NCBI GenBank assembly: GCA_016278435.1 | Contig: JADQBU010000416.1 | Coordinates: 1 to 24,000 of the forward strand | Length of the DNA stretch: 24,000 nucleotides | Origin: Halanaerobiales bacterium | GTDB lineage: Bacteria; Bacillota; Halanaerobiia; Halanaerobiales; JADQBU01 | Direction of reading: 5' to 3' | The notes under the pieces: model-generated | Told to the model about the DNA's origin: nothing | The model's input: the letters and a program-made list of their open reading frames with translations, nothing else | The model's database searches: none | Program-made: the position numbers and the translations under genes | Part shown: piece by piece, positions 1-24,000 of the stretch | How the letters are laid out: each line of letters starts with the position of its first letter | How positions within the stretch are numbered: the stretch's first letter is position 1

Positions 1-272
1 CTATCTATTTCTTTTTTCACTGCTTCTCTAATCGTCTCAGTATTACCATAAAGAGTAGCACTGGCTCCCAGGCACTGTTCTGCCGCTTCACACCACTCAG
101 CACATCCCATATTAAACCTGGGGTTTACCACTTTTCTACCACATTCGGGACAATTCCTCACCAGATCCGTCTTTATAAATTCCACCATATAACCACAGCC
201 GGGGCATTCCTTTTCATTAATATCATCAGGCGTCCAATATCTGCTATCCTGACCGGGACATTTTAATGACAT
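1..272 (-). CDS. Cysteine-rich zinc-ribbon protein, N-terminal part only (gene runs off the left edge); possibly the N-terminus of an HD-type phosphohydrolase
   Basis: Absent from the ORF track because there is no stop in the window. Reverse strand from ATG 272..270 reads MSLKCPGQDSRYWTPDDINEKECPGCGYMVEFIKTDLVRNCPECGRKVVNPRFNMGCAEWCEAAEQCLG... and stays open to position 1. GGAGGTGG SD (complement of 279..286) lies 6 nt upstream. Paired CPxC-type cysteines. Product family is from memory only. Confidence 0.6.
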   Translation of the reverse strand, partial: MSLKCPGQDSRYWTPDDINEKECPGCGYMVEFIKTDLVRNCPECGRKVVNPRFNMGCAEWCEAAEQCLGASATLYGNTETIREAVKKEID

Positions 273-371
273 AAGTTTCCACCTCCAAAATAATTTGGGC
301 AGGAAATTACTCTACTATCATTATGCCACCTATCAGGCTAAAAAACTATGATGAATGTCACAGAGTAATAC

Positions 372-1529
372 TTAAATTGCATGATATTCACTTTCCAGTA
401 CAGTTTCACCAACATTTTTAAGTCCACCAATTATCCTGCTGATAACTTTGTTGGCTCCTTCTATCGATAATCCAGGTAATAATATAAGGTATTGATTTTT
501 ATTCCAGCGAGTTATGATATCTCCCTTGCGTAAGTTGTTCTTCAGGGCATTAGCCATAAATTCCATTTTACTGTTTATATCATCATTACCCTTAAAGGTC
601 AGCGAACAGATTATAGCCGGAATATGATTTCTTTCCCGTTTCCTCTCCTCAAGTTTATATAACATCCTGAAAATATCAGGCTCACAGAAGAAAGCGCCAT
701 CAACTTTCTGCCTGTTTTTTAATTGCTCCTGTATATTTAAGATACCTTCTGAATCTTCAGATGTTTCACCGTGAATTTTTTTATAAAGGTCCTGCATAGC
801 CGGTAGTGGTCTAATTTCCAGTTCCCGGTAAAATAATGTAGATGCATATTCATAGTGAGCCCGGGCCTGGGCAGTTTTGCCTTCCTCCAGTAATGCCTCC
901 AGATAACCAAGGTGAATTTTTTCTTCCAGTGGTTCAATCTGAAAAGCCGTACGGCAAAGTGTTATTATTTCAGAATTTTTGTTAAATTGTTTTAAAAGTT
1001 CAATCTGCTGTAAAATACTTTCTGTATATAACCAGTGGTAATTATTTCTAAAAGATATTACCCAGTTATCATATGGTAACTCCATTAAATAATCACCTTT
1101 ATAAATATTAAAAGCATTCCTGTATATATCAATCGCCTGTTGAGGAGCAGTCTCAATATTATTGTAAGCCTGTTGACAGAGATTTTCAAATTCTTCAACA
1201 TCCAGCCAGAATTTTGAATTTATATTAAACCCATATCCACCCTGACTACTATTTATGTAAGGTATGGTAGATTTGAAATCTTCTGGTATTAGTAATTTTC
1301 TCAAGCGGTAGACCAGATTGGTAAGGGCATGTTTAGGGTCACTGAAGTCCATTTCCGGGAATAAATTCTCCATGATTACCTCGGGGTGAATATTCCTACC
1401 ACGATTTGAGATTAAATATTTAAAAAGAATCCAGGGCTTGTCATTAGTTTTTTCAGCCTCCAGTAATGAGTCTTTATTTCTTTTAATCATAAATTGGCCC
1501 AGTGTGTAAATTTCTAATACATTATCCAA
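372..1529 (-). CDS. SARP/BTAD-family transcriptional activator (OmpR-type winged helix + BTAD/TPR) fused to a C-terminal degenerate GGDEF-like domain
   Basis: 385-aa ORF with TTG start and GGGGGGTGA SD 7 nt upstream. The N-terminus LEIYTLGQFMI...LFKYLISNRGRNIHPEVIMENLFP...LTNLVYRLRKLL matches the SARP wHTH pattern. WLDVEEFENL...AIDIYRNAFNIYKGDYL...EIRPLPAMQDLYKKI matches BTAD. The C-terminus RKGDIITRWNKNQYLILLPGLSIEGANKVISRI aligns to RxxD-x5-GGDEF-AILLP of diguanylate cyclases, with GGDEF replaced by NKNQY. Confidence 0.8.
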   Translation of the reverse strand: MDNVLEIYTLGQFMIKRNKDSLLEAEKTNDKPWILFKYLISNRGRNIHPEVIMENLFPEMDFSDPKHALTNLVYRLRKLLIPEDFKSTIPYINSSQGGYGFNINSKFWLDVEEFENLCQQAYNNIETAPQQAIDIYRNAFNIYKGDYLMELPYDNWVISFRNNYHWLYTESILQQIELLKQFNKNSEIITLCRTAFQIEPLEEKIHLGYLEALLEEGKTAQARAHYEYASTLFYRELEIRPLPAMQDLYKKIHGETSEDSEGILNIQEQLKNRQKVDGAFFCEPDIFRMLYKLEERKRERNHIPAIICSLTFKGNDDINSKMEFMANALKNNLRKGDIITRWNKNQYLILLPGLSIEGANKVISRIIGGLKNVGETVLESEYHAI

Positions 1530-1564
1530 CTGAGTTCACCCCCCAAAAAAGTAAATTTTTGCAT

Positions 1565-1635
1565 AAAAATTAACCCCTTCTTTAGTAGAATTATATCACA
1601 AAGCAAGGACCTGGTCTACTATTTTAAGGGGTTAA
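1565..1635 (-). terminator. Long imperfect hairpin plus T-run downstream of the 166-aa repeat-protein gene
   Basis: TTAACCCCTT (1570..1579) pairs with AAGGGGTTAA (1626..1635). Inner TAGTAGA/TCTACTA arms extend the stem. On the minus strand it is followed by TTTTTAT (complement of 1563..1569). It sits between the stop at 1679 and the regulator start at 1529. Confidence 0.4.
1590..1618 (-). promoter_or_regulatory. Candidate sigma-A promoter for the SARP-like regulator (extended -10)
   Basis: Minus strand reads TAGACC (1618..1613), 17 nt spacer, TGaTATAAT (TG 1598..1597, TATAAT 1595..1590). It lies inside the loop of the hairpin above. The region is AT-rich, so a chance match is possible. Confidence 0.3.
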
Positions 1636-1678
1636 ATCAATTTATATTTTGAATTTTTTTAACATTCTATTGTATATT

Positions 1679-2179
1679 TCAGGAATTATTGTCAGTAAGT
1701 ACATTTTCTGGACTTGAAAAAATATCAATTGAAGTTCTAATACTTACATTGGACTGCAAGATATTGCCATTACCCGAACTCATCTGTACCGTTGTTATAC
1801 CTGTAGCATTGGTAAAAGCATTGCCTCCAATAGTATTATACCTGCTAACATATGTATCATGTGATGAAACATTACTTATAGAAGCCCTGATCTCCTGTGT
1901 TTTTACATCATCGGGAATTACATCAGAACTACTATACCCTTCAAAACTACTGTTAGCCTGCATAATATTACCATTCCCCGCCACCATCTGAACCATGAGT
2001 CCTCCAGTAACATCCTCAAGAGCAGTATCACTGACTTGATTAAACTGGCTTGTATAAGTCTCATAACTTTCAACATTAGATAGCTCAGCTATCATATCCT
2101 GTGGAGCTGCTGCAACTGAAAAAGCCAACGATACAACTACCAGTAGACACATTACAATAATGGAAATTAGTTTTTTCAC
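1679..2179 (-). CDS. Secreted 2-repeat N/Q/G/S-rich protein (repeat-family paralogue A), candidate fibre/amyloid subunit
   Basis: 166 aa with GTG start and AAGGAGGC SD 8 nt upstream. Signal peptide MKKLISIIVMCLLVVVSLAFSVAA|AP. Two ~45-aa repeats: SNVESYETYTSQFNQVSDTALEDVTGGLMVQMVAGNGNIMQANSS (nt 1946..2080) and SNVSSHDTYVSRYNTIGGNAFTNATGITTVQMSSGNGNILQSNVS (nt 1742..1876). Confidence 0.85.
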   Translation of the reverse strand: MKKLISIIVMCLLVVVSLAFSVAAAPQDMIAELSNVESYETYTSQFNQVSDTALEDVTGGLMVQMVAGNGNIMQANSSFEGYSSSDVIPDDVKTQEIRASISNVSSHDTYVSRYNTIGGNAFTNATGITTVQMSSGNGNILQSNVSIRTSIDIFSSPENVLTDNNS

Positions 2180-2270
2180 GGCTAAATGCCTCCTTTTTCT
2201 GCTGGTTTTTTATTTTAAAAAAATTATTATTACTCTAATAATAAAACATGTCCTTTTATTTATCTTCTTC

Positions 2271-2299
2271 ATTATACCATAGGATATGGGAAAAATCTA
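2271..2299 (-). promoter_or_regulatory. Candidate promoter for the 166-aa repeat-protein gene (extended -10)
   Basis: Minus strand reads TAGATT (2299..2294), 17 nt spacer, TGgTATAAT (TG 2279..2278, TATAAT 2276..2271), about 90 nt upstream of the GTG at 2179. Confidence 0.4.
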
Positions 2300-2325
2300 C
2301 ACTTTTTCGAAAATAATTTATAATT

Positions 2326-2365
2326 TGTGATTAATATGTGATTTAATTATGATGTAAACATGAAT
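2326..2365 (+). promoter_or_regulatory. Four heptamer direct repeats at exact 11-bp periodicity (candidate SARP binding array) in the divergent intergenic region
   Basis: TGTGATT (2326..2332), TGTGATT (2337..2343), TATGATG (2348..2354), CATGAAT (2359..2365). A further TGTGATT lies at 2420..2426. The last phased repeat is followed by 8 nt and then TATTTT (2374..2379). Confidence 0.4.
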
Positions 2366-2543
2366 ATTCCCAGTATTTTACTGTTATTTATTGTAATATT
2401 ATCTTATTTCCTCATGCTGTGTGATTGAATTTTATTCAAAATTAAATTAATATGAGATTTTTAGATGATAACCCTGAGATGTTTTCTTGTTACACTTATA
2501 ATAAGTTGAAGAATTAAAGATACCCGGAAGAGGGTGAACATAG

Positions 2544-2777
2544 ATGAATGTCCAGAATGGTATTTGTCCAATAAATGGCCTGCGGTGTAATTCCACCTTT
2601 AATATACGTGTAATATATCGTGATAATACCAGCTGGCAGGGAGAAATACAGTGGCTGGAAGGTAAACAAACCAGATACTTCCGCAGTCTCCTGGAGATGA
2701 TCATGTTGATGAATGAGGCCATGAAAACCACTGACCAACCACAGGCTAACTTTGCTTTTAGAAACTGGGATTCATAA
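2544..2777 (+). CDS. Small cytoplasmic hypothetical protein (77 aa) with an SWQG...FRS motif
   Basis: Best of three overlapping ORFs here: AGAGGGTG SD about 8 nt before the ATG, and same strand as the downstream cluster. The motif FNIRVIYRDNTSWQGEIQWLEGKQTRYFRSLLEMIMLMNEAM resembles small uncharacterised clostridial proteins (from memory). No signal peptide. Confidence 0.5.
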   Translation: MNVQNGICPINGLRCNSTFNIRVIYRDNTSWQGEIQWLEGKQTRYFRSLLEMIMLMNEAMKTTDQPQANFAFRNWDS

Positions 2778-2921
2778 ATCATAAGTATATAAAAATCATA
2801 AAAACTTTCTTTTTAAGGAGGTGAGGGGCCGGTAAGAGATGTCCGATTGGAATTAAAAAGTAATTTTCTCTGTCACTGTATTAAGTTAAAACATCTTTTA
2901 AAAACAAAAGGAGTGTATTAA

Positions 2922-3611
2922 ATGAAAAAATTATTGATTCTGGGTGTAATGGTTATGTTTGTACTGGCTCTGGCTCTGCCAGTAGCAGCCAGATCTGATG
3001 GTGACCTTGATGCCACAATAGGTGCAATGGAAGTAGTTGCTGTTTATAGTAATGAAGAAGCCCTTTTCATTGATAAAACTGACTTAGGGTTCGGAGTTGG
3101 AATTGGAGTTCACGGTGATTATTTGAGCGGTTTCCTGGTAGGTGGAGGATATTATCATGACTTTGACCTCGGTTACTGGGAAGATACATTTGCCCTGTTG
3201 AAAGTTGAGGCAACCGGCCCGGTCAGTAAAGAAGATTACGGAATCAGATTTGATAAAATTGATGACGAAGCCTTCGAAAATGCAACCGGTGTTACAACAG
3301 TTCAGATGTCTGCCGGTAATGGTAACATTCTCCAGTCTGCACAAAATGTTCTAGTCTTGAATGATGTTTGTGATGCAGACCTGCAAGAAGTTAATGCTAA
3401 AATTTATAAAACCGTATCTTTTGACGATTACGACAAGCGTTTTGACAAAATTTCTGGAGAAGCTTTCCAGAATGCAACAGGTATTACCACTGTTCAGATG
3501 TCTTCCGGTAACGGCAATATTCTCCAGGCCGGTCTCAATGTTCAGGTCGAACTCCCGAATTTTGTATCTGATGTCGACGGAATGGGAGATTACACAGTAG
3601 TTACCTATTAA
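2922..3611 (+). CDS. Secreted 2-repeat N/Q/G/S-rich protein (repeat-family paralogue B), candidate major fibre/amyloid subunit
   Basis: 229 aa with AAAGGAG SD. Signal peptide MKKLLILGVMVMFVLALALPVAA|RSD. Gly/aromatic-rich N-terminal region LGFGVGIGVHGDYLSGFLVGGGYYHDFDLGYW. Two repeats: DYGIRFDKIDDEAFENATGVTTVQMSAGNGNILQSAQNV (3234..3350) and DDYDKRFDKISGEAFQNATGITTVQMSSGNGNILQAGLNV (3423..3542). Confidence 0.9.
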   Translation: MKKLLILGVMVMFVLALALPVAARSDGDLDATIGAMEVVAVYSNEEALFIDKTDLGFGVGIGVHGDYLSGFLVGGGYYHDFDLGYWEDTFALLKVEATGPVSKEDYGIRFDKIDDEAFENATGVTTVQMSAGNGNILQSAQNVLVLNDVCDADLQEVNAKIYKTVSFDDYDKRFDKISGEAFQNATGITTVQMSSGNGNILQAGLNVQVELPNFVSDVDGMGDYTVVTY

Positions 3612-3644
3612 TATAAGTATTTTTAAACTCTTGGGTAAAGTGAA

Positions 3645-3670
3645 CAGGCGGGGTTAAACTGCCCCGCCTG
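3645..3670 (+). terminator. GC-rich 9-bp hairpin just after the subunit gene (attenuator or RNA-stabilising stem; no clear U-tract)
   Basis: CAGGCGGGG (3645..3653), 8-nt loop, CCCCGCCTG (3662..3670). Followed by AATCATAAAAAT, which is not a T-run. Confidence 0.3.
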
Positions 3671-3703
3671 AATCATAAAAATACCTGTTGGGAGTGACAT
3701 GAT

Positions 3704-4390
3704 ATGAAGAGTATTAAAGTTGTTTTCCTGTTTATACTAATATTACTAATAACCAGTTATGTTGCCAGTGCAGGGACGGTAACCTTTAAAGTATCTACTA
3801 TGGGGTTACGTATGAATACAGAGATTGAAAGTTATACAGAAATTCAATTTCGAGGAGTAGTAAAACAGAAATTAGATATTAGCTGTGGTTCAGCTGCCCT
3901 GGCTACAATCTTCCAGTATTATTATGGAGACCCGGTAGAAGAAGAAGCTATCATTGAAAGTATGGTCAATGGCAGAACTAAAGAAGAAATTATAGCAGGT
4001 GAAGGTTTTTCATTACTGGAACTTAAAACCGCTGCGGAAAAATGGGGTTATTCAGCTTTTGGTCTCAGCGGTTCCCTTGCTGCCCTGGCCCAGCTCAGTA
4101 TTCCCTCAATAGTCCTTTTGGAAACCGGTGATATTCCACACTTTGTAGTAGTCAGGAAAGTTCTGAAGGACAGCATTCTTGTTGCCGATCCTGCAATGGG
4201 TAATATAACTATTTCAAAATCAGATTTTATTAAGCAGTGGAATGGCATTCTGCTGGCAATAGAAGGCAAACAGCAACCAGTTTCAAATTATCAGAAATAT
4301 ATGCCACTGACTGCTCCGACCAGGCTAGAGGTTAGTAGATTCAACAGAAATAACTGGAGAGTAATACCCTTTATTCCATCAGAATTTTAA
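3704..4390 (+). CDS. Stand-alone, signal-peptide-bearing C39-family cysteine peptidase (FapD-like architecture)
   Basis: 228 aa. Signal peptide MKSIKVVFLFILILLITSYVASA|GT. C39 pattern VVKQKLDISCGSAALATIFQYYYG with Q55 and C61 (TGT 3884..3886). IPHFVVV with H146 (CAC 4139..4141). ILVADP with D162. No fused ABC-transporter domains. Confidence 0.85.
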   Translation: MKSIKVVFLFILILLITSYVASAGTVTFKVSTMGLRMNTEIESYTEIQFRGVVKQKLDISCGSAALATIFQYYYGDPVEEEAIIESMVNGRTKEEIIAGEGFSLLELKTAAEKWGYSAFGLSGSLAALAQLSIPSIVLLETGDIPHFVVVRKVLKDSILVADPAMGNITISKSDFIKQWNGILLAIEGKQQPVSNYQKYMPLTAPTRLEVSRFNRNNWRVIPFIPSEF

Positions 4391-4465
4391 TTTATTTTAA
4401 ACTTCTTAAATTTTAGATTAGAAATTTAAACATTTTATTCAAGTTGAGTAAAAGGAGGAAAAATA

Positions 4466-4855
4466 ATGAAAAATATTTTCAAGTTTTCAACTTTAATTTT
4501 AGTCTCAGTGTTTATGTTTATCCTGGGGGTTTCTGCTCTGGCACTTGATTTGCCGGCTGACTTTACAACACTCTCAAATGATGAACTATCTGAAGTTAGT
4601 GGTCAGGGGCGTTTTTTTATCAGAAATATCGATAATCTCGATTTTGATGCTGATATTGATAGTGCACAATTCACCTATAGTGATATATCCGATGGTGCTT
4701 TTAAGGATGCCTCAGGTTTAATTTCCGTAATTCAGGTTCCCGGAGATCGTAACTGGATTTGTGTCTACCTTGATCTTGATCTAAGTATAATAAATACTTA
4801 TGGTACTACTACAATAAATCTTTCAGACCAGCAATTCGAGTTACCTCCACTTTAA
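4466..4855 (+). CDS. Small secreted protein with one degenerate copy of the cluster repeat
   Basis: 129 aa with AAAGGAGGA SD. Signal peptide MKNIFKFSTLILVSVFMFILGVSALA|LD. QFTYSDISDGAFKDASGLISVIQVPGDRNWICVYLDLDL (4667..4783) aligns to the AFxNATGxTTVQMSSGNGNILQ repeat. Confidence 0.75.
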   Translation: MKNIFKFSTLILVSVFMFILGVSALALDLPADFTTLSNDELSEVSGQGRFFIRNIDNLDFDADIDSAQFTYSDISDGAFKDASGLISVIQVPGDRNWICVYLDLDLSIINTYGTTTINLSDQQFELPPL

Positions 4856-4868
4856 AGTTTTCTAAACT

Positions 4869-4909
4869 GGTAATCCCCCTTTTTACCGGGGGGATTACCT
4901 CTATTTTAA
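4869..4909 (+). terminator. Rho-independent terminator-like hairpin
   Basis: GGTAATCCCCC (4869..4879), 9-nt loop, GGGGGATTACC (4889..4899), then TCTATTTTAAG. Confidence 0.6.
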
Positions 4910-4989
4910 GTAAATATTTAATGATATTTTTTTTGCAGGAATTTTCCATTTTTTTGCGAACTATATATATACCAATATAAGAAAGGGGT

Positions 4990-5865
4990 ATGAAAATGAT
5001 TAAAAAAACTGCAATTATTTTCTGTCTAGCTATTATGTTAATACTGGTACCTCAGATGGCCGGAGCCAAAGTGCCAGTCGAGTTACAGTGGGATGTTACA
5101 TATACCCATAGTTCCAACAACCAGCTTTTATTAAATGGTTATACTGTTTATAATGTTATAACTGTTGGTGAAATTGAAGTTACTAAAGTCAAAAGAGACA
5201 TTATAATGCCTTCCTTAATTGTTAGATGCGGCTCTCCGGAGAAAAATATTGAATTTATTATTCCTTACAGTTACCGGCGGGATTATGTTTTAGATCGTGA
5301 TAACATTAATGGAGATGAATATGAAGAATCCACTGTTGATGGTATGGGACTGGGAGATATCAGGATCAATTTGAATGCAGCAGCACCTATAAAAAATACC
5401 ACTGTAACCCTGGGAGTTAAAACTACAACAGGAGTCAGTGATGTAGGTGATGATGAAATTCCACTGGGAAGCGGTCACCTGGGAATCAGAGCTGGAGTGT
5501 CCCATATGATGCCTCTGGACCCGGTAGTGTTATTTGGAAGTGCTAATTACTACTGGAATCTGGAAAATGATGCTGTTGACCCCGGAGATACTATTCAGTA
5601 TTCATTAGGAATGGCCTATGCCCTTAACCCCAGATTTTCCATTAATGCCAGGCTAGAACAAGCCGTTACCACACAAACTAGAGAGGATGGTGTAAGACAG
5701 CCTGAAACAGGTGTAAATTCCGCTATGTTCTATGTGGGCGGTAGCTTTGCTGATGGGGGAAGCACTTCATCTTATGACCTGTCAGTGGGGATTGGTATGA
5801 CAGAAGATGCTCCTGATATGTCAATCCAGTTCAGCCGTCCCATCGAAATTAAAAGACAGAATTAA
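4990..5865 (+). CDS. Outer-membrane beta-barrel protein, 'MetA-pathway/transporter'-like (PF13557-like) family
   Basis: 291 aa. Signal peptide MKMIKKTAIIFCLAIMLILVPQMAGA|KV. Alternating-hydrophobic strands. Motifs GMGLGDIRINL, LGVKTTTGVSD and IPLGSGHLGIRAG are typical of this barrel family (from memory). The start may be the second ATG (4996), which has better SD spacing. The C-terminus ...IQFSRPIEIKRQN lacks a terminal aromatic residue. Confidence 0.7.
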   Translation: MKMIKKTAIIFCLAIMLILVPQMAGAKVPVELQWDVTYTHSSNNQLLLNGYTVYNVITVGEIEVTKVKRDIIMPSLIVRCGSPEKNIEFIIPYSYRRDYVLDRDNINGDEYEESTVDGMGLGDIRINLNAAAPIKNTTVTLGVKTTTGVSDVGDDEIPLGSGHLGIRAGVSHMMPLDPVVLFGSANYYWNLENDAVDPGDTIQYSLGMAYALNPRFSINARLEQAVTTQTREDGVRQPETGVNSAMFYVGGSFADGGSTSSYDLSVGIGMTEDAPDMSIQFSRPIEIKRQN

Positions 5866-5888
5866 ATAATATAACAATTTATAGAATA

Positions 5889-5925
5889 GGTGCTGCCTTA
5901 AGTTTGGGGCAGCACCGTTTATTTT
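5889..5925 (+). terminator. Rho-independent terminator of the plus-strand cluster
   Basis: GGTGCTGCC (5889..5897) pairs with GGCAGCACC (5908..5916), followed by GTTTATTTT. Confidence 0.7.
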
Positions 5926-5928
5926 AAT

Positions 5929-5976
5929 AAAAGAAAAAACTGTCACCAGACCTCTGATAGAGAGATCCTGTGACAG
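5929..5976 (-). terminator. Rho-independent terminator of dfx
   Basis: CTGTCAC (5940..5946) pairs with GTGACAG (5970..5976), with extra internal pairing. On the minus strand it is followed by TTTTTTCTTTT (complement of 5929..5939). Confidence 0.5.
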
Positions 5977-6001
5977 TTATTAATCAATCACTTATGTAAT
6001 T

Positions 6002-6376
6002 TTAAGCTTTCCAGAGACCATGTACATTACAGTACTCTCTGACATCTTCTATCTCTTCTTTATCTACAGCAAACTCTGCTTTAGGCTCTTCACCTGGCTT
6101 TAACTCTGCCCGTAGAACCTTATCAGCAGTTAATACTTCGATAGAAGTAATGTAGTGCTTTTCTTCCATGGGATGCAGGGTAGAACCAACTATTACTTCT
6201 ACACCTTCATCGGTCTCCTCTACCATCGGTACATGTTTTTCAACTGTATAATCTTCTGTTTTAGCTTCCAGTTTTTCCATATCTTCTCCACAGCAGACTA
6301 ACGATTCTGTGTTACCATAAATAACCTCAACCACATTACCACATACATTACATTTGTAAATATCTCTCAATTTCAC
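6002..6376 (-). CDS. dfx: Desulfoferrodoxin (2Fe superoxide reductase)
   Basis: 124 aa. N-terminal desulforedoxin cysteines YKCNVCGNVVEV...LVCCGEDM. SOR centre EKHVP...GSTLHPMEEKHYI...EYCNVHGLWKA. GTG start with AAGGAG SD. Confidence 0.95.
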   Translation of the reverse strand: MKLRDIYKCNVCGNVVEVIYGNTESLVCCGEDMEKLEAKTEDYTVEKHVPMVEETDEGVEVIVGSTLHPMEEKHYITSIEVLTADKVLRAELKPGEEPKAEFAVDKEEIEDVREYCNVHGLWKA

Positions 6377-6415
6377 TTAAATCACTCCTTATCAGTAATG
6401 ATTGCTACTATTAAT

Positions 6416-6444
6416 AGTTTAATATACTTTTTACGGTTTGTCAA
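6416..6444 (-). promoter_or_regulatory. Candidate sigma-A promoter of dfx
   Basis: Minus strand reads TTGACA (6444..6439), 17 nt spacer, TAAACT (6421..6416), about 40 nt upstream of the GTG at 6376. Confidence 0.45.
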
Positions 6445-6458
6445 GAATTAATTCTTGA
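6441..6458. promoter_or_regulatory. Perfect 18-bp palindrome overlapping the dfx -35 (candidate operator)
   Basis: TCAAGAATTAATTCTTGA is its own reverse complement. It overlaps the last codons of the upstream gene and the TTGACA -35. Confidence 0.35.
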
Positions 6459-6974
6459 TTTTATTTCTTTTATGTATTGTGGTTCAAAGGTTAGATTTTG
6501 AAGATTACTCTCTATTATTGATTTACCCCCTTTAATACAGGTTAAAAGATTATAAACAGCAACCTCATAATCTGCCTTGACCACCTCTTTTAAATAAGGA
6601 TCTATACTTCTGGCATAGGCCAATACCTTCCGGGCATTTTCAATCACCTGGGCTGGAACATCTACTAATTTTTTTAAATCCTTCTTTACTCTGAAATTAT
6701 TCTTTGAATTCAGGTCATATGCCTGAACATCTTCATCCATCAGTTGCAAAAATTTTTTTTCAGCCTTCTCCAGCTGAATAAGTAATCCCTGAAATTGAAC
6801 TTTTAGATCATCACTCCATTCATTCTGACTAACACTGAATGCAAGTTTAACCAGAGAAACACCCAGGGCTCCATTTAATGCTATTGTAGTACCTCCAGCC
6901 GGGACAGGTGTCATTTGACTACTAATCTTTTGGTTTAACTCCTGGATAGAATTTTCCTTTAACATAAAAACCAT
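6441..6974 (-). CDS. Cyclodeaminase/cyclohydrolase-family protein (FTCD C-terminal-like)
   Basis: 177 aa. SSQMTPVPAGGTTIALNGALGVSLVKLAF resembles the P-x-P-G-G-G-S...A...GAL motif of this family, and the rest is helical. The true start is probably the second ATG (6965), which has better SD spacing to GAGAGG. Confidence 0.65.
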   Translation of the reverse strand: MVFMLKENSIQELNQKISSQMTPVPAGGTTIALNGALGVSLVKLAFSVSQNEWSDDLKVQFQGLLIQLEKAEKKFLQLMDEDVQAYDLNSKNNFRVKKDLKKLVDVPAQVIENARKVLAYARSIDPYLKEVVKADYEVAVYNLLTCIKGGKSIIESNLQNLTFEPQYIKEIKSRINS

Positions 6975-6982
6975 CCTCTCAA

Positions 6983-7318
6983 CTAATCATGATTATTGAT
7001 TCTTTGATTTATAGAGGCCAAAAAATCTCTAAGAATTGACCTTTCTTCTAGTGTTAATTTCATTATCTCTTCAAATAATTCATCCATTTTATTTATAACA
7101 CTGTTACTTCCATTATGCAAATTATCTCTATTAAAAAACTCAGATAAACTCATCCCCAGAGCTGAACATATTTTTTTGAGTGAATTTATAGAAATATTTT
7201 TTTCACCTCTTTCAATGGTACTGATAAAGGATTGACTTAAACCAGTTAATTCAGCCAGTTGTTTCTGACTTATCCCTCTGCTTCTCCTTAATTCTCTGAT
7301 TCTTTGACCTAAATTCAT
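6983..7318 (-). CDS. XRE-family helix-turn-helix transcriptional regulator
   Basis: MNLGQRIRELRRSRGISQKQLAELTGLSQSFISTIERGEKNISINSLKKICSALGMSLSEFF is a canonical HTH_3 pattern. Confidence 0.9.
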   Translation of the reverse strand: MNLGQRIRELRRSRGISQKQLAELTGLSQSFISTIERGEKNISINSLKKICSALGMSLSEFFNRDNLHNGSNSVINKMDELFEEIMKLTLEERSILRDFLASINQRINNHD

Positions 7319-7339
7319 TTTATCTCCCCTTTATATAAG

Positions 7340-7355
7340 CATAACTATAGTTATG
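7340..7355. promoter_or_regulatory. Perfect 16-bp palindrome (candidate XRE operator)
   Basis: CATAACTATAGTTATG lies 22 nt upstream of the minus-strand XRE start. A half-site-like TATAACTA recurs at 7411..7418. Confidence 0.35.
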
Positions 7356-7433
7356 TACTAATTTTAATATATCACCAATTTTTACTAAAATCAAACATTT
7401 TCTGTTATTGTATAACTAAAAGTAATATTTTGC

Positions 7434-7462
7434 TTGAAATATATTACATTTAGTCATATAAT
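7434..7462 (+). promoter_or_regulatory. Candidate sigma-A promoter of the plus-strand XRE gene
   Basis: TTGAAA (7434..7439), 17 nt spacer, TATAAT (7457..7462). AAAGGTGG SD follows, then the ATG at 7484. Confidence 0.45.
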
Positions 7463-7483
7463 ATAATTAAAGGTGGTAAAAAT

Positions 7484-7708
7484 ATGGATATAAACGTGGG
7501 GCAAAAAATATATAAAGTCCGCATGCAGAAACACATTTCTCAGAGAGAACTTGCCGAAAAAGCCAACTTATCTCAGGCTTTTATCAGTCAACTTGAAAGT
7601 GGAGAAAAAAATCCTACTATGAAGACACTGGGAAAAATTGCTGAAGGACTGAGTATACAGTTAAAGGATTTTTTACTATATATTATCGGTGAAAAAGATA
7701 ATATTTAA
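7484..7708 (+). CDS. XRE-family helix-turn-helix transcriptional regulator (74 aa)
   Basis: VGQKIYKVRMQKHISQRELAEKANLSQAFISQLESGEKNPTMKTLGKIAEGLSIQLKDF matches the HTH_3 pattern. Confidence 0.9.
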   Translation: MDINVGQKIYKVRMQKHISQRELAEKANLSQAFISQLESGEKNPTMKTLGKIAEGLSIQLKDFLLYIIGEKDNI

Positions 7709-7952
7709 TTTAAAAAGCCGGAGAAAAAGCTACCACCGCTTTAACTCCAGCTCTTTACTCTATGTTTTGTATAATGATTTTAACCCACTGGTAGCTAAAC
7801 TGACAGAAAAAGGGATTTTTAACCTCTTTTCTATCTTATCAAAAAAACAATCAAAATAATACATTTAATTACCGTTTATATCAGTTGGTTTATAGTCTAA
7901 ATAGATTTAATGATAATGACATCCATTATTATTAAATAGGAGGTTTATTGTT

Positions 7953-8204
7953 TTGAAAAATATGAGTATCGCTAATAAACTTAATCTTATTATTATCAGC
8001 ATGTCCGTAAAACAGAAGGTTTTAGACAATATCGGCCAGGACTTCATTGAGATGAATATATATGAAGAATATATTGATTATCTAATGAAGGTTAATCTAA
8101 ATATACTAGATTCAAAATCTTCTAAGGATGTTTATAAATCCTTAATTGACGATTATATAAAGGGTAATCTAAGAAAAGCAGAATTTATTTTAAAGAATCT
8201 ATAA
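7953..8204 (+). CDS. Hypothetical small protein (83 aa)
   Basis: TTG start with AGGAGG SD 8 nt upstream (alternative ATG at 7962). No recognisable motif. Confidence 0.5.
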   Translation: MKNMSIANKLNLIIISMSVKQKVLDNIGQDFIEMNIYEEYIDYLMKVNLNILDSKSSKDVYKSLIDDYIKGNLRKAEFILKNL

Positions 8205-9284
8205 TATCTTTTTAACCCTATCTCTGCCAGAGTTCTTTGCTAGATAGAGGGCATTATCAGCTCGGGTTAAGAAAATTTTTATACTATCATTGTTTTGAAG
8301 TTGGGTTACACCCAGGCTGACTGTAATTTTATTTTTCACAGGTGGTATTCTTAGCTGAGCTATTCTTTTTCTAATCCTCTCTGCAACCTTTATGACATCT
8401 ATCAAATTAGTTTCTGTTAAAAGTATAGCAAACTCCTCTCCCCCTATTCTGGCTGCCATATCCTCTTTTCTTGTTTCCTCCTTAAAAACTTTACCTACTT
8501 CTATTAAAACTTCATCTCCAACATTATGTCCATAGGAGTCATTAATATTTTTAAATTTATCTATATCGGCCATAACCAGATAAATCGAATGTGATTTTCT
8601 CTGGGCCAGAGAATACATTCTTTCCAGATATTCCATAAAGTATCTCCGGTTGAAAATTCCTGTTAATTCATCTGTCTTTATCATCTTTTTCATCTTAAGA
8701 TGAAGTGCTTGTAATTCTTTTGATTCCTTCATTGCTCTGAGAATATAGTATGTAATTAATGTATAGGCCGGTATTGTAAACAATTGAATTGCCAAACGGA
8801 GCACCATGTTATCAAGTAGTGGGACACCATAAGCCCTGTTAAGTACCATTGGGATAGCCAGAGCTGAAACCAGTAAATGAGAAACAGTAATCGAAATAAA
8901 AACTGCTTTTAAACTCATTTTATTGAACATATAATTGTATATATAGCCAGCCATAAATCCCCTTAAAATCGTAATCAGGGTAAAGACAAACATATACTCC
9001 AGGTCACTATGCCAGATAAAAAAAGAAATTAGATCAACCAGCCCACCTATAACTCCCCCCCATAGGGGCCCCAGTAAGATACCTCCAAAAATGATGACAG
9101 GAGGACGCAGACTCAGTCTTGCTGCTTCTTCCAGAGGATATATGGAAAACATTATACTGTTACCAGGGTTATCAAAAAATACAGCTATACAGACCAGAAT
9201 AAGTAATACTTTTAAGGTATAAATCCAGTTAAAATTTCCCGGACGAACATCATTATTTTTCGTTTTTGTACCAATAAATAACAT
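8199..9284 (-). CDS. Membrane-bound diguanylate cyclase: N-terminal ~6-TM domain resembling ECF-transporter S components, plus GGDEF domain (GGEEF, I-site RKED)
   Basis: 361 aa. RKEDMAARIGGEEFAILL (GGEEF = nt 8430..8444), preceded by DELTGIFNRRYF and ADIDKFKNINDSYGHNVGDEVL. The N-terminal RPPVIIFGGILLGPLWGGVIGGLVDLISFFIW is ECF S-component-like (from memory). Confidence 0.9.
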   Translation of the reverse strand: MLFIGTKTKNNDVRPGNFNWIYTLKVLLILVCIAVFFDNPGNSIMFSIYPLEEAARLSLRPPVIIFGGILLGPLWGGVIGGLVDLISFFIWHSDLEYMFVFTLITILRGFMAGYIYNYMFNKMSLKAVFISITVSHLLVSALAIPMVLNRAYGVPLLDNMVLRLAIQLFTIPAYTLITYYILRAMKESKELQALHLKMKKMIKTDELTGIFNRRYFMEYLERMYSLAQRKSHSIYLVMADIDKFKNINDSYGHNVGDEVLIEVGKVFKEETRKEDMAARIGGEEFAILLTETNLIDVIKVAERIRKRIAQLRIPPVKNKITVSLGVTQLQNNDSIKIFLTRADNALYLAKNSGRDRVKKIL

Positions 9285-9572
9285 TTAATGTCCTCCCAGA
9301 TCACATACTATCCGTCTTTTTATCTCTTCCAGATTTTTATCTGTAGGTAATCCCCGGATATCTCCATCAACTTCCTGAGGTGGACTCCAGTGATAAGCAG
9401 GGGTTCCCAGACAGACCAGATCATAGTTTAAAAAATCAACATCCTGAGCCTGATTAACTTCCATTATTTCTATGTCGATGTCTCTTTCTAATAATCCCTC
9501 TTTTATTGCATTAGCAACCTTCCGTGTATTTCCTGTCTTTGACCAGTAAATAATCGCAGCCTTTTTTATCAA
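9285..9572 (-). CDS. Short flavodoxin-like protein (95 aa; only the N-terminal FMN-binding part is recognisable, possibly truncated)
   Basis: AAIIYWSKTGNTRKVANAI...YDLVCLGTPAY matches the flavodoxin phosphate-binding loop. The stop TAA (9287..9285) directly abuts the ATG of the cyclase (9284). The protein is well short of the ~140 aa or more that I recall for short-chain flavodoxins. Confidence 0.65.
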   Translation of the reverse strand: MIKKAAIIYWSKTGNTRKVANAIKEGLLERDIDIEIMEVNQAQDVDFLNYDLVCLGTPAYHWSPPQEVDGDIRGLPTDKNLEEIKRRIVCDLGGH

Positions 9573-9818
9573 TTTCTTCTCTCCCTTGAACTTAATTTAT
9601 ATAATGTTAATTCTACATAATTACTGAAATTCCTTTTTTTAGGTTATTATTTACAAGACACATTACAAATTCATTAGGACTTAAGTACTATTCTACTAAA
9701 AAACTCCATTTACCGCAAATAAAATTTCTTTTAACACCTGGTTAATGAAGGTCTTTAGGTCTTTATAACGAATATTGGTAATATAAGTATATTTACTGGA
9801 ATAAACGGGGTGTTCTGT

Positions 9819-11321
9819 ATGAAATTTAAAAAGGAAACCAGGATTACTTTTTTATATATAATAATCGGACTCGGCTGGATATTCTTTTCCGATTATTTTC
9901 TATTATTATTTTTTAAAGACCAGAACATGATTAACAGGTTTCAATCTTATAAAGGAATATTCTACGTTTTAATTACTGCCTATCTATTTTATCTTATTCT
10001 CCATAGAACCTTCAAAAATATCAGAATGCATCAACGAAAACTAAAATCAAGTCATGAATTACTGGCCTTAGATAATGAGCAATTTAGAATGTTAAATAAG
10101 AAAATCAGCAAAGCTAATCAGGAATTACAGAGACAGAAAGAAAAATTAAGTGAAAGTTATCAATTGCTTGAGGCAGATAACGAAGAATTTAAAGAACTCA
10201 ATAAAGAGTTGGAAGAATCTTACAACGAAATTAATGAGCTGGCAAATAATATAGAGAAAATGATCAACATAACTTCAGGGTTGAACAGTTTATCGGTAGA
10301 TAATACGGACCTTTTTCTTTCTGATCTCTTAAATACAGCTCTAAAATTAATTGATAAAGCTAATCAGGGGGCAATCGCCAGAATAATCGATGATAATTTA
10401 GTTTTTATTGATTCAGTTGACTATGAGATTGAAAAATTAAATCAACTTAACTTGAAAAAAAGTTTCGTAAATAAAATTAATGGTATTAAAACATTAACTG
10501 AGCTTTTTAAAGATGATATCTCAGCATTTGAAAACAGTAAATTTTATGAGAGATATCAAAAACTATTGCGAGAAATAAATGATTCTATAATTGTAAGTTT
10601 TAATAATGGTCAGGAAAAAGCAGGGGTTATCTGTTTATTGATAGATAAGCGTCACAAACAAAAATTTGATGAAAATAGCCATAGAACCATGTCAGCTTTC
10701 AGCAGTCTGGCCAGTGTTTTTTTCAAGATTCAAAAATATCATCAAGTTGAGGAAGAATTCCAGGAAGAATTAATCGTTGCTATTACCGGTTTTCTTGAAT
10801 TACATGATACATATACAGATGGGCATTCCAGGGAAGTTGCTGAATTATCAAGAAAAATCGCCAGAGAAATGAACCTTTCTGACCAGGAAGTAGAAAAAGC
10901 GTACTGGGCCGGTATGATCCATGATATCGGTAAAATCTTAATTCCTGAAACTATTTTAGTTAAAAATGGTCCTTTAACCAGTGTAGAATATAATAAGATA
11001 AAAAAACACCCCATATGGGGTTATCAGGCTTTAAAACATTCTGGTAGGTTGAAGGAAATAGCAGAAATAATTCTATACCATCATGAACGCTGGGATGGAA
11101 GTGGTTATCCTTATGGATTAAAAGAAGATGAAATACCTTTGATAGCCCGGATTTTATGTGTGGCTGATAGCTGGAATGCTATGCGCTCTAATCGACCTTA
11201 CCGCTCACATCTACCTATAAATAAAGCTTTAGAAGAACTTAGAGATAATAATGGAAGTCAATTTTGTCCAGAAGTAGTAGAGGCCTTCTTTGCAATAATG
11301 GGAGAACAGATTGCAATTTAA
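9819..11321 (+). CDS. HD-GYP domain c-di-GMP phosphodiesterase with N-terminal TM segments, coiled coil and a sensor-like domain
   Basis: HDTYTDGHSREVA...GMIHDIGKILIP...HHERWDGSGYPYGL...ADSWNAMRSNRPYR. The ORF track starts at GTG 9810, but ATG 9819 has the better SD (GGGGTG). Confidence 0.9.
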   Translation: MKFKKETRITFLYIIIGLGWIFFSDYFLLLFFKDQNMINRFQSYKGIFYVLITAYLFYLILHRTFKNIRMHQRKLKSSHELLALDNEQFRMLNKKISKANQELQRQKEKLSESYQLLEADNEEFKELNKELEESYNEINELANNIEKMINITSGLNSLSVDNTDLFLSDLLNTALKLIDKANQGAIARIIDDNLVFIDSVDYEIEKLNQLNLKKSFVNKINGIKTLTELFKDDISAFENSKFYERYQKLLREINDSIIVSFNNGQEKAGVICLLIDKRHKQKFDENSHRTMSAFSSLASVFFKIQKYHQVEEEFQEELIVAITGFLELHDTYTDGHSREVAELSRKIAREMNLSDQEVEKAYWAGMIHDIGKILIPETILVKNGPLTSVEYNKIKKHPIWGYQALKHSGRLKEIAEIILYHHERWDGSGYPYGLKEDEIPLIARILCVADSWNAMRSNRPYRSHLPINKALEELRDNNGSQFCPEVVEAFFAIMGEQIAI

Positions 11322-11572
11322 GAATTAACTATTTCTAAATTGAGGAGCCAATGATTTCCAGCCTTTAACTTTACCATATTTTGTTATATTATTAACCACA
11401 TAGAGCTCTTCATAAATAAAATCTTTTATTAAATTACGGATATCTGCATTTATTACCAACTCTCCAAAACTATAGGTAAATATGTTATGTCTGATACCTA
11501 GATTTTATTTGTTTGTGTCACTTGTATTTGTGGTATAAAATATTTTCTTTCAAAAGTAGATTATGATTCTTT

Positions 11573-12649
11573 TTATAATTGTTGTGAGTTATCACTTGCA
11601 CGCTTTACTATCGATATTATTAACACAATCCCTGGTATCATAATTTGAAAGGGAAAAGAATAGATAAAATAGTTTTCGACAGACCAGCGTATTGTTTCAA
11701 ATGTACTGTCATACAACCAGATTGCTACTGTTATTACTAAAGCGGAGACCGGTAGTACAAACAGCTTATATCTGTTTAGATTAAAAACCTGAACCAATCC
11801 CTGAGTTGCCGCATAAATACAGATAGAAACCTTGCACATGCCTCCTATTAAGTAGTTTACAGCTACCACAGCATCAAGATTATACCCGGGTATTAGTCTG
11901 GTGGTGATTGTTGAAGGAAAAATTGTTTCGAATAACATATCAGCTCCCAGGATAAAGAAATTCCTTAGCAAGATTATTAATAAAACCGTACCCATAACAA
12001 ACAAGGCCAGAAATGATGTCGTTAGGAGATCTTTTTTCCTATTCAAGGCTGGAAAGACCATCAAAAATATTACCAGTTCACCAAAGGGAAACCCCAGCAG
12101 AACAATTGATGTTTTTATAATCGGACCCAGTCCCCTGACAAGCATCGGTTTATAACTGTTAATATCAAAAAATTGAAATAAAAATGCCGTAACCAGAATT
12201 ACCATCACCGGGATAATCGGAATGAAGAATTCTGCTGTTCTGGCCATAACCTCCAGCCCGCTGCGCACCGCATAAGCTATGGTTATTATCATTATTATAA
12301 TTGTAAAAGTAATTGGGGTCTCGGGATAATCTGTTATGACGATATATTCTCCAAAATTTCTGATAACGATGGCGGCCAGGTGCATAAAATACCAGATATA
12401 TAATAGGGCAATAGCTTTACCGATAATCCTTCCGAAGTTTTTCTCCAGGATACCGATTAGTGTCTCCCCGGAATTGAGGTTAGCAATCAATACATAACCG
12501 CCTAATAAAAAAAAACCCCCCACCCAGCTGGCCAGATAAGCTATCCAGCAGTCCTGTTTAGCTGCCGACGCCGGGTTTATTACAACCCCAAACAAAAAAC
12601 CCATTATCAAAACAGCTAGTTGAAATCTGGATATTTTCTCGACTAACAC
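11573..12649 (-). CDS. Spore germination receptor B subunit (GerAB/GerKB-family permease-like)
   Basis: 358 aa with about 10 TM segments. The N-terminus ISRFQLAVLIMGFLFG... is typical of Ger(x)B. It is the last gene of a gerA/gerC operon. Confidence 0.85.
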   Translation of the reverse strand: MLVEKISRFQLAVLIMGFLFGVVINPASAAKQDCWIAYLASWVGGFFLLGGYVLIANLNSGETLIGILEKNFGRIIGKAIALLYIWYFMHLAAIVIRNFGEYIVITDYPETPITFTIIIMIITIAYAVRSGLEVMARTAEFFIPIIPVMVILVTAFLFQFFDINSYKPMLVRGLGPIIKTSIVLLGFPFGELVIFLMVFPALNRKKDLLTTSFLALFVMGTVLLIILLRNFFILGADMLFETIFPSTITTRLIPGYNLDAVVAVNYLIGGMCKVSICIYAATQGLVQVFNLNRYKLFVLPVSALVITVAIWLYDSTFETIRWSVENYFIYSFPFQIMIPGIVLIISIVKRASDNSQQL

Positions 12650-12654
12650 ATGTA

Positions 12655-12876
12655 TTACCTCCCTGGCAGCAAACCAATAATCTTCTCAATTAATACAGCC
12701 GGGCTTTGAGGTGCCCTGTCCAGTATTAAGAGGATACCAATAGTTAAACCGCAAAGCATAATAATTGAATATAAGATTACTGCCACCGGTTTATTGTTTA
12801 ACCCCAGTAACTCCTTTAAATCTAACAAGGTAATTAAGATAAATACAGCTATTAATAGAAATAACATATTAATCAC
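12655..12876 (-). CDS. Small two-TM membrane protein within the ger operon (possible germinant-receptor D-type subunit)
   Basis: 73 aa with two hydrophobic helices. Its ATGA overlaps the gerC stop by 4 nt, and it ends 6 nt before the gerB start. Confidence 0.6.
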   Translation of the reverse strand: MINMLFLLIAVFILITLLDLKELLGLNNKPVAVILYSIIMLCGLTIGILLILDRAPQSPAVLIEKIIGLLPGR

Positions 12877-14138
12877 TTCCCAGCATCTGTATAAGGCTGC
12901 CCGGATTTTTTAATCAAAGATGAACTAGTAGTTGTCCACTGAACCTTAATTTCCACCGGAGCATTACTGAAGACCTCTTCCCAGTTATCCTTTATTTTCT
13001 CCCAGTACTCATAATAATCACCGTAGACTATTTTTACAAAGCGGAAGAAATCACTCTGGTAATCCTGTTGGGCTTTGTCAACTGCATCCTGGATATTCTT
13101 TTTAATCACAGCCTTCACCCTACTTTCCATCTCCTTAACCATTTCCGGTGTTGTCAGATCACCTTTCCCCTGCTGGTCGGCCATTCTTCCCGAAGCTTTA
13201 ACCTCTATCATTAACTTTAACTCATCATCCCTGACCTCTCCCTTAATATTCCCGCTGGATTTAACTATTTCAAAGGCCACCTTTTTACCCACTTCAAGGG
13301 GATTGTCGACGTTAATAATCCCGCTTTGCACCTCATCGATGGCAAAAATCAATCCCCTGGTTTCAAAGGGATCCAGATAGCCTTTCAGTTTACCCTTTTT
13401 TATTACAGCAGTTCCCTCAATCTTTAGATCCTTGATTTCCAGTTTGCCTTCATCCTGTTTTTTACCTCCACTATCTTCTTGGGAATCTTTATTTTCCTGT
13501 TTCTGAATAACCCCGATGGCCAGTGAATTGCCCCGGATACGAATGCGCCTGACGGCATCAAAAAATGTGGTCTTTTTTATCTTGGCCAGGGCATCATTGT
13601 TTTTAAGTATTGACCTAATATGCAAGGCCGGTATATTCTCTAACTCACTCTGGGCCTGAAGAACCTCCCGGGCGGTAATCCCCCGGGTAATTAAAAGGTC
13701 GGCCATCCTTTCTGTCTCTTTATCCCTTTCAAATAAATCGAAGATATCTGTAACCCCTTCCCTGGCAACCTCTTCCCCGATAATCATTAACTGTACATGG
13801 CTGAAATAAGCCTTTCTGTTTAAGGTTGTCAACTGATTCCTGATGGCTGTGAAAACCGTCTCTCCGGTGGAGGAATAAACCCAGACCGGGTCTTCCGTAC
13901 TACCCTGACTTATAGCTTTAATAGTACCCGGTTTGACCATCTGCAGGGTTAACAAAATATCTCCCCTATCTGTCCTGTCAAACCCCACGGCGGTGACTAT
14001 GGCTATTTCTGATAAATCAACATTATTCCAGCAACCTGATAAAAGAAAAGTCAAACTGAACAGTATAATAAACAAAATGATCTGCTTGTTTTTTATTTGG
14101 ATTTTTGTTTTAACGATTTTTATCATCTTTAACACCAC
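12873..14138 (-). CDS. Spore germination receptor C subunit lipoprotein (Ger(x)C family)
   Basis: Lipobox FLLSGC followed by WNNVDLSEIAIVTAVGFDR, typical of GerAC/GerKC. The true start may be ATG 14126. Confidence 0.9.
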   Translation of the reverse strand: MVLKMIKIVKTKIQIKNKQIILFIILFSLTFLLSGCWNNVDLSEIAIVTAVGFDRTDRGDILLTLQMVKPGTIKAISQGSTEDPVWVYSSTGETVFTAIRNQLTTLNRKAYFSHVQLMIIGEEVAREGVTDIFDLFERDKETERMADLLITRGITAREVLQAQSELENIPALHIRSILKNNDALAKIKKTTFFDAVRRIRIRGNSLAIGVIQKQENKDSQEDSGGKKQDEGKLEIKDLKIEGTAVIKKGKLKGYLDPFETRGLIFAIDEVQSGIINVDNPLEVGKKVAFEIVKSSGNIKGEVRDDELKLMIEVKASGRMADQQGKGDLTTPEMVKEMESRVKAVIKKNIQDAVDKAQQDYQSDFFRFVKIVYGDYYEYWEKIKDNWEEVFSNAPVEIKVQWTTTSSSLIKKSGQPYTDAGK

Positions 14139-14211
14139 TTTGTCTTGACCGGCTTAACTTAACGGATTGCTTTATCAAGCAATGATATAGATTACATGGT
14201 TGCTCATTTTT

Positions 14212-15810
14212 TTAGTCCTCTTTTGTCTTGATATCCCTCTTCATCCGGTAGCCCTTTTCAATGTAGTCAAAGTGGTCTACCATCAATGAACGTGGTCTAA
14301 ACCACATTGCCCAGATGGGCACCCGGATAAAGGTGTCTTTTAAGTCCATACCATAGAGGGGAGAAAAGGGGGCCATATACGGGATGCCAAAGGATCTTAA
14401 AGTACACATGTGAATATAGATAATAATATAGGCCAGCATTATCCCCATATATCCCATTATATTGGCAGCGATAAGCAAAAAAATACGGATAATGGGAATT
14501 GTCCCTCCCAGCGGCGGCAAAATAAAACTTGTAATGGCTGTTATAGCAGTCACCATTATCACCGGATTGCTGGCAATCCCTGCCTCGACTGCAGCCTGCC
14601 CCAGTACCAATGCCCCCACAATACTGATTGCCTGACCAATTGGACGGGGCATTCTCACTCCCGCTTCTCGTAACAGCTCATAGGTAACGCCCATCAACAG
14701 GGTTTCGGTAAACACTGAAAAGGGAATCCCCTCTCTTGACTGAGCGATAGTTAACATCAATTTAAAGGGAATCACGTCCTGATGGAAGGCTACCGAAGCC
14801 ACATAATAAGCCGGCAGCGAACTGGTTATCAATAAAGCCAGCAACCTGAGCCAGCGTACCAGGGTGGAAAAATAGGGACGGGAATAATAGTCCTCAGCTG
14901 AAATAAGCGATTCGATAAATAGATGGGGCATTGTCAGCACAAAGGGGGTTCCGTCACACATAACTGCTGCTCTGCCTTCCAGAATCTTACCGGCGACTAC
15001 ATCCGGTTTCTCACTATTAGCTATTGTCTGAAATATTGAAAAGGGTGCATCTTCAATGAATTCCTCAAGATAACCCGATTCTAAGATAGCATCTGTTTTA
15101 ATCTTTTCCAGGCGTCTTTTCAAAGTTCGGACAATGTCCTCATGGATTAAACCTTTAATATAACAGATGCAGATATCTGTGTTTGTCTGTTTGCCCAGAG
15201 TCATCATTTCGAATTTAAGATTGGGATTTTTAATCTTCCTTCTTAACAGAGCACTGTTTGTCCTGAGGGTCTCGGTAAACCCTTCCCTGGGTCCACGGAC
15301 AACCACCTCTGTATCCGGTTCTTCCACACCCCTGGTTTCCCAGCCCCAGGTTCCCACTTTCAGGGCAACCCTTTTCCCGTCCACAAATATTACAGTATCT
15401 CCTGTTAAAATTAAGTTGACTGCCGGCTTAAGCCGGGTAACATCAGATATTTCACTGACACTTAATACTTTTTCTTTGAGGTAATTTATAACATCTATAT
15501 AGTTATTATCTCCCGGTATATCTGTTTCGCAGGTAGACTCCATCATAATTGGTTTTATAACATCCCGATTAATCAGGTCCTTGTCAACTAACCCGTCCAG
15601 ATAGGCAATAACCAACCGGGTATGGTTTTTTGCTGGCAGCACAACCTCTCGAAGATTAAAATCACTGCATTCGCTGAAGATCTCTAGTAAAAGTGTTTTA
15701 ACCTTATCAATACTTTCCGGCAACAATTCTTCAGCCTGGTTCTTTTCTTTATTATCGTTCTGCCGCTTTAATTTTAAAAACTCGAATATCCGCAAAAATT
15801 TTTTAAACAC
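14212..15810 (-). CDS. Spore germination receptor A subunit (GerAA/GerKA family)
   Basis: 532 aa with GTG start. A soluble N-terminal domain is followed by C-terminal TM helices. Motifs DGLVDKDLINRDVIKPI, VRGPREGFTE.L..N..LLRRKI and ESGYLEEFIED are typical of the family. Confidence 0.9.
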   Translation of the reverse strand: MFKKFLRIFEFLKLKRQNDNKEKNQAEELLPESIDKVKTLLLEIFSECSDFNLREVVLPAKNHTRLVIAYLDGLVDKDLINRDVIKPIMMESTCETDIPGDNNYIDVINYLKEKVLSVSEISDVTRLKPAVNLILTGDTVIFVDGKRVALKVGTWGWETRGVEEPDTEVVVRGPREGFTETLRTNSALLRRKIKNPNLKFEMMTLGKQTNTDICICYIKGLIHEDIVRTLKRRLEKIKTDAILESGYLEEFIEDAPFSIFQTIANSEKPDVVAGKILEGRAAVMCDGTPFVLTMPHLFIESLISAEDYYSRPYFSTLVRWLRLLALLITSSLPAYYVASVAFHQDVIPFKLMLTIAQSREGIPFSVFTETLLMGVTYELLREAGVRMPRPIGQAISIVGALVLGQAAVEAGIASNPVIMVTAITAITSFILPPLGGTIPIIRIFLLIAANIMGYMGIMLAYIIIYIHMCTLRSFGIPYMAPFSPLYGMDLKDTFIRVPIWAMWFRPRSLMVDHFDYIEKGYRMKRDIKTKED

Positions 15811-15953
15811 ATCATCACCGCTTTTTTACTTCTTTAGGTTATTATTGGTTATTATTGGCAATTATCAGAGAAACTATTCATTAAAGAAACGTTATTTTTT
15901 ATTAGTAAAAATGTTTTGAATATATTTGTTCTTCTAGATATAGTTATATGTTC

Positions 15954-16319
15954 TTAAAATTTGTGTTTGTCTGACGCTGGGTTTATTCTCCTTGCGGTAC
16001 AGTTTTTTATCTTCTTTACTGATAGTAGAAATCCAAGATAAGATATCATTCCCTGTTCAATATCAGGACTATTATTCCATTTTTCATCAGTTTTAATAAC
16101 TGTTTTACATTAGAGTTCTGCCAAATGGTCTCTATCCCCAACATGATAAAGGCTTCCTTCTGACTGATTTGAACGGAATACTTCTATATACGGAGGATTA
16201 ACTTTCATTATTAAAACAACAGAAACATTAATTAAATCAGCCAGTATATTTACTATGTTTTGCCACTTGCTGATAATTTGATCAGATATTTTAATATTTT
16301 TTACACTGGGATAATCCAA
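15954..16319 (-). pseudogene. Decayed GAF-like sensor domain gene with an in-frame TAA
   Basis: The ORF 16319..16110 ends ...HVGDRDHLAEL*. Reading through the TAA (16112..16110) in the same frame continues CKTVIKTDEKWNNSPDIEQGMISYLGFLLSVKK...DKHKF* to 15954. The TAA sits where related domains have Tyr in a conserved LYCETVI motif (from memory). The downstream part looks shortened and diverged. Confidence 0.45.
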
Positions 16320-16383
16320 TTTTAATCCCTCCCCGTCAAAAAATAAATATCAATATCGTTATTATAATTTTCCAAAATAGAAG

Positions 16384-16422
16384 ACCACTGACTACCCTAA
16401 AAACCGGGTCAGAATCAGTGGT
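16384..16422 (-). terminator. Hairpin downstream of the tRNA fragment (possible original tRNA terminator)
   Basis: ACCACTGA (16384..16391) pairs with TCAGTGGT (16415..16422). On the minus strand it is followed by CTTCTATTTTGG. Confidence 0.3.
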
Positions 16423-16501
16423 TAAATTTTGGCTTTTTATTAAGTTTTCTACGAAGAGCAACCCTTCTAATCCCCGTCACAACACTCTCAAGACACAAAA
16501 A

Positions 16502-16546
16502 TGGTAGGCCATCGGGGACTCGAACCCCGAACCCCCTGATTAAGAG
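16502..16546 (-). tRNA. 3' fragment only of tRNA-Lys(CUU), from anticodon loop to CCA: prophage att core, not a functional tRNA
   Basis: Minus strand reads CTCTTAA (anticodon loop, CTT), TCAGG, GGGTT, CGGGG-TTCGAGT-CCCCG (T arm), ATGGCCT-A-CCA. This is near-identical in pattern to Bacillus tRNA-Lys 3' halves as I recall them. The expected 5' anticodon-stem strand (CCTGA), D arm and 5' acceptor strand (AGGCCAT) are absent upstream. Confidence 0.75.
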
Positions 16547-16672
16547 GAACTGGACAAGCTCTAAAACTAACGTAATCTATTTTCATAATTGCTGATATTG
16601 TAGGCTTCATGCGCCTTTATGATGTCAGTTATTTCCAACTTCCCAAACCTATTTAACTGGTTTTAAAGATAC

Positions 16673-16694
16673 ATTGTTGTCAGTATTGTTGTCA
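16673..16694 (+). repeat. Direct 10-bp repeat ATTGTTGTCA x2 (candidate integrase arm-type sites)
   Basis: Copies at 16673..16682 and 16685..16694, between the att core and the integrase gene. Confidence 0.35.
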
Positions 16695-16725
16695 AAAAAC
16701 CCCCAGGTTTCCCCCCAGGGGTTTT
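16694..16725 (-). terminator. Terminator-like hairpin after the integrase gene
   Basis: AAAACCCC pairs with GGGGTTTT (16696..16703 with 16718..16725), plus inner CCCCTGG/CCTGGGG pairing with one mismatch. A T-run follows on the minus strand. Confidence 0.5.
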
Positions 16726-16747
16726 GATTATCTGCCTTGCTTTTATT

Positions 16748-17923
16748 TTATTGTTTTTTAGATCCAGTAACTAAATACATGGTCTTCATTTTCTTCTCAG
16801 CTTCAATGAGCATCTCTTCAGTAACATGTGAATAAGTGTCAATGGTAACAGTAATTGAAGAATGACCGAGGATCTGTTGCAGTATTTTTATAGAACCGCC
16901 ATTCTGTAAAAATAATGTTGAAAAGGTATGGCGGGTATCGTGGAATCTTATCTCTGGAAGTCCGGCTTCTTTAATGACCCTTTTAAACTCTCTAAACAAG
17001 TTCCTGGGGTCTATAGGATTTCCTATTTTATTGCTTCCAACTAGATCATTTTTTTTATTATATGCTTCCCCTAATGCCAGTTTGTTTTCCCCTTGCTTTA
17101 TTTTATGCCTTTTTAATTCTGTCACAACATCATCTGTTATGGGTATGGTCCTATTTCCCGCAGCAGTTTTAACTTTCTTAAATATCAAGCCCTGATCTGT
17201 ACGGACAAGTTGCCTATTAACCTCGATTCTTCTTTTATCAAGTGAAATATCCTTCCACTTTAATCCCAATAATTCCCCTCTTCTCATACCAGTATTTAAT
17301 GCTAGATAATGGAGTATAAAGCAATCATACCCCCTGGCAGTCTCCAGAAATTTGTTAACCTGACTTTTATCCCAGGTATGCAACTGCTTCTCATCCTGTT
17401 TTTTGGGGACTTCAACAGCCTTGCAGACATTGTTAGTTATCAATCGTTCTTTAATGGCCTGCTCAAGGGCTGCGTGTAATGTCTGATAAATATATTTAAC
17501 AGTCCTGGGGGATAAACCACCATCTCCATCTATCCTGCCTTCTTCCAGTTTATAATTGAGCAATTCCTGGACCTGCCGGGTTTTCAGTTCTTTCAGCTTT
17601 AAATCACCAATTTCTGGCTTTAAATGATTCCTGATCATAACTTTATAGTTATTGTAAGTGCTATATGCTAATGATGATTTGCGGCCTTCAATCCAACTGT
17701 CTAGCCATTCAGATAACTTCATATTACTTGGTTCAACATAGGTCCCATCAAATAACTCCTTCTTTAAATCGGTCATTTTTCGGGCTACTTCCTTGCGTTC
17801 CTTACCATATATATACTTCCGTTTCGGTGCTCCTGTCTTGGGATTTACTCCAATAGTGACTGCGCCCATCCACCGGCCATCATTCCGTTTAACAATAGTT
17901 CCTTCCCCATTACCTCTGGCCAT
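16748..17923 (-). CDS. int: Tyrosine recombinase, phage-type integrase
   Basis: 391 aa. N-terminus GEGTIVKRNDGRWMGAVTIG...RKYIYGKERKEVARKM is typical of Firmicute phage integrases. The catalytic region has GMRRGELLGLKW, RFHDTRHTFSTLFLQNG, LGHSSITVTIDTYSHV (R...HxxR...Y). Confidence 0.95.
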   Translation of the reverse strand: MARGNGEGTIVKRNDGRWMGAVTIGVNPKTGAPKRKYIYGKERKEVARKMTDLKKELFDGTYVEPSNMKLSEWLDSWIEGRKSSLAYSTYNNYKVMIRNHLKPEIGDLKLKELKTRQVQELLNYKLEEGRIDGDGGLSPRTVKYIYQTLHAALEQAIKERLITNNVCKAVEVPKKQDEKQLHTWDKSQVNKFLETARGYDCFILHYLALNTGMRRGELLGLKWKDISLDKRRIEVNRQLVRTDQGLIFKKVKTAAGNRTIPITDDVVTELKRHKIKQGENKLALGEAYNKKNDLVGSNKIGNPIDPRNLFREFKRVIKEAGLPEIRFHDTRHTFSTLFLQNGGSIKILQQILGHSSITVTIDTYSHVTEEMLIEAEKKMKTMYLVTGSKKQ

Positions 17924-18036
17924 GATTAATGCTCCTTTCTATATATTAACAAGATTAGATTTTAAAGTGGAATTATTTAACTAACTGGCCCGGGCTACAA
18001 AACCCGGGCAGAATGTGTTATAATGAAATTGGTAGG

Positions 18037-18285
18037 TCAGCCGATAGCTTCATATAATTTTTTGAAGTTATCAGGCTGGCTTTTGTATTCTTCAATAACT
18101 TCATTCCTTCTTTCCTCAGGTAAATTACTATTCACAACTAATAACTGCCGGTCTTCATCTTCATTTATAAAAAAACCATCAACTGAATCTAATTCGGCAT
18201 CCACAACTGTAAGAGATCCTACTGTATTAACTTTATTAACAAAACTTAAACTTTCATATTTACTCTTGGGTTTAATACCCATCAT
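18037..18285 (-). CDS. Hypothetical prophage protein (82 aa, acidic)
   Basis: Its start overlaps the upstream stop (TAATG at 18285), suggesting translational coupling. Same strand as int. No recognised motif. Confidence 0.5.
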   Translation of the reverse strand: MMGIKPKSKYESLSFVNKVNTVGSLTVVDAELDSVDGFFINEDEDRQLLVVNSNLPEERRNEVIEEYKSQPDNFKKLYEAIG

Positions 18286-18557
18286 TATAAATCCCCTCTT
18301 TCAGGTTTTTGATTGCAGTTTTCCTTCTTAATAGACAAATCAACTTGCGTGCTCTGTTGAACCATCCTATAACCACCATTAGGGTCATTTTGGACTGAAT
18401 AATTACCTGTTAAATTTACCTTTTTCCAGGATTCTTCACCCGCTAAACGGATGAAGAATCCCTGATTATCCTGATAAGTTTCTATGACCTCTTTATTTAA
18501 CCCCAGGACAGATTCAAATGTTTGGTGCTCTGATAGCTTCACTTGCTTACACTCCAT
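18285..18557 (-). CDS. Hypothetical prophage protein (90 aa)
   Basis: ORF on the int strand, coupled to the following ORF. No recognised motif. Confidence 0.5.
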   Translation of the reverse strand: MECKQVKLSEHQTFESVLGLNKEVIETYQDNQGFFIRLAGEESWKKVNLTGNYSVQNDPNGGYRMVQQSTQVDLSIKKENCNQKPERGDL

Positions 18558-18575
18558 TTCTACTTAATGGAATAT

Positions 18576-18878
18576 CTAACCGACTCTAACCTGATAAATA
18601 TTACTAAGCTCTCCCTGAACTTCATAACCGTAATACCATGCAAGAAACCAGTCTCTCGGAATTACACGTTTTCCTCCAATCTTACGATTAGGTATTGCCC
18701 TTTCGGGATCAGGCTCAGGATAGTCAAACTTGACAAGCATGTCGCTTATTGTTGTCGATCCGAAAGGCAATAACTTCTCCAAATCCTTTGGCGTTAATGA
18801 AAACGGCAAGCTTTTTCTGGACTCCTCAATACATTCCTTAAGAACCTCTTTTGTATTTGGTAAAAGTTCATTTTTCAT
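18576..18878 (-). CDS. Putative excisionase-type/MerR-like HTH DNA-binding protein
   Basis: 100 aa. LTPKDLEKLLPFGSTTISDML...IPNRKIGGKRVIPRDWFLAW resembles the HTH_17/excisionase pattern (L..g.s..ti..l....IP..kiG.r.vi.r..f..W). Its position in the lysogeny module fits this call. Confidence 0.45.
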   Translation of the reverse strand: MKNELLPNTKEVLKECIEESRKSLPFSLTPKDLEKLLPFGSTTISDMLVKFDYPEPDPERAIPNRKIGGKRVIPRDWFLAWYYGYEVQGELSNIYQVRVG

Positions 18879-18973
18879 TATTTTCCTCCCTTTTCAGTAT
18901 GTTTTAATTCATCCTTATTCATTATTATATATCTATACTTAATATATGTCAAGTTATATCATTCATGTTTATA

Positions 18974-19002
18974 TTGTTTTTTATTTATATATGTTCTATA
19001 AT
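18974..19002 (+). promoter_or_regulatory. Candidate promoter of the Cro-like gene
   Basis: TTGTTT (18974..18979), 17 nt spacer, TATAAT (18997..19002). GGGAAGTGA SD follows, then the ATG at 19024. Confidence 0.4.
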
Positions 19003-19023
19003 TATATTAAGGGAAGTGATCTA

Positions 19024-19233
19024 ATGGTAAAATTAAAAATTAAAGAAATCTTGGATGCAAGAGATAAATCAATGTACTGGTTAGCCAAGAAAACTGATTT
19101 AAGTTATACAGCAATTTACAAAATGGCCCAGGGTGAAACTAATGGAATTCAGTTTAATACCCTTAAAGAAATTATGCTGGCTTTAAATATTAATGACTTT
19201 AATGAAATACTGGAAATAGTACCTGACAAATAA
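19024..19233 (+). CDS. Cro/CI-type helix-turn-helix regulator (69 aa)
   Basis: MVKLKIKEILDARDKSMYWLAKKTDLSYTAIYKMAQGETNGIQFNTLKEIMLALNI matches the HTH_26/Cro-like pattern. The ORF-track start at 18946 adds an implausible Tyr/Phe-rich extension without an SD, so ATG 19024 is preferred. Confidence 0.75.
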   Translation: MVKLKIKEILDARDKSMYWLAKKTDLSYTAIYKMAQGETNGIQFNTLKEIMLALNINDFNEILEIVPDK

Positions 19234-19304
19234 AATATTTTTTAAATCTTACTCTGGCCAATGATGATATAATTATAAGTAAAAAAGATAACGTAGTTAT
19301 TTGG

Positions 19305-19414
19305 TGATATGATACCCTCTACAGTTGCCGGCATAATAGGTCTTATTAAGGGTACCCCCATAAAAGGTGCTTGATAGTTATTTGATAGTTAATTTGATAC
19401 CTTTTTGATACCCT
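19305..19414 (+). repeat. Phased TTGATA direct-repeat array (iteron/operator/arm-site-like)
   Basis: TTGATAGTTA at 19371..19380 and 19382..19391. TTGATACC at 19394..19401 and 19405..19412 (starts spaced 11, 12, 11 nt). The 9-mer TGATACCCT occurs at 19310..19318 and 19406..19414. Confidence 0.5.
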
Positions 19415-19425
19415 AAAATTAATAC

Positions 19426-19596
19426 TTAAAAAATCTCACCGTTAAAACATTTCTTTTTAAAATCGTTATAAAAAATTTCAGCTAATGGACCATAGAATTC
19501 CTCTTCAGTGATGTCAGGATTATGATCGACTATCTCTTCACTAATTCTTTCACCGGTTTTTCTGTCAATCACAACTTTCATTATTACTAATGACAT
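19426..19596 (-). CDS. Small hypothetical protein (56 aa), not in the ORF track
   Basis: ATG 19596..19594 is preceded by GGGGAGGAA SD. Reads MSLVIMKVVIDRKTGERISEEIVDHNPDITEEEFYGPLAEIFYNDFKKKCFNGEIF*. Confidence 0.4.
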   Translation of the reverse strand: MSLVIMKVVIDRKTGERISEEIVDHNPDITEEEFYGPLAEIFYNDFKKKCFNGEIF

Positions 19597-19655
19597 TTAA
19601 ATTCCTCCCCATTTTATTTTTATTGTATTACAGGCGAATACAGTATGACTTATTA

Positions 19656-19919
19656 TTAAGTCTCGTGTGAACCGTCTTCACCACCCAATTTGCTATTTGA
19701 GTCCTTCTCCATCTCTTTAAGCTTTTTCCTTTCTGCTTCAAGAGCACGCATTCCCCCTCGAGCAAGTATCCTATATGCATTTTTCCAACGTTCTTCTAAA
19801 TTATATTTCCGCTTTATTTCTGGATCAATTGAATTTAAATCAATAGGATATGTTATACCATCCATCTTTTTATTCTTATTATCTTTATTTCCACCATTTT
19901 TATCGGGCAATGATTTCAC
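19656..19919 (-). CDS. Hypothetical basic/charged protein (87 aa)
   Basis: ORF on the tape-measure strand. GTG start with weak SD. Low-complexity K/N/E-rich sequence. Confidence 0.4.
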   Translation of the reverse strand: MKSLPDKNGGNKDNKNKKMDGITYPIDLNSIDPEIKRKYNLEERWKNAYRILARGGMRALEAERKKLKEMEKDSNSKLGGEDGSHET

Positions 19920-20012
19920 CTCAATTCATATTATTTGAAGAGGACCAGGGAACGCACCTGGCCCCCTTTCTGAAAGCTCTCACTACTATTATGCCCGATT
20001 CTCTTAAGTTAT

Positions 20013-23000
20013 TTAAGCACTATCATCATCTTTTTTACGTCTCCACTCTTCAAACTCTCTGAACAGATCCTCTTTGTCAGAACCGAAGAACATATTATCA
20101 TGAGGAGCAAAGATATACTTATTGTTAATCGTAGTAGCACCATTGCCCGAAGTATCTGCTCCAGCATAATAATTGTCACTTTCAATCGTGCCAGTTCCAC
20201 CGGTTCCGGCAGATCCTTCGGCAGCCAACCTGGTATAATTAAAATCCAGCCCGGCAGACCGCAATCTATCCTGCAAAGTAGTGAGCATGTTCTGGATCAG
20301 TCCAAAATCCTGCTCCAGATTGCCAGAGAAGTTAATATTGGCTGTATCAAACCACTGCGCGAACATCCGCTGGTAGACTTCCGATTCCATGAACGCCTGG
20401 ATAAGTCCCTGGCGGGCATTGTCATAGATCGACTGTCCCATGGACTTTGTGAAGTCTCGATAATCTCCAGATTCCAGCGCTGTGCCCATAGCTCCCCGGA
20501 GTGCTTCACTGATGTTCTGAGACAACTGTGAAACCGGGAATATGGCATCGATTATATCATCACTTAACCCTGCATCAACCAATCTCTGTCTCAGATTCTC
20601 CCTGAATTCACTGAATTTCTGGCCTAACTCTTCAGCTTTCTGAGCGACCTGGATCAGTTTATTAATATCCAACAGCGAATCAAAGTTAATCTGGTCTCCG
20701 CTGGTTATCGAACCGATAATCTTGTCTTTCATTCCTCCAATCATTGGCCGCAGAATCTCGTTAATAAGATTGTTATTGGCCCAGAGGAATACACTTTCCA
20801 GTGAACTTTTGACCTGACCGTACAACGAGATTCCGACCTGCTTGGCCATATCCTTTCCACTGCCAGCAGCGTCCAGTATAGCTTGGTTTATATTGCCGGT
20901 GATGGACCCAGTACTCAAATCGAAAGCAGATTCAAGGGTGTCTCTCATCTTCTCCTTGACTTCTTTCATCATTGCATTGAGTTTTTTCTGGTAGTCGCTG
21001 GAACGGTAATAATCACCCATTGCCCCTACGGCTGCACCACCAGCTCCACCAATACCGGCGCCAATGGCTGCCCCGGCTGGTCCTCCAACAAAGAATCCTA
21101 TCACACCACCCAGGAGACCACCAATTCCTGCACCTTTCCGGGTTGCGTTTTTACGTCTCTCGGCCGCCAGTGATTCAGCGTAAGCCTGAGCAGTATCCTT
21201 CGCCTGATTGATAGCTCCCTGGTAATCATAAGATGCCATCTGCAGACTACCAGACTGACTGATGGACTGGTCGAATTTGTTAACTGCATCCTGGAACTTC
21301 TCGGCCGCCGCCTGGAACGCCTGGGCTGCTCTCTGAGCTGCGGATTCTACTCCGGAAATTATTGCATTTTTTACTCCATCCAGAATTGCTGTTATACCCT
21401 GGACTGTTCCCTGGGATAGTGAACCCAGAGCGCCTCGGATATTGCCGCCTTTGAGTTCAGACCAGGCCGTCTTGAGTTCCCCAATTACACCGGGTGCATC
21501 TTTCGTTCCGAAGAAACCGCCATTTACCCCGGAGAATGACCTCATGGCGCCAGTTACTCCGGAAATTAGTGCTGCTGTCGATTGACTAACACTATCTCCA
21601 AAGTCCTCCACTGCTGTATCTACCAGGTCGGCAAGCAGTGGTAGAAAGTTATTCCAGTCTGTTTTAGTTTGAGCTGGTTGTGTTGGATCCAGATTGTCTC
21701 GAATTTGTTTAAGAATTTCATTCCCTTTCTCAGCGTCCTGAATATACTGTTGCCACAACCGCGCTTGTTCATCTTTAGCTTCTCTGAAACCAGTTGCAAT
21801 ATCTATAAGATACTTAAAATGCTCTGTGTCTTTTGATATCCGAGCCAAGACGTTAAGCAATTTATTATTACTCAACCCGGCAGCACTCAATATCTGCATA
21901 TTAGCAGCTGCATGACCACCAGTTACAACATAATCCTGATAAGACAACTGCCCTCCTAATTTAAACCCCGGTACATTTCCGGAGTTAATTGCTTCAAGGA
22001 AAGGTCGCCAGCGTTTAGCTGCTTGAGCATTGATGACAAACTCCCCATTTGACAGCATAGCCGGGATTGAATCTGAAGTGGCAGTTCCAGGTCCAGAGAC
22101 ATATCCCCCGGTTGCAAAGTTATTCTGCAACCACTCTGTCATTAACTGGGGTAATGCAAGTGGACTCATATACCATAAGTTAGATTTCTCTCTTTGGACA
22201 TCAAGACTGAACTTTGGCTTAAGGTCAGCCCAAGTTTCTTTCCATGCCTGCTTCATATTATCCCAGACACCAAGCCAGTATTCTTTTGAGAATATTTTAT
22301 TGAACTGTTCCTTGCTCCACTCGGTTATATTAATAATCATATTTTTCCATTCAAATTGAGCTATTGTCCATAGATCCTGCCAGAATTGCTTGGTGAATAA
22401 CAATTCCATTCCTTCCTTGAAGTCCTTTTTCCATTCTTCATAATTAGTGACTTCTGGGTCGAATAAAACAGACAATGTAGCTCCAATTGTTAAACCACTA
22501 GCTAATGCAAGGGCAGAGCCTCCAACCGCAGTTAAAGCACTACCGGCTGCCATTTGAGCTCCCATTTTTATGAGTACCCCCTGAGCAATTAATTGAGCAA
22601 CCAAGCGCTTTAATATTATTGCTGCAGTTATTGCTGTAGTTATTGCCCCAATTCCTATAGTAAAATCAATGGTTAGATCAAGATTACCAATAGAGTTTTC
22701 AGGCGTCTGAAGATTTCTCTCCAATTCCCGCGTAACATTCGGGTCCCAGTTTGGATTTAGCTCGTGAGCATCTGGAGGTGCAAACCCGGACCCCATGAAT
22801 TCAACAAATTTCTGTCGCATCTCTTTCGATAGATCTGCCAGAGCTGTATCGGCTTCAAGTTCATACTCTTTCTTGAAATTCTGCCAGTAATGGTTGGCTG
22901 ATGTCGCTGCAGCTGCAGCATAATACTGGTCAGAACCTTCTTTAATATTCAGGGCCTCAGTTAATCCGTTAAAGAACTCCTGATTGGCTTCCTTGGCAAA

Positions 23001-24000
23001 TTTATAGCCCTGATCACGGAACCTTGTCATTCCATATAATACAGAGGCGTTCTCTCCTCCCTCTGCTGTATAGATAGATTTGAGTAACTCTCCAAGACCG
23101 GTATTGCCGGTGTAGCGCTCAATCCGTTCTTCAATTGAAGTATTAGATTCAAATAAACTGTCTATCCAATCCCAGAATGATTGAACTATTTTTTGTCCAC
23201 CCTTCCAGAGTTCAACAAACACCTCAATTGTAACGCCAATTATTTTATCTGGTAAACTTAATGATTCATCTTTCCAGATTTCTTTAATATCATTAACTAG
23301 ATCAAGTAACCACTGTCCACCTGGTATCAATTTTAAAGACTCAACTGTTTTTTGAGAAAATGTTAATGTACTGTCAAGCCAAATAGAATTAAGCTCCTTT
23401 AAAAACTGTGTAATCCAGAGATCATCTGGATTAAGGCCTAAGAGTTTGGCGCCTCTTTCTACCAGGTTTATTGTCTGGCTGGTCCACCATAACATGATTG
23501 ATTCAATTAACTTTCCAACTGTTTTTGCTGTTAAATTAATAGTATTAAGAGTCTTTTCCGGGAGAGTTAAATCATCATCTGTCCAAATATTAACGATTTC
23601 ATTCCAGATATCCCGGATTAATTGAGCCAGATCTGAATTATTCCACCAGTCTTTTAGAGTATCCCATATTTCTTTGACATCCTTGACAACATTAGCTGTT
23701 ATATCCCGAATGTCCCAGAGATTCAGGTACCAAGCTGCGGCTAATATAGCTATTCCTGCAGCCACTTGGCCTGTAGTTGTGGCCAAACTCAATATAGCCA
23801 ATCCTACTGTCGCAAATACGGTAACCGTAGCAGTCAACTTAATCGCAAATGTCAGTATGGACTTGATTGCTTCTTTGTTATTTTTAACGAATGTACTAAT
23901 TGCTCCAGCCCAGGCTGAAATACTATCAAGAATATTATTAACTTCTGTGTTCCACCCTGACCCCATTTCCCGAACCGCATTAACTACATTCTCTTTAGCC
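20013..24000 (-). CDS. Phage tail tape-measure protein (5' end beyond the window; more than 1328 aa)
   Basis: The frame stays open upstream of the ORF-track Met (…AKENVVNAVREMGSGW…) to position 24000. W/F-periodic helical repeats (NIWTDDDLTLPEKT, SIWLDSTLTFSQKT, EIWKDESLSLPDKI). Gly-rich hydrophobic block GAGIGGLLGGVIGFFVGGPAGAAIGAGIGGAGGAAVGA. Motif GGYVSGPGTATSDSIPAMLSNGEFVINAQAA is typical of tape-measure proteins. Confidence 0.9.
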   Translation of the reverse strand, partial: AKENVVNAVREMGSGWNTEVNNILDSISAWAGAISTFVKNNKEAIKSILTFAIKLTATVTVFATVGLAILSLATTTGQVAAGIAILAAAWYLNLWDIRDITANVVKDVKEIWDTLKDWWNNSDLAQLIRDIWNEIVNIWTDDDLTLPEKTLNTINLTAKTVGKLIESIMLWWTSQTINLVERGAKLLGLNPDDLWITQFLKELNSIWLDSTLTFSQKTVESLKLIPGGQWLLDLVNDIKEIWKDESLSLPDKIIGVTIEVFVELWKGGQKIVQSFWDWIDSLFESNTSIEERIERYTGNTGLGELLKSIYTAEGGENASVLYGMTRFRDQGYKFAKEANQEFFNGLTEALNIKEGSDQYYAAAAATSANHYWQNFKKEYELEADTALADLSKEMRQKFVEFMGSGFAPPDAHELNPNWDPNVTRELERNLQTPENSIGNLDLTIDFTIGIGAITTAITAAIILKRLVAQLIAQGVLIKMGAQMAAGSALTAVGGSALALASGLTIGATLSVLFDPEVTNYEEWKKDFKEGMELLFTKQFWQDLWTIAQFEWKNMIINITEWSKEQFNKIFSKEYWLGVWDNMKQAWKETWADLKPKFSLDVQREKSNLWYMSPLALPQLMTEWLQNNFATGGYVSGPGTATSDSIPAMLSNGEFVINAQAAKRWRPFLEAINSGNVPGFKLGGQLSYQDYVVTGGHAAANMQILSAAGLSNNKLLNVLARISKDTEHFKYLIDIATGFREAKDEQARLWQQYIQDAEKGNEILKQIRDNLDPTQPAQTKTDWNNFLPLLADLVDTAVEDFGDSVSQSTAALISGVTGAMRSFSGVNGGFFGTKDAPGVIGELKTAWSELKGGNIRGALGSLSQGTVQGITAILDGVKNAIISGVESAAQRAAQAFQAAAEKFQDAVNKFDQSISQSGSLQMASYDYQGAINQAKDTAQAYAESLAAERRKNATRKGAGIGGLLGGVIGFFVGGPAGAAIGAGIGGAGGAAVGAMGDYYRSSDYQKKLNAMMKEVKEKMRDTLESAFDLSTGSITGNINQAILDAAGSGKDMAKQVGISLYGQVKSSLESVFLWANNNLINEILRPMIGGMKDKIIGSITSGDQINFDSLLDINKLIQVAQKAEELGQKFSEFRENLRQRLVDAGLSDDIIDAIFPVSQLSQNISEALRGAMGTALESGDYRDFTKSMGQSIYDNARQGLIQAFMESEVYQRMFAQWFDTANINFSGNLEQDFGLIQNMLTTLQDRLRSAGLDFNYTRLAAEGSAGTGGTGTIESDNYYAGADTSGNGATTINNKYIFAPHDNMFFGSDKEDLFREFEEWRRKKDDDSA

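Follow-up and report, generated by a model that had tools for sequence, protein, structure and literature searches.

The window analysed here, a stretch of 24,000 nucleotides from a Halanaerobiales bacterium, carries a gene for a regulator of 385 residues, flanked by genes for putative secreted fibre proteins and by a gene for a small cytoplasmic protein (Table 1). The regulator ORF starts with a TTG codon, with GGGGGTG 8–9 nt upstream of it, and the promoter-like site for its own transcription (TAGACC-17-TGnTATAAT) agrees with 10 of 12 consensus positions and has an extended -10 element. The possibility that the gene is frameshifted or truncated was excluded because its Halanaerobiales orthologues, of 381–385 residues, match it in length and share an identical end point.

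Table 1. Positions of the features discussed, numbered along the window.
Feature	Position	Strand	Basis
Regulator gene, 385 aa, wHTH-BTAD-degenerate mini-GGDEF	372..1529	-	open ORF, translation, Pfam, AF2
Residues 1-109, OmpR-type winged-helix DNA-binding domain	1203..1529	-	weak Pfam, Foldseek
Residues 110-252, BTAD (TPR-like helical) domain	774..1202	-	Pfam PF03704; AF2 helices 110-252
Residues 280-385, shortened and catalytically inactive GGDEF domain, b-a-b-a-b-b-a-b	375..692	-	family profile, Foldseek, AF2
R300, counterpart of DgcR R163 (helix alpha0'), the secondary I-site arginine	630..632	-	alignment to 6zxm
R334-K-G-D337, primary I-site RxxD motif	519..530	-	aligned to DgcR R206/D209
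N343-K-N-Q-Y347, site of the lost GG(D/E)EF catalytic motif	489..503	-	aligned to DgcR GGEEF
R365, equivalent of PleD R390 / DgcR R237, third primary I-site residue	435..437	-	alignment to 6zxm
Promoter-like site of the regulator gene itself	1590..1618	-	consensus scan only
Gene for FapB/C-like secreted repeat protein, just upstream of the regulator	1679..2179	-	weak NCBIfam FapB
Putative operator of four heptamers in 11-bp phase	2326..2365, with -10-like hexamer to 2379	+	sequence, conservation
Extra TGTGATT (2420) and weaker second array (TGAGATT 2453, GATGATA 2464)	2420..2470	+	upstream of TATAAT 2497-2502
Cytoplasmic protein of 77 aa, from a new family of ~68 aa	2544..2777	+	HMM across related loci
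Presumed regulated operon, divergent from the regulator	2922..5865	+	NCBIfam and orthologous clusters
FapB/C-like gene	2922-3611	+	NCBIfam FapB E 9e-5
FapD-like C39 peptidase	3704-4390	+	NCBIfam FapD E 2e-38
Small secreted protein	4466-4855	+	operon member
FapF-like barrel	4990-5865	+	NCBIfam FapF E 1e-19

Neighbours of the regulator and its family

The repeat-protein gene on the regulator's own strand has orthologues at locus L007 that carry PF27129 FapBC, and at that locus both the Fap cluster and the regulator are duplicated, with one regulator for each cluster. The surroundings of other family members point to further extracellular structures: a paralogue of the regulator adjoins a CsgG gene, genes for a REC-signal peptidase (SipW-like) and for TasA-like proteins occur in 15–18 loci, and other loci have genes for a secretin, a sortase or type IV pili as neighbours.

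The family itself is large, with about 2,000 clusters at 50% identity among which the wHTH-BTAD-mini-GGDEF architecture is nearly universal, and its hosts are spore-forming anaerobes of the Firmicutes, namely Halanaerobiales, Syntrophomonadaceae, Dethiobacteria and gut Clostridia. The related loci were collected by a search with an alignment of 27 closer relatives. Genuine diguanylate cyclases are present in 10 of 11 family-bearing genomes (9 of 10 when the source genome is set aside), and the one metagenome-assembled genome in which no cyclase was detected comprises only 1.1 Mb. The source genome encodes 12 full GGDEF genes, including the one at 8199..9284, as well as one PilZ gene, and the window holds an HD-GYP-type gene. 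In the window, Rfam detected neither a c-di-GMP riboswitch nor other RNA families, so there is no such alternative c-di-GMP input there.

The 77-residue protein encoded on the plus strand has no match in Pfam or NCBIfam, and a word-indexed homologue search with its ORF returned only the query, the family being recovered by an HMM applied to the related loci, which matches 38 of about 79 of them. For 33 of 78 regulators such a gene follows on the same strand, at most 1.5 kb downstream, and an A/B pair of these genes is common. The AF2 model has a b3-a fold (pLDDT 74) without significant counterpart in the PDB (Foldseek, best E 0.47), and for this reason the function of the protein cannot be assigned from its fold. 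This family is a recurrent neighbour of the regulators and is likely to be their direct target, their partner or both, in the absence of binding data.

A SARP-like activator with a dead, truncated GGDEF domain

The N-terminal part of the regulator satisfies the two domain criteria of the SARPs, a BTAD by Pfam and a winged helix by fold. PF03704 is matched by residues 109–252 with 63.7 bits (E 3.2e-17) against a cut-off of 22.1, whereas the Trans_reg_C match of residues 33–87 is weak (19.7 bits against a cut-off of 26.2); the latter profile reaches 30.3 bits, above the cut-off, in the CsgG-linked paralogue, and it is among the precomputed assignments of most homologues. In the AF2 model (mean pLDDT 90.3), the first 250 residues superpose on AfsR (8k60) with E 9e-11 and a TM score of 0.78 in Foldseek, which also matches EmbR (2ff4) to the winged-helix region, where F13 and R75 are conserved among relatives. 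Computation thus shows that the winged helix and BTAD form an AfsR/EmbR-like module; there are no DNA-binding data.

Regarding the C-terminal domain, residues 334–347 (nt 489..530) read RKGD-IITRW-NKNQY, while the genuine cyclase at 8199..9284 (Pfam GGDEF E 2e-46) reads RKED-MAARI-GGEEF, with the RxxD motif five residues ahead of the second motif in both. Pfam GGDEF scores residues 325–378 of the regulator at 23.0 bits (E 7e-5), slightly below the 23.8-bit cut-off, and a six-frame search of the genome scores the same region at 24.3 bits. A profile of this domain made from 21 relatives finds solved GGDEF cyclases in the PDB at E 1e-10, and Foldseek superposes the domain on GGDEF domains with rmsd values of 2.3–2.7 Å, the match to 6khu having a TM score of 0.72 and an rmsd of 2.3 Å over 111 columns. 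The domain is therefore homologous to the GGDEF domain of diguanylate cyclases, and the likeness is not a chance resemblance.

This mini-GGDEF domain spans only about 105 residues and stops some 38 residues past the GGDEF position, without Pfam profile positions ~116–161, so that the last third of the fold is missing. The GTP-binding loop that follows strand 1 is largely lost as well. The GG[DE]EF motif occurs in none of 84 genome-derived family members and in none of 118 homologues. As NKNQY replaces GGDEF and the fold lacks its last third, the regulator fails the requirement for a cyclase, i.e., a catalytic motif in a complete GTP-binding fold, and is not one.

What the domain has kept is the inhibitory site. 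In DgcR, the primary I-site is R206xxD209, the secondary site is R163 of helix alpha0', and R237 is the equivalent of PleD R390 (PMC8041772); the I-site residues of PleD, R359, D362 and R390, with the role of the last, and those of WspR, R242 and R198, are also described (PMC7288161, PMC2270323). In the profile alignment, family positions R39, R80, D83 and R111, which correspond to R300, R334, D337 and R365 of the regulator (P0001), pair with residues 183, 226, 229 and 257 of the 6zxm chain; the published numbering of the DgcR RxxD motif fixes the offset of that chain at 20, and hence all four residues match. By alignment, the regulator keeps the four I-site residues by which DgcR, PleD and WspR are known to hold c-di-GMP as an intercalated dimer; that it binds c-di-GMP is inferred. 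In the DgcR crystal, R237, the equivalent of R365, makes no contact with the ligand (PMC8041772).

These are the four best-conserved polar residues of the domain, retained in roughly 90–100% of more than 200 relatives. Among homologues down to 24% identity, R334 and D337 are found in 118/118, R300 in 118/119 and R365 in 112/117; the independent genome-derived members give 82/83 for R334, 83/83 for D337, 79/84 for R300 and 74/82 for R365. The exceptions consist of Q, N or K for R365 in one subclade, and of S, P or Q for R300 in five of 84 members. Three family-specific residues, G278, C282 and F287, are as well conserved as those of the I-site.

The earlier note on this locus had proposed a degenerate GGDEF domain that retains RxxD, on the basis of the alignment with the cyclase in the window and its five-residue offset. 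The alignment held when the sequence was read again, and the GGDEF-like nature of the domain, for which an HMM check had been suggested, held with the profile and the fold, the single-sequence Pfam score falling just under its cut-off. The term "degenerate" held in part, as the domain is also truncated, unlike that of PelD, to which it had been likened. The retention of RxxD with loss of the catalytic motif held across the members examined. Moreover, the search for the same architecture in other genomes that the note called for led to the large family described above, and its statement that no SARP-BTAD-GGDEF fusion was known to it also held: no SARP-GGDEF or BTAD-GGDEF fusion or receptor is described in the literature searched, the c-di-GMP, TasA and sipW contexts included. 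Within that literature, the family has not been characterised.

Phased heptamer arrays as putative operators

SARP operators, such as those of AfsR and DnrI, are direct repeats of heptamers at an 11-bp phase, located about 8–9 bp before the -10 element. Upstream of the small-protein gene, the heptamers TGTGATT, TGTGATT, TATGATG and CATGAAT follow one another in this phase, and after a further 8 nt comes the -10-like hexamer TATTTT. This hexamer is weak as a -10 element, and a better one, TATAAT, lies 120 nt downstream, preceded by the second array, where direct repeat D1 is 79% identical to positions 2330–2353. There are thus two arrays and two candidate -10 elements, and which array serves which promoter is not resolved.

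The TGTGATT-N4-TGTGATT tandem that opens the first array is the sole copy without mismatch in the 3.0-Mb assembly, and TGTGAyT tandems occur at the same position, oriented toward the fap genes, in seven orthologous loci. The only other near-perfect tandem in the genome, on contig C43 with ldh on one side and an EPS operon on the other, was considered as a regulon member and dropped, since it points to ldh without room for a promoter.

Across 36 intergenic regions between a regulator and a small-protein gene, 31 of which contain the repeats, heptamer repeats spaced by 11 bp gave 176 matches, against 22–50 at other spacings and 23±7 in shuffled sequences (z≈22); a second count of the same enrichment is 62 observed against 14±6 in shuffles. 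The family promoters carry these 11-bp-phased heptamers about 8–9 bp upstream of a -10-like hexamer. The layout beside family members is, by computation, that of a SARP operator, and binding of the regulator to this DNA is inferred. No clear example of a TGTGATT-type array was seen upstream of the CsgG-linked paralogue, and paralogues probably read different heptamers.

With regard to targets, the proposal that the regulator acts on the intergenic region 2180..2543 gains sequence support from the conserved array, binding again being inferred. The repeat-protein cluster, beside which the note had placed the regulator, is refined as a target, as the most conserved presumed direct target is the small-protein gene.

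A possible c-di-GMP receptor and its alternatives

The regulator shares the winged helix, the BTAD and the 11-bp heptamer operators with AfsR (8k60, 8hvr), EmbR (2ff4) and ActII-ORF4/DnrI, but differs from the actinomycete SARPs in sequence (~20% identity), in its Firmicutes hosts, and in its presumed targets, which are biofilm fibres and not antibiotic clusters. Behind the BTAD it carries a dead GGDEF domain, where AfsR has NB-ARC/TPR, EmbR has FHA and small SARPs have no extension. Dead GGDEF-type domains with RxxD, the presumed ligand site, are also found in PelD of P. aeruginosa, PopA of Caulobacter and the GIL domain of BcsE of E. coli, the RKGD of the regulator being of the RxGD form, like that of BcsE; PelD and BcsE are listed as c-di-GMP receptors (PMC10519070). 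All three come without a DNA-binding domain, and polysaccharide synthases or proteolysis adaptors are their outputs; the fold is of full length in PelD and PopA, whereas the regulator lacks the last ~45 profile positions, and no similarity to the three was seen beyond the GGDEF superfamily. With the cyclases DgcR (6zxm), PleD (2v0n) and WspR (3bre), the primary RxxD, the arginine of helix alpha3 and the arginine of helix alpha0' all align, but there the cross-link stops catalysis, whereas in the regulator, which has no catalysis, it would control assembly of a transcription factor. The proposed logic, i.e., pairing of DNA-binding protomers by c-di-GMP at development or matrix genes, is that of BldD of Streptomyces, a c-di-GMP-responsive transcription factor (PMC4151990), and VpsT of Vibrio, although their folds and binding motifs are unrelated and there is no homology. 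The binding motif of BldD is RxD-X8-RxxD, located on a unique C-terminal domain, and that of VpsT is W[F/L/M][T/S]R.

Our main reading is that the regulator is a SARP-type activator in which a receptor-only remnant of a cyclase senses c-di-GMP; we lean toward it with modest confidence, at a probability of roughly 0.58, with no data on ligand or DNA binding. As both remain unshown, the word "candidate", which the earlier note attached to a c-di-GMP-responsive factor, is the right one. In this model, c-di-GMP made by the 12 cyclases of the genome, that at 8199..9284 among them, would rise, and its dimeric form would link the RxxD motif of one protomer to R300 of another, as in product-inhibited cyclase dimers; the paired protomers would then occupy adjacent heptamers of the 2326..2365 array in tandem and recruit RNA polymerase, and the small-protein gene and the divergent Fap amyloid operon would be transcribed. 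The dimerisation step and the sign of the response, activation, rest on analogy only. Two weaknesses need to be mentioned: every GGDEF domain known to bind c-di-GMP through the I-site is longer than this one, which falls short by about one third, and the RxxD motif and the arginines, being a legacy of a cyclase ancestor, may have been retained for folding or for contact with another protein.

This last point leads to the most serious alternative, which we nevertheless regard as unlikely, that the dead domain binds no nucleotide and serves as a dimerisation or scaffold module, its Arg and Asp residues forming salt bridges or holding a partner such as the 68-residue protein. The heavy truncation is in its favour, as are the equal conservation of G278, C282 and F287 and the presence of the small-protein gene with 33/78 regulators, by which a protein ligand would be available. 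Against it, the conserved polar residues are the four c-di-GMP contacts one for one, and not arbitrary surface positions, and they are retained at the Fap-type orthologue loci L007, L025 and L027, where no small-protein gene lies nearby. An active but divergent cyclase finds support only in the name "diguanylate cyclase" that NCBI gives to one relative (P0022), and is all but excluded by the absence of GG(D/E)EF from the 84 and 118 members, the reduced metal- and GTP-binding loop and the missing C-terminal third.

It is more doubtful than the scaffold reading, and in our view very improbable, that the I-site remnant binds another guanine nucleotide, such as pGpG, cGAMP, (p)ppGpp or GTP. A structure of PleD with ppGpp is in the PDB (9g85), Hypr GGDEFs produce cGAMP (as taken from the title of a paper), and specificity cannot be read from sequence; however, the elements of the GTP (A-site) pocket are deleted, the conserved set recognises intercalated c-di-GMP in three solved cyclases, and canonical GGDEF cyclases are plentiful in the host genomes. 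Equally hard to credit is a regulator that binds c-di-GMP but is thereby locked in an inactive cross-linked state and works at low c-di-GMP. The identical Ip/Is cross-link is inhibitory in DgcR, PleD and WspR because it immobilises the domains; yet the presumed targets are biofilm-fibre and adhesion systems, whose genes are typically induced at high c-di-GMP, and a cross-link would favour the two tandem protomers that a SARP operator requires.

The main reading, a c-di-GMP-sensing activator, is directly testable because a stretch of 2 kb takes in the predicted ligand residues, the putative operator at 2326..2365 and the target promoter. The "diguanylate cyclase" names that databases give to some family members are corrected by the finding. 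A bolder reading, which we could as readily doubt as accept, is that these proteins are a widespread unrecognised class of c-di-GMP-responsive activators of the Firmicutes, in which the I-site cross-link assembles SARP protomers on 11-bp-phased heptamers and which, with the 68-residue beta3-alpha partner, would be a master switch for Fap- and curli-like amyloids, TasA-like fibres and pili. If true, this would be the first DNA-binding protein whose sensor is a product-inhibition site taken over from a cyclase.

Few protein receptors of c-di-GMP are known in the Firmicutes and, riboswitches aside, very few transcription factors that read it. If c-di-GMP binding is true, the family, with its roughly two thousand sequence clusters, would gain a function, and the allosteric product-inhibition site of a cyclase could persist alone, as a sensor on a domain of ~105 residues. 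It would also explain how c-di-GMP is coupled to the production of amyloids, TasA-like fibres and pili in Halanaerobiales, Syntrophomonadaceae, Dethiobacteria and gut Clostridia.

A SARP-like regulator with a truncated GGDEF-type domain

The regulator, whose start codon is read as TTG with GGGGGTG ahead of it, combines a winged helix (Trans_reg_C, weak at 19.7 bits) with a BTAD (residues 109-252, Pfam E 3e-17) and ends in a GGDEF-type domain. The earlier note had claimed that this last domain is degenerate but keeps the RxxD of the inhibitory site. Its reading of RKGD-IITRW-NKNQY (nt 489..530, residues 334-347) held when the ORF was re-read, as did the five-residue RxxD offset, equal to that of RKED-MAARI-GGEEF in the genuine cyclase of the window. 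The domain HMM scan that the note had proposed was a near miss with the single sequence, where residues 325-378 matched positions 62-115 of the 161 of the Pfam GGDEF profile at 23.0 bits, marginally below the 23.8-bit cut-off. The family profile, drawn from 21 relatives' C-terminal domains, was clear: at E 1e-10 it matched diguanylate cyclases of solved structure, namely DgcR (6zxm), SiaD (7e6g) and one from T. maritima (4urg). In an AlphaFold2 model with 120 homologues as input (mean pLDDT 90.3), residues 1-250 overlay AfsR (E 9e-11, TM 0.78) and also EmbR, and the b-a-b-a-b-b-a-b fold of residues 280-384 overlays GGDEF domains (6khu, TM 0.72, rmsd 2.3 Å). The claim is thus upheld, with the difference that the domain is truncated: it ends ~38 residues past the GGDEF position, the final ~45 profile positions are missing, and the regulator's clade also lacks most of the post-strand-1 loop bearing the metal- and GTP-binding residues. 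Because of this early end and loop loss, the domain is incapable of being a cyclase, although the profile and structure matches show it to be GGDEF-derived.

In an alignment of 120 homologues with identity down to 23%, R334 and D337 are each kept in 118/118 sequences, R300 in 118/119 and R365 in 112/117, making them the most conserved polar residues of the domain; the GGDEF position reads xxxQ[YF], and never GG[DE]EF, among these homologues. An independent set, with 83 members read from GTDB genomes, gave 82/83 for R334, 83/83 for D337, 79/84 for R300 and 74/82 for R365, with the catalytic motif absent from 84/84. By HMM alignment, R300, R334, D337 and R365 pair with positions 183, 226, 229 and 257 of the 6zxm chain. 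The residue names in the DgcR paper (PMC8041772) set this index at native numbering plus 20, and therefore all four coincide with DgcR R163, R206, D209 and R237. The c-di-GMP contacts of DgcR come from R206xxD209 in one subunit and from R163, on helix alpha0', in the other, and R237 is the counterpart of PleD R390 (PMC8041772). Ligand contacts are also made by PleD R359/D362/R390 and WspR R242/R198, and the WspR variants R198A and R242A are nucleotide-free upon purification (PMC7288161, PMC2270323). Since the four I-site residues coincide and the catalytic motif is gone, the domain has lost the needs of catalysis and retained exactly the residues required for binding dimeric c-di-GMP and for being cross-linked by it; this is shown by residue mapping, without binding data.

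Features of the window and of two related loci
Feature	Position	Strand	Remarks
Regulator ORF	372..1529	-	open, 385 residues
Promoter-like site for the regulator's own transcription	1590..1618	-	promoter scan, consensus match only
FapB/C-like gene	1679..2179		one side of the regulator locus
Heptamers TGTGATT, TGTGATT, TATGATG, CATGAAT	2326, 2337, 2348, 2359		then 8 nt, then TATTTT; sequence reading
77-aa small protein	2544..2777	+	good Shine-Dalgarno sequence, no signal peptide
Membrane cyclase	8199..9284	-	ECF-S-like transmembrane domain and GGDEF with its own RKED I-site, Pfam E 2e-46
HD-GYP-type protein	9810..11321	+	HD_5, E 3e-41
Small-protein family, related loci	L009 8901-9375; L011 9475-9965

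Heptamer arrays and the small-protein family

The tandem TGTGATT-N4-TGTGATT occurs at 0 mismatches only once in the 3.0-Mb source assembly, in the array of the window. At seven orthologous Fap-linked regulator loci (two each in L007 and L025, one each in L027, L073 and L099), the divergent intergenic region contains a TGTGAyT tandem oriented toward the fap genes. When heptamers repeated with <=1 mismatch were counted without a motif at spacings of 7-16 bp, the only peak was at 11 bp: 36 regulator-to-small-gene intergenic regions, 31 of them contributing, gave 176 such repeats (shuffles, 23±7; remaining spacings, 22-50), and the eight Fap-type regions gave 62 vs 14±6 in shuffles. The regulator genes' own upstream regions showed no 11-bp peak. 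The arrays (TGTGACT, TGTAACy, TATAACy etc.) stop ~8-9 nt ahead of a -10-like hexamer. Heptamer repeats in 11-bp phase just before the -10 are the operator design of SARPs such as AfsR, ActII-ORF4 and DnrI. The window array and its kin carry this signature, as computation shows; binding by the regulator is inferred.

The only other near-perfect tandem in the genome (TGTGATT-aatg-TGTGATA-attt-TATGATT; contig C43, L015 1462..1530 and 1674..2977) has an L-lactate dehydrogenase gene on one side and, on the other, an exopolysaccharide operon with a CpsB-type PHP phosphatase and a Wza-like exporter. It faces ldh, merely ~28 nt from the start codon. This ldh (L015 ~1370, minus strand) has an in-frame TAG where homologues predict Leu (…GLAREIV*IDINREK…), and may be a pseudogene or reflect an assembly error.

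Directly behind the regulators and their arrays stands a family of ~68-aa proteins (consensus F.vRv.frqn..WQG.i.Wl...k...FRS.LEm..L..eA...rsW), to which the small protein of the window, without Pfam or NCBIfam match, belongs. The family is present in 38 of ~79 related loci, often as a tandem pair of genes that differ in subtype (A/B pairs) or as a fused two-domain protein, and follows 33 of 78 regulators within 1.5 kb on the same strand. The AF2 model of the small protein is a three-stranded sheet with a helix (beta3-alpha, pLDDT 74), for which no PDB neighbour was found. Because its gene is the most constant one behind the arrays, it is probably a direct target of the regulator, as inferred from position without binding data, and the protein is conceivably also a partner.

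A candidate mechanism and its rivals

The earlier note's proposal of a c-di-GMP-gated activator is supported as a candidate only, and we place it modestly above even odds (~0.58); binding to both ligand and DNA is inferred, with no biochemical data. The mechanism is inferred by analogy from DgcR, PleD and WspR, whose GGDEF domains form cross-linked back-to-back dimers: RxxD and R365 of one protomer would be joined through a c-di-GMP dimer to R300 of a second, the two SARP modules so paired would fill adjacent heptamers, and the promoter would be activated. The pairing would resemble that of BldD, which is dimerised by its ligand.

That the regulator is a true cyclase can be practically ruled out, its catalytic motif, most of its GTP-binding loop and its final ~45 profile positions being gone. 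The C-terminal domain could instead be a ligand-free module for dimerisation or partner binding, which we consider unlikely, and it is more doubtful still that the ligand is a nucleotide other than c-di-GMP, or that it inhibits rather than activates. Besides the lack of biochemical data, the chief weaknesses are the truncation, which is unprecedented, the subclades in which R365 or R300 is partly lost, and the ambiguous promoter layout in the window.

Most hosts have genes for making the proposed ligand. The source genome carries 12 full GGDEF genes plus a single PilZ, and real cyclases occur in 9 of 10 other family-bearing genomes, the exception being a 1.1-Mb MAG. The membrane cyclase and HD-GYP-type genes of the window, 7-9 kb from the regulator, may form a nearby source and sink for c-di-GMP. 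The window contains no riboswitch.

A search for the same architecture, also suggested in the note, used the C-terminal-domain profile against 1.84 billion representative proteins and matched 2,167 clusters at E <= 1e-10, of which 110 reach E <= 1e-30. Among the best 150, nearly all are proteins of ~400 aa that carry the domain at their very C-terminal end, or fragments ending in it. Hosts include Halanaerobiales, Halobacteroidaceae, Syntrophomonadaceae, Dethiobacteria, Clostridium, Alkaliphilus, Oscillospiraceae and Lachnospiraceae, among others. Relatives are named 'BTAD domain-containing putative transcriptional regulator' or 'AfsR/SARP family'; the name 'diguanylate cyclase', given to some in databases, is wrong. 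The earlier note knew of no characterised SARP-BTAD-GGDEF fusion, and this held within the literature searched, where no paper on one was found. SARP activators and degenerate-GGDEF I-site receptors are each known, and their combination, here a candidate with ligand and DNA binding inferred, was not previously seen.

Genomic neighbourhood

The regulator was said to lie beside a repeat-protein cluster, and Fap-like genes do flank it on both sides, the divergent operon encoding a FapB/C-like protein, a FapD-like C39 peptidase, a small secreted protein and a FapF-like barrel. Elsewhere in the window are a GerA-type germinant receptor operon (11573..15810, minus strand; A, C and B subunits judged by sequence appearance) and a prophage remnant or integrated element (16748..24000) with a tyrosine integrase (16748..17923), small Cro/C1-type genes and a tape-measure-like protein of >1,300 aa (20013..23999) that continues past the window end. 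The GerA-type operon and FapF-like outer-membrane barrel in one window are consistent with a diderm endospore-former of Halanaerobiales.

One Halanaerobiales contig has two tandem Fap clusters, each with its own regulator, and the source genome has two further paralogues, one adjoining an ice-binding-like lipoprotein gene and the other following a CsgG gene and genes for secreted proteins rich in N/Q/Y. The latter paralogue (contig C78, L005 5666..9286; 394 aa, RKGD retained) is last in an operon that encodes two secreted proteins, one of 282 aa rich in N/G/S and one of 117 aa rich in N/Y/Q (NYNYYFNYYNEGENN), together with a lipoprotein of the CsgG family (Pfam E 2e-33). The operon resembles a module for curli-like secretion in a spore-former that is diderm.

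Behind the small-protein genes of the larger clade come DUF5305, a receiver-signal peptidase fusion in 18 loci and, in 15 loci, 36 genes for TasA/camelysin-like proteins; other loci have secretins, sortases or type IV pilus ATPases there. The fusion protein, in which a SipW-like S26 signal peptidase is joined to a receiver (REC) domain (L057 9440..10423 and 17 other loci), is conserved immediately ahead of the TasA/camelysin-like genes, downstream of regulator and small proteins; a signal peptidase controlled by phosphorylation would, if true, be unusual. By gene context, the regulator-linked genes all belong to extracellular fibre or adhesion systems, and such systems are the usual output of c-di-GMP signalling.

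Follow-up and report, generated by a model that had tools for sequence, protein, structure and literature searches.

A probable compact Fap-type functional-amyloid system, remotely homologous to fapB/C-D-E-F, in a Halanaerobiales bacterium

The stretch of DNA analysed here (24,000 nucleotides, hereafter the window) contains a small cluster of genes encoding secreted proteins. The five open reading frames (ORFs) that an earlier, sequence-only reading had described are all present, with the coordinates, lengths and order it gave. On the plus strand, a 229-aa subunit gene is followed by genes for a C39 peptidase, a 129-aa protein and a β-barrel. The gene for a 166-aa paralogue of the subunit is divergent from this main operon, lying on the same strand as a regulator gene and upstream of it. 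The features are:

372..1529, minus strand: SARP-type regulator, 385 aa (Pfam BTAD, GGDEF, Trans_reg_C)
1679-2179, minus strand: second Fap-type subunit, 166 aa (ORF; repeats; PF27129 cluster set P0006)
2922-3611, plus strand: first-gene Fap-type subunit, 229 aa (Pfam FapBC PF27129; repeats)
3645..3670, plus strand: GC-rich hairpin of 9-10 bp (same position in all related loci)
3704-4390, plus strand: FapD-type C39 cysteine peptidase, predicted periplasmic, 228 aa (Peptidase_C39, NCBIfam FapD)
4466-4855, plus strand: mini subunit at the FapE position, 129 aa (leader motif and one Fap-type repeat)
4869..4899, plus strand: 12-bp hairpin plus T-rich tail, in the gap separating the small and barrel genes
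4990-5865, plus strand: FapF-type outer-membrane β-barrel, 291 aa (PDB FapF, NCBIfam FapF, Foldseek)
5889..5916, plus strand: terminator-like 12-bp hairpin with a T-rich tail, marking the operon end
11573-15810, minus strand: GerA/GerAB/GerAC operon (GerA 1.9e-177)

Sec-type signal peptides were assigned by eye, and direct reading of the N-termini bears out the claim that all five proteins carry one: in each, a basic n-region and a hydrophobic core precede an AxA-type site. The cleavage sites (marked by a slash) read ...SVAAA/P, ...PVAA/R, ...VASA/G, ...SALA/L and ...MAGA/K. The GerA-family operon, which had also been noted in the window, is confirmed, and its GerA is closest to Halanaerobiales proteins. 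The host is a salt-loving Halanaerobiales bacterium, from a diderm, spore-forming Firmicute lineage, in agreement with what had been proposed.

The two larger subunits each contain two imperfect repeats. In the 229-aa protein, the stretch after the signal peptide (aa 24-95) is an N-terminal extension rich in Gly and aromatic residues, and the repeats lie at aa 101-146 and 165-210 (nt 3222-3359 and 3414-3551); in the 166-aa protein, the repeats span aa 36-79 and 104-148 (nt 1943-2074 and 1736-1870). Local alignment places this internal similarity far above chance (z = 28 and z = 19, respectively), with 0/2000 shuffles reaching the score in either protein. The proteins had been described as N/Q/G-rich, which holds for the repeat cores only; overall, the mature proteins are mainly acidic (D+E 16.5% vs K+R 5.4% in the 229-aa protein).

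No globular family is matched by these repeat proteins. The precomputed Pfam family FapBC (PF27129) is found on all 14 family clusters, including that of the 229-aa subunit, and the 166-aa subunit belongs to this PF27129 set. NCBIfam FapB is matched by the 229-aa subunit at 9e-5 and weakly by the 166-aa subunit (0.0068); the FapB score is 22 vs a cut-off of 190. The subunit family profile aligns with a FapB-like set (hhalign 99%, E 4.5e-18), and the proteins it reaches match models of FapB and of FapC (1e-14 to 6e-27). These FapB-like intermediates in turn match 9u4u, the solved subunit of the FapC fibril (2.2e-8). A direct match of the Firmicute subunit family HMM to Aeromonas FapC (8.2e-12) extends across three repeats. 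A direct profile comparison with the PDB entry of Pseudomonas FapC gives no significant match (E 2.9), and pairwise similarity of the repeats is weak. The window repeats keep the conserved G/N/Q core SSGNGNILQ. In FapC, conserved G/N/Q residues form a hydrogen-bonded Greek-key core, with five short strands per repeat layer (PMC12392863). An AF2 model of the 229-aa protein, of low confidence (pLDDT 50), also has five strands per repeat; its fold matches to FapC are not significant.

The peptidase is a stand-alone protein with a signal peptide and the catalytic residues Q55, C61, H146 and D162; an invariant 'EF' closes its C-terminal tail. Pfam supports its earlier assignment to the C39 peptidases (PF03412, 3.1e-24), and the Q/C/H/D residues are kept in 12 homologues. 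Among all curated families, NCBIfam FapD is its best match (2.1e-38, nearly full length; score 132 vs a cut-off of 330). The family HMM matches Aeromonas FapD at 6e-45, and the PCAT1 peptidase domain in the PDB matches at 4e-8. FapD itself is a periplasmic C39 peptidase whose catalysis is required, with FapE as its suspected substrate (PMC5557850).

The outer-membrane protein consists of the barrel domain only, its first strand starting ~3 residues past the signal peptide. It matches FapF in the PDB (5o65/5o67; phmmer, 1.3e-14) and the NCBIfam FapF model over positions 127-414 of 420 (1.2e-19; score 70 vs a cut-off of 700), and its family HMM matches Aeromonas FapF at 5.7e-44. A TTG motif lies at aa 146-148, where FapF has PTG. 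Foldseek with the AF2 model (pLDDT 87.5) returns FapF as all of the best 18 PDB matches (E 4.7e-15, TM 0.72), followed by the COG4313 channel 4rl8 (TM 0.6). The barrel is also assigned to PF13557 (6.6e-9, over the gathering score), and the link between this family and FapF that had been suggested proved correct. No coiled coil, linker or plug helix is present in the NCBIfam alignment, the homologue alignment or the AF2 model. In Pseudomonas, the coiled coil and plug helix of FapF are essential for FapC secretion (PMC5557850).

The 129-aa protein at the FapE position begins with a signal peptide (aa 1-26). Its double-glycine-type leader, LSNDELSEVSGQG, occupies aa 36-48 (nt 4571-4609), and its single Fap-type repeat occupies aa 69-109 (nt 4670-4792). 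Taken by itself, this sequence gives the degenerate repeat reported before a marginal score (z = 3.5), but the repeat is clear at the family level (hhalign vs the repeat family 97.6%, E 4e-12); the family also aligns with the FapB-like set (hhalign 94%). The leader motif L..xEL..[IV].G.G occurs in 12/12 homologues. It has G-x-G in place of GG, and its match to TIGR01847 is weak and below the cut-off; the leader of a Limnochordia homologue matches GG-leader lantibiotic models (0.0039). FapE is the best NCBIfam match of 5/8 homologues, a marginal result (E 0.01-0.03) from interrelated sequences. The small-protein HMM has no significant match to Aeromonas FapE, the N-terminus of which (PELADGELAHLRGRY) the leader motif resembles. 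Small proteins with a leader, a GG site and one repeat also adjoin C39 genes in Cupriavidus and Photobacterium.

Relatives of the cassette are found only in Halanaerobiales, Limnochordia and unclassified Bacillota metagenome-assembled genomes (MAGs). The order of subunit, C39 peptidase, small protein and barrel is kept in every related locus, so that peptidase and barrel are conserved together with the repeat genes throughout, and some cassettes are tandem-duplicated. A divergent SARP/BTAD regulator, with a degenerate GGDEF domain in which the RxxD site survives, usually accompanies them: a BTAD homologue of about 45% identity adjoins the cassette in L005, L006, L007, L012, L013 and L015. The window regulator combines an OmpR-type winged helix (Trans_reg_C, 9e-4), BTAD (3.2e-17) and GGDEF (7e-5) domains in Pfam searches. 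NKNQY replaces GGDEF (aa 343) and the RxxD site is kept (RKGD at aa 334), within a motif conserved among homologues ('LRKGD.ITRW....Y'). Because this degenerate domain retains its RxxD site, its sequence suggests that the regulator may sense c-di-GMP. The strong hairpin directly 3′ of the subunit gene is a candidate attenuator or mRNA 3′ stabiliser. Hairpins with U-tracts follow the small gene at the same position in L006, L007, L010, L013 and L015, and the window copy is likely an intrinsic terminator or attenuator.

We consider the locus to be, probably, a compact and remotely homologous Fap functional-amyloid system (fapB/C-D-E-F). It had been proposed as a Fap-analogous fibre or amyloid export system; the Fap relation stands, and 'analogous' is too weak, as the sequence and fold matches show homology. 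Every component falls below the NCBIfam equivalog cut-offs. The accompanying view that Fap occurs only in Proteobacteria is slightly outdated. Rouse et al. (2018) reported fapD/fapF pairs in five other phyla (PMC6173800), and a review of December 2025 says in a single line that Fap/curli operons occur 'even' in Bacillota, and describes none of them (PMC12822426).

The five proteins would enter the periplasm via Sec, as their signal peptides suggest. By extension from Pseudomonas, the 229-aa and 166-aa subunits would remain unfolded there, and the FapF-type barrel would be their route across the outer membrane. The FapD-type peptidase may cut the 129-aa protein at its leader motif LSNDELSEVSGQG, which is followed by RFF. 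The cut protein could then be the counterpart of FapE, a subunit that primes secretion, nucleates or anchors. Expression would be driven by the adjacent SARP/BTAD activator, and the hairpins after the subunit and small genes may keep the subunit transcript more abundant than that of the machinery. The clear protease-recognition leader of the 129-aa subunit could reveal the cutting target of the Fap protease.

A less probable reading that deserves some weight is FapD/FapF-type secretion of a product other than a cross-β amyloid. The repeat proteins might instead build a surface layer anchored in the outer membrane, and a β-solenoid surface adhesin or a thin 'Fil-like' pilus are further candidates. 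FapD/FapF-like pairs belong to larger families with varied cargo, as in Acinetobacter FilB/FilC, and in Cupriavidus and Indioceanicola they stand beside proteins that are glycine-rich or giant with many repeats; the HMMs of Dueholm 2013 match many non-Fap relatives (PMC3792158). The low-confidence repeat model and the two-repeat subunits also fit this reading, three repeats being described as almost universal in Fap subunits (PMC12822426). However, accepted Fap systems already include FapB/FapC variants with two repeats (PMC3792158), the window repeats are specifically of the FapB/C type (Pfam FapBC, the FapB-like set and Aeromonas FapC) and keep the G/N/Q core, and FilB/FilC score lower than FapD/FapF in NCBIfam.

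A processed toxin or bacteriocin-like system, in which the C39 peptidase trims the leaders of the small and perhaps the repeat proteins and the barrel releases antagonistic or signalling peptides, is very improbable. C39 peptidases with GG-type leaders are a hallmark of bacteriocin maturation, and the small-protein leader weakly matches bacteriocin and lantibiotic leader models. Yet neither the ORF list nor the Pfam search gives the cluster an ABC transporter, an immunity gene or a modification enzyme, and the peptidase is periplasmic, FapD-like and free of any transporter fusion. The cargo, too, comprises acidic proteins with Fap repeats, 100-200 aa long, rather than short peptides of cationic or hydrophobic character, and the cassette is wholly syntenic with fapB/C-D-E-F. 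Least probable, and already disfavoured, is a COG4313/PF13557 hydrophobic-substrate uptake channel that happens to adjoin unrelated secreted proteins, with no functional cluster: the barrel does pass the gathering score of PF13557 ('MetA-pathway of phenol degradation') and has 4rl8 as second-best fold, but FapF is clearly nearer by both sequence and fold, a Pfam search of the neighbourhood finds no aromatic-degradation genes, and the order never changes among the related loci, which come from at least two Firmicute classes and include whole-cassette tandem duplications.

Among known systems, curli (CsgA/B, CsgG/E/F) works by the logic proposed for the cluster: repeat subunits are exported unfolded via Sec, pass the outer membrane through a channel of their own and assemble into amyloid outside the cell, with a minor subunit as nucleator or anchor. 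The two are not homologous. The cluster has neither a CsgG-type lipoprotein channel nor Csg repeats, and Pfam and NCBIfam searches gave no match to a curli family. Peptidase-containing ABC transporters (PCATs; PCAT1, ComA, LagD) share the C39 fold and catalytic Q/C/H/D with the window peptidase, and their substrates' leader pattern LSxxELxxIxGG resembles LSNDELSEVSGQG, with G-x-G, not GG, in the window. Unlike these cytoplasmic ABC-exporter domains, the window peptidase is free, periplasmic and Sec-exported, and its putative substrate is already past the inner membrane, having been exported via Sec.

C39 peptidases with FapF-like barrels also occur on a Cupriavidus metallidurans megaplasmid, on Photobacterium/Vibrio chromids, in Indioceanicola and in Acinetobacter 'Fil' (FilB, FilC). 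Some of these proteobacterial clusters encode a small secreted protein with a GG site and one C-terminal Fap-type repeat, the layout of the window 129-aa protein. Their cargo differs (a glycine-rich 500-aa protein, a 1530-aa protein with 13 repeats, or FilA/E/F), as do gene order and orientation, and most of their barrels retain N-terminal extensions (344-502 aa). We found no experimental characterisation of non-canonical FapD/FapF-type or Fil clusters in the literature.

Canonical Fap (fapABCDEF; FapF PDB 5O65, FapC fibrils 9U4U/9NQD) is known from Pseudomonas and other Proteobacteria, whereas the window belongs to a diderm Firmicute with relatives in Limnochordia. The window subunits have two repeats instead of three, nothing in the barrel corresponds to the N-terminal part of Pseudomonas FapF (trimeric coiled coil, linker and plug helix), and the regulator is a SARP/BTAD-degenerate-GGDEF protein. 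The 129-aa protein, with its near-canonical double-glycine-type leader and single clear Fap repeat, differs from FapE and is not significantly detected by the FapE model. The window cluster has no FapA, whose absence is the commonest known variation among Fap systems (PMC3792158). What the window shares with canonical Fap is the gene order, a homologous barrel, a stand-alone C39 peptidase with an intact active site, FapB/C-type imperfect repeats, two subunit paralogues (cf. FapB and FapC) and Sec signals on all components.

Five open reading frames make up the cluster at 1679-5865, all of them found at the positions and with the lengths assigned by the sequence-only reading:

1679-2179 (-): second two-repeat subunit, 166 aa
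2922-3611 (+): first two-repeat subunit, 229 aa
3704-4390 (+): C39 peptidase, 228 aa
4466-4855 (+): small secreted protein, 129 aa
4990-5865 (+): outer-membrane beta-barrel, 291 aa

Direct reading finds a signal peptide on every one of the five products, in each case a basic n-region followed by a hydrophobic stretch and a cleavage site of the AxA type. In their mature form the proteins are strongly acidic, which is consistent with a halophilic host.

The barrel passes Pfam PF13557 (36.6 bits against a cut-off of 22), and its closest relative among solved structures is FapF, the amyloid transporter of Pseudomonas and a 12-stranded outer-membrane barrel (phmmer 1.3e-14 against PDB 5O65/5O67). 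The NCBIfam FapF model matches it at 1.2e-19 over model positions 127-414 of 420, with a score that stays under the cut-off (70 vs 700 bits), while the family HMM of the barrel reaches Aeromonas caviae FapF at 5.7e-44. When the AlphaFold model of the barrel (pLDDT 87.5, pTM 0.82) was compared with the PDB using Foldseek, the 18 best fold matches were FapF chains (E 4.7e-15, TM 0.72). Next after FapF comes the COG4313 uptake channel Pput2725 (4RL8; 1.6e-9, TM 0.6), the match that would speak for a reading of the barrel as an uptake channel; this reading was weighed and rejected. FapF-like homologues also carry PF13557, so that this family represents a superfamily in which FapF is the closer branch of the window barrel. 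The protein consists of the beta-domain only, its first strand starting about 3 residues after the signal peptide. Short N-termini are found in all Firmicute barrel homologues as well, and most other homologues measure 380-500 aa. Export is predicted to run through a barrel that has no plug. The C-terminus of the window barrel reads '...RPIEIKRQN', where most Firmicute homologues have an aromatic, beta-signal-like end ('PYYF' or 'PFYF'); this may reflect true divergence, or else a difference in sequencing or assembly. On three biogas fermenter contigs (L002-L004), the barrel ORF is longer from stop to stop (~368 aa), although in the alignment its N-terminus is extended only modestly.

The peptidase is a stand-alone C39 enzyme (Pfam Peptidase_C39, PF03412, 3.1e-24; 85.7 bits against a cut-off of 22) that carries a signal peptide; all homologues retain its Q55, C61, H146 and D162. 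Among curated families, NCBIfam FapD matches it best (2.1e-38, model positions 4-204 of 224), at a score under the equivalog cut-off (132 vs 330 bits), and its family HMM matches Aeromonas caviae FapD at 6e-45. FapD ranks ahead of both FilB and the peptidase domains of bacteriocin ABC transporters; the bacteriocin reading of the cluster, to which these transporter domains and the leader of the small protein described below would lend themselves, was likewise rejected. A tail of about 40 residues follows the C39 domain in all 12 Firmicute FapD-like peptidases (the window and L002-L016), and its last residues are an invariant '...EF'; in Aeromonas FapD, 'LLEFGF' stands close to the end but not at it. 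We speculate that through this tail the peptidase could dock onto the plugless barrel or gate it.

The 229-aa and 166-aa proteins each contain two imperfect copies of a repeat of about 45 residues with the shared core ..Y.R.D.I.G.AF.NATGITTVQMSSGNGNILQ, well beyond chance (z = 28 and z = 19; the score was reached by 0 of 2000 shuffles). Among 5.8 billion sequences, the family to which they belong is small: it comprises 14 clusters, each tagged with the precomputed Pfam family PF27129 (FapBC), and two repeats are found in all 14 family members as in both window subunits. In a representative library of 1.84 billion proteins, the family profile retrieves 394 proteins, and sampled FapB- and FapC-sized members of this set match the NCBIfam FapB/FapC models at 1e-14 to 6e-27. 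By hhalign, the family profile aligns to the FapB-like set with 99% probability (E 4.5e-18), and the FapB-like set in turn aligns to the solved FapC fibril subunit (9U4U, 9NQD) at 2.2e-8, covering all three repeats. The Firmicute family HMM also matches the FapC of the canonical Aeromonas caviae fapBCDEF operon directly (8.2e-12). Against Pseudomonas FapC in the PDB, the Firmicute repeat profile gives no significant match (E 2.9, with spurious Rab GTPases on top), and the link is therefore made via the intermediates and Aeromonas FapC. Pairwise comparison with Pseudomonas FapC yields z values of mostly 1-2.5. Given the indirect matches and this weak direct comparison, the homology of the subunits to FapB/C, as judged from sequence, is real but remote. 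The structural model of the subunit is all-beta and of low confidence (pLDDT 50); FapC fibrils rank first and second in its fold search at non-significant scores, a ranking that is at most suggestive. One metagenome scan for the FapB-like intermediates found nothing.

Outside the repeats, the N-terminus of the 229-aa subunit is extended by a Gly/aromatic-rich segment at aa 24-95 (GFGVGIGVHGDYLSGFLVGGGYYHDFDLGYWED) that its 166-aa paralogue lacks, and a few homologous proteins (P0005, P0011) have different aromatic/acidic extensions in its place. The Firmicute repeat profile also found giant proteins with many Fap-type repeats (P0015 with 3063 aa, P0016, P0017 and others), with up to 29 matched stretches. 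A 1530-aa protein with 13 repeats is encoded beside a FapF-like barrel on a replicon of Indioceanicola (Alphaproteobacteria; L023 3-4592 (-)). These giant multi-repeat proteins suggest that the set of FapBC-repeat proteins is much wider and unexplored.

A small secreted protein occupies the fapE position in every related locus. An alignment of the 129-aa window protein with eleven homologues divides it into three parts: a Sec signal peptide, a leader motif and one Fap-type repeat (aa 69-109). The leader motif, L-x-x-x-E-L-x-x-[IV]-x-G-x-G, is invariant, reads LSNDELSEVSGQG at aa 36-48 of the window protein and is kept, as G-x-G, in 12/12 homologues. Its pattern is that of the double-glycine leaders (consensus LSxxELxxIxGG) on which C39 peptidases act: on the TIGR01847 model, LSNDELSEVSGQG reaches 12.9 bits, just under the cut-off of 15.7, and the leader of the Limnochordia homologue matches lantibiotic leader models (E 0.0039). 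The repeat matches those of the subunits (hhalign 97.6%, E 4e-12) and, in an alignment without the signal peptide, those of the FapB-like proteins (94%, E 1.2e-7). NCBIfam FapE is the best match for 5 of 8 small-protein homologues, a marginal result (E 0.01-0.03) from sequences that are related to one another; this model does not match the 129-aa protein itself, nor does the small-protein family HMM reach Aeromonas FapE. Inspected by eye, Aeromonas FapE shows the same two-part logic: PELADGELAHLRGRY follows its signal peptide and supplies the L..xEL..L.G motif at the N-terminal end, and GAGLVQVVQLEGSGNSSVNQ, close to the C-terminus, looks like a repeat. In Cupriavidus and Photobacterium, small proteins with a GG site and one terminal Fap repeat adjoin C39 genes. 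A weak match of the 129-aa protein to DUF6160 (0.0046) was reproduced in 0 of 8 homologues, has nothing relevant in the literature and was rejected.

The leader gains its weight from what is known of FapD and FapE in Pseudomonas. There, FapD is periplasmic and its catalytic cysteine is needed for secretion (Rouse et al. 2017, PMC5557850). No canonical C39 site was found in any Fap protein in that study, leaving the FapD substrate an open question since 2017, and FapE was suspected on the grounds that its first ~70 residues did not appear in mass spectrometry data and that its C-terminus looks repeat-like (PMC5557850). Judging by the leader pattern, the window peptidase would cleave the 129-aa protein at this site. 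FapB-like intermediates (P0057, P0079, P0096 and others) have 'LSEADLGQ..G' or '...ILEQATGG' in the linker before the last repeat, at columns ~205-225 of alignment A2. This linker motif is similar to the double-glycine-type leader of the 129-aa protein; it may serve as a further site recognised by C39 peptidases, or it may just belong to the architecture of the repeats.

The order of subunit, C39 peptidase, small protein and barrel is found in every related locus with enough sequence, and a divergent BTAD regulator is present at most of them. In several Halanaerobiales MAGs, the complete cassette of regulator, subunit, C39 peptidase, small protein and barrel occurs twice, in tandem (L007 3403-10404; L015 3280-10464; also L006/L014), whereas the window has one cassette plus the extra subunit gene. 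In a pattern-based scan of one genome per GTDB species, which does not prove absence elsewhere (e.g. in Negativicutes), relatives of the cassette were confined to MAGs: five from Halanaerobiales, one from Limnochordia and one from unclassified Bacillota. Halanaerobiales and Limnochordia have an outer membrane, and the window itself encodes an outer-membrane barrel. The GerA-family operon reported by the sequence-only reading holds up as GerA/GerAB/GerAC; its GerA is closest to Halanaerobiales (70% identity to Halothermotrichaceae; 59-63% to Selenihalanaerobacter, Halanaerocella and Halanaerobaculum), with the GerA of one Petroclostridium MAG also at 63%. This affinity, together with the operon, identifies the host on sequence grounds as a spore-forming Halanaerobiales bacterium. 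The cluster has the same GC content as its surroundings (33-40%), and the nearest non-Firmicute barrels share only ~30% identity with the window barrel; in neither respect is there a sign of recent transfer. Elsewhere in the window, a tyrosine integrase (16748-17923 (-)) and a 1317-aa ORF without a Pfam match (20013-23966 (-)) lie in a stretch whose GC content rises to 45-48%, against 28-40% elsewhere, and which may be a mobile or foreign segment unrelated to the cluster.

The divergent regulator (372-1529 (-)) is of the SARP type, with a winged helix and a BTAD domain. Its C-terminal GGDEF domain has lost the active site (NKNQY) and kept RxxD in register (RKGDIITRWNKNQY), which suggests that the protein senses c-di-GMP. 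Two proteins encoded 2-5 kb downstream of the cluster, a GGEEF cyclase that looks active and a protein of the HD-GYP type, are possible partners of the degenerate GGDEF domain:

8199-9284 (-): membrane-anchored diguanylate cyclase with GGEEF and RxxD and an ECF-transporter-like N-terminal domain
9810-11321 (+): HD-GYP-type phosphodiesterase

The cluster may be under c-di-GMP control. On contigs L002-L004, a sigma-54 enhancer-binding activator lies upstream in place of the BTAD regulator. Strong hairpins directly 3′ of the subunit gene and of the small gene keep their positions across loci, the second often with a U-tract, and suggest that the subunit transcript is more abundant than that of the machinery.

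The 740 bp that precede the operon hold no riboswitch or similar RNA element according to an Rfam search of the whole window (E <= 1), and promoter-like sites showed no enrichment over shuffles. The one Rfam match, to CRISPR-DR35 at 13343-13378 (-), lies inside gerAC and is almost certainly due to chance (E 0.28; 26 bits, where the gathering score is 35). In AT-rich DNA, a pair of 24-nt direct repeats (2330-2353 and 2446-2469, 79% identity) is too weak to be interpreted as regulator binding sites. A 77-aa ORF at 2544-2777 (+), in the divergent promoter region, has a plausible ribosome-binding site, a GC content above that of its AT-rich flanks and a gene call on a Logan contig; having no Pfam or NCBIfam match and no conservation upstream of the cassette elsewhere, it was rejected as a member of the system.

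What the sequence-only reading had observed is thus borne out, and its proposal of a Fap-like export system is supported in an even stronger form, with 'remotely homologous' in place of 'analogous': three components are homologous to their Fap counterparts, the fourth carries a Fap-type repeat, synteny is strict and the host lineage is established. By analogy with Fap, the window subunits would assemble into amyloid fibres. A joint reading, which we put forward tentatively and regard as rather unlikely to hold in full, is that a plugless, coiled-coil-free FapF barrel suffices for export, and that the periplasmic FapD cuts the near-canonical double-glycine-type leader of the 129-aa protein, a mini-FapE, to yield a primer or anchor for the two-repeat subunits. 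If this is true, the lineage would lay open, for all Fap systems, both the core mechanism and the substrate of FapD that has long been sought. The confinement of the cassette to Halanaerobiales and Limnochordia, for which no close donor was detected among Proteobacteria, would then favour an old presence of this type of secretion in Firmicutes with an outer membrane over recent transfer.

Only two dedicated amyloid secretion systems of bacteria are well understood, and Fap is one of them. In the window cluster, the leader L..xEL..I.G.G directly after the Sec signal is clean and conserved, making the FapD-substrate question directly testable at one defined site. A barrel without the reportedly essential coiled coil and plug challenges or refines the gating model, and a smaller natural Fap machine is of use in structural and engineering work. 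A Fap-type secretion system found only in Firmicute orders that possess an outer membrane is relevant to the debated question of how the outer membrane of Firmicutes arose. Functional amyloids of the Fap type would be extended to halophilic, anaerobic spore-formers, and their two-repeat, very acidic subunits could serve as salt-tolerant amyloid materials.

Fap was found only in Beta-, Gamma- and Deltaproteobacteria by Dueholm et al. (2013, PMC3792158). Later, co-localised fapD and fapF homologues were reported in five further phyla, unnamed in the main text (Rouse et al. 2018, PMC6173800), and a GTDB-wide screen in a December 2025 review placed Fap and/or curli operons in Pseudomonadota, Desulfobacterota, Nitrospirota "and even Bacillota" (PMC12822426). 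The supplements of PMC6173800, PMC12822426 and PMC12392863 make no mention of Firmicutes, Bacillota or Halanaerobiales. With Bacillota named in the review and the Pfam tag already on the subunits, bare Fap-like clusters in Bacillota are not new; undescribed, as far as we found, are the restriction to outer-membrane orders, the minimal architecture, the mini-FapE leader and the type of regulator.

Canonical FapB and FapC have three repeats, almost without exception (PMC12822426), and the window subunits two; two-repeat exceptions occur in accepted Fap systems, namely Desulfohalobium FapC and Aeromonas/Acidithiobacillus FapB (PMC3792158). Canonical systems include the FapA chaperone, whereas the window cluster has no further conserved ORF and no FapA; loss of fapA is the commonest variation among accepted Fap operons (PMC3792158). 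Pseudomonas FapF has an N-terminal trimeric coiled coil, a linker and a plug helix, all missing from the window barrel, and its coiled coil and plug are required for secretion (PMC5557850). Canonical FapE is about twice the size of the window protein in its position. The Fil system of Acinetobacter, a putative pilus system, is more distant: scores stay far under its cut-offs (FilB 98 vs 475 bits, FilC 36 vs 630 bits), and FilA/E/F-like genes, present at the Acinetobacter Fil locus, have no counterpart in the window. The gene order is that of canonical fapB/C-D-E-F, as it is in the Aeromonas caviae reference operon, and the cluster is an extension of this known family.

Follow-up and report, generated by a model that had tools for sequence, protein, structure and literature searches.

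Five copies of a repeat of about 40 aa, spread over three secreted proteins, were noted in a preliminary description of a 24,000-nucleotide stretch of DNA (hereafter the window) from a Halanaerobiales bacterium (contig JADQBU010000416.1), and the question raised by this locus is whether these repeats belong to an amyloid fibre of the Fap (functional amyloid of Pseudomonas-like) or the curli type, as had been proposed on the basis of Asn/Gln-rich cross-beta stacking motifs. The presence of the repeats was examined first. Translation of the five intervals of the preliminary description (1742-1876 and 1946-2080 on the minus strand, and 3234-3350, 3423-3542 and 4667-4783 on the plus strand) gave the reported sequences, for instance, AFENATGVTTVQMSAGNGNILQS at 3234-3350 and AFQNATGITTVQMSSGNGNILQA at 3423-3542, and the observation was thus confirmed, with four strong copies and one divergent copy. 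In a 40-aa register, the units are located at 1934-2053 (repeat 1, the more divergent copy; TALEDVTGGLMVQMVAGNGNIMQAN) and 1730-1849 (repeat 2; NAFTNATGITTVQMSSGNGNILQSN) on the minus strand within a 166-aa protein, at 3240-3359 (repeat 1) and 3432-3551 (repeat 2) on the plus strand within a 229-aa protein, and at 4667-4786 on the plus strand (GAFKDASGLISVIQVPGDRNW) within a 129-aa protein. The repeat period is 68 aa in the 166-aa protein and 64 aa in the 229-aa protein. All three proteins begin with a typical Sec signal (MKK/MKN, a hydrophobic core, and then A-x-A), as judged by inspection.

The two copies in the 229-aa protein share 28 of 40 residues and 87 of 120 nucleotides, the differences falling 7, 8 and 18 at codon positions 1, 2 and 3, respectively, and nine of the 28 conserved residues use different codons. 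This pattern is that of old divergence under purifying selection, in agreement with the preliminary description. A repeat HMM was then constructed only from the 12 homologues outside the window and was used to scan the six-frame translation of the whole window. The four strong copies were detected with domain E-values of 3.5e-20 and 2.8e-23 (repeats 1 and 2 of the 229-aa protein) and of 1.9e-7 and 1e-21 (the 166-aa protein), while the fifth copy was only marginal (sequence E 0.006, covering half a unit), and no other copy was found in the 24 kb. The fifth copy, however, becomes convincing at the family level, because the mature parts of 11 orthologous small proteins, after removal of signal peptides, matched the repeat-unit alignment with an hhalign probability of 97.4% (E 1.4e-11 over 37 columns).

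The relationship to known amyloid repeats was next examined by profile comparison, and the proposed interpretation was supported as far as Fap is concerned. A precomputed Pfam FapBC (PF27129) hit is carried by the 229-aa protein and by 12 of its 13 retrieved homologues, the 166-aa protein of the window among them, and 12 of these 14 family members hit the NCBIfam FapB model (best E 5e-6; 9e-5 for the 229-aa and 0.007 for the 166-aa protein). The family profile retrieved three-repeat proteins that score 1e-14 to 1e-21 on FapB, eight of these ten also scoring on FapC, and hhalign of the family against the three-repeat FapB-validated proteins gave 98.9% (E 4e-17). The profile was also aligned to repeat 3 of Aeromonas FapC (E 1.4e-3), although it did not significantly hit the FapC PDB sequence directly (E 2.9). 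The position-for-position alignment given in the preliminary description (A-S-G-N-I-G-V-N-V-A-A-G-x-x-N against A-T-G-I-T-T-V-Q-M-S-S-G-N-G-N) agrees with the FapC repeat sequences of PDB 9nqd/9u4u.

In contrast, the curlin part of the proposal was not supported, since hhalign against CsgA gave only 0.15%. Curli (CsgA/CsgB with CsgEFG) share the general concept of secreted, imperfect Asn/Gln/Gly-rich repeats that stack as cross-beta layers in a biofilm fibre, but the repeat length (about 20 aa) and the export machinery (CsgG) are different, and no Csg homologues appear among the window proteins scanned. A non-stacking predicted fold, together with a lack of profile similarity, had been set beforehand as the refuting condition; the AF2 models obtained were of low confidence (pLDDT 45.7 and 40.7), and Foldseek gave no significant match, FapC being only a top-ranked, non-significant hit, so that the stacking fold is inferred.

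The decisive context, which was overlooked in the preliminary description, is that FapD-like, FapE-position and FapF-like genes follow directly after the repeat proteins. The 229-aa protein (2922-3611, plus strand), consisting of a Sec signal, a Gly/Tyr/Asp-rich N-terminal region of about 70 aa and the two repeats, is a candidate for the major fibre subunit, while the 166-aa protein (1679-2179, minus strand), transcribed divergently from the main operon, is a candidate for a minor subunit or nucleator. Within the divergent intergenic region there is a 77-aa ORF (2544-2777, plus strand) with an SD-like GAGGGTG upstream, which is called as a gene on the Logan contig, but it has no Pfam, PDB or plasmid match and is absent from the related loci, and its membership in the system is uncertain. 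Between the genes for the 229-aa subunit and the peptidase, a GC-rich 9-bp hairpin without a U-tract on the plus strand (3645-3670, plus strand) was identified, which is inferred to be possibly a transcript-stabilising or attenuating element that raises the subunit-to-machinery ratio.

The next gene (3704-4390, plus strand) encodes a 228-aa periplasmic C39 cysteine peptidase of FapD type with its own Sec signal (Pfam Peptidase_C39 3e-24; NCBIfam FapD 2e-38, 131.8 bits, and FilB 5e-28), which is 34% identical to Aeromonas FapD (E 1e-32) and retains Cys61, His146 and Asp162 in alignment with the catalytic residues of PCAT1 (PDB 4ry2). It is followed by the gene for the 129-aa small secreted protein (4466-4855, plus strand) with a Sec signal, a leader-like motif, one divergent Fap repeat and a beta-rich tail, and, after a 12-bp hairpin with a T-rich tail (4869-4899, plus strand), by the gene for a 291-aa FapF-like outer-membrane beta-barrel (4990-5865, plus strand). 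The latter matches FapF of PDB 5o67 (E 1.3e-14, query 33-282 against chain 39-329), the NCBIfam FapF model (1.2e-19, profile positions 127-414 of 420) and Pfam Phenol_MetA_deg (7e-9), but it is barrel only, with about seven mature residues before the first conserved strand, and thus has neither coiled coil nor plug helix. A terminator-like hairpin (5889-5916, plus strand) closes the operon.

On the other side of the subunit genes, a transcription regulator of winged-helix plus BTAD (SARP) type with a C-terminal degenerate GGDEF-like domain is encoded (372-1529, minus strand; Pfam BTAD 3e-17, GGDEF 7e-5, Trans_reg_C 9e-4). In this domain, RKGD is retained at the I-site position whereas GGDEF is replaced by NKNQY, the register matching, by inspection, RKED-MAARI-GGEEF of the true cyclase at 8199-9284. 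Orthologues of the regulator sit beside the operon at 43-49% identity in the related Halanaerobiales loci L008-L011 and at 24% in the Limnochordia locus L005, and RKGD is conserved in the L010 and L011 orthologues. The order of regulator, FapBC, C39 peptidase, small protein and barrel recurs in the related loci L002, L005, L006 and L008-L012. The relatives lie in Halanaerobiales, Limnochordia and other Bacillota MAGs, the closest ones being Halanaerobiales MAGs, and GerA, GerB and GerC genes are present in the window.

The most interesting component is the small protein in the FapE position. Straight after its Sec signal it carries the motif LSNDELSEVSGQG (4571-4609, plus strand; residues 36-48), which fits the pattern L-x-[DE]-x-E-L-x-x-[IV]-x-G-[MQA]-G conserved in all 11 aligned orthologues and in most further cluster representatives, with one (P0165) departing at E/L. 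This motif resembles the double-glycine leaders that are cleaved by the C39 peptidase domains of PCAT/AMS ABC transporters (bacteriocins, ComC, colicin V), keeping the positions L(-12), E(-8), L(-7), I/V(-4) and G(-2) in exact register, and is similar to those of lactococcin A (...SDEELSEANGG) and colicin V (...LNELDSVSGG). It differs from them in that position -1 is M, Q or A rather than Gly, with Gly at +1, that it lies after a Sec signal so that cleavage would be periplasmic rather than cytoplasmic, that no ABC transporter is present, and that the scores against leader models are below their cut-offs (TIGR01847 bacteriocin_sig E 0.14; lantibiotic and bacteriocin leader models E 0.004-0.1 for the orthologues). 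Canonical Aeromonas FapE carries an invariant D-x-E-L-x-x-L-R-G-R-Y in the same place. FapD activity is required for secretion, its target is unknown, and the first ~70 residues of FapE are missing from the mature protein (PMC5557850); the motif is proposed as a candidate recognition and cleavage site for the C39 peptidase. Homology of the small protein to FapE is nevertheless weak, since hhalign to Aeromonas FapE gave 12% (E 0.0024) and the orthologues gave only weak FapE hits (best E 0.001), which map consistently to FapE profile positions 182-227 of 247.

Compared with the Fap system of Pseudomonas and other Proteobacteria (fapABCDEF, including the FapB/FapC subunits, the FapD C39 peptidase, FapE and the FapF trimeric barrel), the subunit repeat is homologous (G-x3-V-[NQ]-x-[AS]-[AS]-G-x-G-N core), the components are Sec-dependent, a small protein with one Asn-rich repeat lies between the peptidase and barrel genes as FapE does, and the gene order is subunit, D, E, F. 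Each subunit, however, has two repeats, whereas the number in the literature is "almost invariably three" (PMC12822426), and the NQQxN part of the motif reads N-[IV]-L-Q-x-N. There is no FapA, the second subunit gene is transcribed divergently, the FapF-like protein is minimal, and the FapE-position protein is shorter (129 aa, compared with 219 aa in Aeromonas and a 247-position NCBIfam FapE profile) with a much clearer double-glycine-type motif. The host is a diderm Bacillota organism and not a proteobacterium. In addition, all the scores stay below the NCBIfam equivalog cut-offs (FapB, 22 bits against 190; FapD, 132 against 330; FapF, 70 against 700).

Other readings of the locus were considered but appear unlikely. 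That the proteins are BspA-type leucine-rich-repeat-like or other globular surface adhesins, resembling Fap repeats by convergence and forming no amyloid, is suggested by weak hits to Pfam LRR_5 (E 0.087) and to a designed LRR protein in the PDB (E 0.13), by a Bacteroidetes LRR surface protein that was reported by Dueholm 2013 as a false positive of their FapB/C HMM (PMC3792158), and by the AF2 models, which do not confidently show stacking. The LRR hits are, however, non-significant and below cut-off, a period of 64-68 aa with only two copies is not LRR-like, the profile-profile match to FapB-like proteins is at E 4e-17, and the conserved FapD, FapE-position and FapF neighbours argue for a Fap-type export pathway, so that this possibility is very unlikely. 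Even less likely is that the small protein is a bacteriocin-like or signalling peptide precursor processed by the C39 peptidase, with the repeat proteins being unrelated cargo or immunity factors; the leader-like motif and its weak leader-model hits are in line with this view, but the motif follows a Sec signal, the peptidase is a stand-alone periplasmic protein without an ABC transporter, the mature part of the small protein is a Fap-type repeat, and the gene set and order mirror fapCDEF.

Somewhat more weight, although still little, can be given to a Fil-type or otherwise uncharacterised "C39 + FapF-like barrel" surface-fibre or pilus system, which shares the export machinery with Fap but whose fibre is not an amyloid. 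The peptidase and barrel also match NCBIfam FilB and FilC (4e-9), of the poorly characterised putative pilus system of Acinetobacter, FapD and FapF belong to larger families with many non-Fap members (PMC3792158), and Cupriavidus loci combine a C39 peptidase and a FapF-like barrel with GG-motif proteins, substrate-like proteins with L-x-x-[VQ]-R-G-G motifs being located next to the peptidase. No FapB/C repeats were seen by inspection among the Cupriavidus ORFs that were read. On the other hand, FapD and FapF score higher than FilB and FilC for both proteins (132 against 98 bits and 70 against 36 bits, respectively), and the cargo proteins carry FapB/C-family repeats, which are the amyloid core of FapC (PMC12392863).

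Taken together, the region 372-5916 is best explained, with fairly high confidence, as encoding a compact Fap-type fibre secretion and assembly system in a diderm, spore-forming Bacillota organism. The analysis established two paralogous subunits each with two FapB/C-family imperfect repeats behind Sec signals, a FapD-like periplasmic C39 peptidase with an intact catalytic triad, a small one-repeat protein in the FapE position, a FapF-like outer-membrane barrel and a BTAD regulator conserved next to the cluster, whereas the mechanism, including cleavage, export, fibre formation and regulation, is inferred from sequence alone and by analogy. In this view, all five proteins would cross the inner membrane by Sec and stay unfolded in the periplasm, where the C39 peptidase would remove a short double-glycine-type propeptide (...ELSEVSG-Q-G...) from the FapE-like protein, thereby licensing or priming export, and the subunits would pass through the minimal FapF barrel, although the absence of FapA, coiled coil and plug leaves the gating unexplained. 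Each FapC repeat forms one Greek-key cross-beta layer (PMC12392863); here, each repeat would form one cross-beta layer outside the cell and the subunits would stack into an amyloid-like fibre with two layers per monomer instead of three, the one-repeat protein acting as the cell-proximal anchor or nucleator and the 166-aa paralogue as a minor or nucleating subunit. Expression of the system is probably tied to c-di-GMP, as the regulator has a degenerate GGDEF tail that retains RxxD, and a GGDEF cyclase and an HD-GYP phosphodiesterase lie 3-5 kb away.

The preliminary description of five copies of a repeat of about 40 aa in three secreted proteins was confirmed, since translation of the five intervals reproduced the repeat. 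Based on the ORF map, the copies are carried by three genes, encoding a 166-aa protein at 1679-2179 (minus strand) with two copies, a 229-aa protein at 2922-3611 (plus strand) with two copies, and a 129-aa protein at 4466-4855 (plus strand) with one degenerate copy. All three proteins start with Sec-type signal peptides, as judged by inspection. In a 40-aa register the units are located at 1934-2053, 1730-1849, 3240-3359, 3432-3551 and 4667-4786, with periods of 68 and 64 aa. The two copies in the 229-aa protein share 28/40 residues but only 87/120 nucleotides, and the differences at third codon positions (18) outnumber those at first and second positions (7 and 8), indicating old divergence under purifying selection, as had been proposed. 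A repeat HMM built without the window sequences detected the four strong copies at domain E-values from 2e-7 to 3e-23, while the fifth copy was marginal (E 0.006) and nothing else in the six-frame translation matched. At the family level, however, the fifth copy is real, because the mature parts of 11 orthologous small proteins matched the repeat-unit alignment by hhalign with a probability of 97.4% and E 1.4e-11.

The reading of these repeats as Fap-like was supported, whereas the curlin relationship suggested together with it was not. A word-indexed search of 5.8 billion proteins identified only 14 relatives of the 229-aa protein, all with a signal peptide plus two repeats, and among these 14 members of the close family, 13, including both window subunits, carry a precomputed hit to Pfam PF27129, named FapBC. 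Twelve of the 14 weakly hit the NCBIfam FapB model, but the scores of the window subunits on this model were only 16-22 bits against an equivalog cut-off of 190. A full HMMER scan of 1.8 billion representative sequences with the family profile gave 394 hits, and among the best 150 of these the repeat number was two in 54 proteins, three in 50 and 4-14 in 45. Ten hits of roughly FapB/FapC size (192-265 aa) all scored on NCBIfam FapB (1e-14 to 1e-21), and eight of them also on FapC. Profile-profile comparison of the window family with these FapB-validated three-repeat proteins gave 98.9%, E 4e-17, aligning both repeats, and the profile also aligned to repeat 3 of a canonical Aeromonas FapC at E 1.4e-3. 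The FapC repeat sequences of PDB 9nqd/9u4u line up with the window repeat in the way that the preliminary description had proposed, G-N-V-G-V-N-V-A-A-G-Q-G-N-Q-Q against G-I-T-T-V-Q-M-S-S-G-N-G-N-I-L. Sequence searches of the PDB with the 229-aa protein and with the family profile gave no significant hit; FapC was returned at E 2.9, and hits to Rab GTPases at E ~0.03 are spurious, given their alignments. The same repeat family occurs in giant proteins found by the representative search and located outside the window, such as P0015 (3063 aa, 29 matched stretches) and P0016, P0018 and P0020 with 9-13 units, in which the motif is A-x-G-[IV]-x-T-V-Q-Q-N-N-G-D-N-N; this conflicts with the view that Fap-type repeats come almost only in threes.

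The genes located downstream of the 229-aa subunit are the decisive evidence. The gene at 3704-4390 encodes a stand-alone C39 peptidase with its own N-terminal signal peptide (by inspection), for which the best NCBIfam hit, though below the cut-off, is FapD (2e-38), ahead of FilB. It is 34% identical to Aeromonas FapD (E 1e-32), and its Cys, His and Asp align with the catalytic residues of PCAT1. The gene at 4990-5865 encodes a homologue of FapF, the outer-membrane 12-stranded barrel (PDB 5o67, E 1.3e-14 over residues 33-282; NCBIfam FapF, 1.2e-19). The match, however, covers only FapF profile positions 127-414 of 420, and only about 7 mature residues precede the first conserved strand, so the protein has neither the N-terminal periplasmic coiled coil nor the plug helix that gate secretion in Fap systems; by contrast, Aeromonas FapF is 416 aa with an N-terminal heptad-like segment. 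No candidate for the chaperone FapA was found within 1-6000, but FapA is frequently absent from genuine fap operons (PMC3792158), and thus its absence is not disqualifying. Strong hairpins lie inside the operon at 3645-3670, after the subunit gene, and at 4869-4899, after the small-protein gene, and may set the stoichiometry between subunit and machinery transcripts. A 77-aa ORF at 2544-2777 (plus strand; MNVQNGICPINGLRCNSTFNIRVIYRDNTSWQGEIQWLEGKQTRYFRSLLEMIMLMNEAM…) with an SD-like sequence lies in the divergent intergenic region just upstream of the 229-aa subunit gene, but no homologue was found in Pfam, the PDB, the plasmid collection or the related loci. An Rfam scan of the whole window, including the 740-bp divergent intergenic region, also found nothing.

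The order of regulator, FapBC, C39 peptidase, small protein and barrel recurs in a biogas-fermenter contig, a Limnochordia MAG, several Halanaerobiales MAGs and a Bacillota MAG. Two loci in Halanaerobiales MAGs (L010 and L011) each carry two tandem copies of the whole cassette of subunit, C39 peptidase, small protein and barrel, which echoes the whole-operon duplications reported for canonical Fap. The BTAD regulator at 372-1529 (minus strand) is conserved beside the operon. It ends in a degenerate GGDEF-like domain that reads RKGD-IITRW-NKNQY where a true cyclase has RxxD-x5-GGEEF, and RKGD is conserved in orthologues, which suggests, but does not show, a c-di-GMP receptor. The area is rich in c-di-GMP genes, as a membrane-bound GGDEF cyclase (8199-9284, minus strand) and an HD-GYP-type (HD_5) protein (9810-11321, plus strand) are encoded within 5 kb. 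The spore-germination genes gerA/gerB/gerC at 11573-15810, together with the taxonomy of the relatives, point to a spore-forming Bacillota host, most like Halanaerobiales, an order with an outer membrane, which fits a FapF barrel. In addition, a desulfoferrodoxin gene is located at 6002-6376, and a tyrosine integrase (16748-17923) and a 1317-aa protein (20013-23966), tentatively read from its sequence as phage tape-measure-like though no Pfam family matched it, indicate a prophage or its remnant at 16748-23966.

The 129-aa protein occupies the position of FapE, the minor subunit encoded between fapD and fapF, and its architecture of signal peptide, processed-looking N-terminus and Asn-rich repeat fits FapE. 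Eleven orthologues align well, with a Sec signal, the motif L-x-[DE]-x-E-L-x-x-[IV]-x-G-[MQA]-G, one Fap-type repeat and a beta-rich tail in this order. The orthologues hit NCBIfam FapE only weakly (E 0.001-0.03), always on profile positions 182-227 in the C-terminal, repeat-like part of the profile, and the window protein itself gave no FapE hit. The motif follows the register of double-glycine leaders, in which hydrophobic residues at -12, -7 and -4, Glu at -8 and Gly-Gly at -2 and -1 are conserved. L(-12), E(-8), L(-7), I/V(-4) and G(-2) are kept in 9-11 of the 11 orthologues, and all 11 have I or V at -4, but position -1 is M, Q or A and is followed by an invariant Gly. Hits to bacteriocin and lantibiotic leader models were weak (TIGR01847, E 0.14, 12.9 bits against a cut-off of 15.7; mersacidin-type, 0.004; lacticin-481, 0.02).

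For comparison, a complete canonical fapBCDEF operon was recovered at 2538-6921 of the Aeromonas locus L013, from record NZ_AP026896.1, which is labelled a plasmid of Aeromonas caviae but, given its size of 4.9 Mb, is evidently a chromosome. Its proteins gave their best NCBIfam hits on FapC (1e-50), FapD (3e-74), FapE (6e-12) and FapF (6e-111), all below the equivalog cut-offs. This FapE has an invariant D-x-E-L-x-x-L-R-G-R-Y at the same place after the signal peptide, and hhalign aligned the two motifs, though weakly (E 0.0024, 12%). The comparison covers only one canonical lineage, because the word-indexed search with the small-protein profile returned only 12 close relatives and that with Aeromonas FapE returned only Aeromonas-like sequences. 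Rouse et al. (2017) showed that the FapD catalytic Cys is required for secretion, that the target of FapD is unknown, and that the first ~70 residues of FapE are absent from the mature protein (PMC5557850), and a 2025 review still describes FapD as only "thought" to process FapE and FapF (PMC12822426). A search of the literature for a defined FapD cleavage site found none among the papers searched. The small protein of the window therefore offers a concrete candidate site, inferred from sequence alone.

Structure prediction with AF2 gave low-confidence models, with pLDDT 45.7 for the window protein (14-sequence alignment) and 40.7 for a four-repeat homologue, P0030 (12 sequences), each with 3-4 strands per repeat separated by disordered linkers. 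Foldseek searches of the PDB with both models gave no significant hit; FapC fibril chains ranked 1st and 3rd among beta-helix proteins, but at E 2.8-3.4. What the analysis establishes is thus the repeats, their FapB/C homology and the conserved neighborhood of FapD-like and FapF-like genes, while the stacking fold is inferred from homology to FapC, whose repeats each form one Greek-key cross-beta layer (PMC12392863; PDB 9u4u/9nqd), and the formation of extracellular amyloid fibrils and the cleavage of the small protein by the C39 peptidase are likewise inferred.

Other assignments fit less well. Comparison of the family with E. coli CsgA by hhalign, using an approximate query sequence, gave a probability of only 0.15%, and the curli relationship was rejected. 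A BspA-type leucine-rich repeat was also rejected, since the LRR_5 match (E 0.087, 13.2 bits against a cut-off of 27.7) is below threshold and inconsistent with the repeat period and the gene context. The Acinetobacter Fil system is matched by both the peptidase (FilB, 98 bits against 475) and the barrel (FilC, 36 bits against 630), but far below equivalog level and with lower scores than FapD and FapF. In two Cupriavidus megaplasmid loci (L015, 3001-6918; L017, 2944-6873), a periplasmic C39 peptidase (FapD 1e-43, FilB 8e-37) lies upstream of a FapF-like barrel of 483-490 aa, and proteins with near-canonical leader motifs (KLDDVRGG in both loci, RLDKQRGG in L017) sit beside the peptidase. This looks like a related but distinct system of Sec, periplasmic C39 peptidase and barrel.

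The Fap type of system is itself known, and the Pfam FapBC family already covers these proteins. Dueholm et al. (2013) found Fap only in Proteobacteria, and already noted a two-repeat FapC in Desulfohalobium (PMC3792158), while the 2025 review reports Fap/curli operons in other phyla "and even Bacillota" and stresses that FapB and FapC almost invariably have three repeats (PMC12822426). The new elements form a coherent variant, with two repeats per subunit, a minimal barrel, no FapA, a compact FapE-like protein with a leader-type motif, and a SARP/BTAD-GGDEF-like regulator, in diderm Firmicutes. A further, tentative reading, possible but less likely than not, is that this stripped-down operon exposes the missing step of Fap biogenesis, in that the FapD-type periplasmic C39 peptidase would recognize a double-glycine-type leader (E-L-x-x-[ILV]-x-G-x) placed directly after the Sec signal of the FapE-type protein, and that the same logic would hold in canonical Fap systems, given the motif of Aeromonas FapE. 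A two-layer monomer and a plug-less barrel would then represent the minimal functional Fap machine, and three repeats would not be a structural requirement for this amyloid.

Fap is one of the two model bacterial functional amyloids, and is currently described as an evolutionarily "fixed" system with three repeats per subunit, found mostly in Proteobacteria. The present locus and about a dozen relatives in Halanaerobiales, Limnochordia and other Bacillota show a natural minimal version, with two repeats per subunit, a barrel without coiled coil or plug and no FapA, which is useful for defining what the amyloid core and the secretion pore really need, and also for engineering short amyloid building blocks. 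The unusually clear C39 leader-like motif of the small FapE-position protein gives a specific candidate site for the cleavage by FapD, the substrate and site of which have been open since 2017 (PMC5557850), in this system and in canonical FapE. The locus also places a predicted Fap-type amyloid in outer-membrane-bearing Firmicutes, which bears on how surface-fibre systems were inherited or exchanged between diderm lineages.
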